Shown: positions 1 through 64,000 of the stretch, one piece after another | Layout: every line of letters starts with the position of its first letter | How positions within the stretch are numbered: the first letter of the stretch is position 1 | Source: Hoeflea sp. | GTDB taxonomy: Bacteria; Pseudomonadota; Alphaproteobacteria; Rhizobiales; Rhizobiaceae | NCBI RefSeq assembly: GCF_965204935.1 | Contig: NZ_CBDBFO010000002.1 | DNA length: 64,000 nt | Reading direction: 5' to 3' (one strand) | Program-made: the position numbers and the translations under genes | The notes under the pieces: model-generated | Seen by the model: the letters and a program-made list of their open reading frames with translations, nothing else | Databases searched by the model: none | What the model was told of the DNA's origin: nothing

Positions 1-336
1 ATATGTCGGCAATCGTAATCAATCTATGAAAAAATTAGTGTCAGCCCTTTGCCACGTATTGGGATTGATACAGGCGGGCCTCCACTACAATACTACAACC
101 CTTACCAATCAACAATAGTCACCGAGGAATATTTTCCTATCGTGAATTTCACGTCTTCGCCCTTTAGGAACACCGCGTACTAATCTGAAAATGTAATTGG
201 ATCACCCGGTGTTGCATCTTTCCTTATCCCAAATAGCATCTTGGGGCCGATCGCATACCGGTCTTCCCTGACAGCGCAATAATCTGTCAGCTTGAGACCA
301 GCAGACTATTTTTCCCAAGTTGTTAAAGTCAATTGG

Positions 337-386
337 CCAACTTGCCAAGGTTGGGGTCGTGAGTTCGAATCTCATCGCCCGCTCCA
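337..386 (+). tRNA. Partial tRNA-Gly(GCC). Only the 3' half is present: anticodon arm, variable loop, T-arm, 3' acceptor strand and CCA. The 5' acceptor strand and D-arm are missing, so this is an att-type remnant and not a functional gene.
   Basis: Anticodon arm CCAAC-TTGCCAA-GTTGG with GCC at 344-346. T-arm GTGAG-TTCGAAT-CTCAT. The 3' end CGCCCGC-T-CCA finishes at 386. No complementary GCGGGCG strand or D-arm lies upstream. Confidence 0.7.
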
Positions 387-458
387 GATTTCCTTCGATG
401 AAATGGTGGTTTTCGACTGGCAAACCGGCCGCCCATTGCCGTTGCGCCAAGGCGATCC

Positions 459-896
459 CTAGAGAGCGGCAAAAACCAGCGCGACACCCAGCACGATTGA
501 CGCCAGCGCCGACAGACCGGCGCCTCCGCCGCGCAGCATCATGAAAATGCTCCTGCCGCCTTCGGCACCGATACCGTGCGAACCCGCTTCACTTGAAAAG
601 CCTGCAATATGCATCGCCCGTGCTAGGGCAAAGACGAGGGCGGTCCAGAAGGCGATCGCTGTCTGGCCGGCAAGAAGTTCATAGAGCGCCAGCGCAACGA
701 CGAAGATCGCGGCGTTTTCCGCAAGGTTTCCGTGGCGGCGCACCAGGCGCTCCAGCCGGACATTGCCGTCGACGCCGGCGGCCTTGCCCTGGCCGGTCCG
801 GAAGGTGCCCACCTGCACCATCAGGATGTTCTGGACGGCAAGCAGCGTTCCGCCGAGCAGCGCCGCATAAAGCGGCATGTTGGATATTGCTTCCAT
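459..896 (-). CDS. MAPEG-family small membrane protein
   Basis: 145-aa ORF with several hydrophobic helices and an RRHGNLAENAAIF-type loop typical of MAPEG proteins. Confidence 0.7.
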   Translation of the reverse strand: MEAISNMPLYAALLGGTLLAVQNILMVQVGTFRTGQGKAAGVDGNVRLERLVRRHGNLAENAAIFVVALALYELLAGQTAIAFWTALVFALARAMHIAGFSSEAGSHGIGAEGGRSIFMMLRGGGAGLSALASIVLGVALVFAAL

Positions 897-966
897 GGTC
901 TTTCCCTTTCAATGGTCGGAATACAAGGTACAGGGCCGAGTACATGCACGCTCGGCCTTCAACGCC

Positions 967-1950
967 TCAACTCGCATGGGGTGTCAATAGGACCTTGCCG
1001 TCGCGGCCGCCTTGCGCGGCGCGGGTGACCGCATCGGCAATCTCCTCCAGCGGGAAACGGGAATCGATGCGGGTCTTGATCTGCCCGCCGGCAACCAGCG
1101 GCATCAGCGTGCCGAACGCCGCCTGCCTGTCGTCCGGGCTGGCTGTTTCGTACCATTTGGCGAGCCAGAAGCCGCGCACATTGATGTCGTTGGCGATCAC
1201 CGTCGCGAGATTGAGTTGCGGCATCTGGCCTGACAGCACGCCGTAGGAAACGATCGTCGCGCCGTAGGCAAGCGTGCCGACAAGGCGCTCGAACGTTTCG
1301 CCCGCCACGCTGTCAAAACCGAGCAGGATCGCCGCGCCTCCGGTGGCCGCCCTGGCACGCTCAGCGAGATCCGGGCCGTCGGTCAGCACGACATCGGCGC
1401 CAAGCGATTTGAGCGCGGGGATGAGGTTCTCGCGCCGCACCACATTGACCGTCCTGATGCCACGCCGGGCGGCAAGCTGGACGACCAGTTCGCCGACGGC
1501 CGAATTGGCGGCGCTCTGGATGATCCAGTCGCCCTCCTTGAGATCCTTGAACCGGGACAAGAGCAGATGCGCCGTCAATGGATTGACTGCGATCATCGAG
1601 AGCTGTTCCGGATCGCCCGCGGGCGCCGGGATGAAGGCGCTGGCCGGCGCTGTCATTTCATCGCGCCAGGAGCCGCCCGCGCCGGCCAGAAGAACGTTCT
1701 GTCCGGGCGCAAGGTGCGTAACACCCTCACCGACCTCCAAAACTTCGGCGAACCCCTCGCCACCCGGAACGGACGGCAAGTCCGGCGATCCGGCATATTG
1801 CCCGGCGATCTGCAGCAGATTGGCAGGATGGATGGGCGTGGCAACGATCTTCACCCGGACTTCACCGGCGGCCGGCGGCTGTGACGGCTGTTCCTTCAGC
1901 TTCAGGACCTTTGCCGGATCGCCCAGTTCGGAAAACTCGATGATCTTCAT
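967..1950 (-). CDS. Medium-chain dehydrogenase/reductase: quinone oxidoreductase or enoyl-reductase-like, zinc-independent type
   Basis: MKIIEFSELGDP... N-terminus with GGAG upstream of the ATG at 1950. The AANSAVG nucleotide-binding stretch and overall MDR layout are present. The ORF-track start at 2007 is probably an upstream extension. Confidence 0.8.
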   Translation of the reverse strand: MKIIEFSELGDPAKVLKLKEQPSQPPAAGEVRVKIVATPIHPANLLQIAGQYAGSPDLPSVPGGEGFAEVLEVGEGVTHLAPGQNVLLAGAGGSWRDEMTAPASAFIPAPAGDPEQLSMIAVNPLTAHLLLSRFKDLKEGDWIIQSAANSAVGELVVQLAARRGIRTVNVVRRENLIPALKSLGADVVLTDGPDLAERARAATGGAAILLGFDSVAGETFERLVGTLAYGATIVSYGVLSGQMPQLNLATVIANDINVRGFWLAKWYETASPDDRQAAFGTLMPLVAGGQIKTRIDSRFPLEEIADAVTRAAQGGRDGKVLLTPHAS

Positions 1951-2024
1951 TTTAAAATCTCCGATTGTAATGAATATTGTTGTCGGGGAGGATATAAGCG
2001 CCGTCATATCGCCTGATAATCAGC

Positions 2025-2041
2025 GCAAATTGCAGATTTGC
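2025..2041. promoter_or_regulatory. Candidate LysR-type operator (GCAAAT-N5-ATTTGC palindrome) in a divergent promoter region
   Basis: Perfect 6-bp arms between the oxidoreductase start (1950) and the LysR start (2103). Confidence 0.3.
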
Positions 2042-2102
2042 ATTGTCTTTTGGACAATAATGAGTGAATTTCGAACAAACAGGCCCGCTCACGGAGGACG
2101 GC

Positions 2103-3062
2103 ATGGATCGCCTGCGCGCCATCAACTACTTCATCAAGGTCGCGGATCTCGGCAGTTTCACCGCGGCGGCGAGGGCCACAGGTGTCCCGGCATCATCGAT
2201 CTCGCGCCGGATTCAGGATCTGGAAACCGAGCTCGGCGTTTCGCTGCTGCATCGCACGACGCGTGTCGTGCGCCTGACGGAGCTGGGCAATTTCTATCTC
2301 GATCAGGTGCGGTCGGGCGTCAAGGCGCTCGATTATGCGCAGGATCTCATCAAGGACCGGGCCGCTTCGCCGTCGGGTCTCCTGCGGATGACCGCAACGC
2401 CCGGCTATGGCCGTTTCCTGCTGTTGCCGGCAATCAAGCGGCTGCGACGCAAATATCCCGACTTGGTGGTCGATGTGGAGCTGACGGACCAGGTGTCGGA
2501 CCTGGCCGGCAACGAGGTGGATATCGCGGTTCGCGCGACAGCAAGGCCGCCCGACCGCTCCATCGCCAGGAAACTGACCGACGAGAACTACGTGCTGGTT
2601 GCCGCGCCGGCCTATCTCGATGCATACGGCACCCCGAAAAGCCTCTCGGAACTTGGCCAGCACAGGACGATCCTTTATCGCGGCCCCGGCCGCATCGTCC
2701 ATTGGCAAGCCAAAACAGAGGAAGGATGGGTCGAGCTTCAGACAAGTCCAGCATTCATCTGCAACGTCGGGAGCGAACTGGTCGGCGAAGCCGTCGATGG
2801 AACCGGGCTGGCGCTGGTTCCGAAATGGGGCGTTGAAAGCCAGCTCGCCGATGGTTCACTCAAGGCCATCGCCCTGGCGGATGCGGAGTTGTCGCTTGCA
2901 AGGAGCGGATCGCCGGGCATTTACCTGCTCTACCACCAGCCCAAATACCGGCTGAACAAGATCAAGGCGACGGTCGATTTTCTTGTCGGAGAACTGGCGC
3001 GCAAAGGCCGGGCGGGCAACGCGCCTGGCGACACGTCCGGACAATCCCAATCAACGCCATGA
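2103..3062 (+). CDS. LysR-family transcriptional regulator
   Basis: N-terminal HTH MDRLRAINYFIKVADLGSFTAAARATGVPASSISRRIQDLE. GGAGGA lies upstream of the ATG at 2103. Divergent from the oxidoreductase. Confidence 0.85.
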   Translation: MDRLRAINYFIKVADLGSFTAAARATGVPASSISRRIQDLETELGVSLLHRTTRVVRLTELGNFYLDQVRSGVKALDYAQDLIKDRAASPSGLLRMTATPGYGRFLLLPAIKRLRRKYPDLVVDVELTDQVSDLAGNEVDIAVRATARPPDRSIARKLTDENYVLVAAPAYLDAYGTPKSLSELGQHRTILYRGPGRIVHWQAKTEEGWVELQTSPAFICNVGSELVGEAVDGTGLALVPKWGVESQLADGSLKAIALADAELSLARSGSPGIYLLYHQPKYRLNKIKATVDFLVGELARKGRAGNAPGDTSGQSQSTP

Positions 3063-3163
3063 TGCTGCTGCCGATTTCCATTTCATCGACAATACGCGAA
3101 TGCAAATGCAGTGGGTAAACCCCGTTCTGACCGGCTACCCACAGATCAAGAACTGGCCGCAGA

Positions 3164-4027
3164 TTGTATTTCTCACATATTGGCTATAGTTCGAATCAAT
3201 ATTTCATCGATACGTGCAACGGGCGCAAATTGGGATCCACGAGAGTCGTAGGCTGGTATGTCAAACGCAAGGGCTTTCTGGTCGAGCGCTGGGTCGGTCA
3301 TCAGGCCGTAAGCCAGCTTCTTCAATCCCTTCAACCGGTAACAACGCAGCATCCTCTGCTTCGGTTGGGCGGCAATGCGGACGGCGGATATCTGGTGCCG
3401 GATGATCTTGAAGGCATATCGGCATGTTTTTCACCCGGCGTCGGGGACTCCAGCGATTTCGAGAACGATCTCGCGAGGCGCGACATCCGCTCCTTTCTGG
3501 CCGACTATTCCGTTGATGGACCGCCCAGTCCGAATCCTTACTTCAACTTTGAAAGGAAATTCGTCGGAACGACAAATGATGAGGCCACCATCAGGCTGGG
3601 AGACTGGGTGGAGGCGACGGGGTGTTCCCCGGACGATGATCTGATCCTGCAAATGGATATTGAAGGGGCCGAATACGAGGTCATTCTTGATGTCCCGGAG
3701 GACGTTCTGGCCCGTTTCCGGATCGTGGTTGTTGAGTTTCACGACCTGCCTTTGTTTTTGGGCAAGATAGGGTTTCGCTTCGCAAAGGCCGTGTTCGACA
3801 AGCTGCTCAGGCACCACACTGTTGTGCATCTGCACCCGAACAGCACGACCCCTGTGATTGATTTTCGCGGGTTCAGCATTCCCGCTGTTATGGAGTTTAC
3901 GTTTCTGCGCAATGATCGGATTGAGCAAAGATCACCGGCGCGCACATTCCCACACCCTCTGGATCGACCAAACGAGCCGTCGTCGGACGAAGTCGTGCTG
4001 CCGGATTGCTGGTTCAATAGCCGCTAG
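3164..4027 (+). CDS. Hypothetical protein with an FkbM-like methyltransferase signature
   Basis: 287-aa ORF. The QMDIEGAEYEVILDV stretch resembles the FkbM/Methyltransf_21 C-terminal motif. Local GC is lower than in the neighbouring genes. The start codon is uncertain. Confidence 0.45.
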   Translation: MYFSHIGYSSNQYFIDTCNGRKLGSTRVVGWYVKRKGFLVERWVGHQAVSQLLQSLQPVTTQHPLLRLGGNADGGYLVPDDLEGISACFSPGVGDSSDFENDLARRDIRSFLADYSVDGPPSPNPYFNFERKFVGTTNDEATIRLGDWVEATGCSPDDDLILQMDIEGAEYEVILDVPEDVLARFRIVVVEFHDLPLFLGKIGFRFAKAVFDKLLRHHTVVHLHPNSTTPVIDFRGFSIPAVMEFTFLRNDRIEQRSPARTFPHPLDRPNEPSSDEVVLPDCWFNSR

Positions 4028-4099
4028 AGCGTGTCTGGCAACACCGTTGGGCAATCGCAACGGCAGCGGCGCAAAAGACACGTGTCCTATGCAGCCCCT

Positions 4100-4834
4100 T
4101 CAGCCATAGACGGACCGCTGGAAAAGCTCCTGCCCGTAGGGGGACGCCAATTGTCCGGACCGGAGCGCGGCGGTGTTCGCCGTTTCCTCGATGCGACCGG
4201 CGTGCAGGATGGCCAGCTGATCGCACAGAAAGCTGACGACCGGCAGATCATGGGTGACCAGCAGGAAGGTCAGGTTTTTCTCCTCCCGCAGGGACTTCAG
4301 AAGGTTCAGGATTTCCGCCTGGACGCTGACATCGAGGGCGCTGGTGGGCTCGTCCAGCAGCAAAACAGGCGGGTTCAGCATGAGCGCGCGGGCGATTGCC
4401 ACGCGCTGGCGTTGCCCGCCGGACAGCTGATGCGGAAGGCGAAAACGGAACCGCCGCGGAAGGCCGACAGCATCGAGCATGGCAATAACCTGCCCGTCGC
4501 GGTCCGGAACACCGTGGATGAGCAGAGGCTCGTTGAGCGTGTCGTCAATGGTACGGCGCGGGTGCAGGCTGCCATAGGGGTCCTGGAACACCATCTGGAC
4601 CTGGCGCGCCCGTTCGCTGGCCGTCAGGGTCCGACCGGCATCGGTGTTTTCACCGATTCTCAACGTCCCGCTGTATGCCGGCAATTGACCCGCCAGCGCC
4701 TTCAGGATGGTCGATTTTCCCGAGCCCGATTCCCCGACCAGCGCAAAACTCTCGCCCGTTGCGACATCGAATGAGACGCCGTGCAGGACGCGCACATCCC
4801 TGAAGCTGACGGAGAGGTCCTTGACGTGGATCAT
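4100..4834 (-). CDS. ABC transporter ATP-binding protein, DppF/OppF type
   Basis: Walker A GESGSGKST, signature LSGGQRQR, Walker B LLLLDEPTSALD and H-loop VTHDL. Confidence 0.9.
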   Translation of the reverse strand: MIHVKDLSVSFRDVRVLHGVSFDVATGESFALVGESGSGKSTILKALAGQLPAYSGTLRIGENTDAGRTLTASERARQVQMVFQDPYGSLHPRRTIDDTLNEPLLIHGVPDRDGQVIAMLDAVGLPRRFRFRLPHQLSGGQRQRVAIARALMLNPPVLLLDEPTSALDVSVQAEILNLLKSLREEKNLTFLLVTHDLPVVSFLCDQLAILHAGRIEETANTAALRSGQLASPYGQELFQRSVYG

Positions 4835-5642
4835 AGCTTCTCCCGGTCCAGCACCGGCAGACGGTCGCGCGTCTCGTCGATGGTGGGAAGGCTCGCCACC
4901 AGACCGCGCGTATAGGGGTGTTTCGCATCAAGGAGCGCGCCGGAGGCGATCTCTTCGACAAACTCTCCGCGATACATCACCAGGATACGGTCGCACCAGC
5001 GTGCGACCATGTTGAGATCGTGCGAGATCAGGATCAGACCCATCATACGAGATCGGCGAGAATGTCGAGCACCTGGCCGCGCACCGAAACATCCAGCGCA
5101 CTTGTGGGTTCGTCCGCGATCATCAGGGTTGGCTCAAGCACCACCATCATTGCGATCATGGCCCTTTGGCCCATCCCGCCGGACACTTCGTGCGGAAAGA
5201 GGCGTGCGACGCGTTCCGGGTCCTTGATGCGTACGGCGGCAAGCGCTTCAAGCATCCGCTCGCGGCGCTCCCGCCTGCCGAGCGTCCCGTGCACAGCCAT
5301 GGCCTCTTCAATCTGCTCGCCGATCCTGATCACCGGGTTGAGGCTGAACTTCGGGTCCTGCAGCACCATCGACATGGCCGTGCCGCGCAGGTCGCGCATT
5401 GCATCTTCGGAAAGGTTGCGCAAATCCCTGCCGTCGAACGTCATCTGGTCGGCTGTTACCCGTCCCGGCGCGGGAACAAGGCCCATGATGGCCCGGCCCG
5501 TCATGCTTTTGCCGGATCCGCTTTCGCCGACAATCCCCAGCCTTTCGCGCCCCAGCGTAAAGCTCAAACCGCGCACGACTTCGACCGGCCCCTGATCTGA
5601 AGGAAACGTAACGCGCAGATTTTCCACTGAAAGAAGGCTCAT
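4831..5642 (-). pseudogene. ABC transporter ATP-binding protein, DppD/OppD type, split by a frameshift between the D-loop and the H-loop
   Basis: ORF 5043..5642 carries Walker A GESGSGKS, the signature VSGGMGQR, and Walker B plus D-loop ADEPTSALDVS. It stops at ...LDILADLV*. ORF 4831..5046, in another frame, continues as MGLILISHDL (H-loop). The linker is about 4 residues shorter than in the paralogue at 4100..4834. Confidence 0.7.
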
Positions 5643-6541
5643 CCCCGCGCCCTTTGTTTCGGGTCCAGCACGTCACGCAGACCGTCACCGAACAGACAGA
5701 ACCCCAGCGACACGATCACGATGGCGAAACCCGGCATGGTGGCCACCCACCATTGATCCAGTATGAAGGACCGCCCGCGCGAAATCATCGCGCCCCACTC
5801 GGGCAGGGGCGGCTGCGCGCCGAGGCCAAGAAAGCCGAGGCCCGCGGCGGTCAGGATGATGCCGGCCATATCGAGCGTCACGCGGACAATCGTCGAGGAT
5901 ATGCAAAGCGGCATGACATGGAGCGCGATGATCCGCAGCCGCGAGGCGCCCTGCATCCGGATCGCGTCGAGAAACTCGGAATTGCGAAAAGTCAGCACTT
6001 CGGCGCGTGCGATCCGGGCATAGACAGGCCAGGCGGCAATCGCGATGGCGATCACCGCGTTTTCGATCCCAGGGCCAAGCGCGGCCACAAAGGCGAGCGC
6101 CAGCACCAGCCTGGGCAGCGACAGGAAAATGTCGGTCAACCCCATCAGCACACGGTCCACCCAGCCGCCGAAATAGCCCGCAACCGTGCCGATCATCAGC
6201 CCCAGCGGCGCAGAGATGACCGCGACGAGCAAAACGATCATCAAGGTGATGCGTGCGCCATAGATCACGCGCGACAGAATATCCCTGCCCAGTTCATCGG
6301 TGCCCATCCAGTGGGCGGCCGAAGGCGGCTGAAGACGGTCGGCCAGCGTCCCCTCGACCGGTGAATAGGGAGCGAGCCAGGGTGCGAATGCGGCGACCAG
6401 CAGCAGGGCGAGGATGATCATCAGGCCGACCATCGCCAGCGGGTTGCGCGCCAGATCCCGCGCCAGCCGATAGGAGACTCCCAGACGCGCCTGCATGCGG
6501 GTTTCGGGATCATCCGACAGGAGCCAGTCTCGAGTGATCAT
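5639..6541 (-). CDS. ABC transporter permease, DppC/OppC type
   Basis: 300-aa polytopic protein with the BPD-transporter EAA-like region. Its ends overlap the flanking genes by 4 bp. Confidence 0.9.
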   Translation of the reverse strand: MITRDWLLSDDPETRMQARLGVSYRLARDLARNPLAMVGLMIILALLLVAAFAPWLAPYSPVEGTLADRLQPPSAAHWMGTDELGRDILSRVIYGARITLMIVLLVAVISAPLGLMIGTVAGYFGGWVDRVLMGLTDIFLSLPRLVLALAFVAALGPGIENAVIAIAIAAWPVYARIARAEVLTFRNSEFLDAIRMQGASRLRIIALHVMPLCISSTIVRVTLDMAGIILTAAGLGFLGLGAQPPLPEWGAMISRGRSFILDQWWVATMPGFAIVIVSLGFCLFGDGLRDVLDPKQRARG

Positions 6542-7551
6542 GCGCGCGCCCTCGGATCCAGCAGGCGGTAGAGCGCGTCAGACCCCTTGTTGATCCCGAC
6601 AAAGACGGCTCCGATCACCAGTGTCGCGCCCAGGACGGCGTTCATGTCGGCGTTCAGCAATGCCGTTGTCAGATAGTTGCCGATGCCCGGCCAGCTGAAG
6701 ACCGTTTCGATCATGACCGAGCCTTCCAGCAGGCCGGCATAGCTCAGGCCGATGACCGTGATCAGTTGCACGCGTATGGGCCGGAACGCATGTCTCCATA
6801 GGATCAGCCGTTCCGGCACGCCTTTGACGCGGGCGGTGGTAATGAACTCCTGGCCGAGCTGTTCAAGCATGAAACTGCGGGTCATCCGCGCGATATAGGC
6901 AAGTGCAAAGAAACCCAGGATCGAGGCGGGCAGGATGATATGCGAAAACGCGCTTCTGAACGCCTCCCAATCTCCGGCAATGGCGCTGTCTACAAGCAAG
7001 AGTCCGGTGCGGGTCGGGACTGTTCCATCGAGAAAGAAATCGATCCGCCCCGGACCGCCGACCCAGCGCAGATGGGCGTAGAAGATCACCAGGCCGACCA
7101 GACCCAGCCAGAAAGCGGGAATGGCGTATCCCGCAAGGCCTACGACGCGAATGACCTGATCGACCAGTTGACCCTGGCGCGCTGCCGCGAAAACCCCCAT
7201 CGGAATGCCAAGTGCGACGCCGATAATGATACCGAGCGTCGCCATCTCGAATGTGGCGGGAAAAACGCGGGTCAGGTCCTCCGCCACCGGTCGGCCGGTG
7301 GAAACGGACATGCCGAGTTCGCCTTGAGCCACCTGGCCGACGTAACGGATGAACTGCACCACCAGGGGATCGTCGAGACCCATAGCTTCTTTTGTCGCGT
7401 TGTACGTCTCGATACTGGCGCGGTCGCCGACAACGGCCACCACCGGATCAATGGGAACAACGCGGCCGATCACGAATGTGATCGCCAGCAGGCCGAGAAA
7501 GGTAACTGCCAGGGTCAGCAGGAACTGGGCGGCGGGCAAGGCTCGGGTCAA
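6538..7551 (-). CDS. ABC transporter permease, DppB/OppB type
   Basis: 337-aa polytopic protein ending ...LYRLLDPRAR, a typical DppB C-terminus. First gene of the minus-strand operon. Confidence 0.9.
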   Translation of the reverse strand: MTRALPAAQFLLTLAVTFLGLLAITFVIGRVVPIDPVVAVVGDRASIETYNATKEAMGLDDPLVVQFIRYVGQVAQGELGMSVSTGRPVAEDLTRVFPATFEMATLGIIIGVALGIPMGVFAAARQGQLVDQVIRVVGLAGYAIPAFWLGLVGLVIFYAHLRWVGGPGRIDFFLDGTVPTRTGLLLVDSAIAGDWEAFRSAFSHIILPASILGFFALAYIARMTRSFMLEQLGQEFITTARVKGVPERLILWRHAFRPIRVQLITVIGLSYAGLLEGSVMIETVFSWPGIGNYLTTALLNADMNAVLGATLVIGAVFVGINKGSDALYRLLDPRARA

Positions 7552-7637
7552 GACGGGCTCCCTTTACCTATGGTTACCAAACGAGCTTTGACGCATCAAA
7601 ATTTTTTTACTAGCATAAAAATATTATTTGGAACCCG

Positions 7638-8264
7638 ATGTCTGAACCCATGACGAAACTGGACTACGCCCGCCCCCCTGCTTTCGGCGGGCGCATACGG
7701 GACATGCGCCGCAAGGCCAACCTGACTCTGCAAGTTCTGGCAGATCAGGCGGGCATTTCGGTTGGATTCCTCAGCCAGGTTGAACGGGGCAAAGCCACAC
7801 CCAGCCTGGGAACGCTGGCCAGCCTTGCCGCGACATTGGGGGTCGGCGTTGATGTCTTTGTCTCCAATCCCAAACCGTCTGACAGCGTGACGCGCGAGGG
7901 CGAGCGGCCGCAATTCGCACTGGACGATTCATCGCTGTCCTATGAGCATATTTCGACCACCCTTCCCGGCGGCACGATTTCGTCGCTTATCATACATATT
8001 CCCGAAGGCTATGCGTCCGAGGTGACGGCACATTTCGGCGAAGAGCTGATCTACGTGCTGGAGGGTACGGTTCGACAGTCGCTGGACGGGGCGCAGTTTG
8101 TTTTAAATCCCGGCGACAGCCTGCACTTCATGGGGGATACGCCCCATGCCTTTGCCAACATCGGCAGCGGCCCGGCAAAGCTGCTGTGGACGGGTACATC
8201 GCCAAGATTACTTGGGCCAAGGCCCTCAGCCAATTCCAACAACAACATCAAAGGGAGAGACTGA
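7638..8264 (+). CDS. XRE-family HTH regulator with a C-terminal cupin domain
   Basis: HTH LTLQVLADQAGISVGFLSQVERGKATPSL and cupin GEELIYVLEG...GDSLHF...PHAF. The stop codon overlaps the next ATG (TGATG). Confidence 0.85.
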   Translation: MSEPMTKLDYARPPAFGGRIRDMRRKANLTLQVLADQAGISVGFLSQVERGKATPSLGTLASLAATLGVGVDVFVSNPKPSDSVTREGERPQFALDDSSLSYEHISTTLPGGTISSLIIHIPEGYASEVTAHFGEELIYVLEGTVRQSLDGAQFVLNPGDSLHFMGDTPHAFANIGSGPAKLLWTGTSPRLLGPRPSANSNNNIKGRD

Positions 8265-8958
8265 TGAAATATCTACCGAACCTCCTCAAGGCGGCGGCCG
8301 TGAGCCTCGTCGCGCTGTCCGCGGCGCCGGCCTGGGCCGAAACACCTGCCAACGCGCTTGTCATTGCGCAGAACATCGATGACATCGTTACGATTGACCC
8401 GGCGTCGGCCTATGAATTCACCTCGGGTGAATATGTCGCCAACACCTATGATCAGCTTGTTCAATACGATGCCGATGACACCACCAAGCTGGCACCCGGA
8501 CTGGCAAAGAGCTGGGAGATCGATGCTGACGCCAAGACGGTGACATTCGAGTTGCGCGACGGTGTCAAATTCTCGTCTGGCAACCCGCTGCGCGGGACCG
8601 ATGTTCTGGAAAGCTGGAAACGTGTTCTGGTGCTTCAGAAAGCGCCGGCGTTTATCCTTGAAAATCTGGGCTGGACCGCCGAAAACATCGAGGAAATGGT
8701 AACCATTGACGGCAACACCGTAACGGTTCGCTGGACCGGCGATTTCGCGCCCTCCTTTGTCCTGAACGTGCTCGCCGCACGCCCGGCCGCGGTCGTGGAT
8801 ATCGAGACAGCGATGGCAAACCAGGTGGATGGTGATCTGGGCCACGCCTGGCTGAACCAGAACAGCGCCGGGACCGGCCCGTTCACACTGGCACGCTATG
8901 CACCGGGTGAAGTGCTGATGCTTGAGGCCAACGCCAATTACTGGAACACCGCGCCTAA

Positions 8959-9890
8959 GAGCCGGATTCAAAAGTTATTCAAACGTAACAATACCTTGCG
9001 AGACGCCGCGTCATGAACCGGATGCTTGCTATGAACGCCCACGCGGTTGAGTTCTGGATGGTCCTCTCCCAGTCCCGGGCCAGTCTGCGGCAGCGCCCGA
9101 GCCAGGCGAAAGTTCGTTCCACCACCCATCGACGCGGCAGAACCTTGAAACCGACTGCGCTGTCGCAGCGCTTGACGGTCTCGACCGTCCAGTCGCCATG
9201 CCCCGCGAGCGCTGCTCGCAACTTCGGTCCCGCATAGGCGCCATCGGCGAAGATGTGGCGCAGCCAGGGGAAGCGGTCGCCGACAGCCCTGATCAGGTCG
9301 CAGGCCCCGTCCCTGTCCTGAATGTTGGCGGCGTGAACGATGATGAACAGCATCAGGCCGATCGTATCGGTGACGATGTGTCGCTTGCGGCCCTTGACCT
9401 TCTTGCCGGCGTCATAGCCGCGAACGCCCCCGCTTTCGGTGGTTTTCACGCTCTGGCTGTCGATCACGCCGGCCGTCGGTGAAGCCGCGCGGCCTTCCAG
9501 TTCGCGGGTATTGAGGACCAGGAGGTGATTGATGGCTGCAAAAAGACCCATGCGGCTCCAGGTGTAGAAATAGCCACGTACCGTCGATACCGGTGGGAAC
9601 TGCTTCGGCAGCATGCGCCACTGGCAGCCGCTGGTTGCGATATAAAGGATCGCGTTCATCACCTCGCGCATATCGGTCGTACGCGGTCGTCCACCCCGTT
9701 TTGCCGGCGGAATGAACGGGGCAAGTATCGTCCATTCCTCATCGGTCAAATCGCTTGGAAATCTCAAATGGTCTCTGTTATGTTCGGCGCGGGCGATATC
9801 ATTCCATGGCATCGTGATTCTCCATCTTCTTTGAAAAGACTGTTGAATCACAAACCATTGATATCGCTCAACTACTTTTAAATCCGGCTC
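8959..9890 (-). mobile_element. IS5-family insertion sequence of about 0.93 kb with a single transposase ORF
   Basis: Terminal inverted repeats GAGCCGGATTCAAAAGT (left) and GAGCCGGATTTAAAAGT (right, reverse complement) match at 16 of 17 positions. They are flanked by direct TAA (8956-8958 and 9891-9893). The boundary could equally be read as a 5-bp CTAAG duplication. Confidence 0.85.
8979..9812 (-). CDS. IS5-family DDE transposase
   Basis: MPWNDIARAEHNRDHLRFPSDLTDEEW...VIDSQSVKT...IVTDTIGL...ADGAYAG...RWVVERTFAWL, the DDE_Tnp_1-like layout. The ORF-track extension to 10025 runs out of the IS and is spurious. Confidence 0.85.
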   Translation of the reverse strand: MPWNDIARAEHNRDHLRFPSDLTDEEWTILAPFIPPAKRGGRPRTTDMREVMNAILYIATSGCQWRMLPKQFPPVSTVRGYFYTWSRMGLFAAINHLLVLNTRELEGRAASPTAGVIDSQSVKTTESGGVRGYDAGKKVKGRKRHIVTDTIGLMLFIIVHAANIQDRDGACDLIRAVGDRFPWLRHIFADGAYAGPKLRAALAGHGDWTVETVKRCDSAVGFKVLPRRWVVERTFAWLGRCRRLARDWERTIQNSTAWAFIASIRFMTRRLARYCYV

Positions 9891-10802
9891 TAAGATCGAA
9901 CGTGTCATGATCCGCCATGTGCCCGAGGCTGCAACCCAGCGCCTGCTGCTGGAATCGGGCGATGTGGACATGGCCAAGAACCTGACGCCCGACCAGATCG
10001 CCGGTCTTTCGGGCAATGCGGACATTAAGGTGGAAACCTATCCGCAGACCGCCGTGCACTGGTTCAGCTTCAACCAGAAACACGAACCGCTGACCAACCC
10101 CGCATTGTGGGAGGCATCGCGCTACCTCGTTGACTACAACGGCATGGCCGACAGTTTCCTCAAAGGTCAGATGGAAGTGCATCAGGCCTTTTGGCCGGAA
10201 GGCTTCCCCGGCGCACTGACGGAAACGCCGTTCGAATACAACCCCGAAAAGGCCAAGGCCATTCTCGAGGAAGCGGGCGTCGAATTGCCGTTGACGATCG
10301 AGCTTGACGTGATCAACGCCGAGCCCTTCACCGATATCGCCGCGAGCCTGCAGCAGACATTCGCCCCTGCCGGGATCAACTTCGAGATTCTGCCCGGCAC
10401 CGGTGCGCAGGTCATCACCAAGTACCGGGCGCGCACCCATCAGGGCATGCTGCTTTATTGGGGACCGGACTTCATGGATCCGCACTCCAACGCCAAGGCG
10501 TTCGCCTACAACGCGGACAATTCCGATGACAAATACGTCTCGACCACGACCTGGCGCAATGCGTGGATGCCGCCTGCGGAAATCAACGAAAAGACCAAGG
10601 CGGCGCTCGCCGAGCAGGATCCTGAGGCGCGCAACAAGATGTATGTCGAATTGCAGCAGGCCATGCAGGAAGAGGCGCCTTTCGTGATCATGTTCCAGGC
10701 GGTCAAGCAGGTCGCCATGGATGACAACGTCAACGGCTTCGTCAACGGTGCCAACGCCGATTACGTCTATTACCGCCTCGTCGAAAAACAATAACACCCG
10801 CT

Positions 10803-10827
10803 GCCCGGGCGCTGCATGCGCCCGGGC
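10803..10827 (+). terminator. GC-rich hairpin downstream of the binding-protein gene, with no U-tract
   Basis: GCCCGGGCGC-TGCAT-GCGCCCGGGC, a perfect 10-bp stem 9 nt after the stop at 10794. Confidence 0.35.
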
Positions 10828-10856
10828 GGACCATCATTACGCAAGACAGAAATCAC

Positions 10857-11309
10857 ATGGATACTTTTACGGCGTTGCACGACGCAGCCAAAGCGGCCTG
10901 CGGCGCGCAGCTCTTCACTGTCACAATGCTGGATCGCAATGCCGGCGTCGCCTGGCGGGCATACACGTCACACCCGGAGGATTACCCCGTCACCGGCACC
11001 AAGCCCATGGGTGAGAGTGACTGGACACGGCAGGTTATCGAACGAGGCGAGACCTTCGTCGCCAATGAAACGGCCGCCTTTGCGCCCTATTTTTCGGACC
11101 ACGCGCTGATCAACGCCCTCGGGTGCGAAGCCGCGCTGAATATCCCGGTCGCCGATGACGCCGAGGTCCAGGGAACGGTAAACATCCTGGACAAGCAAGG
11201 CCACTTCACGCCGGAGCGCGTGGCGGCTCTGGAAGGCCTCGTGGCCGATGCCCGCGTCGATCTGCTCAACACTTTCAGGGCGATACGTGACGGTAGCGTC
11301 AGGGACTGA
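10857..11309 (+). CDS. Stand-alone GAF-domain protein
   Basis: 150-aa ORF. The ...ALNIPV..D..V.GTVNILD... pattern and size are typical of single-domain GAF proteins. Confidence 0.7.
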   Translation: MDTFTALHDAAKAACGAQLFTVTMLDRNAGVAWRAYTSHPEDYPVTGTKPMGESDWTRQVIERGETFVANETAAFAPYFSDHALINALGCEAALNIPVADDAEVQGTVNILDKQGHFTPERVAALEGLVADARVDLLNTFRAIRDGSVRD

Positions 11310-11440
11310 TTTTGGCCGCTTGCCGGCCCTCATGAGCTGAATTGCAACCGATCCACCACTTGATGTATTGGCCCAATGCATGGGGTCGGAACAAGCACTG
11401 CCGCCGGCCGCTATGAGAACGTGGCGTCGGGTTTGGTCTT

Positions 11441-11893
11441 CTAATTCAGATGATCAAGGACGGTTTTGGCCTCGGTCCGGCAAGCGGCGCTCAAACGGTT
11501 TGTCCACGCATATAGGCACGCCAGGGTCCTGTCCTGACCGGGCTTCACGCCGGCGCAATGAACCTTGATGTCGGAAGCGCAGATCTTTCTCAGATTGGCC
11601 TCATAGGCCGTGTCGTTCTTGCTCCGGACATCCGGCGGTATCATGCGTTCAAATATGCGGCTTGTAGTGACCTTCTTCAATTCGGGCTCGCACATTTTGG
11701 AAATCTTGTTGCTGTGGGCATAAAGGCAGGCAGAAATCCGGCCGCGCCCTTCCCGCACGCCCTTGCAATTCGCGTCGATGTCAGCCTTGCAGGCCTCCAT
11801 CAGACCGGCCGCCTGAACGGTATGCGTTCCACTTAAAGTCATCACAAGCACTGAAGCAGCAAGAAGCATTGCGGCTCTGGTAAAGCTGAACAT
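11441..11893 (-). CDS. Secreted cysteine-rich repeat protein with two 4-Cys modules
   Basis: Signal peptide MFSFTRAAMLLAASVLVMTLSGTHTVQA. Two copies of C-x3-DI-x3-C-x-GV-x2-G-x2-R-x2-ACLYA-x8-C. Confidence 0.65.
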   Translation of the reverse strand: MFSFTRAAMLLAASVLVMTLSGTHTVQAAGLMEACKADIDANCKGVREGRGRISACLYAHSNKISKMCEPELKKVTTSRIFERMIPPDVRSKNDTAYEANLRKICASDIKVHCAGVKPGQDRTLACLYAWTNRLSAACRTEAKTVLDHLN

Positions 11894-12213
11894 CGAAAGT
11901 CACCCCCTGGATGCGAACCGCCAAAACTCTGCCGGCTAAATCACCGTTCCATCATGCAGCGCAATCACCCTGCACATCAAGCAGATAGATCACGGGTGGG
12001 GAAGGCCCATGGGGCAAGCGGCATTATTTTTTTCCGGACAACGGACTGACAAGCGTCGTTCCCGGTGAACAGGCACACGGGACACCCCTTCCCGGCGCTG
12101 TTCCCAAGATTACCCGACTCAGTTACCATCGCACACACTTTCTACGCGCATAGGGGGCGCCAGGCTCCGTTACGGGGCTTCCATACCGGTACATCAACCC
12201 TGGAGAGACTTGG

Positions 12214-12369
12214 ATGGAAATCAACGTCGTCACCATACAGCCGCTGATCGCGCTGATCGCCGGCATCCTGATCCTCATCATGCCGCGCCTGCTGAACTAT
12301 GTTGTCGCCTTCTATCTGATCCTGTTCGGCGTTCTCGGCCTGTGGCCGAACATTATGGGCGGCGGATAG
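12214..12369 (+). CDS. Small (51-aa) membrane protein, DUF3096-like
   Basis: Not in the ORF track because it is under 60 aa. GGAGAG lies 6 nt upstream of the ATG. Translation: MEINVVTIQPLIALIAGILILIMPRLLNYVVAFYLILFGVLGLWPNIMGGG. The family assignment is from memory of the PRLLNY motif. Confidence 0.55.
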   Translation: MEINVVTIQPLIALIAGILILIMPRLLNYVVAFYLILFGVLGLWPNIMGGG

Positions 12370-12371
12370 TT

Positions 12372-13901
12372 TCAGGCCGATCCGACGGGTTGGCGGTTCG
12401 GTCCGATATCGTCGGGACGCTGTTCGAGATAGCCGATCAGCCGTTCACGCATGTCACGCGCGGACGGATCATCGAAGATATTGGTCATTTCATGCGGATC
12501 GTTGATCAGATCATACATTTCGCCGGCGCCCGACCGCAGGTCCATCGTCAGCTTGTGGGTCTTCGTGCGCACGGTGCGCAAGGATAGCGCAACGCCAACG
12601 CGCGCCGGCAACAGCTCCCATTCATTGAGCGCGAATGCGCGCGGCGCCGCCGCACCCTCCATGAGCGGCCGCAGGCTCTTCCCGTGCTGCATCAGGAGCG
12701 GTTCCGCGCCCGACAGGTCGAAGAGCGTCGGCGCAATGTCGAGCGTCGAGACCGGCTCGTCGACAATTGCGTCCGTTGCCACGCCCGGACCACGCACGAT
12801 CATCGGAACGCGCAACAGCCCTTCATAGTGCATCGGCCCCTTCAGCACGAGGCCGTGGTCGCCGAGCCAGTCGCCATGGTCGGAGATATAGATGACATAG
12901 GTGTTTTCATCGAGCCCGGCATCAGCGAGCGCATTCATCAGCCGGCCGATATTATCGTCGATGAAGGAAAGCTGACCGAACGTGTTGGCGATGATCTCAC
13001 GCAGCTGTTCATCGCTCTGCTCCTGGATGCGGCTGTAGGCTTTCCGCATCTTGACGTTCTCGGCATCGCCCACCGGTTCGTTTTCGACCGCCGCCGCATG
13101 CCACCAGGGCCGGTTGCCGAAGTCACGGGTGCGGTGTTCGGGCAGCTTGATTTCGGAAGCATCGTGCAGCCGTGACCAGGGCTCGGGGCAGTCGAAGGGG
13201 TGATGCGGGTCGGGGAAACTGACCCAGGCACAGAAGGGCTGGTCTTCATTGCGGCCGTATTTCAGCCACTCGATCGCCCGGTCGGCGGTCCACGGTGTAT
13301 TGTGGAAGGCAAGCGGCAGTTGCGAGTGCCAGGTCTGCGCCGCGCCCTTCGTGTCGCCGCCGTTTTTCCAGTAGAGTTCCTGCAGTTCCTCGCCGCGCCC
13401 GCCACGGTGAAAGAACCGCTCGAAATGCTGGCCGCGCGGGGGTTTTTCCGGGGCGAACCAGTTGTGCCCGACAAGCATCAGCTCGACATGGTCGAAGCCC
13501 ATATAGGGCCCGTACCAGTCGTCGCCATAGTCCTCGGAGGAGAGCACGCTTTCGGGAGAGCCGGTCTTGTGGCGGGCGTGGTAGGTGGCGAAATGCGCCT
13601 TGCCGAAGAATCCTGTCTGGTAGCCGCTTGCCGCCAGCGCCCCGGCAAATCCCTTCTCGCCGATATCCGGATCGAGGTCGATGCCGTTGTCGTGCACACC
13701 GTGTGTCCGGCAAAGCTGACCGGTCAGGATCGAGGCCCGCGCCGGCTGGCACACGACACATGAGGTAATGCAGGCCGAGAACCGCGTCCCCTCAAGGCAC
13801 AACCGGTCCAGATTGGGCGTCTTGACGCCGCGGCCCTCGACACCGATGCAATCGCCGCGCTGCTGGTCCGCCGATATGATGAGGAAGTTCGGTCTGGTCA
13901 T
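12372..13901 (-). CDS. Sulfatase (arylsulfatase family, Cys-type), no signal peptide
   Basis: N-terminus NFLIISADQQRGD (metal ligands) and formylglycine motif C-Q-P-A-R-ASILTG. Confidence 0.85.
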   Translation of the reverse strand: MTRPNFLIISADQQRGDCIGVEGRGVKTPNLDRLCLEGTRFSACITSCVVCQPARASILTGQLCRTHGVHDNGIDLDPDIGEKGFAGALAASGYQTGFFGKAHFATYHARHKTGSPESVLSSEDYGDDWYGPYMGFDHVELMLVGHNWFAPEKPPRGQHFERFFHRGGRGEELQELYWKNGGDTKGAAQTWHSQLPLAFHNTPWTADRAIEWLKYGRNEDQPFCAWVSFPDPHHPFDCPEPWSRLHDASEIKLPEHRTRDFGNRPWWHAAAVENEPVGDAENVKMRKAYSRIQEQSDEQLREIIANTFGQLSFIDDNIGRLMNALADAGLDENTYVIYISDHGDWLGDHGLVLKGPMHYEGLLRVPMIVRGPGVATDAIVDEPVSTLDIAPTLFDLSGAEPLLMQHGKSLRPLMEGAAAPRAFALNEWELLPARVGVALSLRTVRTKTHKLTMDLRSGAGEMYDLINDPHEMTNIFDDPSARDMRERLIGYLEQRPDDIGPNRQPVGSA

Positions 13902-13924
13902 CTGTGTCGCGTCCGGGTTTGTTT

Positions 13925-14755
13925 CTAATGGGAGATGAGAATGGGCAGCTTCGCATTTTCCAGCACGAAGCGTGTGACACCGCCGAAAAGCTCCTCGCGG
14001 AACATGCTGTGCTCATAGGCGCCCATGACCAGGAGGCCGGCGCCCTCCCTGTCGCAGAAATCGAGAATGGTCTGCCCGACGCTCTTGGCGTTCAGCGGCA
14101 GTTCGGTCACCTCCACGTCGATGTCATGGCGCGCAAGCGCCGTCGCGACATCGATGCCTTCAAGGGTCTTTCCGCGCTCGCCGTCATCGACGGTGAGCAC
14201 GGTGACCTTCTGCTTGGTCTCCAGGATCTGCATTGCGTCATTCATCGCCCTGGTGGCCGTGCGGTGGCCATCCCAGGCAAGAACGGCATGCTCGTGGATC
14301 TGCTCCGGACGGTAGTCGCGCGGAACGACGAGAACGGGGCGGCCGCTGCGCATGGCGATGCGGTCGGGATGCAGCTCCAGCCGCTTGCTTCCCTGCAGGA
14401 TATCGCGGCGGCCGACAATGGTCAGATCGTACATGCGCGCATAATCGGCAACGGTTGCGTCGGACTCGCCGCTGCTCTCGATCCAGTGCAGGCGGTCCTG
14501 CGGAACACGGCCCGCAATGGCTTGCGTGAACCGCTCGCGAATGCCGGCATGGGCGTCGGCCTCGAGCGTGTCCAGCGTCTCCCGGACGGTATCAGGGACC
14601 CAGGTGTAGCGGTTCAGGCGGGATGTCGCGCTGGCATGGGCAAAGAGACCCGTGACATGCGCTCCGTATTTTTCGTGCGCCAGCACCGCCGAATGCACCG
14701 CCGCATCGGAGGATTCGGAGCCGTTATAGGCAACGAGAATATTCTTGATGGCCAT
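13925..14755 (-). CDS. Universal stress protein with tandem Usp domains
   Basis: 276 aa. MAIKNILVAYNGSESS... and a C-terminal ...GAGLLVMGAYEHS motif. AGGAGG lies upstream. Confidence 0.85.
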   Translation of the reverse strand: MAIKNILVAYNGSESSDAAVHSAVLAHEKYGAHVTGLFAHASATSRLNRYTWVPDTVRETLDTLEADAHAGIRERFTQAIAGRVPQDRLHWIESSGESDATVADYARMYDLTIVGRRDILQGSKRLELHPDRIAMRSGRPVLVVPRDYRPEQIHEHAVLAWDGHRTATRAMNDAMQILETKQKVTVLTVDDGERGKTLEGIDVATALARHDIDVEVTELPLNAKSVGQTILDFCDREGAGLLVMGAYEHSMFREELFGGVTRFVLENAKLPILISH

Positions 14756-14764
14756 GGCCGCCTC

Positions 14765-16375
14765 CTATGTCGAAGCCTGCGAGGCACGGGCACGCGTGTT
14801 GCGCGCCGTCAAAAGGATCACCCCGACCGACAGCACCATGAAGACCGCCGCGATCGGATGGGTGAACAGGAACCAGGGATCGCCGCCCGTCGCCGCGAAG
14901 GCCTGCCGTGCGCTTTCTTCCAGCTTGCCGCCGAGGATGAAGGCGATGACGAAGGGCAGCGGCGAGATGGCGACCACCCGCATGAGATAGCCCAGCAGAC
15001 CGAAACCGAGTGTGAACCAGATCGCGTCCATGCGCGTTTCCTGCACATAGATGGCCGTCAGGGTCAGCAGCAGAACAGTCGGCAGAAGCACCTGTTTCGG
15101 AATGCGGGTCATGACACCCATCGAGCGCATGAAGACACCGCCGATAGTCCAGTTGAGGAGGTTGGCGATCAGCATCGCGGTGAACAGGCCGAACGCAATG
15201 ACCAGCTCGGGATTGACGGATTCGCTGGTGAAGCGGAACACCGAAGGCCCTGGATTGAAGCCGCCGATACTGTCGGCGGCAAGGATCAGGAAGACGGCGG
15301 CGGCATTGCCCGGGATACCGAGTGACAGGACCGGTATCAGGTTGGCGCCCGAAACGGAGGAATTTGCTGCTTCCGTCGCCGCGATACCTTCCGGTGCGCC
15401 CTTTCCGAAATCCGGATCATCGGGCGATTTTGTGCGCTGGTATCGTGCCTTGCCGACCGTGTAGCCGATCGTTGCGGCGAGCGTCGAGCCGATGCCCGGC
15501 AGCGCGCCGATGGCCGTGCCGATCACCGCCGAGCGGCCGATATGCGGGACAAGCCGACGGATTTCCTTCAAGTGCAGCCGCTGGTCGCCGCGGTCCTCCA
15601 CGGTGCCGACGAGCAGGCCGCTTTCGCGCTTCTCGCGCCACAGGTCGGTGAGTTCCTTGAACACCGCCCCGACGATCAGGACACCCAGAATTGCCGTCGC
15701 AAGGGGAAATCCCTGCGCGAGGACCTTGCTGTCCATCGACAGGCGCGGATAAAAGTCCTCCCCGGTCCCCACATAGGCGACCAGCAGGCCGAGACCCGTT
15801 GAAATCAGGCCCTTCGCCGGCGAGCCGCCGATCACCGCCGCGATGAACGACAGCGACAGGATCAACAAGGCCGTCTTTTCGGGCAGGTCGAGATAGCCCT
15901 CGACGAGCAGCGCCAGGAACGGCGCGCAGATAAAGAGCACCATATCGGAGAAGGTATCGCCGCTGACGGAGGAGAGATGGGCGACGCGCAGCGCCTTTTT
16001 CGCCTGACCGTTCCGGGTCATCGGGTATCCGTCGAGCGTCGTCATATAGGCATCGGGCGTGCCGGGCGTATTGAAGAGGATTGCCGGCACCGCGCCGCCG
16101 ATCGTCGCCCCCTTCATGACGCCGATCAGGAATCCCATGACCGGCAGCAGCGCATCCGGCGTATAGCCGAAGATCGAGATCAGGATGGGCAATGCGATCG
16201 CCATGGCGATGGGCCCGGCAAGCCCCGGTGTGGCTCCGACGGCAATGCCGAGGAAGAACCCGGCGAAGATCATCACGATGGTCACCGGGACGGGCACGCC
16301 GAAAAGCGTGAAAAGCTCCGGCCCGAGGAAGACGGCAAGCACACCCGCCCAGATATAGTCGATCGCGCCCATCAC
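14765..16375 (-). CDS. tctA: Tripartite tricarboxylate transporter (TTT) large permease, TctA family
   Basis: 536-aa polytopic protein with typical TctA length and a Gly/Ala-rich helix pattern. Overlaps tctB by 4 bp. Confidence 0.9.
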   Translation of the reverse strand: MMGAIDYIWAGVLAVFLGPELFTLFGVPVPVTIVMIFAGFFLGIAVGATPGLAGPIAMAIALPILISIFGYTPDALLPVMGFLIGVMKGATIGGAVPAILFNTPGTPDAYMTTLDGYPMTRNGQAKKALRVAHLSSVSGDTFSDMVLFICAPFLALLVEGYLDLPEKTALLILSLSFIAAVIGGSPAKGLISTGLGLLVAYVGTGEDFYPRLSMDSKVLAQGFPLATAILGVLIVGAVFKELTDLWREKRESGLLVGTVEDRGDQRLHLKEIRRLVPHIGRSAVIGTAIGALPGIGSTLAATIGYTVGKARYQRTKSPDDPDFGKGAPEGIAATEAANSSVSGANLIPVLSLGIPGNAAAVFLILAADSIGGFNPGPSVFRFTSESVNPELVIAFGLFTAMLIANLLNWTIGGVFMRSMGVMTRIPKQVLLPTVLLLTLTAIYVQETRMDAIWFTLGFGLLGYLMRVVAISPLPFVIAFILGGKLEESARQAFAATGGDPWFLFTHPIAAVFMVLSVGVILLTARNTRARASQAST

Positions 16376-16938
16376 ACATCACCGTTCGGCGGCAGCAACA
16401 GGTCGTCAAAGGGAAGATCGTAGATGGCGATCATCACCAGTACGGCGATCACGCCGGTCAGCACGGCACGTGGCGTAACGCGGCCCTCGACCAGGCTGAT
16501 CAGCCCGCCGATCATCAGCGTTCCGCCGAAGAAGAAGCCGGTGTATTTCCACGGCGCGCTGTCGCGCAACAGCCGGTATTCGAGCGGTGTTTCGCGGCTT
16601 AGATTGACGAGCGCCACCAGGGCCGGTCCGCCGTAGCGCATGACGAGGAAACTCGATGCCAGAAGCACGAACACCACCGCCATGAAGCCGAGATTGACGA
16701 GATCGATCTCCGGCTGGTCGGGCGCATTGCGTTCAAAGAGGATGAGGATCAGGCCACCGATCAGCAGGAAAAGCCCCGCCACGGTCGGCGCCAATGCATC
16801 CCCGATCGTCACCTGGCGCCGGACCTTTTCGATCAGACCCGTATCGGTATCGAGCGGGATCCACACGAAGATCAGGAGCAGCGCGAAGGCCGCAAAGCAG
16901 ATGCCAAGGACAAGATTGGATCGGGATTCATTCGACAT
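16372..16938 (-). CDS. tctB: TTT small membrane subunit, TctB family
   Basis: 188-aa protein with 4 TM helices, positioned between tctC and tctA. Confidence 0.75.
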   Translation of the reverse strand: MSNESRSNLVLGICFAAFALLLIFVWIPLDTDTGLIEKVRRQVTIGDALAPTVAGLFLLIGGLILILFERNAPDQPEIDLVNLGFMAVVFVLLASSFLVMRYGGPALVALVNLSRETPLEYRLLRDSAPWKYTGFFFGGTLMIGGLISLVEGRVTPRAVLTGVIAVLVMIAIYDLPFDDLLLPPNGDV

Positions 16939-17001
16939 GGTCTCTCCTCCCGAGGATGCTGCACGGACGGGCCTGTCCTGCGACAGGCCCGCCTGGAGAC
17001 G

Positions 17002-17955
17002 CTATTCGGATGCGGCGTCCAGGAGTTTTCCGGCGCTTTCGTAGCTGTTTTGCATCAGCGCGGTCAGATCATCGCCCGTGACCACGGTGGCGCCGCCGAA
17101 ATTGTTCTTGATGAGGCCACCTGCCTTGGTGTTCTCATCGGAGACAACGTCGGCAATGGCCTTCGCCAGCGCGTCGCGTGCTTCCGCCGGCATGCCGGCC
17201 GGTCCGACAAAGACAAACTGTCCGTCTGAATCGAATTCGACACCGAGATCTGCAAATGTCGGCGCGTCGGGGGTTTGGACCAGCGGTGCCGAAAGCGCCG
17301 AAGCCAGGTTGACCAGGTCACCGGCCGCCACGCCCTTCGCCTGGATACCAGCCATGAAGCCGAGATCGAGGTCACCGGCATTGACGCCGTCCATGACGGC
17401 CTTGCCGCCCTTGACCGAGACGATGTTGAAATCAACGCCCTGCGCCTTGCCGAGAAGGTAGGCAAGATCCGCCAGGCGCGGGCTCATGGCACCGAAACGC
17501 AGCTCCTCGCCACCATTCGCGGCGGCGACGACATCCTCGAACGATTCCCAGCCCTTGGAGGACAGGGCCACCACGCCCATCTGGAAACCCGCAGTTGTCG
17601 AAAGGCCGGTGAAGTCGGCCGGAGTCATGCCGGATTTCGGCGCCGCCGCCATGTTGTAGCCGAAGGTCTCGGTCACGGCCATGCCGATCACCGTCCCGTC
17701 ATTGGGCATGTCCTTGAGCGCTGCCGCCATGTTCATCCCGCCCTTGCCAGTGACCTGCTCGGGGATGAACTTCCAGCCGAGGCGGCTCTCGAGCTCCTCG
17801 GCGATCAGCCGCGCCTGTGTATCGGCGCCGCCACCCGCGCGAAATGCGATCAGCAGCTTGATCGGACCCGGCGGTGTCCAATCCGCGGCCATGGCGCCGG
17901 TTGCCGTCGCGGCGGCAATGAGGGTGGCGATCCCCAGTCGAATAAGTCTTTTCAT
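17002..17955 (-). CDS. tctC: TTT periplasmic substrate-binding protein, TctC/Bug family
   Basis: Signal peptide MKRLIRLGIATLIAAATATGAMA after GGGAGGA. Bug-family size. The ORF-track start at 18009 is an upstream TTG extension. Confidence 0.85.
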   Translation of the reverse strand: MKRLIRLGIATLIAAATATGAMAADWTPPGPIKLLIAFRAGGGADTQARLIAEELESRLGWKFIPEQVTGKGGMNMAAALKDMPNDGTVIGMAVTETFGYNMAAAPKSGMTPADFTGLSTTAGFQMGVVALSSKGWESFEDVVAAANGGEELRFGAMSPRLADLAYLLGKAQGVDFNIVSVKGGKAVMDGVNAGDLDLGFMAGIQAKGVAAGDLVNLASALSAPLVQTPDAPTFADLGVEFDSDGQFVFVGPAGMPAEARDALAKAIADVVSDENTKAGGLIKNNFGGATVVTGDDLTALMQNSYESAGKLLDAASE

Positions 17956-17994
17956 TTGATCCTCCCGTTCAACTGGGCAGAGGCTCTCACAATT

Positions 17995-18030
17995 TAGTTG
18001 ATAGGTCAACTAAAAAGTTGACAAGTCAAC
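17995..18030. promoter_or_regulatory. Two adjacent perfect palindromes, candidate MarR operators, in the tctC-marR divergent region
   Basis: TAGTTGA-TAGG-TCAACTA at 17995-18012 and GTTGAC-AA-GTCAAC at 18017-18030. Both share the GTTGA/TCAAC half-site. Confidence 0.45.
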
Positions 18031-18069
18031 CAATCGGCCTATGATTGGCAATCAAAAGAAGAGGACCGC

Positions 18070-18546
18070 ATGAGCACCGCGATATACCCACCACAATTCG
18101 GCGAGCAGACACCGCTTCAGGACGTTCTGACCTGGCGCATCCATCAGGTGCATTCGAAACTCAACGTGCACGCGGCGAAATTTCTCGAAAAGACATCCGG
18201 CATAGCGCTGGTCCACTGGCGGGTCATGCTGTCGATCGGCGACGAGGGCAACACCACGCATTCCGAAATCCGCCGCAAGATCGCCATGGACAAGGGCCAG
18301 CTCAGCCGCTGTCTCAGGGGCATGATTGCGGAGGGCCTGGTCACCGCGACCGGCGATGACACCGATCAGCGCCAGCAGCGCCTGTCGCTGACGAAGAAGG
18401 GCAAGCGGATCTTCAGGAAAACCCTGCCCGAAATGCGCAAGCGCCAGTCCTTTCTGGTCGGCAGCCTTTCCAAGACCGAGAGCAAGGCCATTTTCTCCGC
18501 CCTCGACAAGCTGGAAATGGCGGCACTGAACCACGAGTTCCTGTGA
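18070..18546 (+). CDS. MarR-family transcriptional regulator
   Basis: 158 aa with a winged-HTH region ...SEIRRKIAMDKGQLSRCLRGMIAEGLV...DQRQQRLSLTKKG. Confidence 0.85.
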   Translation: MSTAIYPPQFGEQTPLQDVLTWRIHQVHSKLNVHAAKFLEKTSGIALVHWRVMLSIGDEGNTTHSEIRRKIAMDKGQLSRCLRGMIAEGLVTATGDDTDQRQQRLSLTKKGKRIFRKTLPEMRKRQSFLVGSLSKTESKAIFSALDKLEMAALNHEFL

Positions 18547-19985
18547 TGGATGGTCCCAACGTCCTTGTACTCATGTCGGACGAGCACCAGGCGCGCGCCA
18601 TGGGCTGCGCCGGCCATCCGTTTGTGCGCACTCCGAACCTCGACGCCTTGGCGGCGCGCGGCACGCGTTTTGCCGATGCCTATACGCCAAGTTCAATTTG
18701 CGTTCCCGCGCGCGCCAGCTTCGCCACCGGCCGCTATGTGCACCAGACGCGCATGTGGGACAACGCGATGCCCTATGACGGCTCGATCCCCGGATGGGGA
18801 CACGCGCTGCAGGAAAAGGGTGTTCCGGTGGAATCCATCGGCAAGCTTCACTACCGCTCCAAGGAGGATCCCGCCGGCTTCGATATCGAACACATCCCCA
18901 TGATGGTGGCCGGCGGCGTCGGCATGGTGTGGGCCTCGATCCGCAAGGAGGAGGAGCGCATATCGGGCGAAGGAAGGATGCTCGGCGACTATATCGGCCC
19001 GGGCGACAGCAAATACACCGATTATGATGCCGCGGTGACACGGCGAACCGTCGATTGGCTGAAGGAGCGCAGCGCTTCGACGCAGCGGCGGCCCTGGTGC
19101 CTTTATGTCGGGCTGGTCGCGCCGCACTTTCCACTCGTCGTGCCGCAAGAGTTTTATGACCGGTATCCGCCAGACAGTCTGCCGGATCCGAAACTGCATC
19201 CCCGAGACGGCCATCCGCGCCATCCCTGGGTGGAAAAACAGAATGGCTTCAATGATTCCGAGTCGAAGTTCGAAGACGAGGAGGAGCGTCGCCGCGCGAT
19301 CGCCGCCTATTTCGGCCTGTGTACCTGGCTTGACCACAATATCGGTCAAATCCTGAGCGCGTTGCAGGCGTCCGGTGAGGCCGAAAACACGGTCGTCGTC
19401 TACACCTCCGATCACGGCGACAATGTCGGTGCGCGCGGCCTTTGGGGCAAGTCGAACCTTTATCTTGAAAGCGTGGCCGTTCCGCTGATCATGGCCGGCC
19501 CCAACATTCCCGTCGGGACCTGCAGGACGCCGGTGAGCCTCCTTGACCTTTCGGCGACGATACCTGCGCTTTTCGGCGCCGAACTCGACGGCACCGCCGG
19601 CATTCGTCCGCTTGACGCGATCGCCCGTGAACCGGACGACCCGGAGCGCATCATGTTCAGCGAATACCATGCAGCCGGTGCCGTTTCCGGCGCTTTCATG
19701 CTGAAAAAGGGCCGCTGGAAATACCATTACTATGTCGGCTTCCCTCCCGAGCTGTTCGATCTTGATGAGGACCCGGAAGAGACACGCAACCTGGCGGACG
19801 ATCCGGACTTCCGCGACATCCTCGCAATGATGGACGGCGAACTGAGGAACATCTGCGACCCGGAAGTGACCGACGCCCAGGCCTTTGCCGACCAGGCGGC
19901 GCTGATTAAACGCGTGGGCGGCCGTGACGCCGCACTCGGTCTCGGTGCGCCGGGCGCGACACCGCCACCGGAGATCAAGCCATGA
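18546..19985 (+). CDS. Sulfatase (Cys-type), no signal peptide
   Basis: NVLVLMSDEHQ metal-ligand motif and formylglycine motif C-V-P-A-R-ASFATG. The ATG overlaps the marR stop codon. Confidence 0.85.
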   Translation: MDGPNVLVLMSDEHQARAMGCAGHPFVRTPNLDALAARGTRFADAYTPSSICVPARASFATGRYVHQTRMWDNAMPYDGSIPGWGHALQEKGVPVESIGKLHYRSKEDPAGFDIEHIPMMVAGGVGMVWASIRKEEERISGEGRMLGDYIGPGDSKYTDYDAAVTRRTVDWLKERSASTQRRPWCLYVGLVAPHFPLVVPQEFYDRYPPDSLPDPKLHPRDGHPRHPWVEKQNGFNDSESKFEDEEERRRAIAAYFGLCTWLDHNIGQILSALQASGEAENTVVVYTSDHGDNVGARGLWGKSNLYLESVAVPLIMAGPNIPVGTCRTPVSLLDLSATIPALFGAELDGTAGIRPLDAIAREPDDPERIMFSEYHAAGAVSGAFMLKKGRWKYHYYVGFPPELFDLDEDPEETRNLADDPDFRDILAMMDGELRNICDPEVTDAQAFADQAALIKRVGGRDAALGLGAPGATPPPEIKP

Positions 19986-20830
19986 AACTGACCATCCTCG
20001 GATCCGGCTCGCCGGAGGCCTATGCCCGCCGCGCATCAAGCGGCTATCTGCTCGAGATCGGCGACGATCGCATCCTGTTCGACTGCGGCGGCGGTGTCTT
20101 CGACAACCTTGTCCGGTCCGGGCGTGTGCCGTCGGACATCACCCACCTGTTCTTTTCCCACCTTCATACCGACCACATGATGGACTATGCCCGGCTGGTG
20201 CACGCCGCCTGGGACGAGGGCGCTCCACCGCTGAAGGTCTGGGGTCCGTCACCCATCGCCCGGATCACCGAAGGCTATTTCGGCCGCGATGGCGTTTTGT
20301 CCGCGGACCTTTATGCCCGCACCGAGCTCAAACCCAGCCAGGAGGTCTGGCTGGCACGCGGTGGCACGCTGCCGCGTCCGTGGCCGGCGCCGGAGGTGGT
20401 TGAGATAAGGCCCGGCTTCTCCTTTGTAGGAAACGGCTGGACGCTCAATTCCTGTGAAGTGCCGCACGCCCAGCCGGCCTTCGACTGCATGGCGTTTTCA
20501 GTGGAAAGCGGTGGAAAGAAATTCGTCTATTCCGGCGATGCGGCGATTTGCGAGGACCTCGAACATCTGAGCGCCGATGCCGATCTATTGCTGCACTGGT
20601 GCTACCGGCTGAGTGGCGAGGCGGTCCATCCGGCATTGTCGGAGATGAGCCCGACCCCGGAGCACATCGCCAAAATGGCGGCACGCGCCGGCGCGAGGCG
20701 CCTGCTGATCAGCCATTTCCGCATTCACATGGATTCGACAGAAGGCCATGAAAGCGCCCGCCGGGACCTTGCCACCCACTTTGAAGGCCCGTCCGAAATC
20801 GTCGAGGATCTCCAGGTCTATTCGCTCTAG
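19982..20830 (+). CDS. MBL-fold metallo-hydrolase
   Basis: HLHTDH (HxHxDH) motif. 4-bp overlap with the upstream sulfatase gene. Confidence 0.8.
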   Translation: MKLTILGSGSPEAYARRASSGYLLEIGDDRILFDCGGGVFDNLVRSGRVPSDITHLFFSHLHTDHMMDYARLVHAAWDEGAPPLKVWGPSPIARITEGYFGRDGVLSADLYARTELKPSQEVWLARGGTLPRPWPAPEVVEIRPGFSFVGNGWTLNSCEVPHAQPAFDCMAFSVESGGKKFVYSGDAAICEDLEHLSADADLLLHWCYRLSGEAVHPALSEMSPTPEHIAKMAARAGARRLLISHFRIHMDSTEGHESARRDLATHFEGPSEIVEDLQVYSL

Positions 20831-20844
20831 AGAGCGCTCTTCCC

Positions 20845-23139
20845 TTACCCGGCCAGGCGGTGATCCCCGGCCGGTTCCTCGTGATCTGTCTCGGGTTCGG
20901 CCGGCTGATCGCCCGCAAGCCGGAACTCCGACACCACCGCTGAAAGCCCGCCCGCATCGTCCGCAAGCTTGTGGATCACGGCATTGGTCTCTTCGACCAT
21001 GGCGGCATTCTGCTGCGTCATGCGGTCCATCTGCGTTACCGCCGAATTGACTTCCTGGATCCCGGTCAGTTGTTCCTTGGCGGCCGACGCGATCGTTGCG
21101 ATCCGCCCGTTAATGTCGGCAACATGATGGGAAATCTGATCGAGCGCCTCTCCGGTCGCCTTGACAAGGCTGACACCGTTGCTGACCTCGGAGCCCGATT
21201 TGTTGATCAGTTCCTTGATTTCGGTGGCTGCGCCGGCCGCGCGCTGGGCCAGTTCACGCACCTCCTGGGCGACCACGGCAAAACCTTTGCCGGCTTCGCC
21301 GGCCCGCGCCGCCTCGACACCGGCATTGAGCGCCAGAAGATTGGTCTGAAAGGCGATCTCGTCGATCACATTGATGATTTTGGAGATTTCCTCAGAGGCC
21401 TTTTCAATACCCTCCATGGCAGAGACGGCTTCCGACACAACACTGCCGGACCGGTCAGCGTCGTCCTTGGCGGCATTGGCCATTTGCTCGGCTTCGGCGG
21501 CGCGCTCCGAGGTTTCTCGGACGGTCGAGGTGATTTCCTCGAGCGCGGCCGATGTTTCCTCCAGCGAGGCAGCCTGCTGTTCGGTGCGCCGCGACAGATC
21601 GTCCGCCGACGCGCGCATTTCCCGCGCGTTGCCGTCGATCGATCCGGAATTGTCCTGGATGCGGTAAAGCGTCGAATTGAGCTTTTCGACCGTCGCGTTG
21701 AAATCGACACGCAGGCGGTCGAGACTGTCCATGAAGGGTTCGTCCAGCCGCACCGAAAGATCGCCTTCCGACAAACGCGTCAGCCCGCCCGCCAGCGCAT
21801 CGACGGCCGCCTGCATCCGGCCGGCTTCTTCTGCCTTGGCCGAGGCCCGCTCCTGCGCCTCGCGCTCGGTGGTCTCACGGGTTTGCTCCGCCTCGTTTTG
21901 AAGCTGCTCCTTTTCGATCGCCGCCTCCTTGAACACGGCGACCGATCGGACCATGTCGCCGATCTCGTCCTTGCGCTCCGTGTCGCCGATGTCGAAATCG
22001 GTTTGCCCTTCGCTGAGCTGGCGCATATTGGCAACCAGCGCGTTGATCGGGCGTGTCAGGTTGCGTGAAAACAACAGTGCGCTGCCGAGGGCAACCGCAA
22101 GCAGCACGAGAGAAACGACGATGACGATCTGCCGCATCGACGCAACCGCCTGTCCGGCTTCCCGACTGTCGACGAGCGCTGCGACCACCCAGCCTGCATT
22201 GAGGAAGTCGACACGCGCGAAGGCAACCGTTGCATGCATGTCGCGGTAATTGTCCGTGTTCCCGGTGACGATCTCCCGCGCCTCCAGCGTCCGGAACTGT
22301 TCCGGATCAAGCCGCGCATTGCCGACGTCATTGGCTTCGGTCAAAGTAGAATTGGTCAGAAGAAAACCGTCGGAACGCAACAGCACCGTCTCGCCGGTCT
22401 CGCCGAGACCGGTCCGGTTGTTCATGATCGCTTCGATCTTGCCGGTCGGCAACGCCACGACAAAGGCACCCTTGACCTCGTCGGCGACGATCACCGGCTT
22501 TGCGACAAATGCCGTCAGCGGCCGGCTACCGGTTGCATAGGGTCCGTAATCCAGAAATGTCACACCCGGCGAATCGCCCATCGCGATCGCCTTTTCGAAT
22601 ATCCGCGCCAGCGCGGTGCCTTTCCAGGCGTCATCGTTGATGTTAACATTGAAGTCGTCATTCTTGAGCAGCGTGAAGACGACCCGCCCGTCGGTATTGA
22701 TGAGGAAGATGTCCTCGAAATCATTTTCCTGCGCGATTTTGTCGAAAACCGGCCCGAACTTGCCTTCGTGGTTGAGATAGACGCGCGCGCCGCTCGGCGT
22801 GCTCTGGTCCACCTTCTCCTCATGGCTGAGCGCCTGGTCGGTGACCAGCGTCAGGAATGCGTCCTCCATGCCCTCATTGACCATCGTCAGCCCGATGCCG
22901 AACAGGTTGAGGGCCGCGGCGACATTCGGTGTCACTGCGATCTCCTCGATGTCCTTCTTGGTCGACTCCAGATAGGTCTCGATCTGATTGCGGCGGCCGT
23001 CCGCAATCGCCGACAGTTTCTCATCATATTCCCGGGTAAGGGCGTTGGAGCTGATCATCAGGCCGCCAATGCTTGAGGCGGCAATCGAGACAACGGTTAA
23101 AATGGCGGCTGCCAGCGGCAGTTTCCTTGAGATGAGCAT
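20845..23139 (-). CDS. Methyl-accepting chemotaxis protein with a periplasmic Cache-like sensor and a HAMP domain
   Basis: Two TM segments. Highly conserved signalling hairpin [40 protein letters not shown]. Confidence 0.9.
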
Positions 23140-23452
23140 GAAGCGCGTCCGAAAAACAAATAAAGTATAATGCCGGCTGGCGATCCGGTCGGAGGCATCA
23201 TGCGCGTTCGCGTTAAAGGCGCGAATGACCAGGCAAGGCCAAGTTAGGTTGCAATTGCAAAAGATCGATTAACACCTGTCCAATCAGTTCCATATCAATG
23301 CGGCCCTTCGACTGCCGACATAGATCATCCAATTTGGATGCAAGCATTGGTTAAGAAGTTGTTTTGCCTTTAGCGCTATTAGTGTACTCGATTGTTCCAA
23401 TCATTTCCATCGGGACCTATTGATATGCCAGTGTAGCCGAGCGGACAACATC

Positions 23453-23866
23453 ATGGATTCTTTTTTTATTTCAATTGTTTATTTGCTACCGCTGGCTGTA
23501 GCGTTTGCCCTATCTTATCGTTGCGTTAGCATCCTCGCGCGACGTTTGCTGGTCTTTTCGACGCTCTACTTCGCGGCGGTTCTTATCCTCGCATTCTATT
23601 TCGAGGATCAATGCACCGGGAGCCTTTTGAAAGGACTGGATTATTGTTCAGGTGGCAAAACACAGCTGGCGCTAGGCAATTGGATTGCAGGGCCATTGTT
23701 TATTTCGTTGGCGGTCCTCTATCCCATTTTTGGGCCAATTATCTTGGCTTGGGCGATTTCAGTGGAGTGGAAAGCCCGGCGGCTAAAACCCGTTCTATTT
23801 AAGTACGCGTTTATTCCACTCACAATCCTATTGGATGTCGTCGTGATATCGATGATGTTTCGCTGA
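23453..23866 (+). CDS. Hypothetical integral membrane protein in a low-GC islet
   Basis: 137 aa with about 4 hydrophobic helices and no recognisable motif. Start chosen at the first ATG (MDSFFISIVY); the track start at 23420 is TTG. Confidence 0.4.
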   Translation: MDSFFISIVYLLPLAVAFALSYRCVSILARRLLVFSTLYFAAVLILAFYFEDQCTGSLLKGLDYCSGGKTQLALGNWIAGPLFISLAVLYPIFGPIILAWAISVEWKARRLKPVLFKYAFIPLTILLDVVVISMMFR

Positions 23867-23945
23867 ACTTTGTTTGTCCTCAAAGAGATGCGCAATAATC
23901 CATTTAGCGTTATCATTGGGAATGGCCGTTGAAGGCGATACCAAG

Positions 23946-24605
23946 ATGTGGCCGAAACAGGACATCGATCCCGGTGTCCTGGGTGCCCTTGCGCATCTGT
24001 ATCGCGGGGAAGTTTACCGCAGCACCCATTGGCGCAACAGGCTCGACAACACCACCAACTGGGCGGTGGTGACGACGGGAATTGCCCTTTCGGCGACCTT
24101 CAGCAACGTCAACGCATCGCCGCTGCCGATGATTCTCGTCGGGTTCCTGGTCACCTTCTTCCTGGCTTTCGAAGCCCGCCGCTACCGCTACTACAACCTT
24201 TTCCGCGCCCGCGCCCGCCTGCTTGAGTCCGACTTTTACGCACCGATGCTCAATGGTGAAAAGGTTCGCCTGGATGCCGACTGGGGAGCCATGCTCGCCG
24301 ACGACTACCGCACGCCGCACTATCACATCAGCTTCATCCGGGCCGCCGGGCGGCGGCTGCGCAACAATTATTCATGGATTCTCGCCATCCAGGCCGCCGC
24401 CTACTACGGAAAACTGGCTATCCACCCTGTTCCGCTTTCGAGCATGTCCGATTTCATCGAGCGGGCGGCGATCGGGCCGATCCCCGGCCAGTATGTCATA
24501 GCCGCCGGCATTCTGTTCCACGGCAGTTGGTTCGTCTTTGCCTTTGTGACGCTGCGGCTCGATCAGCTTTACCGGCGCAAACGCCAGTCGCCAATGGAAC
24601 ATTAG
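23946..24605 (+). CDS. DUF2270-like integral membrane protein
   Basis: The HLYRGEVYRSTHWRNRLDNTTNWAVVTTG motif is recalled as characteristic of DUF2270. An alternative start exists at 23922. Confidence 0.6.
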   Translation: MWPKQDIDPGVLGALAHLYRGEVYRSTHWRNRLDNTTNWAVVTTGIALSATFSNVNASPLPMILVGFLVTFFLAFEARRYRYYNLFRARARLLESDFYAPMLNGEKVRLDADWGAMLADDYRTPHYHISFIRAAGRRLRNNYSWILAIQAAAYYGKLAIHPVPLSSMSDFIERAAIGPIPGQYVIAAGILFHGSWFVFAFVTLRLDQLYRRKRQSPMEH

Positions 24606-24732
24606 CCGGATTACTTTGTGCTTGCCGCATCGCCATTCCTTGAGCTAAAGCACAGGGCCGTATCGGATATCGGTTCGACCTGGCGCGAAAATCCGTAAGC
24701 AACTGTCGCAACTTACAAAAATCTGATATGGT

Positions 24733-24748
24733 TTGACCCTAAGGTCAA
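24733..24748. promoter_or_regulatory. Perfect palindrome TTGACC-CTAA-GGTCAA upstream of the cyclase gene, a candidate operator
   Basis: 6-bp arms, about 150 bp upstream of the ATG at 24895, within an AT-richer intergenic region. Confidence 0.3.
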
Positions 24749-24894
24749 GAATTGCAAGACCATGAATTTTGGCGGGGAATTTTTGCCCTAGGCGCGAATT
24801 CCGGATTCCCCGACTGTCGCATGCGTATATTTGGAAGAAATCCGAAAATGTGCTTGCGTGAAATGCTGATGCGGGGGCGCGAGCATTGCATTTG

Positions 24895-27786
24895 ATGGCG
24901 TATCCAGAACGCAGCGTCGTGACGGTATTGGTCGTCGACGCTGTGAGCTCCACGAGCCGGATAGCCTCTGTCGATCCCGATGATTCACAACTCATGGTAG
25001 ATGACGTGCTCTCCCACATTCGCCAGTGTGTGGAGCGGGCGGGCGGCCTTTTGGTCAGCTTTGCGGGCGATGGCGGTGTTGCCGTTTTCGGCTGGCCGGA
25101 CTCGCTTGAAGATCACGCGGACAGGGCTTGCGAGGCTGCCTGGAACATTCAGCACTACGGCGGCGGCGACAGCCCCATTCTCGACCCGGAGAAGAACGAG
25201 GTCCTGTTTCGGGTCGGAATCCATTCCGGGCTCGTTGGATTGCGTCACCTCGAACTGGAGCGCGGCTCGCAGGTCGATCTTGTCGGCGGAACCGTTCACC
25301 TGGCCGCGCGCCTGGAGAAAAGCGCCCAGCCGGGCGAGATTTTGTTGAGCGCGGAGACCTTGGAACTGTGCCAACTGGCGGTCGAGCACAGTCCAAGGCC
25401 AGACCTCCAGATCCTCTCGGAGATCAATTCCAGCGTCTTTTGCCTGAGCGCACCGCCCAAACGGCATGCCACGAACGAGGCGATACAGGATTATGATTTT
25501 CCGATCGTCGGCCGCGACCAGGAACAGGCCATGCTGCGGGACGCATTGGCCCGTGTATCGCCGTCCAAGATCGCCTTCGCCATTGTCGGCGAGCCGGGCA
25601 TCGGCAAGAGCCGCCTCGCCGCTGCCGCCATCGAAGAGGCGCTGACGGAAGGCACCATCGACCGGCTCTTGGTTTATCGCGGTGATATTCAAAGGCGCAC
25701 CACGCCCTTTGCCGTTTTCAGGAGCCTCATACTCGACGCCCTTGACCTCGACGAGCAGGCGACGCAATCGCAAATCGAGGCCGCATTTTCAGACGCCGGC
25801 CTCGAGTCCACGGGCAACGGGGCTCTGGACGCGATCCTGATGTCCGACGGCCAGGGACGTTCAACGCGGACCGCGCCGAAGCTTTCCCTGAAACAGACAG
25901 CACAGGCACTGGTCGAGATTTTCGCGCGTCTGGCGTTGAAGGACCGCACCCTTTTGCTGCTCGAGGATCTACATCTGGTTGATCCGGAGAGCCAGCTGTG
26001 CCTGGAACTGCTTTGCGAAAACGACGATGACCGGCGGCTGATCCTGCTTTTGACGGGGCGTCCGGAAGCGGCATTCGACGCACAGCAGATTGCCGACACG
26101 GTGCTGCGCCTTGAACCGATGACGCGCGACCAGATGCGGGCACTGGCCCTCAAGCTGTGGACAAAGAACACCCCGGACAAACTCAACATCGAGAAGGCGC
26201 TGGACCAGGCTGACGGGATTCCCTTCGTGCTCGAACAGTGGGCCTGTTCGCTGGATCCGCAGGAGGCAGAGACATTCTCGTCGATACCGCAGGGTGTGCA
26301 GTCGATGAACCATGCGCGCCTTAACCGCCTGCCGCGCGCGGTCAAGCATTGCGCGCAGTCTCTGAGTATTCTGGGCGAGCAGGTCGAGCTGGACTTCGCG
26401 CGCAAGGTGCTTGGCGTGGATATGGAGGACTTGCTGGAGAGTCTCGACCGGCTCGAACAACTCGCCATAACCCGTGTCATGGCCGGACGGTCGGTGCGTT
26501 TCTGCCACGCGATCATCGCTGATGCCTGCCGCAACACCGTACCGCGCGCCCGGCGCCGGGACATACACCGCACCGCCATCGATGTGATCAATCAGACCTA
26601 CGCGGACCTTGGCGGCCAGTACGAGCGCCTGGCTTTTCACGCAGAAGCAGCGGGTGACGACCTGCAGGCACTTGAGTATCTGGTCAAGGCCGCCGACCGC
26701 GCCAAGAGGAACCATGCCGGCAAATCGCTTCAGCTTCTTTTCGACCGGGCCCTGGTATTGATTGACCGTATCGGTGAGCCGGCAGAGGAAATCTTTGTCG
26801 ACCTGACCATCATGGTGTGCACGACGATGCTGCAGCTCGGCGAATTCTCCAAGATGCACAGCCATCTTCCAAAGGTCCTGGCACTGTCTGAAAAGCAGCA
26901 GCGGAAAAGCCAGATCTGCGCCTCCAAGTGCAATCTCGGCATGGTCGACTGGTTCGAGGGACGATACGCAGACGGCATCATGATCGTCGAGGAAGCGCTG
27001 CAGATGGCAAAGGAGATGGACTCCTTGCCGCACATCTTCGCAGCACAACACCTGCTGTCGGTTTTGAACCACGCCATGGGCAACATGGAACAGGCGATGA
27101 CGCTTTCCCGTGATCTGTGTGGCCGGCTGTCCGGCGATCTGCAGGACTCACGGCTGGGCGCAGCCGGCATCCCCGGCGCCATATCGCGGGCCTTTCTGGG
27201 CTGGTTCCTCACCGACATGGGCGAATATGAAGAGAGCCTGGATTACGCGCAAACCGCTCTTGATATCTCACGGGCAAGCAATGATCCCTATACAGAAGTC
27301 ATCGCCCTCAACGCGCTTGGCAGGAATCTGATCATGATGGGTCGCACCGGCGACGCGGTGACCTGTCTTGAAACGACGATGGCGCTGATCGAAGAACACG
27401 GTTACGACGCACCGAAACCGCATATCACCGGTCTCCTGGCAACGGCGCTGACGCGCAGCGGCCGCGCCGCGGAGGCAATCGAGCTCGTCGATGAATGCTT
27501 CCAGAAATCCCTGCATCTGCGCACCGGGAGGCTGGAGATCTATTATCTCTATGCCGGCTATGCGGAGGCGCTCTACCACACGGGTGCCGTCGAGCGATGC
27601 CTACCTGCCATCGATCAGGCCATAGAAATCGGGCGCAGCATCAATAATCCCGGACTGCTCGTCCAGGGCCTCGCCCTGAGAGCCAAGCTGGCGACGGAAA
27701 TCAAGCCTGACAGCCCGCTTGTGCAGCAGGACATCGATGAGCATAGAAACCTGTGCGCAAGGCACGGCTTCAAGGTTCTGGTATAA
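24895..27786 (+). CDS. Class III adenylate/guanylate cyclase domain + AAA/STAND P-loop NTPase + TPR-like C-terminal repeats
   Basis: Cyclase metal ligands occur in VLVVDAVSST and FAGDGG. P-loop GEPGIGKS lies near 25590-25611. The helical repeat C-terminus is about 450 aa. The track start at 24886 is TTG; the first ATG is at 24895. Confidence 0.8.
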   Translation: MAYPERSVVTVLVVDAVSSTSRIASVDPDDSQLMVDDVLSHIRQCVERAGGLLVSFAGDGGVAVFGWPDSLEDHADRACEAAWNIQHYGGGDSPILDPEKNEVLFRVGIHSGLVGLRHLELERGSQVDLVGGTVHLAARLEKSAQPGEILLSAETLELCQLAVEHSPRPDLQILSEINSSVFCLSAPPKRHATNEAIQDYDFPIVGRDQEQAMLRDALARVSPSKIAFAIVGEPGIGKSRLAAAAIEEALTEGTIDRLLVYRGDIQRRTTPFAVFRSLILDALDLDEQATQSQIEAAFSDAGLESTGNGALDAILMSDGQGRSTRTAPKLSLKQTAQALVEIFARLALKDRTLLLLEDLHLVDPESQLCLELLCENDDDRRLILLLTGRPEAAFDAQQIADTVLRLEPMTRDQMRALALKLWTKNTPDKLNIEKALDQADGIPFVLEQWACSLDPQEAETFSSIPQGVQSMNHARLNRLPRAVKHCAQSLSILGEQVELDFARKVLGVDMEDLLESLDRLEQLAITRVMAGRSVRFCHAIIADACRNTVPRARRRDIHRTAIDVINQTYADLGGQYERLAFHAEAAGDDLQALEYLVKAADRAKRNHAGKSLQLLFDRALVLIDRIGEPAEEIFVDLTIMVCTTMLQLGEFSKMHSHLPKVLALSEKQQRKSQICASKCNLGMVDWFEGRYADGIMIVEEALQMAKEMDSLPHIFAAQHLLSVLNHAMGNMEQAMTLSRDLCGRLSGDLQDSRLGAAGIPGAISRAFLGWFLTDMGEYEESLDYAQTALDISRASNDPYTEVIALNALGRNLIMMGRTGDAVTCLETTMALIEEHGYDAPKPHITGLLATALTRSGRAAEAIELVDECFQKSLHLRTGRLEIYYLYAGYAEALYHTGAVERCLPAIDQAIEIGRSINNPGLLVQGLALRAKLATEIKPDSPLVQQDIDEHRNLCARHGFKVLV

Positions 27787-27804
27787 CGCGGCGCCCGATC
27801 TGCC

Positions 27805-30800
27805 CTATCGCGGCCTCAAAAGGTTGAAACGACCCGACAGGCCGGTGGCCGCCTTGGCGATCTCCTGCATCTCGCCGGCCTCACCCGCGACCTTGCGAAG
27901 CCCCTCCAGCCGGCCGGCAGCCAGCAGGCATCGCTCCAGAATGTAAAGTGCGATCGCATCGCGGCCCCAGCAGTGGCGCGCCCTGACGCGCCCTTCAACG
28001 CCCGGACCCGTGTCGTATGAGGCGTTGCCGAAGAGCAGATAGTCGTCAATCTCGCGGATCGGGTGCTCCTGCACAAAGGGGTAAAGCGAGAACCGGTAGG
28101 GATCGTCAAAGACGGCGGCGTCCAGATTGGCTGCGGGGATCAGCGCAGCAACCCATTCGCCGGCATCGAGGCGCCCGCCGCTCTCAAGTTCGGTGGCCTT
28201 GACGCAGCGGCGCATGAGCATGGCGAAATTGGGTTTCAGCCGCTCGGCCTCGTAGATCAGCTGCGTTGCCAGCGAGTATCCGCACTTGTCGGCACTGTCC
28301 GGTTCCAGTCCCTGTTTCCTGACGAGGTCGAACAGGCTCGGCAGGCTGATCCGGAACGTCATCAGCGTGTCCATGATGTTGCCGAAGGTGGACGGAATGG
28401 CCGCCATGGTCGATGCGATAAGCTCAAACAGGATGGCCGCCACGTCGGCATGGTACTGGGCGCTCGTATAGCCTTTGTACTCGCGCAGCTTCTGCTCCTC
28501 GACGGCGATAAAGGCGTCGAGCAGCGTGCGTGTCCTTGCCGGCCGGACCGACCAGGCATCACTGATGAGCCGGTTAAGGTGGTTCAGCAGTTCCGCTCCC
28601 GCCTGCTCTGACAGGTTCATCAGCGTCTTGTAGGACAGGACATTTCCGAACACGTCGCCAAGCGTCAGGATGGACCAGATCTGCATGGTTGCGAGGCCCG
28701 GGTCCCTGGGCATCTTGCCCTTTGAGACGCTCAGCCAGTCCGGATGGAGGTGCCCGACATGCTGGCGCGCGAACGGCAGCGCTATCCCAAGCTCGGTAAT
28801 CCATGCCGGGCCGGGTGTTCCGAAGAGATCCGACAGGACCGCGTAGGAAACATCGCTCGCCAGATCGCGAACCAGATCGATCCGGTGGCTGTCGCCGGTG
28901 CGTGCCAAAGCCATCTCGATGCGGTTCGACACGATATCGCCAAGACGGCTGTGCACGCCGCCGCCGCCCCTGTCGTCACGATGGGCCGCATCCAGCGCTT
29001 GCCAGGCATCGCCCAGGATCGAATAGAGCCGGGTGCGGCGCTCCCTGCTTGCAGCCGGAAACTGCGCCGTTCCAATCAGCATGTCATCGCCGCGCAGCAC
29101 ACGTCGTCCGGACAGGCTGTAGTGATCGACGGAGAACTGTTCCTGGCCTTGCTTGTCGACCAGCCTGAGGATGTCGGCGACATCGCGGTGCCTTCCGACA
29201 AAGCAGACAGGGCTGTCCAGCCCGTCCGGCTCGTGCAGCGTCGCGCCGTCATTATAGGGCGAACTGCCGGGAATATCCGGCAGTTTGGCCCGGATCAGCG
29301 ACACGTTCTTGTCCCTCAGGAAGCGGCCGACAAATCCGCGGATGCGTTTTTCGGTAAAAAGACCCGGCGTTTGCGGATCGGTCATGCTGTGTCCGTTCGC
29401 CAAGAGCTCGGACGTGTCGAGCTCGAACCGCTCATGCAGCGCCATGGCTTCGATCGCGTCCTGGCTGGGCGCGAAGAAATAGTCGCCGCCCCGCGTGATC
29501 ACGAAGCGCGGTATCCGGCTGACCGGCACCGCAGCGCCCGATTCAAGGAACCGGTCCCCGGTTTCACCCGTATTGGAGCCGGCGATCGGACAGCGGTTGA
29601 GGCCTGCCTGCCCCATGAACTCGCCGCCATTCATCCAGTCGGCCTGTATCACCTCGAACTGCAGGTCGATACGGGCATTGGCGGCAATGAAAAGCAGCCC
29701 GCGTTTTTTGCCGTCGCCACGCGAACTGTCGTCAAGAAGCGGGCCGCCATAACCGATGCCGCGGCGTAGCAAGCGATGGCGGCGCACATCATTGCGGCCA
29801 CCGATGTCACGCGGGTTGGTGCGGCGCACGTGTGAGCCGAGCGGGCACTTCGTTCCTTTCGGGTCGTCCCGCACGAAAAGGAAATCGTTGATCTTGCGAT
29901 CGCTTTCCGGCCCGATTGCTCGCGGTCCGTCCGGCGACAGGACCAGTGGCGTTCCGTTCTTCCAGCGCCCCATGAACTGCGCCGCCAGCTTCTCCTGCGC
30001 CCTTTCATCGTCCGGCCGCTGCTGCGCCAGGAAATCCCGGAAACCGACGACGTCCTGCTCCAGCTTTCTGAAGATGATGAAGGTCGCGCCGTCGCGCAGC
30101 AGCTTGTTGGCCGGCTGCCGGGCATGATTGCCGTCCTCGTCCGGAAATCCCAGATAGATTTCCCCGGGCGCCACCGGTGTCCATGTGCCGTTGGGCCCCG
30201 GCATTGCGCCGCCGGGCATCGGTTTTCCGAGTTTCATATCGACAAAGGGCTGGCTGATTCCGTCCCGGAACCCGAAATGCTCTTTCCTGTATCCGGATGT
30301 GACGGCTTTGCCGTCCTCGACCGAATAGGGATCCTGGCCAAGTTCGATATGCACGATTTCCATCCCCAAGAAGCGGAACAGGCCGCCGAGCATGGTGCGC
30401 AGTGCCTTTCCACGCGCGCCGTTGCGGTTGTTGAAATCATCGATATCGCGGCGCAACGCGTCCCAGCTGGCCTCCGGCCCCATGTCCCATTTCCCGTCGC
30501 CGATGACATCGCCGACCTGGAAACCGCCGGTGAAGTAGCCGTGCACTGAGCTCAGACCCAGCTCGCCGTCCCAGTTCTCCGGTGCGCTCGGGCCGTCATC
30601 GCCGAGCCGTTTCGCACGCGCCGCCATGCCCTGTTTGAACACATCCGGAAACGAGCGCAGCGTGTTCGCATCGACATCCAGTTTTTCCAGTCCGGGAAAC
30701 GTGAAGGCGACATTCACGGGCACCGGATCGAAGCTCTGCTTCTTTCGCTCGGCGCCGTATCCGTCCGCCTGCGCCCGCTCATTGCGCAAGGGCGATGCAC

Positions 30801-31590
30801 CGGCAGCGGAAGCGGCATCGCGCGCCAGTTTGGCCTGCCGCAACAATTCGTATGCGCAAAGCGCGACCAGCCGGTGAGAAACCACCTGGACACCGGCCTG
30901 CCCCGGATCGTCACCGAACGCGCTCAGGTCGAAAATACTGGCGACCGCCTTGCGGATTTTCGGATCGCGGCTCTTGAGGAACATGGCAAGGGCCAGGATC
31001 AGCGCCACGAGATCGCGTTCGTTTTCAAGGCCGCGGCTGAATGTCTTCTGTGCCCATTCAATGGCGCCGAAAACGCCACCGCCTTTTTTCAAGGCCGCCG
31101 AAAGCGTTTCAACAAGTTTGAGGATCTTGGGGCTTGGCGGTTTGTTGCCGCCGACCGCCAAAAAGCCGTCCAGCTGCTTGAGAAGCGCGCCGTGATCGCC
31201 TGTCGACAACAACTTCAGCCATGCCCGGAACGCGTCGCAGGCAAGGTTCTCGGCCAGCGGGTTTGCCGATGCTGACGTTTCGTCGGTTCCGTTTTCTTCA
31301 GTATCAGCCGCCGCGGATCGCGCGAGATGCGGCGATGCGAGCTCCGTTGCGTAGTCTGTCGTGCCGGACGTTTTCTTCTTCGGCGCGCTGGATGACAAAG
31401 CTTCCTTCGCCAGCTTTGCAAAGAGCAGCCGCGACGATTCCATCTCCGTCTTGCTCAAGATGCGGAAGAAGACGAACAGTGACCAGTTGCGGGTTTTGCC
31501 ATTGGCAAATTTCGACGGCTGGCCGAGATGCGCCTGGATTCTTGCGGCGGTGTCGGCGAGTTTGCTGTCGTCCATGATCCTATCGGACAT
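27805..31590 (-). CDS. Large fusion protein: DyP-type haem peroxidase domain (with a long N-terminal insertion) + C-terminal cytochrome-P450-like domain
   Basis: DyP motifs: NWSLFVFFRI, VNVAFTFPGL, FGFRDGISQP (Asp codon 30262-30264), PLGSHVRRTNPR (His codon 29830-29832), LLRRGIGYG and LLFIAANA..QFE.IQ. P450 motifs: YEAERL (ExxR, 28240-28251), DDPYRFS, and a Cys loop ...RARHCWGRD (Cys codon 27970-27972). GAGGAGG lies upstream of the ATG at 31590. Confidence 0.7.
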   Translation of the reverse strand: MSDRIMDDSKLADTAARIQAHLGQPSKFANGKTRNWSLFVFFRILSKTEMESSRLLFAKLAKEALSSSAPKKKTSGTTDYATELASPHLARSAAADTEENGTDETSASANPLAENLACDAFRAWLKLLSTGDHGALLKQLDGFLAVGGNKPPSPKILKLVETLSAALKKGGGVFGAIEWAQKTFSRGLENERDLVALILALAMFLKSRDPKIRKAVASIFDLSAFGDDPGQAGVQVVSHRLVALCAYELLRQAKLARDAASAAGASPLRNERAQADGYGAERKKQSFDPVPVNVAFTFPGLEKLDVDANTLRSFPDVFKQGMAARAKRLGDDGPSAPENWDGELGLSSVHGYFTGGFQVGDVIGDGKWDMGPEASWDALRRDIDDFNNRNGARGKALRTMLGGLFRFLGMEIVHIELGQDPYSVEDGKAVTSGYRKEHFGFRDGISQPFVDMKLGKPMPGGAMPGPNGTWTPVAPGEIYLGFPDEDGNHARQPANKLLRDGATFIIFRKLEQDVVGFRDFLAQQRPDDERAQEKLAAQFMGRWKNGTPLVLSPDGPRAIGPESDRKINDFLFVRDDPKGTKCPLGSHVRRTNPRDIGGRNDVRRHRLLRRGIGYGGPLLDDSSRGDGKKRGLLFIAANARIDLQFEVIQADWMNGGEFMGQAGLNRCPIAGSNTGETGDRFLESGAAVPVSRIPRFVITRGGDYFFAPSQDAIEAMALHERFELDTSELLANGHSMTDPQTPGLFTEKRIRGFVGRFLRDKNVSLIRAKLPDIPGSSPYNDGATLHEPDGLDSPVCFVGRHRDVADILRLVDKQGQEQFSVDHYSLSGRRVLRGDDMLIGTAQFPAASRERRTRLYSILGDAWQALDAAHRDDRGGGGVHSRLGDIVSNRIEMALARTGDSHRIDLVRDLASDVSYAVLSDLFGTPGPAWITELGIALPFARQHVGHLHPDWLSVSKGKMPRDPGLATMQIWSILTLGDVFGNVLSYKTLMNLSEQAGAELLNHLNRLISDAWSVRPARTRTLLDAFIAVEEQKLREYKGYTSAQYHADVAAILFELIASTMAAIPSTFGNIMDTLMTFRISLPSLFDLVRKQGLEPDSADKCGYSLATQLIYEAERLKPNFAMLMRRCVKATELESGGRLDAGEWVAALIPAANLDAAVFDDPYRFSLYPFVQEHPIREIDDYLLFGNASYDTGPGVEGRVRARHCWGRDAIALYILERCLLAAGRLEGLRKVAGEAGEMQEIAKAATGLSGRFNLLRPR

Positions 31591-31592
31591 TC

Positions 31593-32426
31593 TCAAACCT
31601 CCTCGTCGCTTTTCATGCGGTAGGTTCCGCCAGGGGTCGGGAAATCCGACGCGTATTGACCGGTCTCGCGCAGAAACTCGTCAAAGAGTTCATCCATGTT
31701 TTCCACCTTCCGGCCGGTCGGCGAACGCACCTTCTCCACGAAAGCGTCAAAGCAAAGCTTGAAGTCCTCGAGCTGTTTGATGCGCGCGACCGTTAGATCC
31801 GGATAGGCGCACAGGAACAGATCGACCGGCACCTGGTAGCGGCGGATCCACTGCCAGAACTTTTCAAAGTCCCGGGTCGAGGGAAAATCGACGCAATTGA
31901 CGAAGACGTCATCGAAATCGCGCGCCAGGAATTGCGCGATGTCCCTGAAATAGACCTTCAGGTCGCCGTCGAACGAGACGATCGTCAGCAGCCAGGAATG
32001 GAAACCGGGTGCCGGGGCAGCGGCGGCATTGCCCGTTGCGCCGGCATCAACCGGATTGCTGTCCGCGCCGACCACGCTGATCTCGAATTCGTCCATCGGC
32101 CTGGGGATGCTGAATTGGCCCTGCGGCCCCGGTGATGAACCGCCGGAATCATAATAGGCGACGTCGCTTGCGCTGGAATTTGTCAGATATTGCTCCGGTC
32201 GGATGATCATCATGCGTCCGAAATGAATGCTGGAGATCGTGTTCAGCTGATGCGGAATTCCCCGGTCCGCGCGGTTCGCGATCGATTCGATCACACGCCG
32301 AAGTTTTTCCTCGTAGGTCAGTCTCTCGCCGGGTGCGCGACCCAGGATGATGGGCGCCATGACGGCAATCTCGGTAACGCCGCCCATGGTCGCGGACATC
32401 GACCAGTTCAACAGCTCGCGTTCCAT
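31593..32426 (-). CDS. Hypothetical protein (277 aa) tightly coupled to the DyP-P450 gene
   Basis: GGGGAGA lies upstream of the ATG at 32426 (MERELLNW...). The stop is 2 nt before the downstream ATG, and the RBS of the next gene lies inside its last codons. No recognised catalytic motif. Conserved-looking stretches: SIHFGRMMII and WLLTIVSFDGDLKVYFRDIAQFL. Confidence 0.6.
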   Translation of the reverse strand: MERELLNWSMSATMGGVTEIAVMAPIILGRAPGERLTYEEKLRRVIESIANRADRGIPHQLNTISSIHFGRMMIIRPEQYLTNSSASDVAYYDSGGSSPGPQGQFSIPRPMDEFEISVVGADSNPVDAGATGNAAAAPAPGFHSWLLTIVSFDGDLKVYFRDIAQFLARDFDDVFVNCVDFPSTRDFEKFWQWIRRYQVPVDLFLCAYPDLTVARIKQLEDFKLCFDAFVEKVRSPTGRKVENMDELFDEFLRETGQYASDFPTPGGTYRMKSDEEV

Positions 32427-32515
32427 AACATCTCCCCTCGAAATTGAGCGGCCGCGGCCAGACAACCTTGTGTGTTGTCGATAGCCGCCTAAGCCGACCC
32501 GCGAAAGCGGTCACA

Positions 32516-34174
32516 TTATTCGTTCGTTATACTCTGAAAGGTCTCCGTCAAAGCCGCAAGTGCGGGATCGCCCGACAATCGCACCGCCCGCACAAGCGGT
32601 CCCGAAACGGCAATTCTCCGGCTCTCTCCGTGACCCGTTGTGCCGCTCCACTGCGCCCGGATATGGGCAAGCCGCAATGCGAGATTGGCAATCTCCGGGC
32701 CGAACCGCGACCAGTCGAAGGTTTCATCGGACGGCTTGAGCTGAGTCGCCTCATAAACAAGGCGCTTGATGTCGGCATGGCCGCTCGCCGGCTGATTTTC
32801 GTCCTCGCAGCTATCCGGGATTTCGGCCGGGTTGAGACGCAGCAGCGCCTCGGCATCAATGATACCTGCGCCCATGCGGCCTTTGTTCCAGCCGGTCGGA
32901 ACCCGCGCCGTGTGGCTAATCGCGCTGCGGAACAGTTCCTGCAGCGGCATGCCGCGTCGTTTGGCTTCGGCGATCAGGTTGTCGCGGCCGTGCCGGTTGA
33001 GCCAGAGCGCTGCAATGCCCGAAACCAGGGCCGCTGAATAGGATGTGCCCTGTCCTTCCGCGATGGTTGGCCGGCTGCCGTCGCGGACGTCGTGCTTGGC
33101 GCGCCACACCATCTCAGCCGGTGCGGCGATGTCGACCGTCGATCCGGCGCAACTGCCACGCCACTTGCGGTCGTTGACATTGGTTCCGCCGACCGCGATC
33201 ACTTCGCTGTAACGGGCGGGATAGACGGCAAGACCGATACAGTTTCCGGCGGCGGCGACGACGATGAGGTTGGCATCGACCGCTCTCTGGATCGCCTTGC
33301 GCAGAGCCTCGCTTCCAAGGCCGCCAAGGCTCATCGATATGATGTGACATCCCGAAAGCCGGGCATGGTTGACGGCGCGTGCAATGGGCGCCGGGTTCAC
33401 GACGCGCACATCGTGGACACAGCGAATGGGGACGAGATGCGCCCCGGGTGCTGCGCCGCTGATTTCGCCCGACCGGCGACCGATCGTCACACTGGCAATG
33501 CCGCTCCCATGGCCAGGGCTGGCGGTCTCGGGATCCAGCGGGTCCGTCGGATCGCCATCGCCTTCGAGAATATTCGCCGCGAGGTCCAGCCGCAGGCTGT
33601 CTGTTTCGATTTCGTCATGATCGGCAATGCCCGTATCCGGCTGGGCGATGAAGACGCCCTTGCCCCGGTCCGGCGACAAATGCCACGCCGCCATGACGCG
33701 GGTGTTTTCGAGCGCCCATTTCTTGTCGGCGGGTGCTGGTCCGTTGACCCAGCAAAGGCTGCCCGCGACCGCGGCGCTCTCGGATGTGGCTTCGGGCGGC
33801 TCAGGCACGGTCATGATGTGCTCGCCGATACACGGCTCGCACGACACCAGGTCCAGCTTGTCACGCAACTCATAGGCGATCGCGAACAAAGCATCCGATG
33901 CACGCCCGGTCGGAACTCCGGGAAATCGCAGGACGACGAAATGCGCCAGTTCGTCGGCACAGCGCGGAAAGAGCGGCTCGAGCGCAAAATCGAGCGTATC
34001 AAGGACGCCGGCGACTTCCCTGCGCGCCAGGCTGAAGTCGGGTCTTGCCCGATACTGAAGGACAAAGCCCAGTTCATCGGCAGGCAGCGCGTTGCGATAG
34101 GGTTCGCTGATCGCGATGTTGCGGCTGACCTCTGGTCTGACCAACAGGTGGTTGAGTGTCCTAATCGGCGTCAT
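32516..34174 (-). CDS. S8-family (subtilisin-like) serine peptidase with no signal peptide and with N- and C-terminal extensions
   Basis: Catalytic triad contexts QPDTGI (Asp), PGHGSGIASV (His) and GTSYSAALVSG (Ser). Oxyanion Asn in VVAAAGN. About 170 aa precede the catalytic domain and about 130 aa follow it. Confidence 0.85.
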   Translation of the reverse strand: MTPIRTLNHLLVRPEVSRNIAISEPYRNALPADELGFVLQYRARPDFSLARREVAGVLDTLDFALEPLFPRCADELAHFVVLRFPGVPTGRASDALFAIAYELRDKLDLVSCEPCIGEHIMTVPEPPEATSESAAVAGSLCWVNGPAPADKKWALENTRVMAAWHLSPDRGKGVFIAQPDTGIADHDEIETDSLRLDLAANILEGDGDPTDPLDPETASPGHGSGIASVTIGRRSGEISGAAPGAHLVPIRCVHDVRVVNPAPIARAVNHARLSGCHIISMSLGGLGSEALRKAIQRAVDANLIVVAAAGNCIGLAVYPARYSEVIAVGGTNVNDRKWRGSCAGSTVDIAAPAEMVWRAKHDVRDGSRPTIAEGQGTSYSAALVSGIAALWLNRHGRDNLIAEAKRRGMPLQELFRSAISHTARVPTGWNKGRMGAGIIDAEALLRLNPAEIPDSCEDENQPASGHADIKRLVYEATQLKPSDETFDWSRFGPEIANLALRLAHIRAQWSGTTGHGESRRIAVSGPLVRAVRLSGDPALAALTETFQSITNE

Positions 34175-34272
34175 CAAAGCTTCCGGCTACCTGTCTTTTG
34201 TACATTCGGGCCGGCCTTTGGCAGGGACCGGCGCCAACAGGTCGAGCTATTGCATAACCGGGCAAGCGCAGA

Positions 34273-34288
34273 TGTGAGATAACTCACA
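34273..34288. promoter_or_regulatory. Perfect CRP-type box TGTGA-GATAAC-TCACA in the divergent promoter region between the S8 operon and the crp-like gene
   Basis: The palindrome extends to aTGTGAG-ATAA-CTCACAt (34272-34289). Two further TCACA half-sites lie at 34290-34294 and 34299-34303. Confidence 0.55.
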
Positions 34289-34402
34289 TTCACACGGATC
34301 ACATACGCAGGGTTGCAATTGTGTCAGCTGCAGAAAAACTTGCTGCAAGCCCCATATAATGGCGCTAGTCTTAACGCAGTGATTGGCCCAGGGGTGGGGT
34401 TG

Positions 34403-35095
34403 ATGAAGTCGGGCGCGAAAAATCTGTTGTATCTTGTCGATCTGCTGGCGGATCTCGAGGTCGGCCAACTGAACGACATTGGCGAGACCTGTGAGTGGAT
34501 CCGCGTCTCGAAGGGCCAGGAGGTCATCAGCCAGAATCAGCAGACAACCGACGCCTATTTTATCGTCGAGGGCAGCGTCGCCGCCAAGGGCTACTCCGTC
34601 GACGGCAAGGAAGTTACCTACGCAGAGATTTCGGCCGGCCAGGTTTTCGGCGAATTCTCGGCGATCGACAAGCGGCCCCGATCGGCCGCCGTGGAGGCGC
34701 TTGAGGACAGCTACCTCGCCCGAATGGACTCCGACCAGTTTCGCGCCCTGATCGCGGACTACCCGGTCCTTGGTTTGAAGCTCGCCGAACTTCTGGTTCG
34801 CAAGAACCGGAGCCTGACGGACCGGATGTTCGAATACAGCACCATGGCGGTTCACCAGCGCATCTGCACGGAGCTGTTGCGCATGGTCGACGCCAGCGAT
34901 GGCGGCGATACGTTCCTTATCGAGCCGGCGCCGTCGCACTACCAGATCGCAACGAAGCTCAGCACACACCGCGAAGCGGTCAGCAAGGAACTGGCGCGGC
35001 TGTCGAAGCTCGGCATTGTCAATTCCGGCCGCCGCAAGATCGAAGTGCTCGACGTCGAGCGACTGCGCCAGCTGGCGCAATCGGGCATCTACTAG
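34403..35095 (+). CDS. Crp/Fnr-family transcriptional regulator (cNMP-binding domain + HTH)
   Basis: cNMP-binding signature GQVFGEFSAIDKRPRSAAVEA. C-terminal HTH YQIATKLSTHREAVSKELARLSKLGIV. Start chosen at the ATG at 34403 (MKSGAKNLLY); the track start at 34313 is TTG. Confidence 0.85.
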   Translation: MKSGAKNLLYLVDLLADLEVGQLNDIGETCEWIRVSKGQEVISQNQQTTDAYFIVEGSVAAKGYSVDGKEVTYAEISAGQVFGEFSAIDKRPRSAAVEALEDSYLARMDSDQFRALIADYPVLGLKLAELLVRKNRSLTDRMFEYSTMAVHQRICTELLRMVDASDGGDTFLIEPAPSHYQIATKLSTHREAVSKELARLSKLGIVNSGRRKIEVLDVERLRQLAQSGIY

Positions 35096-35569
35096 AGCAG
35101 AATTGCATCCCTGATTATCGCATCCGGCGGAGCCGCAATGACTAAAACTCTGCCGTTTGTGGGATTCCCCACATCCTGAACACCGGATATCGGACAATCT
35201 CGACCTGCATCGTGATGGGGGGATTCCGGACCGTTATCTCAGCCTGTCTTGCGGGCCCAAACGCAAGCGGCGGATAGCGGTCTGGAGACCTGATGCCCAT
35301 GCCGGGTTCCGCCCACCCGCGACCCGCGTTAGTCGACTCCCAAGCTCCCCTGTCCCTGCGATACTCCAGTCTTGCACGGACAGGGGCCGCCTGGCGTGCC
35401 GGCAATAGCTAATCCGGCGCGCCGGGCGGGTTCAATAGAGGCCGGGTCACTTCAAGTATTGCGCCGGAATCCGGCAAACAATATTTCTTCATCAAGGAAC
35501 AAACCGCCACAATTGCGCTATAGTTTCCCAAAAGGTGTCAAACGAGACTCTTTCCCAAGGAGCGTATTG

Positions 35570-37789
35570 ATGAATCGCATCACCGGATCGTCCTTTGTCC
35601 GCATCGCCCTGGCATCTCTCATGTCCTTCAGCTGGGTCGCGCACGGCTTCACCCAGTCGGCTTCCTCCGGCACCGGGCAACAGCAGCAGCAGCAACAAGC
35701 CGGGCAGGAGTGGCCGCGCAGCTTCGATTCGCCCGCCGGTGCGACGCTGACCTTGCACCAGCCTCAGGTCACCGAATGGAAGGACTTTTCAAAGCTGACG
35801 GCCCTCATCGCCAGTGAATACAGTCCAAAGGGCAGCAGCGATCCGGCCTATGGCGTCATCGAGGTGACCGCCGACACGGCCGCGGACCGGGAAAATGACG
35901 AGGTCACGCTCTCCAACATTGCGGTGGCCAACATCAATTTTTCCACCCTCGGGCGCGAGCAGCTCGCCGATACCTCGCTTGAGGTCGGAAAATTGCTGCC
36001 GACGGCGCCGATAACCGTCTCCCTCACCCGCCTCACGGCCAGTCTCGACAATTACGAGCGCCTTCAGGATGCGACAGGATTCGGCAGCGATGCCCCGGCG
36101 ATTTTCGTATCCGAGAAGCCGGCAATCCTCCTGCAGACCAACGGCAAGCCGACCACGGCGCCGGTCAAGGGCGCCGACGGGCTTGAATTCGTCATCAACA
36201 CGAACTGGGACATTTTGGCGACCGGCGATCCACTGACCTACTATCTGCGCATCGACGATTCCTGGGTCTCGTCCACCAACATTGAAGGCCCCTGGACCGC
36301 TGTCAGCGATCTGCCAGCCATCTTCAGCAAGCTTCCGGACGACGACAATTGGAAAGAGGCCCGCGCGGCGATGCCGCCGAAGGCCTTCACGGACGGTGTT
36401 CCGGCCGTCTACTACAGCGACAAGCCCGCCGAACTCGTTATCATCGACGGACAGCCGCAATTGCAGCCGATTGAGAACACCGATCTGCAATGGGTGTCGA
36501 ACGCCAATTCGGACCTGTTCTTCGACACAACCAACAACACCTGGTATTTCGTCGCGTCGGGCCGCTGGTTCAGCGCCACGGAACTGAAGGGACCATGGGC
36601 CTTCGCGTCAGAGAACCTGCCGGGCGATTTCCGCAATCTTCCAGATGGCCAGCCCTATTCTATTGTCCGCGCCTCCGTGCCCGGTACCTCGGAGAGCGAG
36701 GAAGCGCGGTTGCAGGCATCCATCCCGACCACGGCGCGCGTCAGCCGTACCGAAGTCTCCGTTGACGTCACCTATTTCGGCGATCCGAAATTCGAGCGCA
36801 TCGTCGGAACCGACATGGCCTACGCTGTCAACACCAATTTCACGGTCATCCGGATCGGCGACAAATATTTCGTTCTCTATAACGGCGTCTGGTTCGTCGG
36901 CGACACGCCGACCGGACCATTTGCCGTGGCCGATACCGTGCCGGACGACATCTACTCCATTCCGCCGTCCTCTCCGGTCTACAACGTAACCTATGTGCGT
37001 GTTTACGAGACCACCCCCGAATATGTGGTCTACGGCTACACTTCCGGCTATCTGTGGGCGTTCCTCGCCTGGGGCACGCTGATCTACGGAACCGGATGGT
37101 ATTACCCGCCATACTGGGTCTACCGCCCGGGCTATCCGCCGATCTACCGGCCGTGGCGGGTCACCTACGGTTCCGGCACCTATTACCTTCCGGGCCGCGG
37201 CACCTTCACCGCCCACTACGGCCGCGCCTACGGCCCCTATGGCGGCATTGCCGCCGGCGGCATCTACAACCAGAACACCGGCGCCTATATTCGCGGCGGC
37301 CGGGCCTGGGGTCCCTATAACAATGCCGGCTTCATCTCTGTGCGGGGTCCGGCAGGCAACCGCTACTGGGTCGCCGATATCAACGGCAATATCTACAAGT
37401 CCTGGGACCGGGGCGTGACGACGAACACCAGATGGTCGCGCGACAACATCAGGTCCAATGCGCAGGACCGCTGGCAAAAGCGCGACACGGGCGCCGTCTC
37501 AAAGGCGCGCAAGGACGACCTCTTCGCCAATCGCGACGGCCAGGTCTTCCGCAAGGAGAGCGGCGAGTGGAAGCAGCACAACAAGGGCGAATGGAAATCC
37601 ATTCGCTCACGCGAATCCGGATCGAACCGCTCCGAACAGCGCATACAGGAACTGCGGCAGTCTCTCGACCGGCAGCGCGTATCGCGTGATCGCGGCGTCC
37701 AGCGCCTTGAATCGCGGCGCCAGATCGAAAGGGGCGGCCGCAGCGAGCTGCAGCGTCCGACAACCCGTCGTTTCCAGCGCCGGCGATAG
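35570..37789 (+). CDS. Large secreted protein of unknown function with a Gln tract, three ~100-aa repeats, a Tyr/Gly/Pro/Trp-rich segment and an Arg-rich tail
   Basis: AAGGAG lies 7 nt upstream of the ATG at 35570. Signal peptide MNRITGSSFVRIALASLMSFSWVAHG. See the findings for the repeat structure. Confidence 0.65.
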   Translation: MNRITGSSFVRIALASLMSFSWVAHGFTQSASSGTGQQQQQQQAGQEWPRSFDSPAGATLTLHQPQVTEWKDFSKLTALIASEYSPKGSSDPAYGVIEVTADTAADRENDEVTLSNIAVANINFSTLGREQLADTSLEVGKLLPTAPITVSLTRLTASLDNYERLQDATGFGSDAPAIFVSEKPAILLQTNGKPTTAPVKGADGLEFVINTNWDILATGDPLTYYLRIDDSWVSSTNIEGPWTAVSDLPAIFSKLPDDDNWKEARAAMPPKAFTDGVPAVYYSDKPAELVIIDGQPQLQPIENTDLQWVSNANSDLFFDTTNNTWYFVASGRWFSATELKGPWAFASENLPGDFRNLPDGQPYSIVRASVPGTSESEEARLQASIPTTARVSRTEVSVDVTYFGDPKFERIVGTDMAYAVNTNFTVIRIGDKYFVLYNGVWFVGDTPTGPFAVADTVPDDIYSIPPSSPVYNVTYVRVYETTPEYVVYGYTSGYLWAFLAWGTLIYGTGWYYPPYWVYRPGYPPIYRPWRVTYGSGTYYLPGRGTFTAHYGRAYGPYGGIAAGGIYNQNTGAYIRGGRAWGPYNNAGFISVRGPAGNRYWVADINGNIYKSWDRGVTTNTRWSRDNIRSNAQDRWQKRDTGAVSKARKDDLFANRDGQVFRKESGEWKQHNKGEWKSIRSRESGSNRSEQRIQELRQSLDRQRVSRDRGVQRLESRRQIERGGRSELQRPTTRRFQRRR

Positions 37790-37805
37790 GCGCGTATTCC
37801 CCAAT

Positions 37806-37826
37806 CCGCCCCGTCAATCGGGGCGG
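37806..37826 (+). terminator. Hairpin downstream of the secreted-protein gene, with a weak distal T-run
   Basis: CCGCCCCG-TCAAT-CGGGGCGG, 17 nt after the stop at 37789. Confidence 0.35.
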
Positions 37827-37968
37827 CTCGGCGGAAATTTTGCGGCGGCTGAAGCCGGTTAATCCCGCAATCCCCGTTATCCACAGGCAGACCGCACTTT
37901 GTGCGCTGTCAATGCTATCCTAGTTTCGAATCACTCTCGCTTGCATCGTCGTCAAGGGGGTCCTCGCC

Positions 37969-38913
37969 ATGACGGAATACCAGGTAGCGATCATCGGCGG
38001 CGGACCGGCTGGTTTGGCGGCTGCATTGACATTGTCGCGGTCGATGATGCGCACCATTGTCTTTGATTCGCCCATTCCGGCAAGGAACGCGGCGTCGCCG
38101 CATGTTGCAGCCTTTCCGTCCATGGACATGGCCAAGCCGCAGGACGTTCGCGACAGCATTGCTGAAAATATCCGTGCCTATGGTTACGCGGAACTGAAGT
38201 CAGCGGAGATAGCCGAGGTTTCAGAGGACAATGACGGGTTTGTCCTGTCCTCCCAGGGCGGGTCGTCCTTCCGTGCCAAGAGACTGCTGATGACGACGGG
38301 GATGGTCGATCTCTATCCGAGTATCGAGGGTCTCAAGCAGCGCTGGGGCACCTCGGTCATCAATTGCCCGTTCTGCCACGGCTACGAGCTCAGGAACCAG
38401 TCCTGGGGCGTGTATGTGCACCGGCCCGAGATCCTCGCCGCCGCGGAGATTTATCGCAACTGGACCGACGACCTCGTCATGTTCATCGAGCCCGGCATAG
38501 ACGTCGCGCCTGAGCGCGCCGAGGCGATCGAGGCGCTCGGCATCCGGCTGATTCCGGGCCGGATCGAAGCGCTCGAGGGTGACGGCGCAAAGCTCTCCGA
38601 GGTCGTTTTGCGCTCCGGCCGCCGGGTACCGCGCGATGTGCTTCTCGTCTGGCCGCATCAGACACAGGGCGAGTTGGTGAAATCGCTTGATCTGCCGCTC
38701 AGCGATGACGGCTATGTCAAGATCGACGAGTGCTACCGCAGCGGCCGGCGCGGCATCTACGCCGCCGGTGACCTGACCTATGGCGGACACCAGAACACCA
38801 ACACGGCAATCCATATGGGCAACATGGCCGCCGCTTGGCTTGTCTTTGACCTGTGCCAGTCTCGCGCCAGGGAGGAAATCAATCCGGAGGACCGGATCGA
38901 GGCGGCCCAGTAG
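37969..38913 (+). CDS. NAD(P)/FAD-dependent oxidoreductase, thioredoxin-reductase-like
   Basis: GGGPAG dinucleotide-binding motif at the N-terminus, a CPFC redox-type motif and the terminal AAGD FAD motif. Confidence 0.8.
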   Translation: MTEYQVAIIGGGPAGLAAALTLSRSMMRTIVFDSPIPARNAASPHVAAFPSMDMAKPQDVRDSIAENIRAYGYAELKSAEIAEVSEDNDGFVLSSQGGSSFRAKRLLMTTGMVDLYPSIEGLKQRWGTSVINCPFCHGYELRNQSWGVYVHRPEILAAAEIYRNWTDDLVMFIEPGIDVAPERAEAIEALGIRLIPGRIEALEGDGAKLSEVVLRSGRRVPRDVLLVWPHQTQGELVKSLDLPLSDDGYVKIDECYRSGRRGIYAAGDLTYGGHQNTNTAIHMGNMAAAWLVFDLCQSRAREEINPEDRIEAAQ

Positions 38914-38941
38914 GCGCGAGCGCGCCGCCGGACGCCGGCAC

Positions 38942-40258
38942 TCAGCCCATCTGACTGGGCAGATAAAGCGCCAGCGCCGGTATCCCCACCAACAGAGCCA
39001 GCCGGAAGATGTCGGCAATCCAGAACGGCGTGACGCCTCTGAAGATGGTGCTCGTCGGCACATCACCGACCACGCCCTTGAGCACGAAGACATTCATGCC
39101 GACCGGCGGTGTGATCAGGCTGATTTCCGTCACCACGACAACGACGACGCCGAACCAGACCGGATCGAAACCGAGATCGCGCACGAGCGGAAAGAAGATC
39201 GGCACGGTCAAAAGCAGCATCGACAGGCTTTCGAAAATGCAGCCGAGACCGATATAGATCAGAAGGATCAGGACCATCACCACCCAGGGCGACACGGAAT
39301 AGGCGGTAACGGCGCCGAGCAGCGCCTCGGGCAGTCCGGCGATATTGACGAAGTTCGAGAATATCCACGCCCCGATCAGCACGCTGAACAGCGAAGCCGT
39401 GGTGAAAGCGGTCTCCCGCAGCACCTCGAGCGTATCACGGACGCTCAGATTGCCACGTGACAGCGCAATCAGGAACGCGCCCGCAGCGCCCATGCCGGCG
39501 GCCTCGGTTGGTGAAAACGCGATATGGATCGGCCAGAAGTCGAGCGCGCCGTAAAGACCGCCGATCACCAGGAAGAACAGGAACAGAACCGCCCAGACGC
39601 CCTTGAGGGCCGCGACCCGGTCACGCCAGACCGTGCGCTGTCCCGCGGGTCCTGCGTCCGGGTTGCGGGTGACGGTGAAGGCCACCGCGCACAGATAGAA
39701 AACAACACCGAGGATCCCCGGTATGATGCCGGCAATGAACAGCTTGCCGATGGAGGTTTCCGTCAACAGGCCGTAGATAACCAGGATAACGGATGGCGGG
39801 ATCAGGATGCCGAGCGTGCCGCCGGCGGCGATCGAGGCGGTCGAAAGACTGTCCGCATAGCCGTATTTGCGCATCTGCGGCATGGCGACCTTCGACATGG
39901 TCGCCGCCGTTGCAAGCGACGAGCCGCAAACCGCCGCAAATCCGCCGCAGGCGACGATGGTGGCCATGGCGAGGCCGCCGCGCAGGTGACCGAGAAAGGC
40001 GTAGGACACCTGGTAGAGCTCGCGGCTGATGCCGCCCTTGTTTACAAACAGCCCCATCAGGATGAAAAGCGGCACGACACTGAGGCCGTAATCCTGGCTC
40101 GCATCGATGATGAGCCGCGCAACCATCGAGATCGCGCCGCGATAGCTGGTCTCCATCCAGTAGCCGATCATCCCCACAAGGCCCATGGCAAAGGCGATCG
40201 GAATGCGCAGCAGCACGAGGAAGAGGACAGCGGCGAATCCGATTCCCGCTTCAAGCAT
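38942..40258 (-). CDS. TRAP transporter large permease, DctM family
   Basis: 438-aa polytopic protein of typical DctM length and pattern. Overlaps the DctQ-like gene. Confidence 0.9.
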   Translation of the reverse strand: MLEAGIGFAAVLFLVLLRIPIAFAMGLVGMIGYWMETSYRGAISMVARLIIDASQDYGLSVVPLFILMGLFVNKGGISRELYQVSYAFLGHLRGGLAMATIVACGGFAAVCGSSLATAATMSKVAMPQMRKYGYADSLSTASIAAGGTLGILIPPSVILVIYGLLTETSIGKLFIAGIIPGILGVVFYLCAVAFTVTRNPDAGPAGQRTVWRDRVAALKGVWAVLFLFFLVIGGLYGALDFWPIHIAFSPTEAAGMGAAGAFLIALSRGNLSVRDTLEVLRETAFTTASLFSVLIGAWIFSNFVNIAGLPEALLGAVTAYSVSPWVVMVLILLIYIGLGCIFESLSMLLLTVPIFFPLVRDLGFDPVWFGVVVVVVTEISLITPPVGMNVFVLKGVVGDVPTSTIFRGVTPFWIADIFRLALLVGIPALALYLPSQMG

Positions 40259-40757
40259 CGCTGTCTTCCAGGAGCTTTGGCGCGAACAGCATCAATGTGC
40301 CGCGCACGAGAAGCACGAAGGCCGTAAGGTACGTCATGATGGCGATGAACCAGCCGATATAGAATTGCGGAATGTTGAGATATTCGGTGAGGTCACCGTA
40401 GGAACGGGCTCTCTCGGCAAGAACCAGAACCCGCTCGGCGGGCAGCACCAGCATGGCGCCGCAGATCAGCGAAATCGCCGCATCGCGGATACGCTCGACG
40501 AGAGCGCTGCGGTAGAACGGATCGAGCAGATCGACGACGATGTGGCCGCCGCGAACCGAGAGCACCGGAAGCACCGAGAAGACGACGATCGCCATCAGCA
40601 TGCGCGTCAGTTCCGTGGCCGCTTCGATCGGGGCGTTGAAGGCGGAGCGCAAGATGACGTCGGCGAAGGTCATCGCCATGAGAATGAAGAGCGCGGCGCA
40701 CGCCAGGAGCACCGGAATTTGCGTGAGACGCCTGGCCCAGCGCACGGTTGTGCTCAT
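40251..40757 (-). CDS. TRAP transporter small permease, DctQ family
   Basis: About 168 aa with 4 TM helices, positioned between the DctP- and DctM-like genes. The ATG at 40757 is preferred over the GTG at 40784. Confidence 0.8.
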   Translation of the reverse strand: MSTTVRWARRLTQIPVLLACAALFILMAMTFADVILRSAFNAPIEAATELTRMLMAIVVFSVLPVLSVRGGHIVVDLLDPFYRSALVERIRDAAISLICGAMLVLPAERVLVLAERARSYGDLTEYLNIPQFYIGWFIAIMTYLTAFVLLVRGTLMLFAPKLLEDSDA

Positions 40758-40854
40758 CCTGATTTCCCCGAAAGATCCTTCCACGGTCCCGGACGGCGCG
40801 GCAGGAAACCGCGCCGCCTGTGGTCTGCGAACGGCATGTCGCCGTCAGGCCGGT

Positions 40855-41871
40855 CTAGTTGGCCGACATTTCCTTCTGGATCATGTCGTGGGCGGCCTTG
40901 GCATCGACACCCTTGTCGGAAAGCTCGGAGAGCACATTCGTCGTAACCTTGTCGATGATCGGCTGATAGGCGGCAACATCCGCCTCCGACGCAATCTTGA
41001 TCGAATTGTCGTCCGCGGCCTTGGTCACAGAGATGCCCTCGCTGTCGATCTGGTCCCAGGCCTTGCCCAGCATCCGGCTGGCAACCTCACCGAAGACATC
41101 GTTCTCGAGCGCCGCCTTGACATCGTCGGGCAGCTCGTCGAAGGCCTCCTGGTTCATGATGACGGCGAACGAGCCGCGGTAGAAGCCGCCGGGCATCTCG
41201 TAGACGTTCTTGGCAACTTCGGTCAGTTTGAACCCCTTGCGCGATTCCATCGGCATGGCAACGGCATCCGCTGCGCCGGACGCCAGGGTCTCGTAGACTT
41301 TCGGGGCCGGCACACGGATGCCCACGAGGCCGAGTTCGGTGCCGACATCTCCGGCGACACCGCCGCCGATGCGGGTCTTCAGGCCGTCGAGATCGGCAAG
41401 CGAACCGACATCCGAGTTGGTGTGCATTTGACCCGGCCCATGGGTGTGCAGGGCAAGCAGCTTGACGCCCTTGTGCTCGTCGAGCGGCGCCAGGTGCTTT
41501 TCATGCACCCGCCAATAGGCGACCGACGCCTGCTCGGCATTGCCCTCGTAACCGGGCAGCTCGATCAATTTGGTGCCGACGAAACGGCCGGGCTGATAGC
41601 CGTGGAAGATCACGGCCATGTCCGCCGCGCCATCGATAACGAGGTCCATCAGCGCCGGTGGCGGTGCAAGGCCGTATTTGATCTCGGCGGTGACTTTCCC
41701 GTCGGACGCTTCTTCCATCATCTTGATCATGTTCGGCCACATGATCGCGTTAAGTCCATGCGTCGGCGGCGCCCAGCCGGCGATGGTGAAATTGTAATCC
41801 GCTGCCAGTGCGCCGGCGGTCGCACTGACGCAAATTGCCGCGGAGGCGGCAAGCTTGAAGAAACTGTTCAC
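40855..41871 (-). CDS. TRAP transporter substrate-binding protein, DctP family
   Basis: GTG start at 41871 preceded by GGGAGGA. Signal peptide VNSFFKLAASAAICVSATAGALA. DctP-like size. Confidence 0.85.
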   Translation of the reverse strand: MNSFFKLAASAAICVSATAGALAADYNFTIAGWAPPTHGLNAIMWPNMIKMMEEASDGKVTAEIKYGLAPPPALMDLVIDGAADMAVIFHGYQPGRFVGTKLIELPGYEGNAEQASVAYWRVHEKHLAPLDEHKGVKLLALHTHGPGQMHTNSDVGSLADLDGLKTRIGGGVAGDVGTELGLVGIRVPAPKVYETLASGAADAVAMPMESRKGFKLTEVAKNVYEMPGGFYRGSFAVIMNQEAFDELPDDVKAALENDVFGEVASRMLGKAWDQIDSEGISVTKAADDNSIKIASEADVAAYQPIIDKVTTNVLSELSDKGVDAKAAHDMIQKEMSAN

Positions 41872-42344
41872 GTGTATCCTCCCTTTCGCGGACCCTGGCA
41901 CCTCCTGCCTGCCGGCCCGCATGACGCGCCCTCTTTTTGAGGGCATTGTTGTTACGCTAACCCATAAAAAGTCCCAAGAACAGCCACCATTGCTACCCGT
42001 GGCCACGGGTCAGAGGCAAAGGTACAGCCGGCTCCGTCCGCCATGCGGACAGCAAATGAAGAGCCCCTTTGAGGCGGCGTATTGGTGCGTTCCGGGCCGT
42101 CGGGTTGTCAATCAGATGACATTGATGTGGCCGATCGAACTTTTCGATAACTTTCGATTCACCCACAATTGAACCTGTTGTAGCGCTTTTTGTACGTCTG
42201 GACTTTTCGTCCGGCTCACAGTGTGCCAATAGTTCCAGCTAGCGGTTCTGGCGATTAGGGGAACAGGCCGGTTGACAAGGAAAACAAACATATGAGCGGC
42301 ATTGTCGGCTCGAAACCAACTGTCCTCATTCAACCGGATATCGT

Positions 42345-44585
42345 ATGACGGGCGAAATCTCCGGAATCCAGCGCAGGGCAATATCCGGATTCGGCCTGGA
42401 TTATCCGGGTCTGTTCGCGGTGCGTTGGCCGATCGTTTCAGCCATTCTCATATGCATTGTTGTTGCCACGACGATTGTCTCGATGAACCACATACGGTTC
42501 GATGATGACATCGAACGCAGCATGTCTTCGGACAGCATCCATGCCAACAATTACCGGCAGTTCGAACGGACGATGGGTGCGCGGACGACGGATTTCATCG
42601 TCCTGGTTTCATCCGATACGGACTTTACGCCGGAGGACCTCAACCAGCTTCGCGAGATGACACTCGACCTTGCGCTGCTGGACGACGTGCTGACCGTGCT
42701 GTCGCCCTTTTCGGCGAGGTTTTCAAGAAACCATCCGCTCTATGCGGGCGAACCCGTCTTTCCCGATGACATAACGCAAACCACGCTGACGGATCGTTTG
42801 CAGGCTTACCGCTCGGGAGCGGCGAACCAGCCGTCGATGTTGGCAGACGACAATCGCACGATTCTCGTCTCTGTTTCCGTGGACCCGGCGGTCGACCGGG
42901 CCGGCCAGCGGCAGATGTACCGCGAGATCAGTGACATGGTCGACTCCTATGTGAGTGACCGTTTCACCCATGCCGTCACCGGTGAAGATGCGATCGCCTT
43001 TGAAATTGTCGGCGGTATGAGAAGCGATCTCATTACGCTCAACGCGATCGGATGCATGTTCGCGCTCATCATTGCATTTCTGGTTTTCGGCAATCTCCTC
43101 ACCGCGCTGACCGCAATCATCCCCGCGGTTTTCGGAGCAATGTCATCCATTGCCCTGTTTCCGTTGCTTGGGCTTCCGGTCACGGTCATGAGCAACACGA
43201 TACCTGTCCTCGTCCTTGTTCTCGGACTTGCGGACAGCATCCATCTGGTCATGCATTACCTGAAGACGTCGGCGGATCTGCCGGTCAAGGAGCGAACCGC
43301 GATCAGCGTGCGGGATATCGGTCCGGCCTGCGGCCTGACGGCCGTCACCACGGCAATTGCCTTTGCCGCGGTCGCGACGGTGGACAATGTGCCGCTGCGC
43401 GAGTTCGCCTTGATCGGCGCTCTCGGCGTCATGCTCTCCTATGTCGTCGTCATCATGACCTTTGCGGTGATGGCCCCGGTGGCCATCGGACACAAGAGCC
43501 GCAGCGGCAAATCCGAATGGTTGAGGGTTCCCTCGATCTTCCGCCAGCTGGTCTTTTCCAGGGGCCGGGGTGTTGTGATTGTCAGCGCGATTATCGCCGT
43601 AGCCAGCATCTGGGGATTCTGGCGCACCGAGCCCTGGTATCATTTCGACGGTTATCTGCCGGCGGACAGCGAGATCCGGCAGGCCAATGCGCACATCAAC
43701 CAGACCTTCGGCGGCTTTTTCCCGATCTGGCACGAAATGTCGATGGAAGGCGAGGAAGAGACAGATAATGACTGGGCGCGCCTGACGGCCCTCAACGATG
43801 CCGTTGCCTCGGCCGCGCCCGAATATGCGGTTGTTTCGCTGGTCACCATCGCAAGATGGTTGGGTGAACCGGAAACCATGCCGCAACGCGACGAGCTCAC
43901 CGAACTTCCGCAGAACATAATGACACAGCTGCTTTCTCCCGACGGAAAAATCGCGCGTGTCGTCACCTTTGCGCCCGAGCCGATGGCCAGCCGGCAGACG
44001 CTCGAGACCCATGACCGCATCGAACAAACCGCGCGCGAGGCCGGCGCCGTGCGAACCGTTGGTTTCCCGGTCATCCTGCGGCATGAGCCGGTTGTTGTCA
44101 TCGGCCAGCTCGGCCTCAGTCTTGTCGCTGCCTGTATACTCGCGATCCTGGTCGTTGCGGCCGCCTTCCGTTGGCCGGCGCTGTTTCTGGTGCTGATCAT
44201 TCCCAACACGCTGCCGTTGTTCGTAACAGCATCCGCGCTGCACGTGCTCACAGGCGGCCTGCTCAACCCGACGGCCATGATGGCGCTGACGATTGCCTTC
44301 GGAATTGCCATCGACGACTGCATTCACTTCATCAACCGGTACCGCCTTGAGCGCACGAACGGCCACACCGTCGACGAGTCGCTTGAATTCGCCATCAACC
44401 GCACCGGCCGGGTGATGATCGCAACGACGCTTCTGATCTCCGGCGGCCTGCTCGTCACGCTGCTTAGCCCCTTCATCATGGTTCGTTTGTTTGGCATTAT
44501 GCTAATCCTGACTTTCATCACGGCGCTTGTTGCGGACCTGCTTCTCCTGCCGGTCCTGATGCGCCTGAAATGGGTACGCTCATGA
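42345..44585 (+). CDS. RND-superfamily / MMPL-type exporter
   Basis: 746 aa. Two blocks of about 6 TM helices, each preceded by a large soluble loop. No membrane-fusion or outer-membrane partner gene is adjacent. Confidence 0.8.
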   Translation: MTGEISGIQRRAISGFGLDYPGLFAVRWPIVSAILICIVVATTIVSMNHIRFDDDIERSMSSDSIHANNYRQFERTMGARTTDFIVLVSSDTDFTPEDLNQLREMTLDLALLDDVLTVLSPFSARFSRNHPLYAGEPVFPDDITQTTLTDRLQAYRSGAANQPSMLADDNRTILVSVSVDPAVDRAGQRQMYREISDMVDSYVSDRFTHAVTGEDAIAFEIVGGMRSDLITLNAIGCMFALIIAFLVFGNLLTALTAIIPAVFGAMSSIALFPLLGLPVTVMSNTIPVLVLVLGLADSIHLVMHYLKTSADLPVKERTAISVRDIGPACGLTAVTTAIAFAAVATVDNVPLREFALIGALGVMLSYVVVIMTFAVMAPVAIGHKSRSGKSEWLRVPSIFRQLVFSRGRGVVIVSAIIAVASIWGFWRTEPWYHFDGYLPADSEIRQANAHINQTFGGFFPIWHEMSMEGEEETDNDWARLTALNDAVASAAPEYAVVSLVTIARWLGEPETMPQRDELTELPQNIMTQLLSPDGKIARVVTFAPEPMASRQTLETHDRIEQTAREAGAVRTVGFPVILRHEPVVVIGQLGLSLVAACILAILVVAAAFRWPALFLVLIIPNTLPLFVTASALHVLTGGLLNPTAMMALTIAFGIAIDDCIHFINRYRLERTNGHTVDESLEFAINRTGRVMIATTLLISGGLLVTLLSPFIMVRLFGIMLILTFITALVADLLLLPVLMRLKWVRS

Positions 44586-45079
44586 ACAAGCTGTTTATCG
44601 CATTCTTTGTCTGTCTGTTTCCTCTCAGCTCCGCCTGGGCGGTCGACTCGCTCGAATTGCTGTCGGGCAAGTGGACGGGCACCGGCTGGGCCCGTCAGGC
44701 GGCCGATTCCGAACGGGAATCCGTACGCTGCAGGGTAACGGGCACCTACCGCAAGGACATCGACCGCATCACGCTGTCCGGCAAATGCGCCTCGCCCGGC
44801 AGGACCGGCCGCATAGACGCATTTGTCGAACCGCTCGACAAGCCGGGCCGCTTCACCGGGCGCTGGTCGAATCCCTTCGGCGCCGGCAGCACGATGGTCG
44901 ACGGTGTGAGCCGCGACAACACCATCACCTTCCGCTACTCTGTCCGTGATCCGAAGACGGAGGAAAGGTCCAACGGCATCATGTTGTGGACCATCGCGCC
45001 CGACCGCTTCGCCATCGCATCGGCCGATGCCGACGCCGCGACACCGGTCACGCTCAGCGAGATAGAGTTCAGCCGCTAG
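44582..45079 (+). CDS. Small secreted protein of unknown function, translationally coupled to the RND gene
   Basis: ATGA start/stop overlap. Signal peptide MNKLFIAFFVCLFPLSSAWA. An alternative ATG exists at 44570. Confidence 0.55.
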   Translation: MNKLFIAFFVCLFPLSSAWAVDSLELLSGKWTGTGWARQAADSERESVRCRVTGTYRKDIDRITLSGKCASPGRTGRIDAFVEPLDKPGRFTGRWSNPFGAGSTMVDGVSRDNTITFRYSVRDPKTEERSNGIMLWTIAPDRFAIASADADAATPVTLSEIEFSR

Positions 45080-45091
45080 CGCAATTCGGAA

Positions 45092-46009
45092 CTACTCCCG
45101 ATCCAGGCCGCCATCGGCTGCGGCATCGATGATCTGCTCGCGCATCCATTTCTGCATGGCGGAGCGGTGCGTGCGCATGGTCCAGAACATGTCGACCTCG
45201 AGCGATACCTCGAACGGCAGGGGGCGGCGCACGATCCGGTTGGAAAACTTCTCGGCCAGCCGGTTCGGTGCCGTCGCGATCAGGTCTGTATCGGCGATGC
45301 AGTTTTCCAGATCGCCATATTCGGTCAGTTCGAAAACCTTGTCGATGGATCCGCCCCGCGCATCGAGCGCATCGAGATAAAATGGCCGCCAGTTTCCCAT
45401 ATAGGTGACGACCACATGTTTGGCCGACTGATAGGACTCGAAGTCGAAAGCCCCGGAAGCCAGAGGGTTGTTCCGGTCCATGATGCAGACATAGTGATCC
45501 ATGCCGATCTTGCGCTTGTAGAGCTGCTCGCCGGAAATCTGTACCGGGCCCAGCAATATGTCGCACTCGCCGCGCTTGAGCTGTTCCTCGCCGACGGCGG
45601 ATGAACTCAGCACCCGCATGTTGATGCCCGGTGAAAGCCGCCGCATGCGGCCGATAAGATGCGGCAGGATCGTGACCCTTTCCCAGTGGTTGCAAGAGAG
45701 TGTGACCAACCCGCGAGCGGTCGCGGGATCGAATGTCTGGCGTCGCGCCACACCTTGAAACTCCTCGAGGAACTTTGCCGCATGCTCAACAATCACCCGG
45801 CACCTGTCCGTCGCCGCGACGCCGTTTCCCTCGCGCACGAAGAGCGGGTCGTCAAACACCTTTCGCAACCTTGCGATCGTGTAGCTGACGGTTGACTGGT
45901 TCTGCCCGAGCCGATGCGCCGCCTTGGAGAAGGAACCGAATTCATGGACATATTGCAGGGTCCGAAGTGCCGCGAAATCGACTTTGAGGATGTCGCGTTG
46001 ATCCATCAT
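45092..46009 (-). CDS. LysR-family transcriptional regulator
   Basis: HTH LRTLQYVHEFGSFSKAAHRLGQNQSTVSYTIARLR. Divergent from the P450 gene. Confidence 0.85.
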   Translation of the reverse strand: MMDQRDILKVDFAALRTLQYVHEFGSFSKAAHRLGQNQSTVSYTIARLRKVFDDPLFVREGNGVAATDRCRVIVEHAAKFLEEFQGVARRQTFDPATARGLVTLSCNHWERVTILPHLIGRMRRLSPGINMRVLSSSAVGEEQLKRGECDILLGPVQISGEQLYKRKIGMDHYVCIMDRNNPLASGAFDFESYQSAKHVVVTYMGNWRPFYLDALDARGGSIDKVFELTEYGDLENCIADTDLIATAPNRLAEKFSNRIVRRPLPFEVSLEVDMFWTMRTHRSAMQKWMREQIIDAAADGGLDRE

Positions 46010-46029
46010 CCGGGCTCCCCAGCATCACG

Positions 46030-46050
46030 ATTATTGAATTTTTCGATAAT
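46030..46050. promoter_or_regulatory. Candidate LysR box (ATTATTGAA-TTT-TTCGATAAT, imperfect dyad)
   Basis: AT-rich imperfect palindrome 21 bp upstream of the LysR start, within the divergent region leading to the P450 gene. Confidence 0.3.
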
Positions 46051-46131
46051 CTAGATTGAGGTCATTTGATTGACAAGTAACCGGGCGCTCCCATTCTAGG
46101 ACATCACCGCGCCGAATCTGATGGAGGCTTT

Positions 46132-47313
46132 ATGGCCGCGCCCGTTCCCGTCATGGATGACATCTCGATTGCCACGCTGACGGCGGATCCCTATCCGAGC
46201 TTTCGCCGCATGCGCGAGGCGGCCTCGGTCGTCTGGGTCAGCGATGCACGCATCAATCTCGTCACCCGGTTCGAGGACATCATGACCGTCGAGCGCGACC
46301 ACGGGCGCTTTGCCTCGACCAATCCCGGCTCCCTGATGAACAAGGTCATGGGCCACTCACTGATGCGCAAGGATGACGAGGCGCACCAGGTGGAGCGCAA
46401 GGCGATCGAACCGTCCTTCAGGCCCGGGGTCGTCAAGAACCATTGGACACCGGTTTTCGACCGGATCGCCGATCAATTGATCGACAGCTTCGCGGATGAT
46501 GGCGAAGCGGATCTGTTCGACCGTTTCGCCGCGCCGATGGCCTCGCTTTGCCTCTGCGAGATGATCGGCTTCAAGGACGTCGCCTGGCAGGACCTCGCCG
46601 CCTGGTCACAGGCGCTGATGGATGGCGTCAGCAATTATGGCACCGATCCGCAGACCGCGCACCGGGCCGCCGCCGCGTCGGACGCCATAGACGCAGCCAT
46701 CGACGCGGTGCTCGACGATTACCGGGACAAGCCGGAGGCGACCATCCTGTCGTCAATGCTGCATGCCGAAAGCCCCCATTCGCTGGAACAGATACGCGCC
46801 AATATCAAGGTCATCATCGGCGGCGGCCTCAACGAACCGCGCGACTCCATTCTGACCACCGTCTACGGACTTCTGCTCAACCCGGAACAGCGCGCCCGCG
46901 TCGAGGCCGATCCGACGCTTTACCGCACGGCCTTCGAGGAGGCCGTGCGCTGGGTGTCGCCCATCGGCATGTATCCGCGCCGCGTCACCTGTGACACGGT
47001 GCTCGGCGACACGCAGCTCAAGGAGGGCGATCAGCTCGGTATCTGCGTCGGCGCGGCCAACCGGGACGAGACCCGGTTTTCCGATCCGGACGCCTACGAC
47101 ATATTCCGCGAACGCAGCTCGCATCTCGGATTTGGTGCCGGGCCGCACTTTTGCGCCGGGACCTGGGTGGCGCGCCAGATGGTCGGCGAGATTGCGGTTC
47201 CGAAGCTGTTTAGCCGGCTGTCAAAGCTGCGCCTTGACGACAACAGGCCGGCGATCATGAAGGGCTGGGTGTTTCGCGGGCCGGTCTCCCTGCCGGTACG
47301 CTGGGAGATCTGA
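46132..47313 (+). CDS. Cytochrome P450
   Basis: Canonical haem loop FGAGPHFCAG, EEAVRW (ExxR) and a bacterial class I size of 393 aa. Confidence 0.9.
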   Translation: MAAPVPVMDDISIATLTADPYPSFRRMREAASVVWVSDARINLVTRFEDIMTVERDHGRFASTNPGSLMNKVMGHSLMRKDDEAHQVERKAIEPSFRPGVVKNHWTPVFDRIADQLIDSFADDGEADLFDRFAAPMASLCLCEMIGFKDVAWQDLAAWSQALMDGVSNYGTDPQTAHRAAAASDAIDAAIDAVLDDYRDKPEATILSSMLHAESPHSLEQIRANIKVIIGGGLNEPRDSILTTVYGLLLNPEQRARVEADPTLYRTAFEEAVRWVSPIGMYPRRVTCDTVLGDTQLKEGDQLGICVGAANRDETRFSDPDAYDIFRERSSHLGFGAGPHFCAGTWVARQMVGEIAVPKLFSRLSKLRLDDNRPAIMKGWVFRGPVSLPVRWEI

Positions 47314-47315
47314 AA

Positions 47316-47636
47316 TTGGTCAAAGTTACCTTTGTGCAGCCCGATGGCAGCCGCCTCGAGGTCGAGGCGGAGCCTGGGCAGTCGATCATGCAGACCGCCC
47401 TTTCGCACAATGTCGTCGGCATAACCGCCGAATGCAACGGATCGGCCGCCTGCGCCACGTGCCACGCCTATTTCGATGAGGCCAGCCTGAATGGTCTCGA
47501 AAAAATGCAGGAGCACGAGAACGACATGCTGGATTTTGCGGCCAGCGAACGCCGCTCCGGAAGCCGCCTGAGCTGCCAGGTCAAGGTCACCGAAGCACTC
47601 GACGGGATTGTCGTGACGTTGCCGGAAATGCAGTAG
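47316..47636 (+). CDS. 2Fe-2S ferredoxin, adrenodoxin/putidaredoxin type
   Basis: C-x5-C-x2-C ... C pattern (ECNGSAACATCH ... SCQ). TTG start 2 nt after the P450 stop with GGGAGA upstream. Confidence 0.85.
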   Translation: MVKVTFVQPDGSRLEVEAEPGQSIMQTALSHNVVGITAECNGSAACATCHAYFDEASLNGLEKMQEHENDMLDFAASERRSGSRLSCQVKVTEALDGIVVTLPEMQ

Positions 47637-47639
47637 CGC

Positions 47640-48548
47640 CTACTGCGCCAGGCCCTCGGCCTCGAACCGTGCAACGCAGGCCGGAATATCGGCGTGGTAC
47701 TTTCCGAGCACCTCCACCACCAGCCGCGGCTTGTCGGCATGATCGCGCAGTGCCTCGAAGAAGGCCGGCCATAAGATCGTTCCCGATCCGGGCAGCCAGT
47801 GCCGGTCGGCAAAGCCGTCCGCATCCTGAAGATGCACATGGGCCAGATGCTTGCCGGCAGCCTTGAGGAAATAGTCGACCGGCGGCGCGCCTGTCGCCTT
47901 GTGCGCCCATTGGGCATGACCGGTGTCGATCGAGACCCGCACCAAGTTGCTGTCGAAGGATTCGGCAAGCCGCACCCGCTCATACGGATCGACATCCTGG
48001 ATGTTCTCGATCACCAGTTCGCAGCCGATGTTCTCGGCACGCTTGACGACCGGAGCGAGGACGGTGTGGCAGCATTCAAACAGATGATCCTTTAGCCAGC
48101 CGCCATTGTCGAAATTGCCGTGATGCCAGAGCGTGAACGGGCTGTGCACGACCATTTGGGTGGCACCCAGCGCCTCGCAGACGCCGAGGCCCTGCAGGTA
48201 TCGTTTCTGCACGATCGCCTGCACCTCCGGATCGGCGACACTCATGTCCAGTCCGAAAAAGAGCCCGTGTATGCCGACGCGTCCCTGGTATCCGTCCAGG
48301 AGCTTTTCATAGCGCGCGACGATTTCCTGCCAGTCGCTCTCCAGCACCTGCGGCCGGACGAAATCCTGCAGTTCGAGATCCCGGTCCTTGTCAAACAGCC
48401 AGTCCCGCAAGTGTTCGACGCTTTCAATGGGCAGCGCCGCTCCGATGACCGGCAGGTTATCGTTGGTCTGGTTCACAATTTCCTCCGGTGCGGTCGGTCG
48501 AACTGGGCCGCCCCACAATTCCGGACGCCAGATAGGCGTTGTAGTCAC
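47640..48548 (-). CDS. Sugar phosphate isomerase/epimerase, xylose-isomerase-like TIM barrel
   Basis: VHSPF, ELVIENIQD, SIDTGHAQ and HVHLQDADG metal-site-like motifs typical of the AP_endonuc_2 fold. Confidence 0.8.
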   Translation of the reverse strand: MTTTPIWRPELWGGPVRPTAPEEIVNQTNDNLPVIGAALPIESVEHLRDWLFDKDRDLELQDFVRPQVLESDWQEIVARYEKLLDGYQGRVGIHGLFFGLDMSVADPEVQAIVQKRYLQGLGVCEALGATQMVVHSPFTLWHHGNFDNGGWLKDHLFECCHTVLAPVVKRAENIGCELVIENIQDVDPYERVRLAESFDSNLVRVSIDTGHAQWAHKATGAPPVDYFLKAAGKHLAHVHLQDADGFADRHWLPGSGTILWPAFFEALRDHADKPRLVVEVLGKYHADIPACVARFEAEGLAQ

Positions 48549-48750
48549 CGGGCGATGACGATTGTGTAACAGCCCGGTGAAATCTGCATGACCGGCACGG
48601 TTGATCGTGTTGCAAATCGACTGAAAATATTTAACATGTTATGTAAATTCAGGGATACAGGCCGCGATGCGGAGGCCGGGGCGATGTGCGCTATGGATTC
48701 GCACGCGCTCAGCCGATAGGCTCGCCCGGTCCAAAAGAGGAACCGCGTCA

Positions 48751-50174
48751 ATGGACAAATCCGATTTTCGCAAATGGTCGCACAAGGCGAGCGACTGGTC
48801 CGCCGACTATCTCGAAACACTGACGGACCGGCCGGTGCGCGCCCAGGTCCGACCCGGCGATATCGGCAGGCTGATCGGGGAAAGCCCGCCGCAGGACGCC
48901 CATGCGATGGACGAGATCTTTGCCGATTTCGAGCGCATCATTCCGGACGGCATGACCCACTGGCAGCATCCGCGCTTCTTCGCCTACTTTCCGAGCAATG
49001 CGGCACCGGCAGCGGTCATTGCCGAGCAGCTGGCGACGGCCATCGGCGCCCAGTGCATGCTGTGGCAGACCTCGCCGGCGGCAACGGAGCTCGAGGTCCG
49101 AATGGTCGACTGGCTGCGCCAGGCGCTCGGCCTGCCGGAGGATTACAAGGGCACATTCCAGGACACGGCGTCTTCGGCGACGCTGTGCGCGGTTCTGACG
49201 ATGCGCGAACGGGCGCTCGACTGGTCCGGCAACCGGACCGGCTGTTTGGGCACAAACCATTGCGCGTCTACGCCTCCAAGGGGACACACAGCTCCGTCGA
49301 CAAGGCCATGTGGGTGTCCGGCCTGGGCCAGGACAATCTTGTCCATATCCCGGTCGATCACAGCGGCTCCATGGACATCGAGAAGCTGAAGGCGGCGATC
49401 GCGGCGGATCGGGATGCCGGTTATCAGCCGGCCGGCCTCGTGGTGTGCGTCGGCGGAACCTCGACCGGCGCAACGGACGATGTCGCGGCCGCCTGTGCCG
49501 TCGGCCGCGCCGAGGGGCTCTACATCCATGTCGATGCCGCCTGGGCGGGCTCGGCGATGATCTGTCCGGAGTTCCGCCATCTTTGGGAAGGGGTCGAAGC
49601 GGCGGACAGCATCGTCTTCAATCCGCACAAGTGGCTCGGCGCGCCGATGGAGTGTTCCGCCCATTTCGTGCGCGATCCGGAAACGCTTGTGCGGACCCTT
49701 GCCATCCAGCCCGAATATCTCAAGACCTACGGCAAGGAGGGGCTGGTCAATTTCAGCGAATGGTCAGTGCAGCTCGGCCGCCGCTTCCGGGCGCTCAAGA
49801 TCTGGTTCCTGCTGCGTGCCTACGGTCTTGAGGGCCTGCGGACCATGATCCGCAACCATGTCGCCTGGTCGCAGGCACTTGCCGCCCGGCTCGAAGATGA
49901 GCCGGATTTCGAGATCACCACGCAGCCGGTCCTGTCGCTGTTTTCATTCCGCTACGTACCTGATGGCTATTCCGGTGATACCGACGAACTCAACCGCCGG
50001 CTGGTCAATGCCATCAACGATGACGGCCGCATCTATCTGACCCAGACGCTGCATGAGGGGCGGCAGGTCATCCGCTTCACCGCCGGCCCGTTCGAAATGG
50101 AAGAACAGGACGCGCAAATCGCATTCGTCACCATCTGCGGCATTGCCCGTGGCCTTGCATCCGGGGCCGGCTGA
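48751..50174 (+). pseudogene. Pyridoxal-dependent (group II, aromatic-L-amino-acid type) decarboxylase carrying a 1-nt frameshift
   Basis: The N-terminal part (frame of 48751) reads MDKSDFRKWSHKASDWSADYLE...HWQHPRFFAYFPSN...LDWSGNRTG. The rest, in the -1 frame, reads LFGHKPLRVYASKGTHSSVDKA...NPHKW (PLP lysine)... up to 50174. The junction is near 49230-49238. Confidence 0.75.
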
Positions 50175-50175
50175 C

Positions 50176-50565
50176 ATGCTCAAGCGCAACCGGCTGCAGC
50201 GCTATCTGTGGCTTGCCGCCGGTTGCGTCAGCCTGGCGCTGGGCATTATCGGCATCCCGCTGCCACTGCTGCCGACGACGCCCTTCCTGCTGCTGGCGGC
50301 ATTCTGCTTCGCCCGCGGCTCCGACAAGCTGCACCGCTGGCTGGTCAACCATCCGCGCCTTGGTCCGCCGATCCGCGACTGGGAAACCTATCGCGCCATT
50401 TCGAGGCGCGGCAAGATTCTGGCGATGGTCGCCATCGTCGCGGTGCTGGCGGCCAGCATCATTTTCGGCGCACCGCTCTATGTGATCATCATCCAGATCA
50501 TCGTCCTGTCCGCCGTCAGCACATTTATCCTGACGCGCCCGCGCCCGCCGCATGAGCGGCGATAA
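50176..50565 (+). CDS. ybaN: YbaN-family (DUF454) inner membrane protein
   Basis: The GIIGIPLPLLPTTPFLLLAAFCFARGS motif is typical of YbaN. The ATG at 50176 immediately follows the decarboxylase stop. Confidence 0.75.
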   Translation: MLKRNRLQRYLWLAAGCVSLALGIIGIPLPLLPTTPFLLLAAFCFARGSDKLHRWLVNHPRLGPPIRDWETYRAISRRGKILAMVAIVAVLAASIIFGAPLYVIIIQIIVLSAVSTFILTRPRPPHERR

Positions 50566-50567
50566 CT

Positions 50568-50872
50568 TGTCCTCACGGTTGAGCGCGGCTTCGCCGCTAA
50601 CCTCCGGACGGGGCGCCGAATAATCGGCGGCACGCAGTCGCGTGCGTTGAGTGCGTTCCTTTAGCCTCATGCATGAGCAGCGCTTCGCACCGAAGTCTTT
50701 TGCCTCGATAGTCGTGCATGGAAAAAAGATCCGAAGCTCGAAGAGCTTCGCAAGGCCGACCGGCCGTCGCCGCTCATGCGGCGCGCCCGCGCAGGCCAGC
50801 CGCGCAGCGGCGGTGCGGCCGTGAGCGCAAATAAATCAGCCAGCGGCGAAGCCGCGCTCAACCGTGAGGACA
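50568..50872. repeat. 305-bp intergenic element bounded by perfect 31-bp terminal inverted repeats (MITE- or RIME-like, or a very long hairpin)
   Basis: TGTCCTCACGGTTGAGCGCGGCTTCGCCGCT at 50568-50598 matches its exact reverse complement at 50842-50872. Internal small palindromes occur at 50615-50628, 50666-50677 and 50732-50750. Confidence 0.6.
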
Positions 50873-50873
50873 G

Positions 50874-53800
50874 TCAATGAAAGTTCCGCCCGCCGGGCAG
50901 CACCTTGCGGGTCGAGGCGTATTGCTGGTGGCCGGTGCTGCGCATCTGCGGCACCTGTTCGAAAAGATTGCGCAGCCGCATGGCCGGCCTTGGGCGCTCG
51001 CGCGGGTCGGTCGGCTCTCGCTTCACCTCGTCGGCGCGCGCCAGACCGTCAATCGGCCCGTCCGCGTCGCAAAGATCGGTAAGCAGCGGCGTCAGATCGT
51101 AGATCTCGCGCGCGACCACATGGATGACGCCATCCTCGGACTGCAGCGGCCCGCGCACCCCGATGAAGCGGCTGCCGATGACGATGGTGCGGTAGCGCTC
51201 GAAAACCTTCGGCCAGACGATCGCATTGGCAACGCCGCTCTCGTCTTCCAGTGTTTCGAACACCACGCCCTTGGCCGATCCCGGCCGCTGGCGCACCAGC
51301 ACGAGCCCGGCCACCGAAACAAAGCGCCCGGCGCGCAGATCCGGCAGCGCCGCCGCCGGCACATAACCGTCCCGGGCAAGGCTCTGGCGCACGAAGGAGA
51401 CCGGATGCGCCTTCAATGAGAAGGTCAGGCTGCGATAGTCGTTGATCACCTGTTCGCCGAGCGGCATCGGCGGCAATGTGACATCCGGCTCGCGCTGCAG
51501 GTCGCGGCTGCCGGCGGCCGCAAACAGCGGTAGGCGTTCGGCGGCGCCCAGCGGATCGAGCGCCCGTACCGCCCAGATCGCGTCGCGGCGCGACAGGCCG
51601 ATGGAGGAAAAGGCATCCGCCTCGGCGAGCTTTTCCATCGCCCGGCGCGACAGGCCCGAACGCATCCACAGATCGCGCACGCTGTCATAGCCCTCGCCGC
51701 GGTGCCTGAGGATCAGCTCCGCATCCTCTTCGCCAAGGCCCTTGATCTGGTGGAAACCGAGCCGCACCGCATGGCTGGTCTTCATCACCGGCGCCATCTC
51801 GGCGTGGCGCCTGGCGATCGCCTGCCTTTCGGCGCCCGCGGTTTCTAGCGTCGACAGCCAGGCCGAATGGTTGATGTCGACGGGCCGCATTTCGACGCCG
51901 TGCTCGCGCGCATCGCGCACCAGCTGCGCCGGCGCATAAAAGCCCATCGGCTGCGAATTGAGGATCGCCGCGCAGAAGACATCCGGATAGTAGCATTTGA
52001 GCCAGCAGGAGACGTAGACGAGCAGCGCGAAACTGGCGGCGTGGCTTTCGGGAAAGCCGTAATCGCCGAATCCCTCGATCTGGCTGAAGCAGTGTTCGGC
52101 GAAGTCGCGCTCGTAACCGTTGGCGACCATGCCCTCGACCATCTTGATGCGGAAATTGTGGATCGTGCCCACGCGCCGGAAGGTGGCCATCGCCCGGCGC
52201 AGCTTGTCGGCCTCGCCGGGTTCGAAATTCGCCGCCACGATGGCGATGTTCATCGCCTGCTCCTGGAACAGCGGCACGCCGAGCGTCTTGGCAAGCACCT
52301 CCTTCAATTCCTGCTTGGGATAGGAGACCGGCTCCTTGCCCTGCCGACGCCTGAGATAGGGGTGCACCATGTCGCCCTGGATGGGCCCCGGCCGCACGAT
52401 CGCCACCTCGATGACGAGGTCGTAATAGCAGCGCGGCTTCAGCCGCGGCAGCATCGACATCTGCGCCCGGCTCTCGATCTGGAAGACGCCGATCGTATCG
52501 GCCCGGCAGATCATGTCATAGACATTGCTGTCGCCGTCGGGCAGCGACGAGAGCGTCTCGCTGCGGCCGTAATGGCTTTCCAGGAATTCGAAAGCCTTGC
52601 GGATGCAGCTCAGCATGCCAAGGCCGAGCACGTCGATCTTCAGCATGCCGAGGCTTTCAAGGTCGTCCTTGTCCCATTCGACGACGGTGCGGTCTTCCAT
52701 CGCCGCGTTTTCGATCGGGATCACCGAGCTCAGCCGGTCGCGGGTGATCACGAAACCGCCGACATGCTGGGAAAGGTGGCGCGGAAAGCCGATGATCTGG
52801 CTGGCCATGTCGAGGATCTGCATGAGGTGCTTGTCGTTCGGGTCGAGCCCGGCGCGGCGTGCATCCTCGGCGTCGAGCCTGGAGGAAGACGAGCCCCAGC
52901 GCGTTCCCGACACCGCTGTGATGACATCGTCGGAAAGCTCGAAGACCTTGCCGACCTCGCGCAGCGCCGAGCGGCCGCGATAGGTGATCACCGTCGCCGC
53001 CAGCCCGGCGCGGTCGCGGCCGTATTTCTGGTAGATATACTGGATCACTTCCTCGCGCCGCTCATGCTCGAAATCGACATCGATGTCGGGCGGCTCGTTA
53101 CGCTCCTTTGAAATGAAGCGCTCGAACAAAAGGTCGACCTTTTCCGGGTCCACCTCGGTGATGCGCAGGCAGTAGCACACGGCCGAGTTGGCCGCCGATC
53201 CGCGCCCCTGGCACAATATGCCCCGGCTCCTTGAAAAGCGAACGATGTCGTAGACGGTCAAAAAATAGGGTGCGTAATCGAGCTCGCGGATAAGGCCGAG
53301 CTCATGCTCGAGCGCCGCCAGCACCTTTTTTGGCGCCCCGTCCGGATAACGGTCCGCCAAGCCCTCGGCGGTAAGCCGCTCCAGCGTCTCCTGTGGGGGC
53401 GTGCTGCTTCCGGTCGGCTCCTCCGGATAGAGGTACCGGAGCTCGTCAAGCGAGAACGACAGCCGGCTAAAGAGCTTCTCCGTCTCGGCGACGGCCTGTT
53501 CATAGCCCCGGAAGAGGCGCCGCATTTCCACGGCGTCGCGCAGGTGCCGCTCGGCATTGGGTTCGAGCTGCCGTCCCGCCTCGCGCAGCGTCAGGTGCTC
53601 GCGGATGCAGGTCACCACGTCCTGAAGGAAGCGCCGCTCGGGCGCGTGGTAAAGCACGTCCCCCACCGCCAGCATCGGCAGGCCCGACTGCCGGGCAAGG
53701 CTGGCGATCGCCGCGAGCAGGCGCTGGTCGGCGGCGCCGTAGCGCCAGGCGGCGGCAAGATAGACGGCGCCGGAAAAACGCTTTCCCAGCGTTGCAAGGC

Positions 53801-54221
53801 AGGCGGGCGTGTCAAGCGGCAGCACCGGTGCCGGCACCACGGCCATGATCAGCCCGTCGCCATGGTCAAGAAGGTCCGCAAGGCCGAGATGGCACTCGCC
53901 CTTCGGCGCCCGCCGCTTGCCGAGCGTCAGCAGCTCGCACAGCCGCCCATAGGCGGCCCGGTCCTGCGGCCACACGAGAATGTCGGGCGTGCCGTCGCAG
54001 AACACCAGCCGGCAGCCCGGCGCGAAGGGCAGCTTCGCCTCCTTGGCGGCCATGTGGGCCCGGACCACGCCGGCCAGCGAATTGCGGTCGGCAACGCTCA
54101 GGCCCTTCAGGCCGAGCCGGGCGGCTTCAATGACCAGCTCCTCGGGATGCGACGCGCCGCGCAGGAAGGAGAAGTTGCTGGTGGCGGCAAGCTCCACATA
54201 GCCGCAAGAAGTATCGGTCAT
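50874..54221 (-). CDS. dnaE2: Error-prone DNA polymerase III alpha-subunit paralogue DnaE2 (ImuC)
   Basis: PHP-domain N-terminus YVELAATSNFSFLRGASHPEE and a length of about 1115 aa. An ATGA overlap with imuB sets the start at 54221. Confidence 0.9.
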   Translation of the reverse strand: MTDTSCGYVELAATSNFSFLRGASHPEELVIEAARLGLKGLSVADRNSLAGVVRAHMAAKEAKLPFAPGCRLVFCDGTPDILVWPQDRAAYGRLCELLTLGKRRAPKGECHLGLADLLDHGDGLIMAVVPAPVLPLDTPACLATLGKRFSGAVYLAAAWRYGAADQRLLAAIASLARQSGLPMLAVGDVLYHAPERRFLQDVVTCIREHLTLREAGRQLEPNAERHLRDAVEMRRLFRGYEQAVAETEKLFSRLSFSLDELRYLYPEEPTGSSTPPQETLERLTAEGLADRYPDGAPKKVLAALEHELGLIRELDYAPYFLTVYDIVRFSRSRGILCQGRGSAANSAVCYCLRITEVDPEKVDLLFERFISKERNEPPDIDVDFEHERREEVIQYIYQKYGRDRAGLAATVITYRGRSALREVGKVFELSDDVITAVSGTRWGSSSSRLDAEDARRAGLDPNDKHLMQILDMASQIIGFPRHLSQHVGGFVITRDRLSSVIPIENAAMEDRTVVEWDKDDLESLGMLKIDVLGLGMLSCIRKAFEFLESHYGRSETLSSLPDGDSNVYDMICRADTIGVFQIESRAQMSMLPRLKPRCYYDLVIEVAIVRPGPIQGDMVHPYLRRRQGKEPVSYPKQELKEVLAKTLGVPLFQEQAMNIAIVAANFEPGEADKLRRAMATFRRVGTIHNFRIKMVEGMVANGYERDFAEHCFSQIEGFGDYGFPESHAASFALLVYVSCWLKCYYPDVFCAAILNSQPMGFYAPAQLVRDAREHGVEMRPVDINHSAWLSTLETAGAERQAIARRHAEMAPVMKTSHAVRLGFHQIKGLGEEDAELILRHRGEGYDSVRDLWMRSGLSRRAMEKLAEADAFSSIGLSRRDAIWAVRALDPLGAAERLPLFAAAGSRDLQREPDVTLPPMPLGEQVINDYRSLTFSLKAHPVSFVRQSLARDGYVPAAALPDLRAGRFVSVAGLVLVRQRPGSAKGVVFETLEDESGVANAIVWPKVFERYRTIVIGSRFIGVRGPLQSEDGVIHVVAREIYDLTPLLTDLCDADGPIDGLARADEVKREPTDPRERPRPAMRLRNLFEQVPQMRSTGHQQYASTRKVLPGGRNFH

Positions 54222-55825
54222 GCGAACAGCCCGTGCATGAACCATGTCGGATCGCGCGTTTCACGCTCGAACAGGCCCTGGCGGAAGATCCAGAAGCGGT
54301 GGCCCTCATCATCCTCGACCCGGAAATAGTCGCGGCTTTGGCCGCCGCGCCCGTCGCGCCACCATTCGCAGGCAATGCGCTCCGGGCCTTCCGAGCGCAC
54401 GACGCGGTAGAGCGTCCTGCGCCAGCGGAATCGGATCGGCGGGCCGTCCGGCACCTCGGCAACGGCCTCGACCGGCTCGGGCCGGTCGAACAGCAGCACC
54501 GGCCGGGTCAGGACGGCGGCGCTGCCTTGCCCGTTGGCGGATGGCGCGTCATCGCTCCACAAGAGCGCTTCGGGTGCCTTGCCGGCGCCAGCCTGCGCCA
54601 CAAGACCGAAGCTGCGTTCTGGAATATGGGTGTCGGCGGCGGCGAAGCGCAGCACCCGGTCCGTGCCGAGGCGTGCGCCGAGCTTGTCGACAAGATTGAT
54701 GAACGCTTCGCCCCGCGCCTGTCCGCCGCCGAGATCGGCCTGCTCCACCGGCCGATCCTCGCTCTCCGTGACGTTGAGGCGGATGAGGTCGAAGCCGAAA
54801 CCGGCATCCATGTCCTCGTGAAAGCCGGCAATGCGCTCGCGGAACAGCATCATGATGCGTTCGGGCTGGTAGACAGGGCTTGCCGCGCGCACGGCAATCG
54901 ACGTGACGTGCCCATCGACGCGGAACAGCTTGAGTTCCAGCGTCCGTGCGCCGAGCTGGCGCGCGTCGAGCCGCGGCTTCAGATTGCCGGCAAGCTGCAG
55001 GGCGGTGCGTTCGATGTCCTCCACCAGGGCGATCGGCTCGGCAAAGATGCGCTCGGAAGAAAGTTCCGGCACCGGCAGGCGCGGCGAGATCGCCTCTTCC
55101 TCGCGCCCCAGCGCCTGGTCGAGACGCAAAAGCAGGCTGTTGCCGAAGCGGGCGGCGAGCGGTGCGCGCGGCAGGGCGGCGATGCAGCCGACGGTGCGAA
55201 GGCCGAGCTTTCGCAGCATGTCGAGCATCTCCGTCTCGAGGCGCAGCCCCGCGAGCGGCAGGTCGAGCAGCGCCTCGCCATGCCGGCCCGGCGCGACGGC
55301 CGCCCGGTCGCTGTAGCGGGCAAAGGCCCAGGCGGCGCCGGGCGTATCGGCAATCGCCGCATGGGCAAGGATGCCCGCAGCGCGCAGCCGGGCGACAAGA
55401 TCGCCGCGCATCGCCTCTTCGCCGCCAAACAGATGGGCACAGCCGGAAATATCCAGGAACAGGCCGGGCGCGTTTCCGGCGACATTGGCCGCAAGCTGCT
55501 CCACCGCCACCAGCGGCGTATAGCGGTCGCACCAGGCGGCAATCGCCTCGAGCAGCGCCGCATCCGCCTCCGGGTCGTCATCGAAGACATCGAGATCGGG
55601 AAACAGCGCCCGCGCGTCGCTCAGCGTCTGCCCGACGCGCAGCCCCGCCCGGTGGCCATGGCCGTCCACGGCGACGAGGCGCATGGCGTTCTTGACTTTG
55701 GCGGTCGCGGCAAGGGGCGGCGCGTCAGGACGCCCGTTCAAACGCCATGACCTGCCCCATTTCCGACGCGCTGTCCGGTCGGTGGAGAGCTGCGGCAGGG
55801 CGATCGACATGATCCGTTGGGACAT
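54218..55825 (-). CDS. imuB: ImuB, a Y-family-polymerase-like protein of the imuA-imuB-dnaE2 cassette
   Basis: Sits between imuA and dnaE2. Y-family-like N-terminus ...LPQLSTDR...LVAVD...GLRVGQTLSDARALFPDL. The start is uncertain (55825 or 55810). Confidence 0.8.
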   Translation of the reverse strand: MSQRIMSIALPQLSTDRTARRKWGRSWRLNGRPDAPPLAATAKVKNAMRLVAVDGHGHRAGLRVGQTLSDARALFPDLDVFDDDPEADAALLEAIAAWCDRYTPLVAVEQLAANVAGNAPGLFLDISGCAHLFGGEEAMRGDLVARLRAAGILAHAAIADTPGAAWAFARYSDRAAVAPGRHGEALLDLPLAGLRLETEMLDMLRKLGLRTVGCIAALPRAPLAARFGNSLLLRLDQALGREEEAISPRLPVPELSSERIFAEPIALVEDIERTALQLAGNLKPRLDARQLGARTLELKLFRVDGHVTSIAVRAASPVYQPERIMMLFRERIAGFHEDMDAGFGFDLIRLNVTESEDRPVEQADLGGGQARGEAFINLVDKLGARLGTDRVLRFAAADTHIPERSFGLVAQAGAGKAPEALLWSDDAPSANGQGSAAVLTRPVLLFDRPEPVEAVAEVPDGPPIRFRWRRTLYRVVRSEGPERIACEWWRDGRGGQSRDYFRVEDDEGHRFWIFRQGLFERETRDPTWFMHGLFA

Positions 55826-56567
55826 GTTCAAAACCGTGTTCGTGCTGGTTCCATGCAACGGTCCATTGCCCCGTCTGACCGTTGCGGTTGCGTTCAAGGG
55901 CAAGGCTCAGCCGCAAAAGCCCGATGCCCCTTTCAAGATGCGGGTCGGCCGCCGAGGCCTGCGCGCTGACGCGCCACCTCGTTGCCACCGCATTGGCCTC
56001 CTCCTCGCCGCCCTGCCGCAGGATGGAAACGAAGAGGCCGTTCTGCTGCGCCTTGAGCATCAGCCGGCGCGTCGCCGTCATGTCGAAGCGCGCCGGATTG
56101 CCCTTGACCTGGAAAACGACGCCGGCGAGCTCCGTGCACTTCGCGGCCTCGTCGCTTGCCCAAAGCGCCGATTTGAGATCCGCCGGACGCACGATCAGGA
56201 GCCGCGCGGGGTCAAGACCGAACATGGCAAGCCCGGCCGGAAACAGCTGCCCGCCATCGAGCCGGCATGCCGGGTCGCACACCCAGACGATCCGCCCCGT
56301 CCGGTTCTTCATGCAGCCGGCCAGCAGCCCGGCGAGGAAACCGCTGGCGGCGCCGATGTCGCGGCTGAGGCAGCAGCGCACCTCATGCAGGGCAAAGACC
56401 GGGAAGCCGTCCTCGAAAACCGCATCGACGGCATCGATGCCGAAACGGACGAAGCCGTGCTTTTCCCGCAGGCGCGCATGGCGCGCGAAAGAGGCGTGGC
56501 GCCGGTCGACCTTGGCGACGGCGTCCTGCAATGCCTCCATCCTCTGCCGCACATTCGTGCCCTGCAT
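55725..56567 (-). CDS. imuA: ImuA, a RecA/SulA-like protein of the SOS mutagenesis cassette
   Basis: First gene of the cassette. The ATG at 56567 lies 20 nt downstream of the LexA box. The ORF-track extension to 56741 reads through the operator. The 3' end overlaps imuB by about 90-100 nt. Confidence 0.7.
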   Translation of the reverse strand: MQGTNVRQRMEALQDAVAKVDRRHASFARHARLREKHGFVRFGIDAVDAVFEDGFPVFALHEVRCCLSRDIGAASGFLAGLLAGCMKNRTGRIVWVCDPACRLDGGQLFPAGLAMFGLDPARLLIVRPADLKSALWASDEAAKCTELAGVVFQVKGNPARFDMTATRRLMLKAQQNGLFVSILRQGGEEEANAVATRWRVSAQASAADPHLERGIGLLRLSLALERNRNGQTGQWTVAWNQHEHGFEHVPTDHVDRPAAALHRPDSASEMGQVMAFERAS

Positions 56568-56586
56568 TGTCCTTCGCTTCCCATAT

Positions 56587-56601
56587 GTTCTTGCTTTGTT
56601 C
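56587..56601. promoter_or_regulatory. Alphaproteobacterial LexA (SOS) box, GTTC-N7-GTTC
   Basis: GTTCTTGCTTTGTTC lies immediately upstream of imuA and reads GAAC-N7-GAAC on the coding strand. Confidence 0.7.
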
Positions 56602-56810
56602 TCATATAGATTCCAAAAAACATCTCTGGAGTCAAGCAAGCCTTCAGCAAGAATTTTCGCAAGATTTGTTGTATTCGCGCCGCCCCACCAACTAAAGTTG
56701 TACGACCAAAGCAGCCGGCTTTTCGCCACAAACTGGCCCAAAAGCGCGCGCAGTAGGGCGCGCCGGGGACACCATGCTGAGGGACTGTTGAAAGAACAGG
56801 AACAAAAAAC

Positions 56811-58358
56811 ATGACGGATACCCCCTCCCAGGCGAGCAGAGGTTTTATTGCCGCCATCGAACGCACCGGCAACCGGCTGCCCGATCCGGTCTTCATCTTT
56901 TTCTGGCTGATCGCGATCCTGATGGTCGTCAGCGTCTTTGCCTCATTCATCGGCCTGTCGGCCATTCACCCGGTGACCGACGAGCCGGTCAGGGCCATGA
57001 GCCTTGTGTCGGCGGAAAACCTGCGCCGTCTCTTTACCGACATGCCGGCCACCTTCACCCATTTCCATCCGCTCGGTTACGTTCTGGTCGTCATGCTCGG
57101 CGCCGGTGTCGCCGAACGCACCGGCTTCCTGGGCGCAGCCATGCGCGCCGGGGTCAGCAATGCGCCCACGGCGCTGCTCACTCCCATCGTCGTCGCCGTC
57201 GGCATGATCGGCAACCTTGCCGCCGACGCCGCCTATGTCGTGCTCATCCCGCTGGCCGGTGTCATCTTCGCCGCCGCCGGCCGCCATCCGGTCGCCGGCA
57301 TCGCCGCCGCCTTCGCCGGCGTTTCCGGCGGTTTTTCGGCCAATCTGTTCCCCGGTCAGCTCGACGCATTGCTCTTCGGCATCACCGAGGCCGGTGCCGA
57401 GATCCTCGATCCGGCCTGGAACGCCAACATCGCCGGAAACTGGTATCTGATCATGGCGCTGTTCTTCATCTACCTGCCGGTCATCTGGTATGTCACCGAC
57501 CGCCATGTCGAGCCGCGCCTCGGCAAATGGACGGGCGGCACGGTCGCCGACACGGACGAGCCGATTTCCGGTCCGCTGACCGATGACGAAAAGCGCGGCC
57601 TCAAATGGGGAGCCCTGACCATCCTCGGCGTCATCGCCCTGTGGGTCGTGCTGACAATCGGCCCCGGAACGCCCCTGATGGACCAGGATGCGCGGCCCGA
57701 GGCACGGCTGACGCCGTTCTACCAGTCGCTGGTGGCCGGCTTCTTCCTGCTCTTCCTTTTAAGCGGCTGGGTGTATGGCCATGTTACCGGCGTCATCAAG
57801 AACCATCGCGATCTCGTCAAGCTGATGTCGGCCTCCATGTCCGAGATGGGCTACTACCTGGTGCTGGCCTTCGCGGCCGCCCATTTCGTCATCATGTTCG
57901 TCTGGTCCAATCTCGGCCTGATCCTGGCCATTGACGGTGCCGAGTTCCTGCGCTGGACGAACCTGCCCGGCCCGTTGCTGCTTGCCGGGCTGCTCATCCT
58001 GTCCGGCTTCATCAATCTCTTCGTCGGCTCGGCATCGGCGAAATGGGCCCTGCTCGCGCCGATCCTGGTGCCGATGCTCATGCTGCTCGGCATCAGTCCC
58101 GAAACTGCGACGGCGGCCTATCGTATCGGCGATTCGGCCACCAACATCATCACGCCGCTGATGGTCTATTTCCCGCTGATCCTCATCTTTTGTCAGCGCT
58201 GGGACAAGAATTTCGGCATTGGCAGCCTGATGGCCGTGATGATCCCCTACTCGATCTGGCTGATGGTCACCGGTGTTGCCATCATCATCATCTGGGCCGG
58301 ATTCAACATCCCGCTCGGCCCCGGCGCCTTTGTCGAGTTCAACCTTGGCAGCTCATAA
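56811..58358 (+). CDS. AbgT-family transporter (p-aminobenzoyl-glutamate / antimetabolite efflux family)
   Basis: 515-aa polytopic protein. N-terminus FIAAIERTGNRLPDPVFIFFWL is typical of AbgT/MtrF. Confidence 0.85.
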   Translation: MTDTPSQASRGFIAAIERTGNRLPDPVFIFFWLIAILMVVSVFASFIGLSAIHPVTDEPVRAMSLVSAENLRRLFTDMPATFTHFHPLGYVLVVMLGAGVAERTGFLGAAMRAGVSNAPTALLTPIVVAVGMIGNLAADAAYVVLIPLAGVIFAAAGRHPVAGIAAAFAGVSGGFSANLFPGQLDALLFGITEAGAEILDPAWNANIAGNWYLIMALFFIYLPVIWYVTDRHVEPRLGKWTGGTVADTDEPISGPLTDDEKRGLKWGALTILGVIALWVVLTIGPGTPLMDQDARPEARLTPFYQSLVAGFFLLFLLSGWVYGHVTGVIKNHRDLVKLMSASMSEMGYYLVLAFAAAHFVIMFVWSNLGLILAIDGAEFLRWTNLPGPLLLAGLLILSGFINLFVGSASAKWALLAPILVPMLMLLGISPETATAAYRIGDSATNIITPLMVYFPLILIFCQRWDKNFGIGSLMAVMIPYSIWLMVTGVAIIIIWAGFNIPLGPGAFVEFNLGSS

Positions 58359-58370
58359 GCCCAGTGCGCG

Positions 58371-58913
58371 TCAGGACCGGCCAAGCGCTGCCAGAACGAA
58401 GGTGACACGCTCATCCACTGTCACCTTCGGCAAAAGGTGTACGTCATATCCAAGGCTGTCGAATGCCGTCTCAAGGCGATGGTATTCGGCAGTCGCCTCA
58501 TCAAAGTCGTGCCGCCGTTCGTTGTCCTTCACGTGGATCTCGGGCCACGGCGGCGCCATGAAAACCACGCTGTCATAGGGCCTCGCTCCATTCAGAGTAT
58601 TGTCCAGGGATTCTCCGCCCGAGTGCTCCAGCGCAACCGCCGCATCAATGAGTCCCCGGTCGAAAAAGACAAGCCGGTCCTGATCGCGCGACTTGCGCAG
58701 ATCCAGCCGCGAAAGGTCCACCGCACGCCGGGCGAATGCCGTCATGTCGATCCACGGCAGCGCCGTGCCGCCACGCGCCATTTCTTCGGCAACGATACGA
58801 CGACCGGGCTCCTCGACAATGCCGTAACCCCTTTTGCCAAGCGCATGAAGCAGCGTGGATTTTCCGCCGCCCGAACAACCGGAAATCAGAACAAGGCGGC
58901 TCGTGAACATCAT
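58371..58913 (-). CDS. Small P-loop ATPase/kinase-like protein (AAA_28-like)
   Basis: Walker A GCSGGGKST at the N-terminus, 180 aa, no other domain. Confidence 0.6.
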   Translation of the reverse strand: MMFTSRLVLISGCSGGGKSTLLHALGKRGYGIVEEPGRRIVAEEMARGGTALPWIDMTAFARRAVDLSRLDLRKSRDQDRLVFFDRGLIDAAVALEHSGGESLDNTLNGARPYDSVVFMAPPWPEIHVKDNERRHDFDEATAEYHRLETAFDSLGYDVHLLPKVTVDERVTFVLAALGRS

Positions 58914-58935
58914 CGCTTTCTCGAATGCACGTTAA

Positions 58936-58968
58936 CAAAAAACCGCCCTGCCGTTTGCGGCAGGGCGG
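58936..58968 (-). terminator. Rho-independent terminator of the DUF1013/TrcR-like gene
   Basis: On the minus strand, CCGCCCTGCCG-CAAA-CGGCAGGGCGG is followed by TTTTTTG. Confidence 0.6.
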
Positions 58969-58993
58969 CATCAAAATCCAGGCTCGACGAAAC

Positions 58994-59698
58994 CTATTCG
59001 CTCTGCTCGTCCGGTTTCTCGGTCTTCAGTGAATTCAGCTTGGCAAAGACGGCATCGGCGTCGATCTCGTCCTCTTCCTTCTTCGGCGGAACGATCGGCT
59101 CGTCCAGCGAAAAGCCCTCGGTCTCCTGCGCCGGCAGCAGCGTCTCGTCCTCGCGCACCACAACCTCTGACGGACGGTCCTTGGCAGCCTTTTCGACCTC
59201 CATGTCGAGATCGATCTGTGTGCAAAGCCCCAGCGTCACCGGGTCGAGCGGCGTCAGGTTCGCGGAATTCCAGTGCGTGCGTTCGCGGATCTGCTCGATG
59301 GTCGATTTCGTCGTGCCGACCAGCCGCGATATCTGCGCATCGCGCAGTTCCGGATGGTTGCGCACCAGCCACAAGATGGCATTCGGCCGGTCCTGCCGCT
59401 TGGACACCGGCGTATAGCGCGGCCCTTTGCGCTTCAGCTCCGGCACATGCACTTTCGGGTTGGACAGTTTCAGCTTGTGCGCCGGATCGGCTTCGCCCGC
59501 GGCGATCTCGTCGCGGGAAAGCTGGCCTGTCTGGATCGGGTCGAGACCCTTGATGCCCTGCGCCGATTCACCGTCGGCAATGGCTTTGACCTCAAGCGTA
59601 TGAAGCTTGCAGAATTGCGCGATCTGCTCGAAGGTCAGCGCCGTATTGTCAACCAGCCACACGGCTGTCGCCTTCGGCATGAGCAGTTGTTGTGCCAT
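58994..59698 (-). CDS. DUF1013-family protein (TrcR-like cell-cycle transcriptional regulator in Alphaproteobacteria)
   Basis: MAQQLLMPKATAVWLVDNTALTFEQIAQFCKLH... is recalled as the conserved DUF1013 N-terminus. The functional name is from memory. Confidence 0.65.
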   Translation of the reverse strand: MAQQLLMPKATAVWLVDNTALTFEQIAQFCKLHTLEVKAIADGESAQGIKGLDPIQTGQLSRDEIAAGEADPAHKLKLSNPKVHVPELKRKGPRYTPVSKRQDRPNAILWLVRNHPELRDAQISRLVGTTKSTIEQIRERTHWNSANLTPLDPVTLGLCTQIDLDMEVEKAAKDRPSEVVVREDETLLPAQETEGFSLDEPIVPPKKEEDEIDADAVFAKLNSLKTEKPDEQSE

Positions 59699-59947
59699 GG
59701 ATAATAGTCTCCTGTCCGTCCGCTCCGGGGGCGCGGGCCGTGGGTATCACCACATTTTCCGGGAAGTTCGCGCCTCTATAACGCCAATCGCGACCAATTG
59801 CAATCAAACCGATGGCCACATCGGCTTGCAGCCCATAAGTCTAATTGCCTGAAAGAAAACAACTGCTATGAAGAACACCACAATTGGGGGGACGGCCGGC
59901 ATGGCCGGGCGCAAGCCGCACCCCGATCGCCTGTAATGGAGGAGTAC

Positions 59948-61897
<1,950 letters not shown>

Positions 61898-61905
61898 CAG
61901 TTAAG

Positions 61906-61927
61906 AAGGGGGCCGAGGCCCCCTTTT
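61906..61927. terminator. Bidirectional rho-independent terminator between convergent acs and cfa
   Basis: AAGGGGGCCGAGGCCCCCTTTT. The T-run overlaps the cfa stop codon (61926-61928). Confidence 0.7.
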
Positions 61928-63239
61928 ACTCTTCTGCCGGGCGGTACAAGTCGGCCCGCGTCGGTGGCAGGCCGCTCGGGCCGCGCCGCTTGTGCGATAC
62001 CAGCGTCTGGTAGAGCTTCATGCCGTTGCGTTCGAAGGTGATCGAGCAGCCGCCGAGATAAACCAGCCACAGCCGCGTCTTGACCTCGCCCACCTCGGCG
62101 ACGGCGGCATCGTAATTGGCCAGCAGCCGGTCGTGCCAGCGGCGGCAGGTGCGCTGGTAATGCTCCCGCCAGGCCTCCACGTCATGGACCTCGAAACCGA
62201 AGCGCTCGAGGCTGGTGATCGTATTGCCGATATGGTCGAGTTCGCCGCCGGGGAAGATGTACTTCGTTATCAGTTTCGTTTCTTCGTTCTTCCTCTTGAA
62301 GTCCTTGGCGTCCCTGCGCGCCTGGCGCGTGATCGCGTGATGCAGGAACAGGCCGTTTGGCTTCAGGACGCGTTTGACCGTGCCGTAATAGGTCGGATAG
62401 TTGGCAATGCCGATATGCTCCTGGATACCGATGGCCGCCACCTTGTCGAACTGGCCCTGGACCGTCGCATAATCGGCGAGCTCGAACTTCACCCGGTCGC
62501 TCAGCCCGAGCCGCTCCGCCTTTTCCTTGGCATATTCGATCTGTTGCGTGGCCAGCGAGACGCCGAGTGTCGTCACGCCGTAGTTCTGCGCCGCATAGAA
62601 GGAGAGCGCTCCCCAGCCGCAGCCGATATCAAGCAGGTGCTCGCCCGGTTTCAGCCGCAGCTTGCGGCAGATCATCTCCAGCTTGTCCTGCTGCATCTGG
62701 TCGATATCGTTGTCCCAGTCGGTGCAGTAGGCGCAGGTGTAGACCATCTCCTTGTCCAGCCACAGGGCGTAGAAGGCATTCGAGACATCGTAGTGGTACT
62801 GAATGTTCTTTTCGTTCTCCTCGCGGCTGCCGTCACTGGGCTTCTCGTCGGACTGGTCTTCCAGCGGCCAGAGTCCGCCGCGCCCGACAAAGGCGAATTT
62901 GCGCAGCGCGTTGAACGCCGTCCACTTGCTCAGCTTCTTGCGGATTTCCCTTGTCCGCACCTTTGGCTTCTGCGCGACGAGGTCGAAAATGTCGCCATTG
63001 ACCAGATCGATGCGCTTTGACACCCAAAGGTTCGCCAGCGTCTCCATCTTCGGCTTGCGCAGCAGCGCCGCGACGATTCCTTCATCGGCGAGCTTGATGG
63101 CAAAGGCATCATCGGCCAGGTCTTCCGGCACGGTGGATCCGTCCCACAGGATGAAACCGACCTCGATTTGCATCAGGTCCCGCGCATGCGCGAGAAGTTT
63201 GCGAAGGGATTTTGCTCTGCCCCTGGCACCCATTTCCAC
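61926..63239 (-). CDS. cfa: Cyclopropane-fatty-acyl-phospholipid synthase (SAM-dependent), long-N-terminus type
   Basis: IQYHYDVSNAFYALWLD, the SAM motif LLDIGCGWG and C-terminal ...WRLYLGGC-like WLVYLGGCSITFE. Confidence 0.85.
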   Translation of the reverse strand: MEMGARGRAKSLRKLLAHARDLMQIEVGFILWDGSTVPEDLADDAFAIKLADEGIVAALLRKPKMETLANLWVSKRIDLVNGDIFDLVAQKPKVRTREIRKKLSKWTAFNALRKFAFVGRGGLWPLEDQSDEKPSDGSREENEKNIQYHYDVSNAFYALWLDKEMVYTCAYCTDWDNDIDQMQQDKLEMICRKLRLKPGEHLLDIGCGWGALSFYAAQNYGVTTLGVSLATQQIEYAKEKAERLGLSDRVKFELADYATVQGQFDKVAAIGIQEHIGIANYPTYYGTVKRVLKPNGLFLHHAITRQARRDAKDFKRKNEETKLITKYIFPGGELDHIGNTITSLERFGFEVHDVEAWREHYQRTCRRWHDRLLANYDAAVAEVGEVKTRLWLVYLGGCSITFERNGMKLYQTLVSHKRRGPSGLPPTRADLYRPAEE

Positions 63240-63367
63240 CGCTCCGTTTCAGTACAAACCGGGCGAACCTAGAGCGTATCCGTTCCAATTGAATGCACCT
63301 GATGAAGGAAAAGCGGATCAGGTGATCCGGCGGCAAACGGTCCGGGGTGCACGCCGCATCGATCCGA

Positions 63368-64000
63368 TCAATCGGGTGCCGGCCGGTAGAGATCGGCGCG
63401 CGTCGGCGGCAGGCCGCTTGGCCCCCGTCGCTTGTGCGAGGCGACCGTCTGGTAAAGCCGCGCCGTGTTTTGCCGAAAGGCGATCGAACAACCGCCCAGA
63501 TAGACCAGCCACATGCGCGTCTTGACCTCGCCGACTTCGGCGACGGCCGCATCATAATTCGCCAGCAGCCTGTCGTGCCAATGGCGGCACGTGCGCTGAT
63601 AGTGTTCGCGCCATGCCTCCACATCGTGCACTTCGAACCCGTAGCGCTCCAGCATGAGCACGGAATTGCCGATATTGTCGAGTTCGCCACCCGGAAAGAT
63701 AAACTTGGTCAACAGCTTGAAGGCCTGGGTCTTCTTTTCGTATTTCTTCCGATCCAGTTTTGCCGGACGTGTTATGGCATGATGCAGAAACAGCCCGTCC
63801 GGTTTCAGCACGCGTTTGACCGTGTTGTAATAGGTCGGGTAGTTGGCAACCCCGATATGCTCCTGGATGCCGATGGCCGCCACCTTGTCGTAGTGACCCT
63901 CTACGGTCGCATAATCCGCCAGTTCGAATGTCACCCGGTCTGAAAGCCCGAGGCGCTCAGCCTTCGCCCTGGCATAGTCGACCTGCTGGCTCGACAGGGT
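63368..64000 (-). CDS. cfa: Second cyclopropane-fatty-acyl-phospholipid synthase paralogue, 5'-truncated by the window edge
   Basis: The C-terminal 210+ aa are colinear with the upstream paralogue (…FELADYATV.G.[FY]DKVAAIGIQEHIG.ANYPTYY…WLVYLGGCSI.F…). The reading frame stays open to position 64000. Confidence 0.8.
   Translation of the reverse strand, partial: TLSSQQVDYARAKAERLGLSDRVTFELADYATVEGHYDKVAAIGIQEHIGVANYPTYYNTVKRVLKPDGLFLHHAITRPAKLDRKKYEKKTQAFKLLTKFIFPGGELDNIGNSVLMLERYGFEVHDVEAWREHYQRTCRHWHDRLLANYDAAVAEVGEVKTRMWLVYLGGCSIAFRQNTARLYQTVASHKRRGPSGLPPTRADLYRPAPD

What the first reader, a model, noticed from the sequence alone, without database searches (positions are those of the whole stretch)
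24895..35095. Candidate self-contained cyclic-nucleotide-regulated module: cyclase-STAND protein, Crp-like sensor, CRP box and a protease / unknown / double-haem-enzyme operon
Seen in sequence:
- A class III cyclase-AAA-TPR gene on the plus strand ends 18 nt from the stop of a minus-strand operon.
- The operon order is S8 peptidase, an 89-bp gap, the 277-aa unknown, a 2-bp gap, then the DyP::P450 fusion.
- 228 bp upstream of the operon, a Crp/Fnr-family gene with a cNMP-binding domain is transcribed divergently.
- The shared region holds a perfect TGTGA-N6-TCACA palindrome.
- None of the three operon products has a signal peptide.

Established knowledge: Crp-family dimers bind such palindromes when loaded with cAMP or cGMP. 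STAND/TPR cyclases act as signal-integrating switches.

Inference: source, sensor, operator and output of a cNMP circuit are all encoded within 10 kb. The output, an intracellular subtilase plus a two-haem fusion enzyme, does not match any system I can name.
Basis: partly seen in the sequence, partly recalled or inferred. Interest (0 to 1): 0.7.

Follow-up and report, generated by a model that had tools for sequence, protein, structure and literature searches.

The report
Cyclase switch guarding a two-haem enzyme
A sensor protein that probably makes a cyclic-nucleotide signal always sits beside an uncharacterised two-haem enzyme and its small partner protein in soil and marine alphaproteobacteria, often together with a cyclic-nucleotide-sensing regulator, its DNA site and a protease, which points to a dedicated and so far undescribed control circuit.

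Summary
Comparison with other genomes supports the linkage but changes which genes are core.

- **Core.** The core is three genes: the 277-aa unknown, then the DyP::P450 fusion, then the cyclase-AAA-TPR gene pointing back at it. The fusion followed the unknown in 70 of 70 testable loci. The cyclase followed the fusion in 46 of 46. Flanking genes differ from locus to locus.
- **Accessory genes.** The Crp-like gene is nearby in 13 of 28 loci with enough flanking DNA. An S8 protease is nearby in about a quarter of loci, and almost only where Crp is.
- **Operator.** The perfect TGTGA-N6-TCACA box is the only one in 64 kb (0.07 expected). It is conserved, spacer included, in two relatives. This box type is the most enriched palindrome upstream of the unknown-fusion operon elsewhere (14 of 56 regions against 0.3 expected).
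- **Caveats.** The cyclase keeps both metal-binding aspartates in 43 of 43 orthologues, but its other catalytic residues are non-canonical. Its activity and product are therefore unproven. The enzyme's substrate is unknown.

No paper on this module or on a DyP-P450 fusion was found. I rate it a new variant of a local cNMP-Crp circuit, with interest about 0.6.

The parts
24895..27786 (+). STAND-type signalling protein. It has an N-terminal class III nucleotidyl-cyclase homology domain (about residues 9-169), an AAA_16 NTPase with Walker A GEPGIGKSR, and a C-terminal TPR sensor region. It converges on the fusion gene.
   Evidence: Pfam hits are. NCBIfam gives a partial match to the TOMM kinase/cyclase fusion and to LipJ. 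The domain aligns to solved cyclases including 1ybt. Residue conservation was tabulated in 43 orthologues. The gene is adjacent to the fusion in 46 of 46 loci.
27805..31590 (-). Two-haem fusion enzyme. The N-terminal half is a class V (C/D-type) DyP peroxidase that starts near residue 19 and carries an insertion of about 240 aa. The C-terminal half, about 520 aa, is a divergent cytochrome P450 fold. No redox-partner gene is nearby.
   Evidence: Domain hits are. More than 258 full-length homologues were found. The FGFRDG motif, His589, the RR pair, ExxR and the Cys1209-W-G segment are invariant. The DyP part matches PDB DyPs at E 1.6e-68 and the P450 part at about 1e-8. The AlphaFold and Foldseek results confirm the P450 fold. 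No recurrent partner other than the core genes was found.
31593..32426 (-). 277-aa protein of an unannotated family, always immediately upstream of the fusion. It is probably translationally coupled to it (2-bp gap). Distant relatives precede stand-alone DyPs in other phyla.
   Evidence: It has no Pfam or NCBIfam hit. More than 458 homologues exist, and every source-given name is 'hypothetical protein' or 'uncharacterized protein'. It is followed by the fusion in 70 of 70 loci. An HMM of the family hits the ORF just upstream of stand-alone DyPs in most of the 32 (of 71) DyP loci that carry a relative. The AlphaFold model has pLDDT 64, and the best Foldseek hits, all non-significant, are mostly ferredoxin-like alpha+beta barrels.
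32427..32515 (-). 89-bp spacer between S8 and the unknown gene. It holds a short imperfect hairpin directly after the S8 stop, with no T-run after it. It also holds a 2-mismatch CRP-like site (32500-32515) and a GGGGAG ribosome-binding site.
   Evidence: The sequence was read. The 2-mismatch box is listed. No terminator-like site was called here.
32516..34174 (-). Cytoplasmic-looking S8 subtilase. The Asp (DTG), His (GHGSG) and Ser (GTSYS) motifs are intact, and the catalytic core is flanked by uncharacterised N- and C-terminal regions. It is an accessory gene that travels with crp.
   Evidence: Pfam gives 107.5 bits. The best NCBIfam matches, all below cut-off, are mycosin, QhpE and PatA/PatG-type processing proteases. 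The triad motifs were read. The gene recurs near the core in 10 loci, plus L158 and L159, almost always with Crp.
34273..34288 (.). Perfect CRP-type operator TGTGAGATAACTCACA, with 7+7 arms at 34272-34289. It lies in the divergent S8/crp promoter region. Its centre is about 106 bp upstream of the S8 ATG and about 122 bp upstream of the crp ATG.
   Evidence: It is unique in 64 kb against 0.07 expected. It is identical in L001 and has one mismatch in L158, spacer conserved, and it is the longest conserved block of the intergenic alignment.
34403..35095 (+). Crp/Fnr-family regulator with a cNMP-binding domain (FGEFS...RSAA) and the recognition helix THREAVSKEL. It is transcribed divergently from S8.
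   Evidence: Pfam hits are. The best solved relatives are Crp-family regulators; I know the top entries to be GlxR (4byy, 3r6s) and M. tuberculosis Crp (3h3u, 3d0s). The cassette is conserved in all 18 locus-linked orthologues and the HREAV(S/T)(K/R)E helix in 16 of them.
35158..35173 (.). Possible second, weaker CRP-like palindrome TGTGGGATTCCCCACA (2 mismatches). It lies between the crp stop and an 805-aa secreted-looking ORF.
   Evidence: It is listed. An analogous 1-mismatch box sits just downstream of crp in L001. It was not tested further.

Best explanation
This is a conserved alphaproteobacterial control-plus-enzyme module.

**Shown**
- A STAND protein (class III cyclase domain, AAA_16 NTPase, TPR) is genetically locked to a two-gene operon. 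That operon encodes an unannotated 277-aa protein and a DyP::P450 two-haem fusion.
- About half of the loci, including this window, also carry a dedicated Crp-subfamily regulator.
- About a quarter also carry an S8 protease, usually divergent from crp.
- CRP-type TGTGA-N6-TCACA boxes lie in the S8/crp promoter region, upstream of crp-cyclase operons, and upstream of the unknown-fusion operon.

**Inferred mechanism**
1. A ligand or protein bound by the TPR region, together with nucleotide binding at the NTPase, drives oligomerisation.
2. Oligomerisation brings cyclase domains into head-to-tail dimers, which make a cyclic nucleotide. That is probably cAMP, but specificity is uncertain because the purine-selecting lysine is replaced.
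3. The cNMP-loaded Crp dimer binds the box at 34273-34288 and changes transcription of S8-unknown-fusion on one side and crp on the other.
4. In lineages without a neighbouring crp, a Crp paralogue encoded elsewhere would read the boxes.

**Inferred output**
- The output is a cytoplasmic haem enzyme pair with no redox partner. It therefore probably runs on peroxide, or passes an oxidised intermediate from one haem domain to the other.
- It would be assisted by the ancient DyP partner protein. The substrate is unknown.
- The S8 protease is a second, separable cNMP-controlled output.
For: **Linkage**
- The fusion follows the unknown in 70 of 70 loci, and the cyclase follows the fusion in 46 of 46.
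- Five of six cyclase orthologues sampled independently show the same layout.
- The flanks differ everywhere, and no other neighbour recurs across lineages.
- Pairwise divergence of cyclase and fusion correlates at r = 0.94, and at 0.84 for pairs below 70% identity.

**Operator**
- The box is unique in the window.
- It is conserved, spacer included, in L001 and L158.
- In 56 non-redundant upstream regions, 14 carry a box with one mismatch or fewer. Shuffles give 0.30 +/- 0.53, with a maximum of 3.
- It is the top-ranked pattern among all 5-mer palindromes with spacers of 4 to 8.
- Perfect or 1-mismatch boxes lie upstream of crp or crp-cyclase in L009, L122, L128 and L148.
- Boxes lie between S8 and crp in L158 and L159.

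**Receptor**
- The cNMP cassette and a GlxR-like RE..V.K helix are conserved.

**Source**
- Both metal aspartates, Arg109 and the GDG motif are kept in 43 of 43 orthologues. Walker A is invariant.
- The Asn-to-His substitution is shared with the solved cyclase domain of Rv1900c/LipJ (alignment to 1ybt).

**Output**
- The haem-ligand motifs of both halves are invariant.
- The P450 fold is confirmed.
Against: - No experiment bears on any step.
- **Cyclase chemistry.** The position of the adenine-selecting lysine is never Lys (H, S, N or D). The transition-state arginine position is Arg in only the window and L001, and is Lys, Ala, Gly, Gln, Val or Thr elsewhere. Cyclase activity could therefore be weak, altered or lost.
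- **Boxes.** Roughly half of the loci have neither a neighbouring crp nor a recognisable box within 300 bp of the unknown gene.
- **This window.** The box is upstream of S8, not of the unknown gene, and a hairpin follows the S8 stop. Read-through into the unknown-fusion pair is therefore assumed.
- **L158.** It keeps the cyclase, S8 and Crp without the enzyme. The Crp box may thus serve S8 and crp rather than the enzyme.
- **Promoter.** No sigma-70-like promoter was found in the intergenic region.
Confidence: 0.55

Rival explanations
1. The link is post-translational rather than transcriptional. The STAND-cyclase senses the enzyme's substrate or product, or binds the unknown protein or the fusion's inserted region through its TPRs. 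Its cNMP, or simply its oligomeric state, then acts on the enzyme or on distant targets. Under this view the Crp, box and S8 unit is a separate add-on.
For: - The cyclase is universal beside the enzyme, while Crp and the box are not.
- The cyclase gene is almost always convergent with the fusion gene and often overlaps its 3' end. That layout is typical of a separately expressed partner.
- L158 shows that Crp, S8 and the cyclase can function without the enzyme.
Against: - CRP-type boxes are strongly enriched directly upstream of the unknown-fusion operon, even in loci that have no crp nearby.
- No cNMP-binding domain was detected in the fusion or the unknown protein.
Confidence: 0.2
2. The cyclase homology domain is catalytically degenerate. 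The protein would then be a STAND scaffold or regulator that uses the domain only for dimerisation or nucleotide binding. The Crp box would respond to cNMP made by other cyclases.
For: - The lysine position is never Lys.
- The transition-state Asn is His in 39 of 43 orthologues.
- The transition-state Arg position is not conserved.
Against: - Both metal-binding aspartates, the GDG motif, Arg109 and the surrounding glycines are invariant in 43 orthologues at about 51% mean pairwise identity. That is hard to explain without selection on the active site.
- The same His substitution occurs in Rv1900c. From my own knowledge, not checked in a paper here, Rv1900c is an active though slow adenylyl cyclase.
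- One lineage has duplicated the cyclase domain in tandem (L157).
Confidence: 0.15
3. It is an anti-phage or conflict system of the Pycsar or Avs kind. A STAND sensor would make a cyclic nucleotide that switches on toxic effectors, here the protease and the haem enzyme.
For: - The protein has a STAND NTPase with TPRs plus a cyclase domain.
- There are weak PADLOC matches to PycC (E 2e-5) and of the Crp cNMP-binding domain to Pycsar effector models.
- The module sits in a different genomic context in each lineage.
Against: - The PADLOC hits are at domain level only. No model matches the fusion or the unknown protein.
- The neighbours are housekeeping genes rather than defence islands or mobile elements.
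- The cNMP receptor is a DNA-binding Crp with a conserved operator, not an effector fusion.
- The components co-diverge smoothly across orders.
Confidence: 0.04
4. The adjacency is inherited synteny or chance, with no functional meaning. The palindrome is a chance occurrence.
For: A single perfect box appears in 7 of 100 shuffles of the 64-kb window.
Against: - Linkage is kept at 36-48% protein identity across Hyphomicrobiales, Rhodospirillales, Caulobacterales and Sphingomonadales, while every flank differs.
- The box falls in a 228-bp intergenic stretch. From the rate, the chance of that is about 2.5e-4.
- The box is conserved with its spacer.
- It is the top de novo palindrome in independent lineages.
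Confidence: 0.02

Closest known systems
Sinorhizobium meliloti CyaD1/CyaD2/CyaK - Clr - smc02178 cAMP cascade (PMC5498481, PMC4222275)
   Same: - It is an alphaproteobacterial local circuit.
- A class III cyclase gene, a Crp-family cNMP receptor gene and a target gene of unknown biochemical function lie close together.
- A palindromic box in the target promoter is bound by the cNMP-loaded regulator.
   Different: - Those cyclases are membrane receptors with a CHASE2 domain, not cytoplasmic STAND NTPases.
- The Clr box is TGTT-N8-AACA (relaxed HGTYHCNNNNGRWACA), not TGTGA-N6-TCACA.
- The target proteins are predicted to be extracytoplasmic, with no predicted enzymatic function. They are not a two-haem enzyme and a subtilase.
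- Clr is a global regulator fed by many cyclases.
Multidomain cyclase-ATPase(-TPR/HTH) proteins: the NCBIfam 'TOMM system kinase/cyclase fusion protein' TIGR03903, and the mycobacterial Rv0386-type cyclases (the latter from my own knowledge)
   Same: - The cyclase, AAA_16 and TPR order is the same.
- The window protein aligns to positions 289-1212 of the 1267-position TIGR03903 model at E 1e-45.
- Both are linked to a specialised enzyme cluster.
   Different: - The score (156 bits) is far below the family cut-off (705.75).
- There is no kinase domain and no HTH.
- The partners here are a DyP::P450 fusion and an unannotated protein, not a TOMM cluster.
MalT / LAL-type STAND transcription activators
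   Same: - The logic is the same: a ligand-sensing TPR or SUPR region plus an NTPase oligomerisation switch.
- The gene lies next to the operon it controls. A TPR_MalT match is seen, below cut-off.
   Different: - The output domain is a nucleotide cyclase instead of a DNA-binding HTH.
- DNA binding is delegated to a separate Crp protein through a diffusible messenger.
Fungal linoleate diol synthases / Ppo enzymes (haem peroxidase-P450 fusions; PMC4420034)
   Same: - An N-terminal haem peroxidase-type domain is fused to a C-terminal P450.
- It works without a redox partner.
- That review also reports regulation through a protein kinase A-mediated pathway.
   Different: - The peroxidase half there belongs to the peroxidase-cyclooxygenase superfamily, not to DyP. 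The fusions are independent inventions.
- The substrate here is unknown.
- The parallel is one of working principle only, not of membership.
Class V (C/D-type) dye-decolorizing peroxidases, for example PDB 8re3, 7anv, 4g2c, 5c2i
   Same: - The profile matches these structures at E 1.6e-68 to about 4e-33.
- The GXXDG motif, the proximal His and the RR pair are invariant.
   Different: - It carries an insertion of about 240 aa after the first beta-strand.
- It has a C-terminal P450 domain.
- It has an obligatory upstream partner gene and an obligatory STAND-cyclase neighbour.

Membership tests
Class III nucleotidyl cyclase | Cyclase homology domain detected above the curated threshold | tested here: met
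   PF00211 scores 52.2 bits against a cut-off of 21.9. The domain aligns to solved cyclases 2w01, 6aoa and 1ybt.
Class III nucleotidyl cyclase | Two metal-binding aspartates | tested here: met
   D18 and D62 are present in 43 of 43 orthologues.
Class III nucleotidyl cyclase | Substrate-selecting pair: Lys/Asp for ATP, or Glu plus Cys/Ser/Gly for GTP | tested here: not met
   The Lys position is Ser in the window and H, S, N or D across orthologues. The Asp position (D131) is kept in 35 of 43. Specificity cannot be read from the sequence.
Class III nucleotidyl cyclase | Transition-state Asn and Arg | tested here: inconclusive
   The Asn position is His in 39 of 43 orthologues, as in Rv1900c (1ybt alignment). 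The Arg is present in the window and L001 but is K, A, G, Q, V or T elsewhere.
Class III nucleotidyl cyclase | Synthesis of a 3',5'-cyclic nucleotide | not testable with these tools
   This needs an enzyme assay.
STAND NTPase | AAA_16/NB-ARC-like NTPase with a Walker A motif, followed by a repeat sensor region | tested here: met
   AAA_16 scores 57.3 against 32.6 and TPR_12 scores 71.9 against 30.1. GEPGIGKSR is invariant.
Crp/Fnr transcription factor, cNMP-responsive CRP type | cNMP-binding domain plus a C-terminal Crp-type HTH | tested here: met
   PF00027 scores 69.7 and PF13545 scores 50.7, both above cut-off.
Crp/Fnr transcription factor, cNMP-responsive CRP type | Phosphate-binding cassette (G-E ... 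R-S/T-A) and a recognition helix R-E-x-x-x-K/R | tested here: met
   The window has FGEFS..PRSAA and HREAVSK. These align with the FGELS..PRTS and SRETVNK segments of PDB 4byy, which I know to be GlxR. Both are conserved in locus-linked orthologues.
Crp/Fnr transcription factor, cNMP-responsive CRP type | cNMP-dependent binding to the box | not testable with these tools
   This needs EMSA or ITC.
CRP operator | TGTGA-N6-TCACA palindrome in a promoter region, conserved in orthologous loci | tested here: met
   
DyP-type peroxidase | DyP fold signature and family-level score | tested here: met
   PF21105 scores 36 against 27.5. The profile matches solved DyPs at E 1.6e-68. TIGR01413 alone is below cut-off, 76 against 100.5.
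DyP-type peroxidase | GXXDG distal Asp, proximal His, distal Arg | tested here: met
   FGFRDG (D445), H589 in SHVRRTNPRD, and R611/R612 are invariant in 18 diverse homologues. I assigned the roles from the published motif, not from a structure superposition.
Cytochrome P450 | Pfam family score | tested here: not met
   PF00067 scores 17.1 bits against a cut-off of 22.8 for the window protein. Some homologues do carry the precomputed hit.
Cytochrome P450 | P450 fold | tested here: met
   The AlphaFold model has pLDDT 85 and pTM 0.88. Foldseek gives 1640 matches at E <= 0.001. All 50 listed are P450s, the best being 3buj at E 4e-13 with a target TM-score of 0.70.
Cytochrome P450 | ExxR in the K-helix and a Cys ligand in an FxxGxRxCxG-like loop | tested here: met
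   E1116, R1119 and C1209-W-G are invariant and R1212 nearly so. The loop carries an insertion and is modelled with low confidence.
Cytochrome P450 | I-helix acid-alcohol pair (A/G)Gx(D/E)T(T/S) of O2-activating monooxygenases | tested here: inconclusive
   It is not recognisable by eye in the predicted I-helix consensus LLLELxGxxMAxIPxxFG. No structural alignment was made.
Subtilase (S8) | Family score and the Asp/His/Ser triad motifs | tested here: met
   PF00082 scores 107.5 bits. The DTG, GHGSG and GTSYS motifs were read.
Pycsar anti-phage system | PycC cyclase plus an effector in which a cNMP-binding domain is fused to a toxic module | tested here: not met
   Only weak domain-level PADLOC hits were found. 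The cNMP-binding protein is a DNA-binding Crp. No model matches the fusion or the unknown protein.
TOMM system kinase/cyclase fusion (TIGR03903) | Score above the equivalog cut-off, and an N-terminal kinase domain | tested here: not met
   The score is 156 bits against a cut-off of 705.75. Only model positions 289-1212 are matched, and there is no kinase domain.

The most novel reading that the evidence does not exclude
The DyP::P450 fusion and its ancient partner protein could form a bacterial peroxide- or lipid-hydroperoxide-transforming pathway. That would be an oxylipin-like signal or detoxification route, working like the fungal peroxidase-P450 Ppo/LDS enzymes. It would be switched on by its own cytoplasmic STAND-cyclase, which turns an intracellular cue into a cNMP pulse read by a dedicated Crp.

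If so, this would be a self-contained second-messenger circuit for a new class of two-haem enzyme, and a first physiological role for a STAND-type bacterial cyclase.

Hints, none of them statistically established:
- There is no redox partner.
- An independent reversed-order P450...DyP fusion lies next to the same crp in Hoeflea sp. TYP-13.
- An animal-haem-peroxidase gene lies directly upstream of the unknown gene in one lineage.
- Patatin, GDSL lipase, fatty-acid desaturase and fatty-acid hydratase genes abut the core in several loci.
Probability: 0.12. Interest if true: 0.8.

Novelty: new variant of a known kind. Interest (0 to 1): 0.62.

Why it matters
- **An entry point for orphan cyclases.** Bacteria, and alphaproteobacteria in particular, encode dozens of orphan class III cyclases whose signals and targets are unknown. 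Here one cyclase clade is tied to a defined output, a defined receptor subfamily and a defined operator. That makes source, receptor, operator and output all testable in a single 10-kb fragment.
- **STAND proteins signalling by messenger.** It would show that STAND NTPases can signal through a diffusible messenger rather than through a fused DNA-binding or effector domain.
- **A widespread uncharacterised enzyme.** The output is a two-haem DyP::P450 enzyme found in hundreds of soil and marine sequences, for which no paper was found. It always comes with a partner protein that also accompanies stand-alone DyPs in actinobacteria, Nitrospira and acidobacteria. Solving its chemistry could give a physiological role to a whole DyP subfamily, whose natural substrates are, to my knowledge, still largely unknown.

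Tried and rejected
- **Defence system.** PADLOC gave only generic domain hits, and the neighbourhoods are housekeeping genes. Rejected.
- **Is the 277-aa protein a copy of part of the fusion?** The hhalign probability is 0.3%. Rejected.
- **Fold of the 277-aa protein.** The model is mediocre (pLDDT 64), and Foldseek against PDB gave nothing with E below 0.24. Most of the top hits are ferredoxin-like alpha+beta barrels, which is a lead and not a result.
- **Promoter and terminator scan.** No promoter-like site in the S8/crp intergenic region and nothing above shuffle expectation. Uninformative for an alphaproteobacterium.
- **Look-up of the window's own fusion protein.** It is not on record, so the source genome could not be read. 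The closest named relatives are Hoeflea poritis and Nitratireductor sp. XY-223, at 81-82% identity.
- **Separate P450 genes beside stand-alone DyPs.** None was found. Only three further DyP-P450-like fusions turned up, in Nitrospira and Solirubrobacterales, and they lack the cyclase.
- **Other recurrent neighbours, such as a ferredoxin, reductase or phosphodiesterase.** None was found across lineages.
- **Literature.** Searches for a DyP-P450 fusion or this module found only the fungal LDS analogue. The Rv1900c residue roles could not be confirmed from a held paper.
- **Extra TCACA half-sites at 34290 and 34299.** They are not conserved in L001 or L158, so I do not count them as part of the operator.

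Full report
**1. Observation**

- The cyclase-AAA-TPR gene runs 24895-27786 (+), within an ORF that opens at a TTG at 24886.
- It ends 18 nt from the stop codon of the minus-strand fusion gene, 27805-31590.
- The 277-aa gene (31593-32426) ends 2 bp before the fusion's ATG.
- S8 (32516-34174) lies 89 bp upstream of that gene.
- The Crp-like gene (34403-35095) is divergent, 228 bp from the S8 start.

Pfam confirms Guanylate_cyc, AAA_16, TPR_12, Peptidase_S8, cNMP_binding with HTH_Crp_2, and DyP_N, all above their cut-offs.

The P450 half falls below the Pfam cut-off on its own sequence (17.1 against 22.8 bits). Three other results establish it:
- A profile of 18 homologues hits solved P450s at E about 2e-8.
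- ExxR (E1116, R1119) and the C1209-W-G segment are invariant.
- An AlphaFold model of the last 523 residues has pLDDT 85 and pTM 0.88. It gives 1640 Foldseek matches at E <= 0.001, and all 50 listed are P450s.

The DyP half keeps FGFRDG, His589 in SHVRRTNPRD, and the RR pair. It is closest to class V (C/D-type) DyPs, at E 1.6e-68. By eye, the DyP begins near residue 19 and carries an insertion of about 240 aa, so there is no separate N-terminal domain.

The palindrome TGTGAGATAACTCACA lies at 34273-34288, with 7+7 arms. It is the only exact match in 64 kb, against 0.07 expected, and the only match with one mismatch or fewer. I checked the absence of signal peptides only by reading the N-termini.

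**2. What travels together**

I sampled loci from three directions.
- The fusion was searched against one genome per species. This gave L001-L009 with full-length fusions; L010-L080 are mostly stand-alone DyPs.
- The 277-aa family was searched against metagenome contigs, giving L084-L156.
- Individual fusion or cyclase homologues were looked up on their contigs.

The results were as follows.
- Every locus of the 277-aa family with at least 700 bp downstream has the fusion next (70 of 70).
- Every complete fusion with at least 700 bp downstream has the cyclase-STAND gene next (46 of 46). It is convergent in all but one (L008).
- Of six cyclase orthologues chosen without regard to the fusion (43-61% identity), five have the fusion and the 277-aa gene beside them.
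- The flanks are different housekeeping genes in every lineage. In L082 the module sits inside a cobalamin cluster. In L160 it sits next to ribosomal protein genes.
- The window's own flanks match no other locus, not even Hoeflea sp. TYP-13.
- Pairwise identities of cyclase and fusion correlate at r = 0.94, and at 0.84 for pairs below 70% identity. The genes have therefore been inherited as a unit, not recruited repeatedly.

The core is three genes, not five.

**3. The accessory Crp, box and S8 unit**

- A Crp-like gene lies within the fetched flanks in 13 of the 28 loci that have at least 1.5 kb on both sides. I counted this from the table, and some of those loci are near-duplicates. It is also present in four of the six cyclase-side loci.
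- The 18 locus-linked Crp proteins form a recognisable subfamily. All 18 keep the G-E...R-S/T cassette, and 16 keep the helix HREAV(S/T)(K/R)E.
- The window protein's best solved relatives are Crp-family regulators. I know the top entries to be GlxR (4byy, 3r6s) and M. tuberculosis Crp (3h3u, 3d0s). From my own knowledge, these read TGTGA-N6-TCACA.
- S8 genes occur near the core in the window, L001, L008, L082, L137, L122, L106, L148, L102 and L140, and also in L158 and L159.
- Excluding L140, which is too short to judge, ten of the other eleven S8-carrying loci also have Crp; L102 is the exception.
- The usual layout is S8 and crp divergent, with a CRP box between them. This holds in the window, L001, L158, L159, L122 and L148.
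- L158 is instructive. Its cyclase is 61% identical to the window's, its S8 65% and its Crp 78%, in the window's arrangement with a 1-mismatch box, but the 277-aa gene and the fusion are absent.

S8 is therefore tied to the cNMP branch, not to the enzyme.

**4. The operator**

- Aligning the S8/crp intergenic regions of the window, L001 and L158 shows that AATGTG(A/G)GATAACTCACAA is the longest conserved block, spacer included.
- I took the 300 bp upstream of the 277-aa gene in 56 non-redundant loci. A box with one mismatch or fewer is present in 14 of them, where shuffles give 0.30 +/- 0.53 with a maximum of 3.
- A box with two mismatches or fewer is present in 25, against 4.7 +/- 2.1.
- An unbiased enumeration of all 5-mer inverted repeats with spacers of 4 to 8 ranks TGTGA-N6 first, at 14 regions against 0.33. 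Its shifted versions come next.
- Perfect or near-perfect boxes also precede crp or crp-cyclase operons in L009, L122, L128 and L148. That would give feedback.
- About half of the loci show no such box within 300 bp.

**5. The cyclase**

Across 43 orthologues the following are invariant: D18, D62, the GDG motif, Arg109, and the Walker A motif GEPGIGKSR. Other catalytic positions are non-canonical.
- The position of the adenine-selecting lysine is H, S, N or D, never K.
- Asp131 is kept in 35 of 43.
- The transition-state Asn is His in 39 of 43. The same substitution is seen in the alignment to the Rv1900c/LipJ cyclase domain, 1ybt.
- The transition-state Arg is present in the window and L001 but is K, A, G, Q, V or T elsewhere.

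Selection on the metal site argues for catalysis. The rest leaves the rate and product open.

**6. The 277-aa protein**

- It has more than 458 homologues. Every name a source gives is 'hypothetical protein' or 'uncharacterized protein', and none has a Pfam or NCBIfam family.
- An HMM of the family finds distant relatives of about 200 aa in 32 of the 71 loci L010-L080. In most of these the relative lies directly upstream of the DyP gene (Streptomyces, other actinobacteria, Nitrospira, acidobacteria), and some loci have two copies in tandem.
- The DyP-plus-partner pair is therefore older than the fusion and than the link to the cyclase.
- Its model is mediocre (pLDDT 64). The best structural matches, all non-significant, are mostly ferredoxin-like alpha+beta barrels.

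**7. Mechanism and rivals**

The best-supported reading is a STAND-cyclase, then cNMP, then Crp, then box circuit. It would control S8 and the unknown-fusion operon, with crp autoregulated. I put this at about 0.55.

Only the linkage, the operator statistics and the motif conservation are shown. Every activity and the sign of regulation are inferred.

The main rivals are:
- a post-translational link between the STAND protein and the enzyme (about 0.2);
- a degenerate cyclase domain (about 0.15);
- a defence-system reading, poorly supported;
- chance or inherited synteny, excluded.

**8. Comparison with known systems**

- The closest described system is the S. meliloti CyaD1/Clr/smc02178 cascade (PMC5498481). 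It is also a local cyclase, Crp-like regulator and target arrangement, but it has membrane CHASE2 cyclases, a TGTT-N8-AACA box, and target proteins with no predicted enzymatic function.
- Architecturally the sensor resembles the cyclase-AAA-TPR part of the TIGR03903 'TOMM kinase/cyclase' proteins, though far below that family's cut-off.
- Functionally it resembles a MalT-type STAND activator whose DNA-binding step has been delegated to Crp.
- The output enzyme works, at most, like the fungal peroxidase-P450 fusions (PMC4420034), and it is not related to their peroxidase half.
- Searches found no paper on a DyP-P450 fusion or on this module.

**9. Verdict**

I rate it a new variant of a known kind of circuit, with an uncharacterised and widespread output enzyme. 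Interest is about 0.6.

Noticed in passing
window 35158-35173 and 35372-37789: A second, weaker palindrome, TGTGGGATTCCCCACA (2 mismatches), lies just after the crp stop. It is upstream of an 805-aa ORF with no Pfam or NCBIfam hit. That ORF has a signal-peptide-like N-terminus, a poly-Gln run, and a Tyr/Gly/Pro-rich then Arg-rich C-terminus. It may be a further Crp target. It is not found in any other fetched locus.
   Followed up: partly
window 32427-32515: The S8-to-unknown spacer starts with a short imperfect hairpin (GACCGC-TTTC-GCGGGTC) that has no T-run after it. The hairpin overlaps a 2-mismatch CRP-like site at 32500-32515. It could be an attenuator, an RNA-stability element or a vestigial box.
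   Followed up: no
L001 1-6470 (Hoeflea sp. TYP-13), beyond crp: On the crp strand lie a 658-aa TPR protein and an ORF of at least 1251 aa. That ORF has a P450 domain at its N-terminus and, from about residue 1023, a DyP domain homologous to the window's (hhalign 97%). This is a second two-haem fusion with the domain order reversed. A 1-mismatch box, TGTGGGAATTCTCACA, lies at 6357 upstream of it. Two independent fusions argue that DyP and P450 work together.
   Followed up: partly
L158 8001-13748 (MAG, Pseudomonadota): This is a natural deletion variant. The cyclase-STAND gene, S8, the box and crp are in the window's arrangement, but the 277-aa gene and the fusion are absent.
   Followed up: yes
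L010-L080, just upstream of the DyP gene: Distant homologues of the 277-aa protein, about 200 aa long and without a Pfam family, occur in 32 of 71 DyP loci from actinobacteria, Nitrospira, acidobacteria and others. In most they lie directly upstream of the DyP gene, and L059, L017, L011 and L016 each carry two copies (adjacent in L059 and L017). This is an unannotated, ancient DyP partner family.
   Followed up: partly
L144 1596-4169, L131 2904-5471, L121/L124 about 3473-6113: An 855-857-aa animal-haem-peroxidase-superfamily protein (PF03098, E 1e-94) lies directly upstream of the 277-aa gene in L144 and L131, and about 4 kb upstream in L121 and L124. The contigs belong to one related lineage. 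It adds a third haem protein to the locus.
   Followed up: partly
L083 16609-17601; L157 6239-7810; L161 11079-12011 and 2529-3341; L162 14658-15875; two further patatin and two further GDSL hits in set A5: Lipid-handling genes abut the core in several unrelated loci. They include a fatty-acid desaturase, an MCRA fatty-acid hydratase, a GDSL lipase, an enoyl-CoA hydratase and a patatin. This may hint at a lipid-derived substrate, but the numbers are too small for a test.
   Followed up: partly
L157 8001-11600: One clade of orthologous cyclases, about 1190-1200 aa long, carries two cyclase homology domains in tandem ahead of the NTPase. In this contig the fusion and the 277-aa gene appear broken by frameshifts, which may be assembly errors.
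   Followed up: partly
3' ends of the cyclase and fusion genes: window 27787-27804; L082, L083, L159-L162: The convergent arrangement is nearly universal (45 of 46). In several loci the two coding regions overlap by 4 to 92 bp, and no terminator-like hairpin lies between them in the window. Transcriptional interference or antisense effects between regulator and target are conceivable.
   Followed up: no
L159 49-7060 (Allosphingosinicella MAG): Beside the S8-box-crp unit lies a bacteriocin- or RiPP-like set. It has three tandem ORFs of 56-60 aa, an Asn-synthase-like gene, an HlyD/AprE-type adaptor and a C39-peptidase ABC exporter. The S8 here is only 375 aa and was not matched by the window's S8 in tblastn at E <= 1e-3.
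   Followed up: no
window 34290-34304: Two extra TCACA half-sites follow the box in direct repeat (TCACAC, then TCACAT). They are not conserved in L001 or L158.
   Followed up: yes
window 46132-47313 and 50874-54245: Elsewhere in the window are an ordinary stand-alone cytochrome P450 (PF00067, E 6e-18) and a DnaE-type DNA polymerase III alpha homologue. They are part of an otherwise ordinary chromosomal context of sulfatases, TctA/TctC and TRAP transporters, a chemoreceptor and an MMPL protein.
   Followed up: no

Follow-up and report, generated by a model that had tools for sequence, protein, structure and literature searches.

Class V DyPs, with DrDyP of Deinococcus radiodurans (8RE2/8RE3), DyP2 of Amycolatopsis (4G2C), AnaPX (5C2I) and the fungal AauDyP and BadDyP as the reference set here, include no known fusions among their characterised members. 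Paired haem domains on one polypeptide are known from the fungal and oomycete DOX-CYP proteins (PpoA, the 7,8- and 5,8-linoleate diol synthases, 8R/9S-DOX-AOS, EAS and CYP5619), in which an N-terminal peroxidase-type haem domain is followed by a C-terminal Cys-ligated P450. These have been called "diheme proteins" with "self-sufficient CYP" partners; their P450s need no reductase and lack the usual proton-relay residues (PMC13049297, PMC5919972). CYP74 (plant allene oxide synthase / hydroperoxide lyase), CYP8A1 and CYP5A1 are also reductase-independent, act on (hydro)peroxides and have altered distal I-helix residues, and in CYP74 the Cys loop is lengthened (PMC13049297 and established knowledge). 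In self-sufficient CYPs with O-O bond-cleaving activity, the distal I-helix position is occupied by Asn or a nonpolar residue (PMC13049297).

The window analysed here, a 64,000-nucleotide stretch of a Hoeflea sp. contig, encodes a 1261-aa protein on the minus strand (27805..31590; ATG at 31590, stop at 27805-27807) that joins a DyP to a P450-like domain. The ORF would span 27805..31596 if begun at TTG; a GGAGG Shine-Dalgarno sequence (31598-31602) lies 7 nt upstream of the ATG. As the initial annotation proposed, this is a single ORF, and the same architecture recurs in more than 100 independent assemblies, with at least 286 full-length homologues of 1150-1330 aa. Comparison of these sequences confirms a true single polypeptide whose P450 domain bears a putative Cys ligand. 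The family is old, widespread (Alphaproteobacteria, Nitrospira) and uncharacterised: no published characterisation of a DyP-P450 fusion was found in the searchable literature. To that extent the earlier statement that no equivalent had been described holds, although homologues already bear the name "EfeB/cytochrome P450" from automated annotation, and the DOX-CYP proteins are a close functional analogue. Unlike the fusion, the DOX-CYP proteins have an N-terminal domain of the peroxidase-cyclooxygenase superfamily rather than one of the dimeric alpha+beta barrel (DyP) superfamily, and CYPs of eukaryotic families unrelated to the bacterial lineage of the fusion's P450; they have known substrates (C18 fatty acids) and products.

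The N-terminal half is a class-V (C/D-type) DyP with a complete set of catalytic residues. Its core (aa 292-716; 29443..30717) aligns along the entire catalytic core of the reference set with E=5e-48 to 1e-20; the best PDB match (E=5e-48) is the Deinococcus DyP 8RE3, and 7anv, fungal DyPs, DyP2 and AnaPX match as well. DyP_N exceeds its Pfam cut-off, and TIGR01413 matches at 3e-21. All the sequence motifs originally quoted lie at the expected residues of the 1261-aa protein, those of the DyP half being FVFFRI (39-44), VNVAFTFPGL (292-301), FGFRDG (439-444), GSHVRRTNPR (585-594), RRGIGYG (609-615) and LLFIAANA (632-639). The distal catalytic Asp443 of the GxxDG motif (30262..30264), the proximal haem ligand His587 (29830..29832), whose surroundings align with GSHIRRMNPR of 8re3, and both members of the Arg609-Arg610 pair (29761..29766) that contains the distal Arg of the pocket are invariant in 120/120 homologues, and this Asp, His and distal Arg are shared with the class V reference enzymes. 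The short N-terminal segment, up to strand beta-1 (aa 1-44; 31459..31590), carries a consensus common to the fusions, VQAHL...WSLFFFFRIL, which corresponds to the DIQGNI...FF.I opening of standalone and Nitrospira DyPs.

Relative to class V DyPs, the fusion protein has no recognisable signal peptide and has two large additions: a 545-aa C-terminal extension with the P450, and an insertion between beta-1 and beta-2 (aa 45-291; 30718..31458). The long extra segment noted earlier between the first two DyP elements is indeed present, measuring 247 residues against about 35 in standalone relatives. It is clade-specific, being absent from the Nitrospira fusions and short in those of Hyphomicrobiaceae; across the 120 homologues its median length is 225 aa (183-488), and its conservation is 0.22-0.39 compared with 0.7-0.83 for the DyP core. 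The insertion is rich in Ala, Leu and Lys and matched nothing in Pfam or PDB.

The C-terminal half (approximately aa 746-1261; 27808..29355) is a true P450, though a divergent one. The window protein itself reaches only 17.1 bits with Pfam p450, under the 22.8 cut-off, but a profile built from the family matches 675 PDB P450 chains (best E=1.2e-33). AlphaFold2 gives a confident model (pLDDT 86.6, pTM 0.88), with which Foldseek returned 1631 PDB matches at E<=1e-3, reaching E=2.6e-13 against P450 structures; the 50 matches listed are all P450s. Similarity of both halves to their respective families is thus far beyond chance. With phmmer against 1.84e9 proteins only 151 clusters were found, and the C-terminal profile built from the family itself hits every one of the 135 examined. 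Its nearest relatives are class-I bacterial P450s (CYP125, CYP107, CYP134A1, P450BioI, CalO2), with which it shares the fold, the ExxR motif and the F, G, R/H and C of the Cys pocket at only 13-19% identity, and from which it differs in its CWGRD sequence, its DyP partner domain, the loss of the acid-alcohol pair and the lack of a ferredoxin partner.

The P450 landmarks are the I-helix segment LIASTMAAIPST (1057-1068), YEAERL (1113-1118), DDPYRFS (1162-1168) and RARHCWGRD (1203-1211). Both residues of the K-helix ExxR (E1114 and R1117; 28240..28251) and the putative thiolate ligand Cys1207 in R-x-C-W-G-R-D (27970..27972) are invariant in 120/120 homologues; around the Cys, Trp is found in 118, Gly in 119 and Arg(-2) in 113, and the Cys is also invariant in 15 distant relatives (A5). 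The codon coordinates first assigned to Cys1207 and His587 are correct. The gene thus encodes a bona fide member of this family of predicted two-haem proteins.

The I-helix acid-alcohol pair is required for O2 activation in P450s. In the alignment it is replaced by A1063-A1064 (28399..28404), which stand opposite the E-T of AGNETT in CYP125MRCA and of GGIET in the relative P0207, bearing out the earlier remark that the pair is missing; across the 120 homologues these positions are A/V/S/T and gap/V/A/N. The pair has been lost in the alphaproteobacterial clade that includes Hoeflea. Some reductase-dependent P450s also lack it, and basal Nitrospira fusions retain E-T together with a canonical FGxGxHxCxG Cys loop, as do P0207 and P0225 with G-x-x-E-T and the same loop. 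The ancestral P450 may therefore have been an ordinary O2-dependent monooxygenase, and "peroxide-only" chemistry would at best be a derived trait.

The Cys loop itself had been singled out as atypical and likened to that of CYP74. Phe1187 does sit 20 residues ahead of Cys1207, but the spacing is 19-22 in P0001-P0007 only, whereas the family mode is 9-10. The difference is due to a lineage-specific 11-aa insertion (aa 1191-1201; 27988..28020), modelled with low confidence (pLDDT 52-60) and confined to the close Hoeflea/Nitratireductor clade; depending on the column, 73-113 of the 120 homologues have a gap there. It is therefore no family hallmark and is not to be taken for the loop insertion of CYP74. 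Of the proposed likeness to CYP74, the loss of the acid-alcohol pair stands; no specific sequence relationship to CYP74, CYP8A1 or CYP5A1 was seen, the fusion has no conserved I-helix Asn, and CYP74, CYP152 and CYP8A are absent from the best 60 PDB sequence matches and the top 50 fold matches, which are ordinary bacterial P450s.

Several conserved partners of the fusion were missed by the initial annotation: the upstream gene that we call ACC, a cyclase-STAND-TPR gene, and a Crp-family regulator with its box. ACC (277 aa; 31593..32426, minus strand), previously unannotated and with a ferredoxin-like core, lies directly upstream and is translationally coupled to the fusion, with its TGA at 31593-31595, between the Shine-Dalgarno sequence and the fusion's ATG. 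Orthologues 52-56% identical occupy the same position in 13/13 fusion loci, and an ACC-like ORF directly precedes class-V DyPs in 79/82 loci, including the standalone bacterial relatives sampled; practically every bacterial DyP of class V has ACC beside it. None of the papers found mentions such a partner. No Pfam family or name attaches to its homologues (best 120 of 512 and best 120 of 841), and its AlphaFold2 model (pLDDT 70) had no significant match among PDB folds. One relative, P0236, is a permuted fusion that begins with a P450-like part and ends with the DyP; between them, two ACC-like parts enclose about 390 aa of hydrophobic, apparently membrane-spanning sequence. In L083 the genes are unfused, in the order STAND-TPR, P450-like, ACC-like. 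ACC and the neighbouring sensor protein offer testable leads on the cellular role of class-V DyPs.

That sensor protein, convergent with the fusion (966 aa; 24886..27786, plus strand), combines a class-III cyclase, an AAA_16 (STAND) ATPase and TPRs, and adjoins the fusion in 12/12 assessable alphaproteobacterial loci (11 plus the window): ten loci have orthologues 42-47% identical, and L011 has a homologue 26% identical. In L083 a homologous TPR part shares an operon with the unfused P450-like gene. The window's sensor protein shares the class-III cyclase, AAA_16 and TPR_MalT domains with the mycobacterial-type cyclase-ATPase-TPR proteins (Rv0386 class) and MalT-like STAND regulators, but lacks a LuxR HTH and is tied to the DyP-P450 cassette. 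Both metal-binding Asp residues of the cyclase are kept, but His takes the place of the transition-state Asn and the canonical Arg is not retained, and the domain may be inactive. Upstream of ACC lies an S8 subtilase gene (32516..34177, minus strand; Peptidase_S8 at 1e-30), a clade-specific addition found in 4/14 alphaproteobacterial loci (L003, L004, L010 and the window), with no signal peptide at its N-terminus. A Crp-family gene (34313..35095, plus strand; cNMP_binding 2e-19, HTH_Crp_2 2e-13) diverges from the S8-ACC-fusion operon and has homologues in L003, L004, L008 and L010; the 316-aa ORF on the minus strand here (34247..35197) is an antisense shadow of this gene. The divergent intergenic region holds a perfect CRP-type box, TGTGAGATAACTCACA (34273..34288), the sole match in 64 kb (0.07 expected). 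Hoeflea sp. TYP-13 has a box at the same position (L004 4285-4300), and L003, L005 and L006 have one-mismatch boxes upstream of the operon, so that CRP-like boxes occur in only 5/14 loci.

As the most likely role we infer that the enzyme oxidises a hydrophobic substrate independently of a reductase, driven by H2O2 or an organic hydroperoxide. The DyP haem would carry out one-electron (radical) oxidation and the P450 haem would be self-sufficient, catalysing peroxygenation or peroxide rearrangement, both acting on the same, probably lipid-derived, substrate or intermediate. ACC might help the DyP by carrying a substrate or cofactor, or as a "dirigent"-type partner. The STAND-TPR protein could sense substrate or product, and in the Hoeflea clade a cyclic nucleotide and the Crp-like protein would relay its signal to the operon. 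Independence of a reductase is suggested by the A-A replacement, in keeping with the residues of the self-sufficient CYPs noted above, and by the lack of any ferredoxin or reductase gene in the 16 fusion loci inspected. An ordinary P450 in the same window (46132..47313) does have its own Adx-type 2Fe-2S ferredoxin (47316..47636); the earlier observation that the operon encodes no redox partner extends to the conserved cassette. Functional coupling of the components is argued from the constancy of ACC and the cyclase-STAND-TPR gene and from P0236 and L083, and regulation from the Crp-family gene and perfect box. A hydrophobic or lipid substrate is suggested by the hydrophobic region of P0236, by two Nitrospira operons that encode a lipase-like GHSLG hydrolase (Pfam match under cut-off, E=0.0048), ACC, the fusion, FadL/TodX and a GAF-kinase, and by 11 Streptomyces-type loci in which a short "catalase family protein" follows the DyP in the P450's place; that name is NCBI's only, and searches of Pfam, NCBIfam and PDB sequences returned nothing for the protein. 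FadL is ambiguous as a pointer to lipid, since aromatic hydrocarbons too are among the cargoes of its family. The class-I affinity of the P450 half counts against this mechanism, as does the inactivity at neutral pH of DrDyP, the closest solved DyP (PMC10820274). Taken whole, as a peroxide-driven, ACC-assisted and STAND/Crp-regulated two-haem enzyme, the reading is tentative, with a little less than an even chance of being right.

The class-I descent of the P450, the E-T pairs and canonical loops of the basal Nitrospira fusions, P0207 and P0225, and the Adx-type ferredoxin 16 kb away would also suit a conventional O2/NAD(P)H monooxygenase served in trans by a ferredoxin and reductase from elsewhere, the DyP clearing uncoupling H2O2 or further oxidising (coupling or polymerising) a hydroxylated phenolic product. 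We consider this unlikely: both acid and alcohol have given way to small or hydrophobic residues in the 120 homologues, no redox partner was seen in the 16 fusion loci inspected, and the ferredoxin in the window is tied to a P450 of its own, under LysR control. Rather improbable, too, is a mainly signalling role, with the haem(s) sensing peroxide, gas or redox state, or making an oxidised messenger, read out through the STAND-cyclase (the GAF-histidine kinase in Nitrospira), and bulk catalysis secondary. The adjacency of these genes, the co-operonic STAND-TPR and unfused P450-like genes of L083 and the Crp regulator with its box fit such a role, but an inducible catabolic or detoxifying operon would equally be expected to have adjacent sensors, the DyP catalytic set is complete and invariant, and the cyclase's catalytic residues are degenerate.

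It is very doubtful that the fusion tailors a peptide or aromatic natural product by oxidative cross-linking, with the S8 protease processing a precursor. The leaderless subtilase, a weak TIGR04538 match and Foldseek neighbours that include the cross-linking P450s P450Blt, RufO and CYP134A1 hint at it, but the subtilase is confined to those 4/14 loci, the conserved cassette lacks precursor, NRPS/PKS and CDPS genes, a conserved substrate gene is largely missing from the genomes, and the Foldseek matches, at 13-19% identity, reflect the generic P450 fold. An artefactual ORF, whether through a sequencing error that merged two genes or through decay into a pseudogene, has nothing in its favour except that the window protein scores weakly in Pfam. 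Comparative data refute it: the architecture is uninterrupted in hundreds of proteins of independent genomic and metagenomic origin, and catalytic residues are strongly conserved; the AlphaFold2 model is confident as well.

The fusion is encoded by a single uninterrupted ORF on the minus strand (27805..31596) and comprises 1261 residues when counted from the ATG at 31590. Every motif quoted in the initial annotation is found at the residue given for it, and the codon coordinates for the P450 cysteine (Cys1207, 27970-27972) and the DyP histidine (His587, 29830-29832) are correct. A Shine-Dalgarno sequence, GGAGG (31598-31602, minus strand), lies 5′ of the ATG, and the TGA stop codon of ACC, the unannotated 277-residue protein encoded upstream (31593..32426, minus strand), occupies 31593-31595, just two bases 5′ of the fusion's ATG, which indicates translational coupling. 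A promoter and terminator scan around the operon returned nothing informative, and inspection of the fusion's N-terminus revealed neither a hydrophobic nor a twin-arginine signal.

The N-terminal half, for which a DyP-type peroxidase had been proposed, is a class-V DyP according to Pfam DyP_N, PDB matches and the invariance of its catalytic residues. DyP_N scores 36 bits for the window protein (cut-off 27.5); TIGR01413 (3e-21) stays under its trusted cut-off and Dyp_perox_C is also below its own. The best PDB sequence match is 8RE3/8RE2 (5e-48, with aligned stretches at 294-352 and 437-714 for 8RE3), identified through PMC10820274 as the Deinococcus radiodurans DyP. An ancestral D-type DyP, the fungal D-type DyPs, DyP2 and AnaPX are the other best matches; EfeB, of the A type, trails at 7e-5. 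When 120 homologues were aligned with MAFFT, the proximal ligand His587 proved invariant (120/120), as did Arg609 and Arg610; the GxxDG element is G440-F-R-D443-G444, with Asp443 present in 120/120, and the longer motifs EHFGFRDG and RRxNPRD are invariant as well. The expected run of extra residues between FVFFRI and VNVAFTFPGL is also real and amounts to 247 in this protein. Across the close family this insert between beta-1 and beta-2 measures 183-488 residues (median 225, with one outlier of 19), and its conservation is 0.22-0.39 vs 0.7-0.83 in the DyP core. It has no match in Pfam or the PDB, is short in the fusions from Hyphomicrobiaceae and Rhodospirillaceae and is missing from those of Nitrospira; it is a derived feature.

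Profile support for the C-terminal half is less direct: Pfam p450 gives 17.1 bits for the window protein, under the cut-off of 22.8, but seven of the eight lineage members scanned pass the threshold with 34-57 bits, and a profile of this half built from 15 diverse lineage members matches 675 PDB P450 chains, CYP125MRCA being the best at 1.2e-33. The AF2 model of the P450 half has a pLDDT of 86.6 and a pTM of 0.88, and all of the best 50 Foldseek matches listed are P450s, headed by CalO2 (2.6e-13) and including CYP134A1, P450BioI and CYP116B46, with target TM-scores of ~0.7 at 13-19% identity. Among the 120 homologues the Cys1207 ligand and the ExxR residues E1114 and R1117 are invariant (120/120 for the ExxR pair), Trp1208 and Gly1209 are nearly invariant, and Arg1205 and Phe1187-Gly1188 are highly conserved. 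The C-terminal half is thus a genuine but divergent P450, and the chain carries two intact haem-enzyme modules. When residues 716-1261 were used as a phmmer query against 1.84 billion representative proteins, only 151 clusters were returned; most full-length matches are proteins of 1000-1360 residues that align at their C-terminus, and all 135 sequences fetched match the family's own C-terminal profile, so that the P450 domain forms a small, isolated lineage. Two candidates for standalone P450-like proteins (P0124 and P0189) were set aside because their contigs are just 1.7-2.3 kb long and therefore uninformative on unfused forms. The P450-derived glycosyltransferase activator family TIGR04515 was likewise rejected: it gives 36 bits vs a cut-off of 343, over residues 1106-1169 only, and its members lack the Cys ligand that is invariant here.

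The initial annotation had read the atypical Cys loop as a sign of chemistry like that of CYP74. The loop itself is as described, with a Phe–Cys spacing of 20, but it is not evidence for such chemistry. Among the 120 homologues the spacing is most often 9 (n=69) or 10 (n=24), with the others within 7-30; values of 19-22 are confined to the Hoeflea/Nitratireductor clade (P0001-P0007), and the inserted residues have a pLDDT of 52-60 in the AF2 model. Basal fusions and relatives have canonical loops (FGYGPHACRG, FGHDGHECMG, FGRGPHACYG), with a spacing of 7 in the basal members. The insertion is therefore a lineage-specific embellishment, and a family-wide insertion as in CYP74 is rejected. Specific kinship to CYP74, CYP8A or CYP5A is rejected too, since the best 60 PDB sequence matches and the top 50 fold matches are of the bacterial class-I type.

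The reported lack of an acid-alcohol pair in the I-helix did hold up: S1060-T-M-A1063-A1064-I aligns opposite A-G-N-E-T-T of CYP125MRCA and G-G-I-E-T of the relative P0207. CYP152 peroxygenases have Arg-Pro in place of this pair, and the Ala-Ala in the alignment argues against that family. Close-family members have A, V, S or T at position 1063 and a gap, V, A or N at 1064, with Asn in just 14 of 120; the (A/G)Gx(D/E)T pair is kept only by basal fusions and relatives. Because the Nitrospira fusions still have G-V-V-E-T, its loss is derived. For self-sufficient P450s, the published criterion is that the proton relay gives way to an Asn at the distal I-helix position or, in TXS and 8S/9S-AOS, to a nonpolar residue (PMC13049297).

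Full-length homologues of the fusion are found in Hoeflea, Nitratireductor, Mesorhizobium, Bradyrhizobium, Reyranella, Phenylobacterium, Caulobacter and Pseudahrensia and in many soil and water metagenomes, with remoter fusions in Hyphomicrobiaceae, Rhodospirillaceae and Nitrospira. Databases name them 'hypothetical protein' or 'Dyp-type peroxidase family', and JGI 'deferrochelatase/peroxidase EfeB/cytochrome P450'. The earlier statement that this architecture has no described equivalent stands in part: no relevant paper on a natural DyP-P450 fusion was found in the literature searched, but analogues exist, and the nearest to have been described are DOX-CYP fusions of fungi and oomycetes, 'diheme' proteins whose CYP partners are self-sufficient (PMC13049297, PMC5919972). 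In these (the PpoA/LDS type) the N-terminal domain is an animal-haem-peroxidase/COX-like dioxygenase, whereas here it is a DyP, and Pfam finds no An_peroxidase match in the fusion. The fusion combines two familiar kinds of haem enzyme in a new variant that is as yet uncharacterised; it would be the first prokaryotic analogue of DOX-CYP, assembled from an unrelated peroxidase superfamily, and as a natural di-haem enzyme that is probably reductase-free it is attractive for biocatalysis.

The fusion has an obligate small partner. ACC orthologues, 52-56% identical, lie directly upstream of the fusion in 13/13 fusion loci retrieved, and a jackhmmer search of all ORFs finds an ACC-like ORF in 79 of 82 class-V DyP loci, the other three being contigs of 2-4.5 kb. 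The family has no Pfam model: neither the best 120 of 512 nor the best 120 of 841 homologues carry a Pfam domain, and the named entries among them are 'hypothetical protein' throughout. Conserved motifs are IHxAR and FDGxxxxY, the latter appearing as FDGxWxxY in loci with standalone DyPs. The AF2 model of ACC (pLDDT 70) has a beta-alpha-beta...beta-alpha core, and this order of elements is why we describe the predicted fold as ferredoxin-like; in a Foldseek search the PDB yielded nothing significant (best E=0.5), only weak ABM/DABB-like matches. The idea that ACC is itself half of a DyP domain was discarded after an hhalign comparison of the two profiles (probability 1.3%).

Standalone class-V DyPs (L015-L082, spanning Actinobacteria, Chloroflexi, Acidobacteria, Myxococcota and others) have upstream of them an ACC-like gene of ~190 codons (for example at 6104-6694 in L022 and 5060-5608 in L025), and the ACC-like protein looks like a general, undescribed DyP partner. 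In 11 loci from Streptomyces, Kitasatospora and Nonomuraea (L018, L022, L029, L031, L037, L043, L047, L049, L051, L054 and L057), a 374-residue protein that NCBI names 'catalase family protein' is encoded near the ACC–DyP pair (L022 8219-9343). In ten of them its gene directly follows the pair in the same orientation, occupying the place of the P450 domain in the fusion; in L037 it is on the other strand at a distance of 1.3 kb. It has no Pfam, NCBIfam or PDB sequence match, and the catalase assignment, drawn from the NCBI name and from inspection of the motifs RDAHAKGYG and R...VY..S...R, is weak. A third operon variant is seen in L025, an actinobacterial locus in which the gene for a 377-residue DUF4331 protein (5646-6779) separates the ACC-like gene from the DyP. 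An ACC-like match ~1.1-1.2 kb 5′ of the DyP is seen in many further loci, a gap that would fit the same layout. A mini-catalase or DUF4331 protein appears to take the P450's place recurrently.

Other genomes link the same components in different ways. P0236 (1727 residues; L084 7001-12449, on a 128-kb contig) is a permuted giant fusion with a P450-like region at 47-452, an ACC-like segment at 501-584, a hydrophobic stretch at ~720-1110 (~390 residues, which we read as a putative multi-pass transmembrane region), a second ACC-like segment at 1167-1291 (conditional E 5.5e-24) and a DyP from ~1400. Its last DyP strands are in the next ORF (86 residues), which suggests a frameshift, probably, or else a sequencing error. 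In L083 the P450-like gene is unfused: its start is overlapped by the gene for a STAND-TPR homologue (E=2e-26), and it itself overlaps an ACC-like gene. Two Nitrospira operons (L062 3345-11511 and L036 5079-13286) encode, in this order, a hydrolase, ACC, the fusion, a FadL/TodX outer-membrane transporter (3e-37) and a GAF-histidine kinase; the fusions in them keep the E-T pair and a canonical Cys loop. The hydrolase is a GHSLG alpha/beta protein with a Lipase_3 match below cut-off (E=0.0048), and the lipase assignment is weak; the lipase-like and FadL genes point to hydrophobic or lipid substrates.

The window also encodes a likely sensor next to the fusion and a regulator divergent from its operon. 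The gene for a cyclase-AAA_16-TPR protein of 966 residues (cyclase-STAND-TPR; 24886..27786, plus strand) stops 18 bp short of the stop codon of the fusion, and such a gene adjoins the fusion in 11/11 assessable alphaproteobacterial loci in addition to the window, convergently in ten and co-directionally in L010. Its cyclase domain retains both metal-binding Asp residues, but Val or Ser stands in for the substrate Lys and His for the transition-state Asn, and the Arg position varies (R/A/K/A among four orthologues); judged from these residues, the domain may be non-canonical or inactive. Ahead of ACC in the same operon is the gene for an S8 subtilase (32516-34177, minus strand) in which no signal peptide can be recognised; it is otherwise found only in three loci of the marine Rhizobiales type (L003, L004 and L010). 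Divergent from this operon is a Crp-family regulator gene (34313..35095, plus strand), and the 135-bp region between them contains a perfect CRP-type palindrome, TGTGAGATAACTCACA (34273-34288), which is the sole match in 64 kb (0.07 expected). Visual inspection and a pattern search picked it up, whereas the inverted-repeat tool missed its 5-nt arms. A perfect box is at the same position in Hoeflea sp. TYP-13 (L004 4285-4300), and L003, L005 and L006 have boxes with one mismatch 5′ of the operon; CRP-like boxes occur in 5/14 loci only.

As had been noted, the conserved cassette contains no ferredoxin or reductase gene. The window offers an internal contrast to the partner-less fusion in an ordinary P450 of 393 residues (46132..47313, plus strand) that has the canonical loop FGAGPHFCAG, is followed directly by its own adrenodoxin-type 2Fe-2S ferredoxin (47316..47636, plus strand) and has a divergent LysR regulator gene upstream (45092-46009, minus strand).

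The role of DyPs and their physiological substrates are a long-standing open question (PMC10820274), which the locus and the comparative picture turn, for class V, into concrete experiments. We tentatively infer, with somewhat less than even confidence, that the fusion is a peroxide-driven, reductase-independent enzyme assisted by ACC and tied to STAND-TPR/Crp signalling. The DyP domain would carry out radical oxidation with ACC assisting it. The P450 domain would be self-sufficient, working as a peroxygenase or peroxide isomerase, and its substrate would be hydrophobic and possibly derived from lipids. Either the substrate or the product would be sensed by the STAND-TPR protein, which in this clade would signal to the operon by way of a cyclic nucleotide and Crp. 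Several observations sit uneasily with this reading: the retained E-T pair in Nitrospira, the ordinary class-I enzymes that are the P450's nearest neighbours, the weakness of the lipase and catalase assignments, the possible inactivity of the cyclase and the restricted occurrence of CRP-like boxes.

The first two of these would suit a conventional monooxygenase reduced in trans, conceivably by the 2Fe-2S ferredoxin at 47316..47636, for which action in trans is possible; we consider this unlikely given the partner-less cassette and the close family's loss of the acid-alcohol pair. A mainly signalling role for the fusion would draw on the constant STAND-TPR neighbour, but the invariant catalytic residues of the DyP and the degenerate ones of the cyclase speak against it, and we hold it to be rather improbable. 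A known defence system is rejected: PADLOC matches neither the fusion nor ACC to any anti-phage model and finds only generic TPR, cyclase and subtilase matches at the neighbours.

A more specific form of the peroxide-driven reading, which we regard as a long shot, would make the cassette correspond, in bacteria, to the COX/DOX-CYP oxylipin machinery of eukaryotes, with different components serving lipid peroxidation, isomerisation and STAND-TPR sensing. The DyP and ACC would peroxidise a membrane-derived lipid via a protein or haem radical, and the fused reductase-independent P450 (in Streptomyces, a cAOS-like mini-catalase instead) would isomerise the hydroperoxide. The oxylipin-like product would bind the neighbouring STAND-TPR sensor as its ligand, and the oligomerisation of the sensor induced in this way would activate its cyclase domain and then, through the Crp-type regulator, the operon. 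If this were true, class-V DyPs would gain a defined function as well as an obligate partner protein.

A few further features of the window can be recorded. An ORF of 316 codons (34247-35197, minus strand) merely shadows the Crp-family gene in antisense: Pfam gives it no match, as against two strong ones for the plus-strand frame. Antisense ORFs of this high-GC kind are frequent across the window. Next to the Crp-family gene, an 805-codon ORF (35372-37789, plus strand) has no Pfam or PADLOC match and no homologue in any of the related loci fetched. The GC content dips to 0.49 at 23000-24000, vs ~0.62 elsewhere, and Rfam finds no RNA family there or anywhere in the 64-kb window; the dip falls in the 735 bp that separate the genes for a chemoreceptor (20845..23139, minus strand) and a DUF2270 membrane protein (23874..24605, plus strand).
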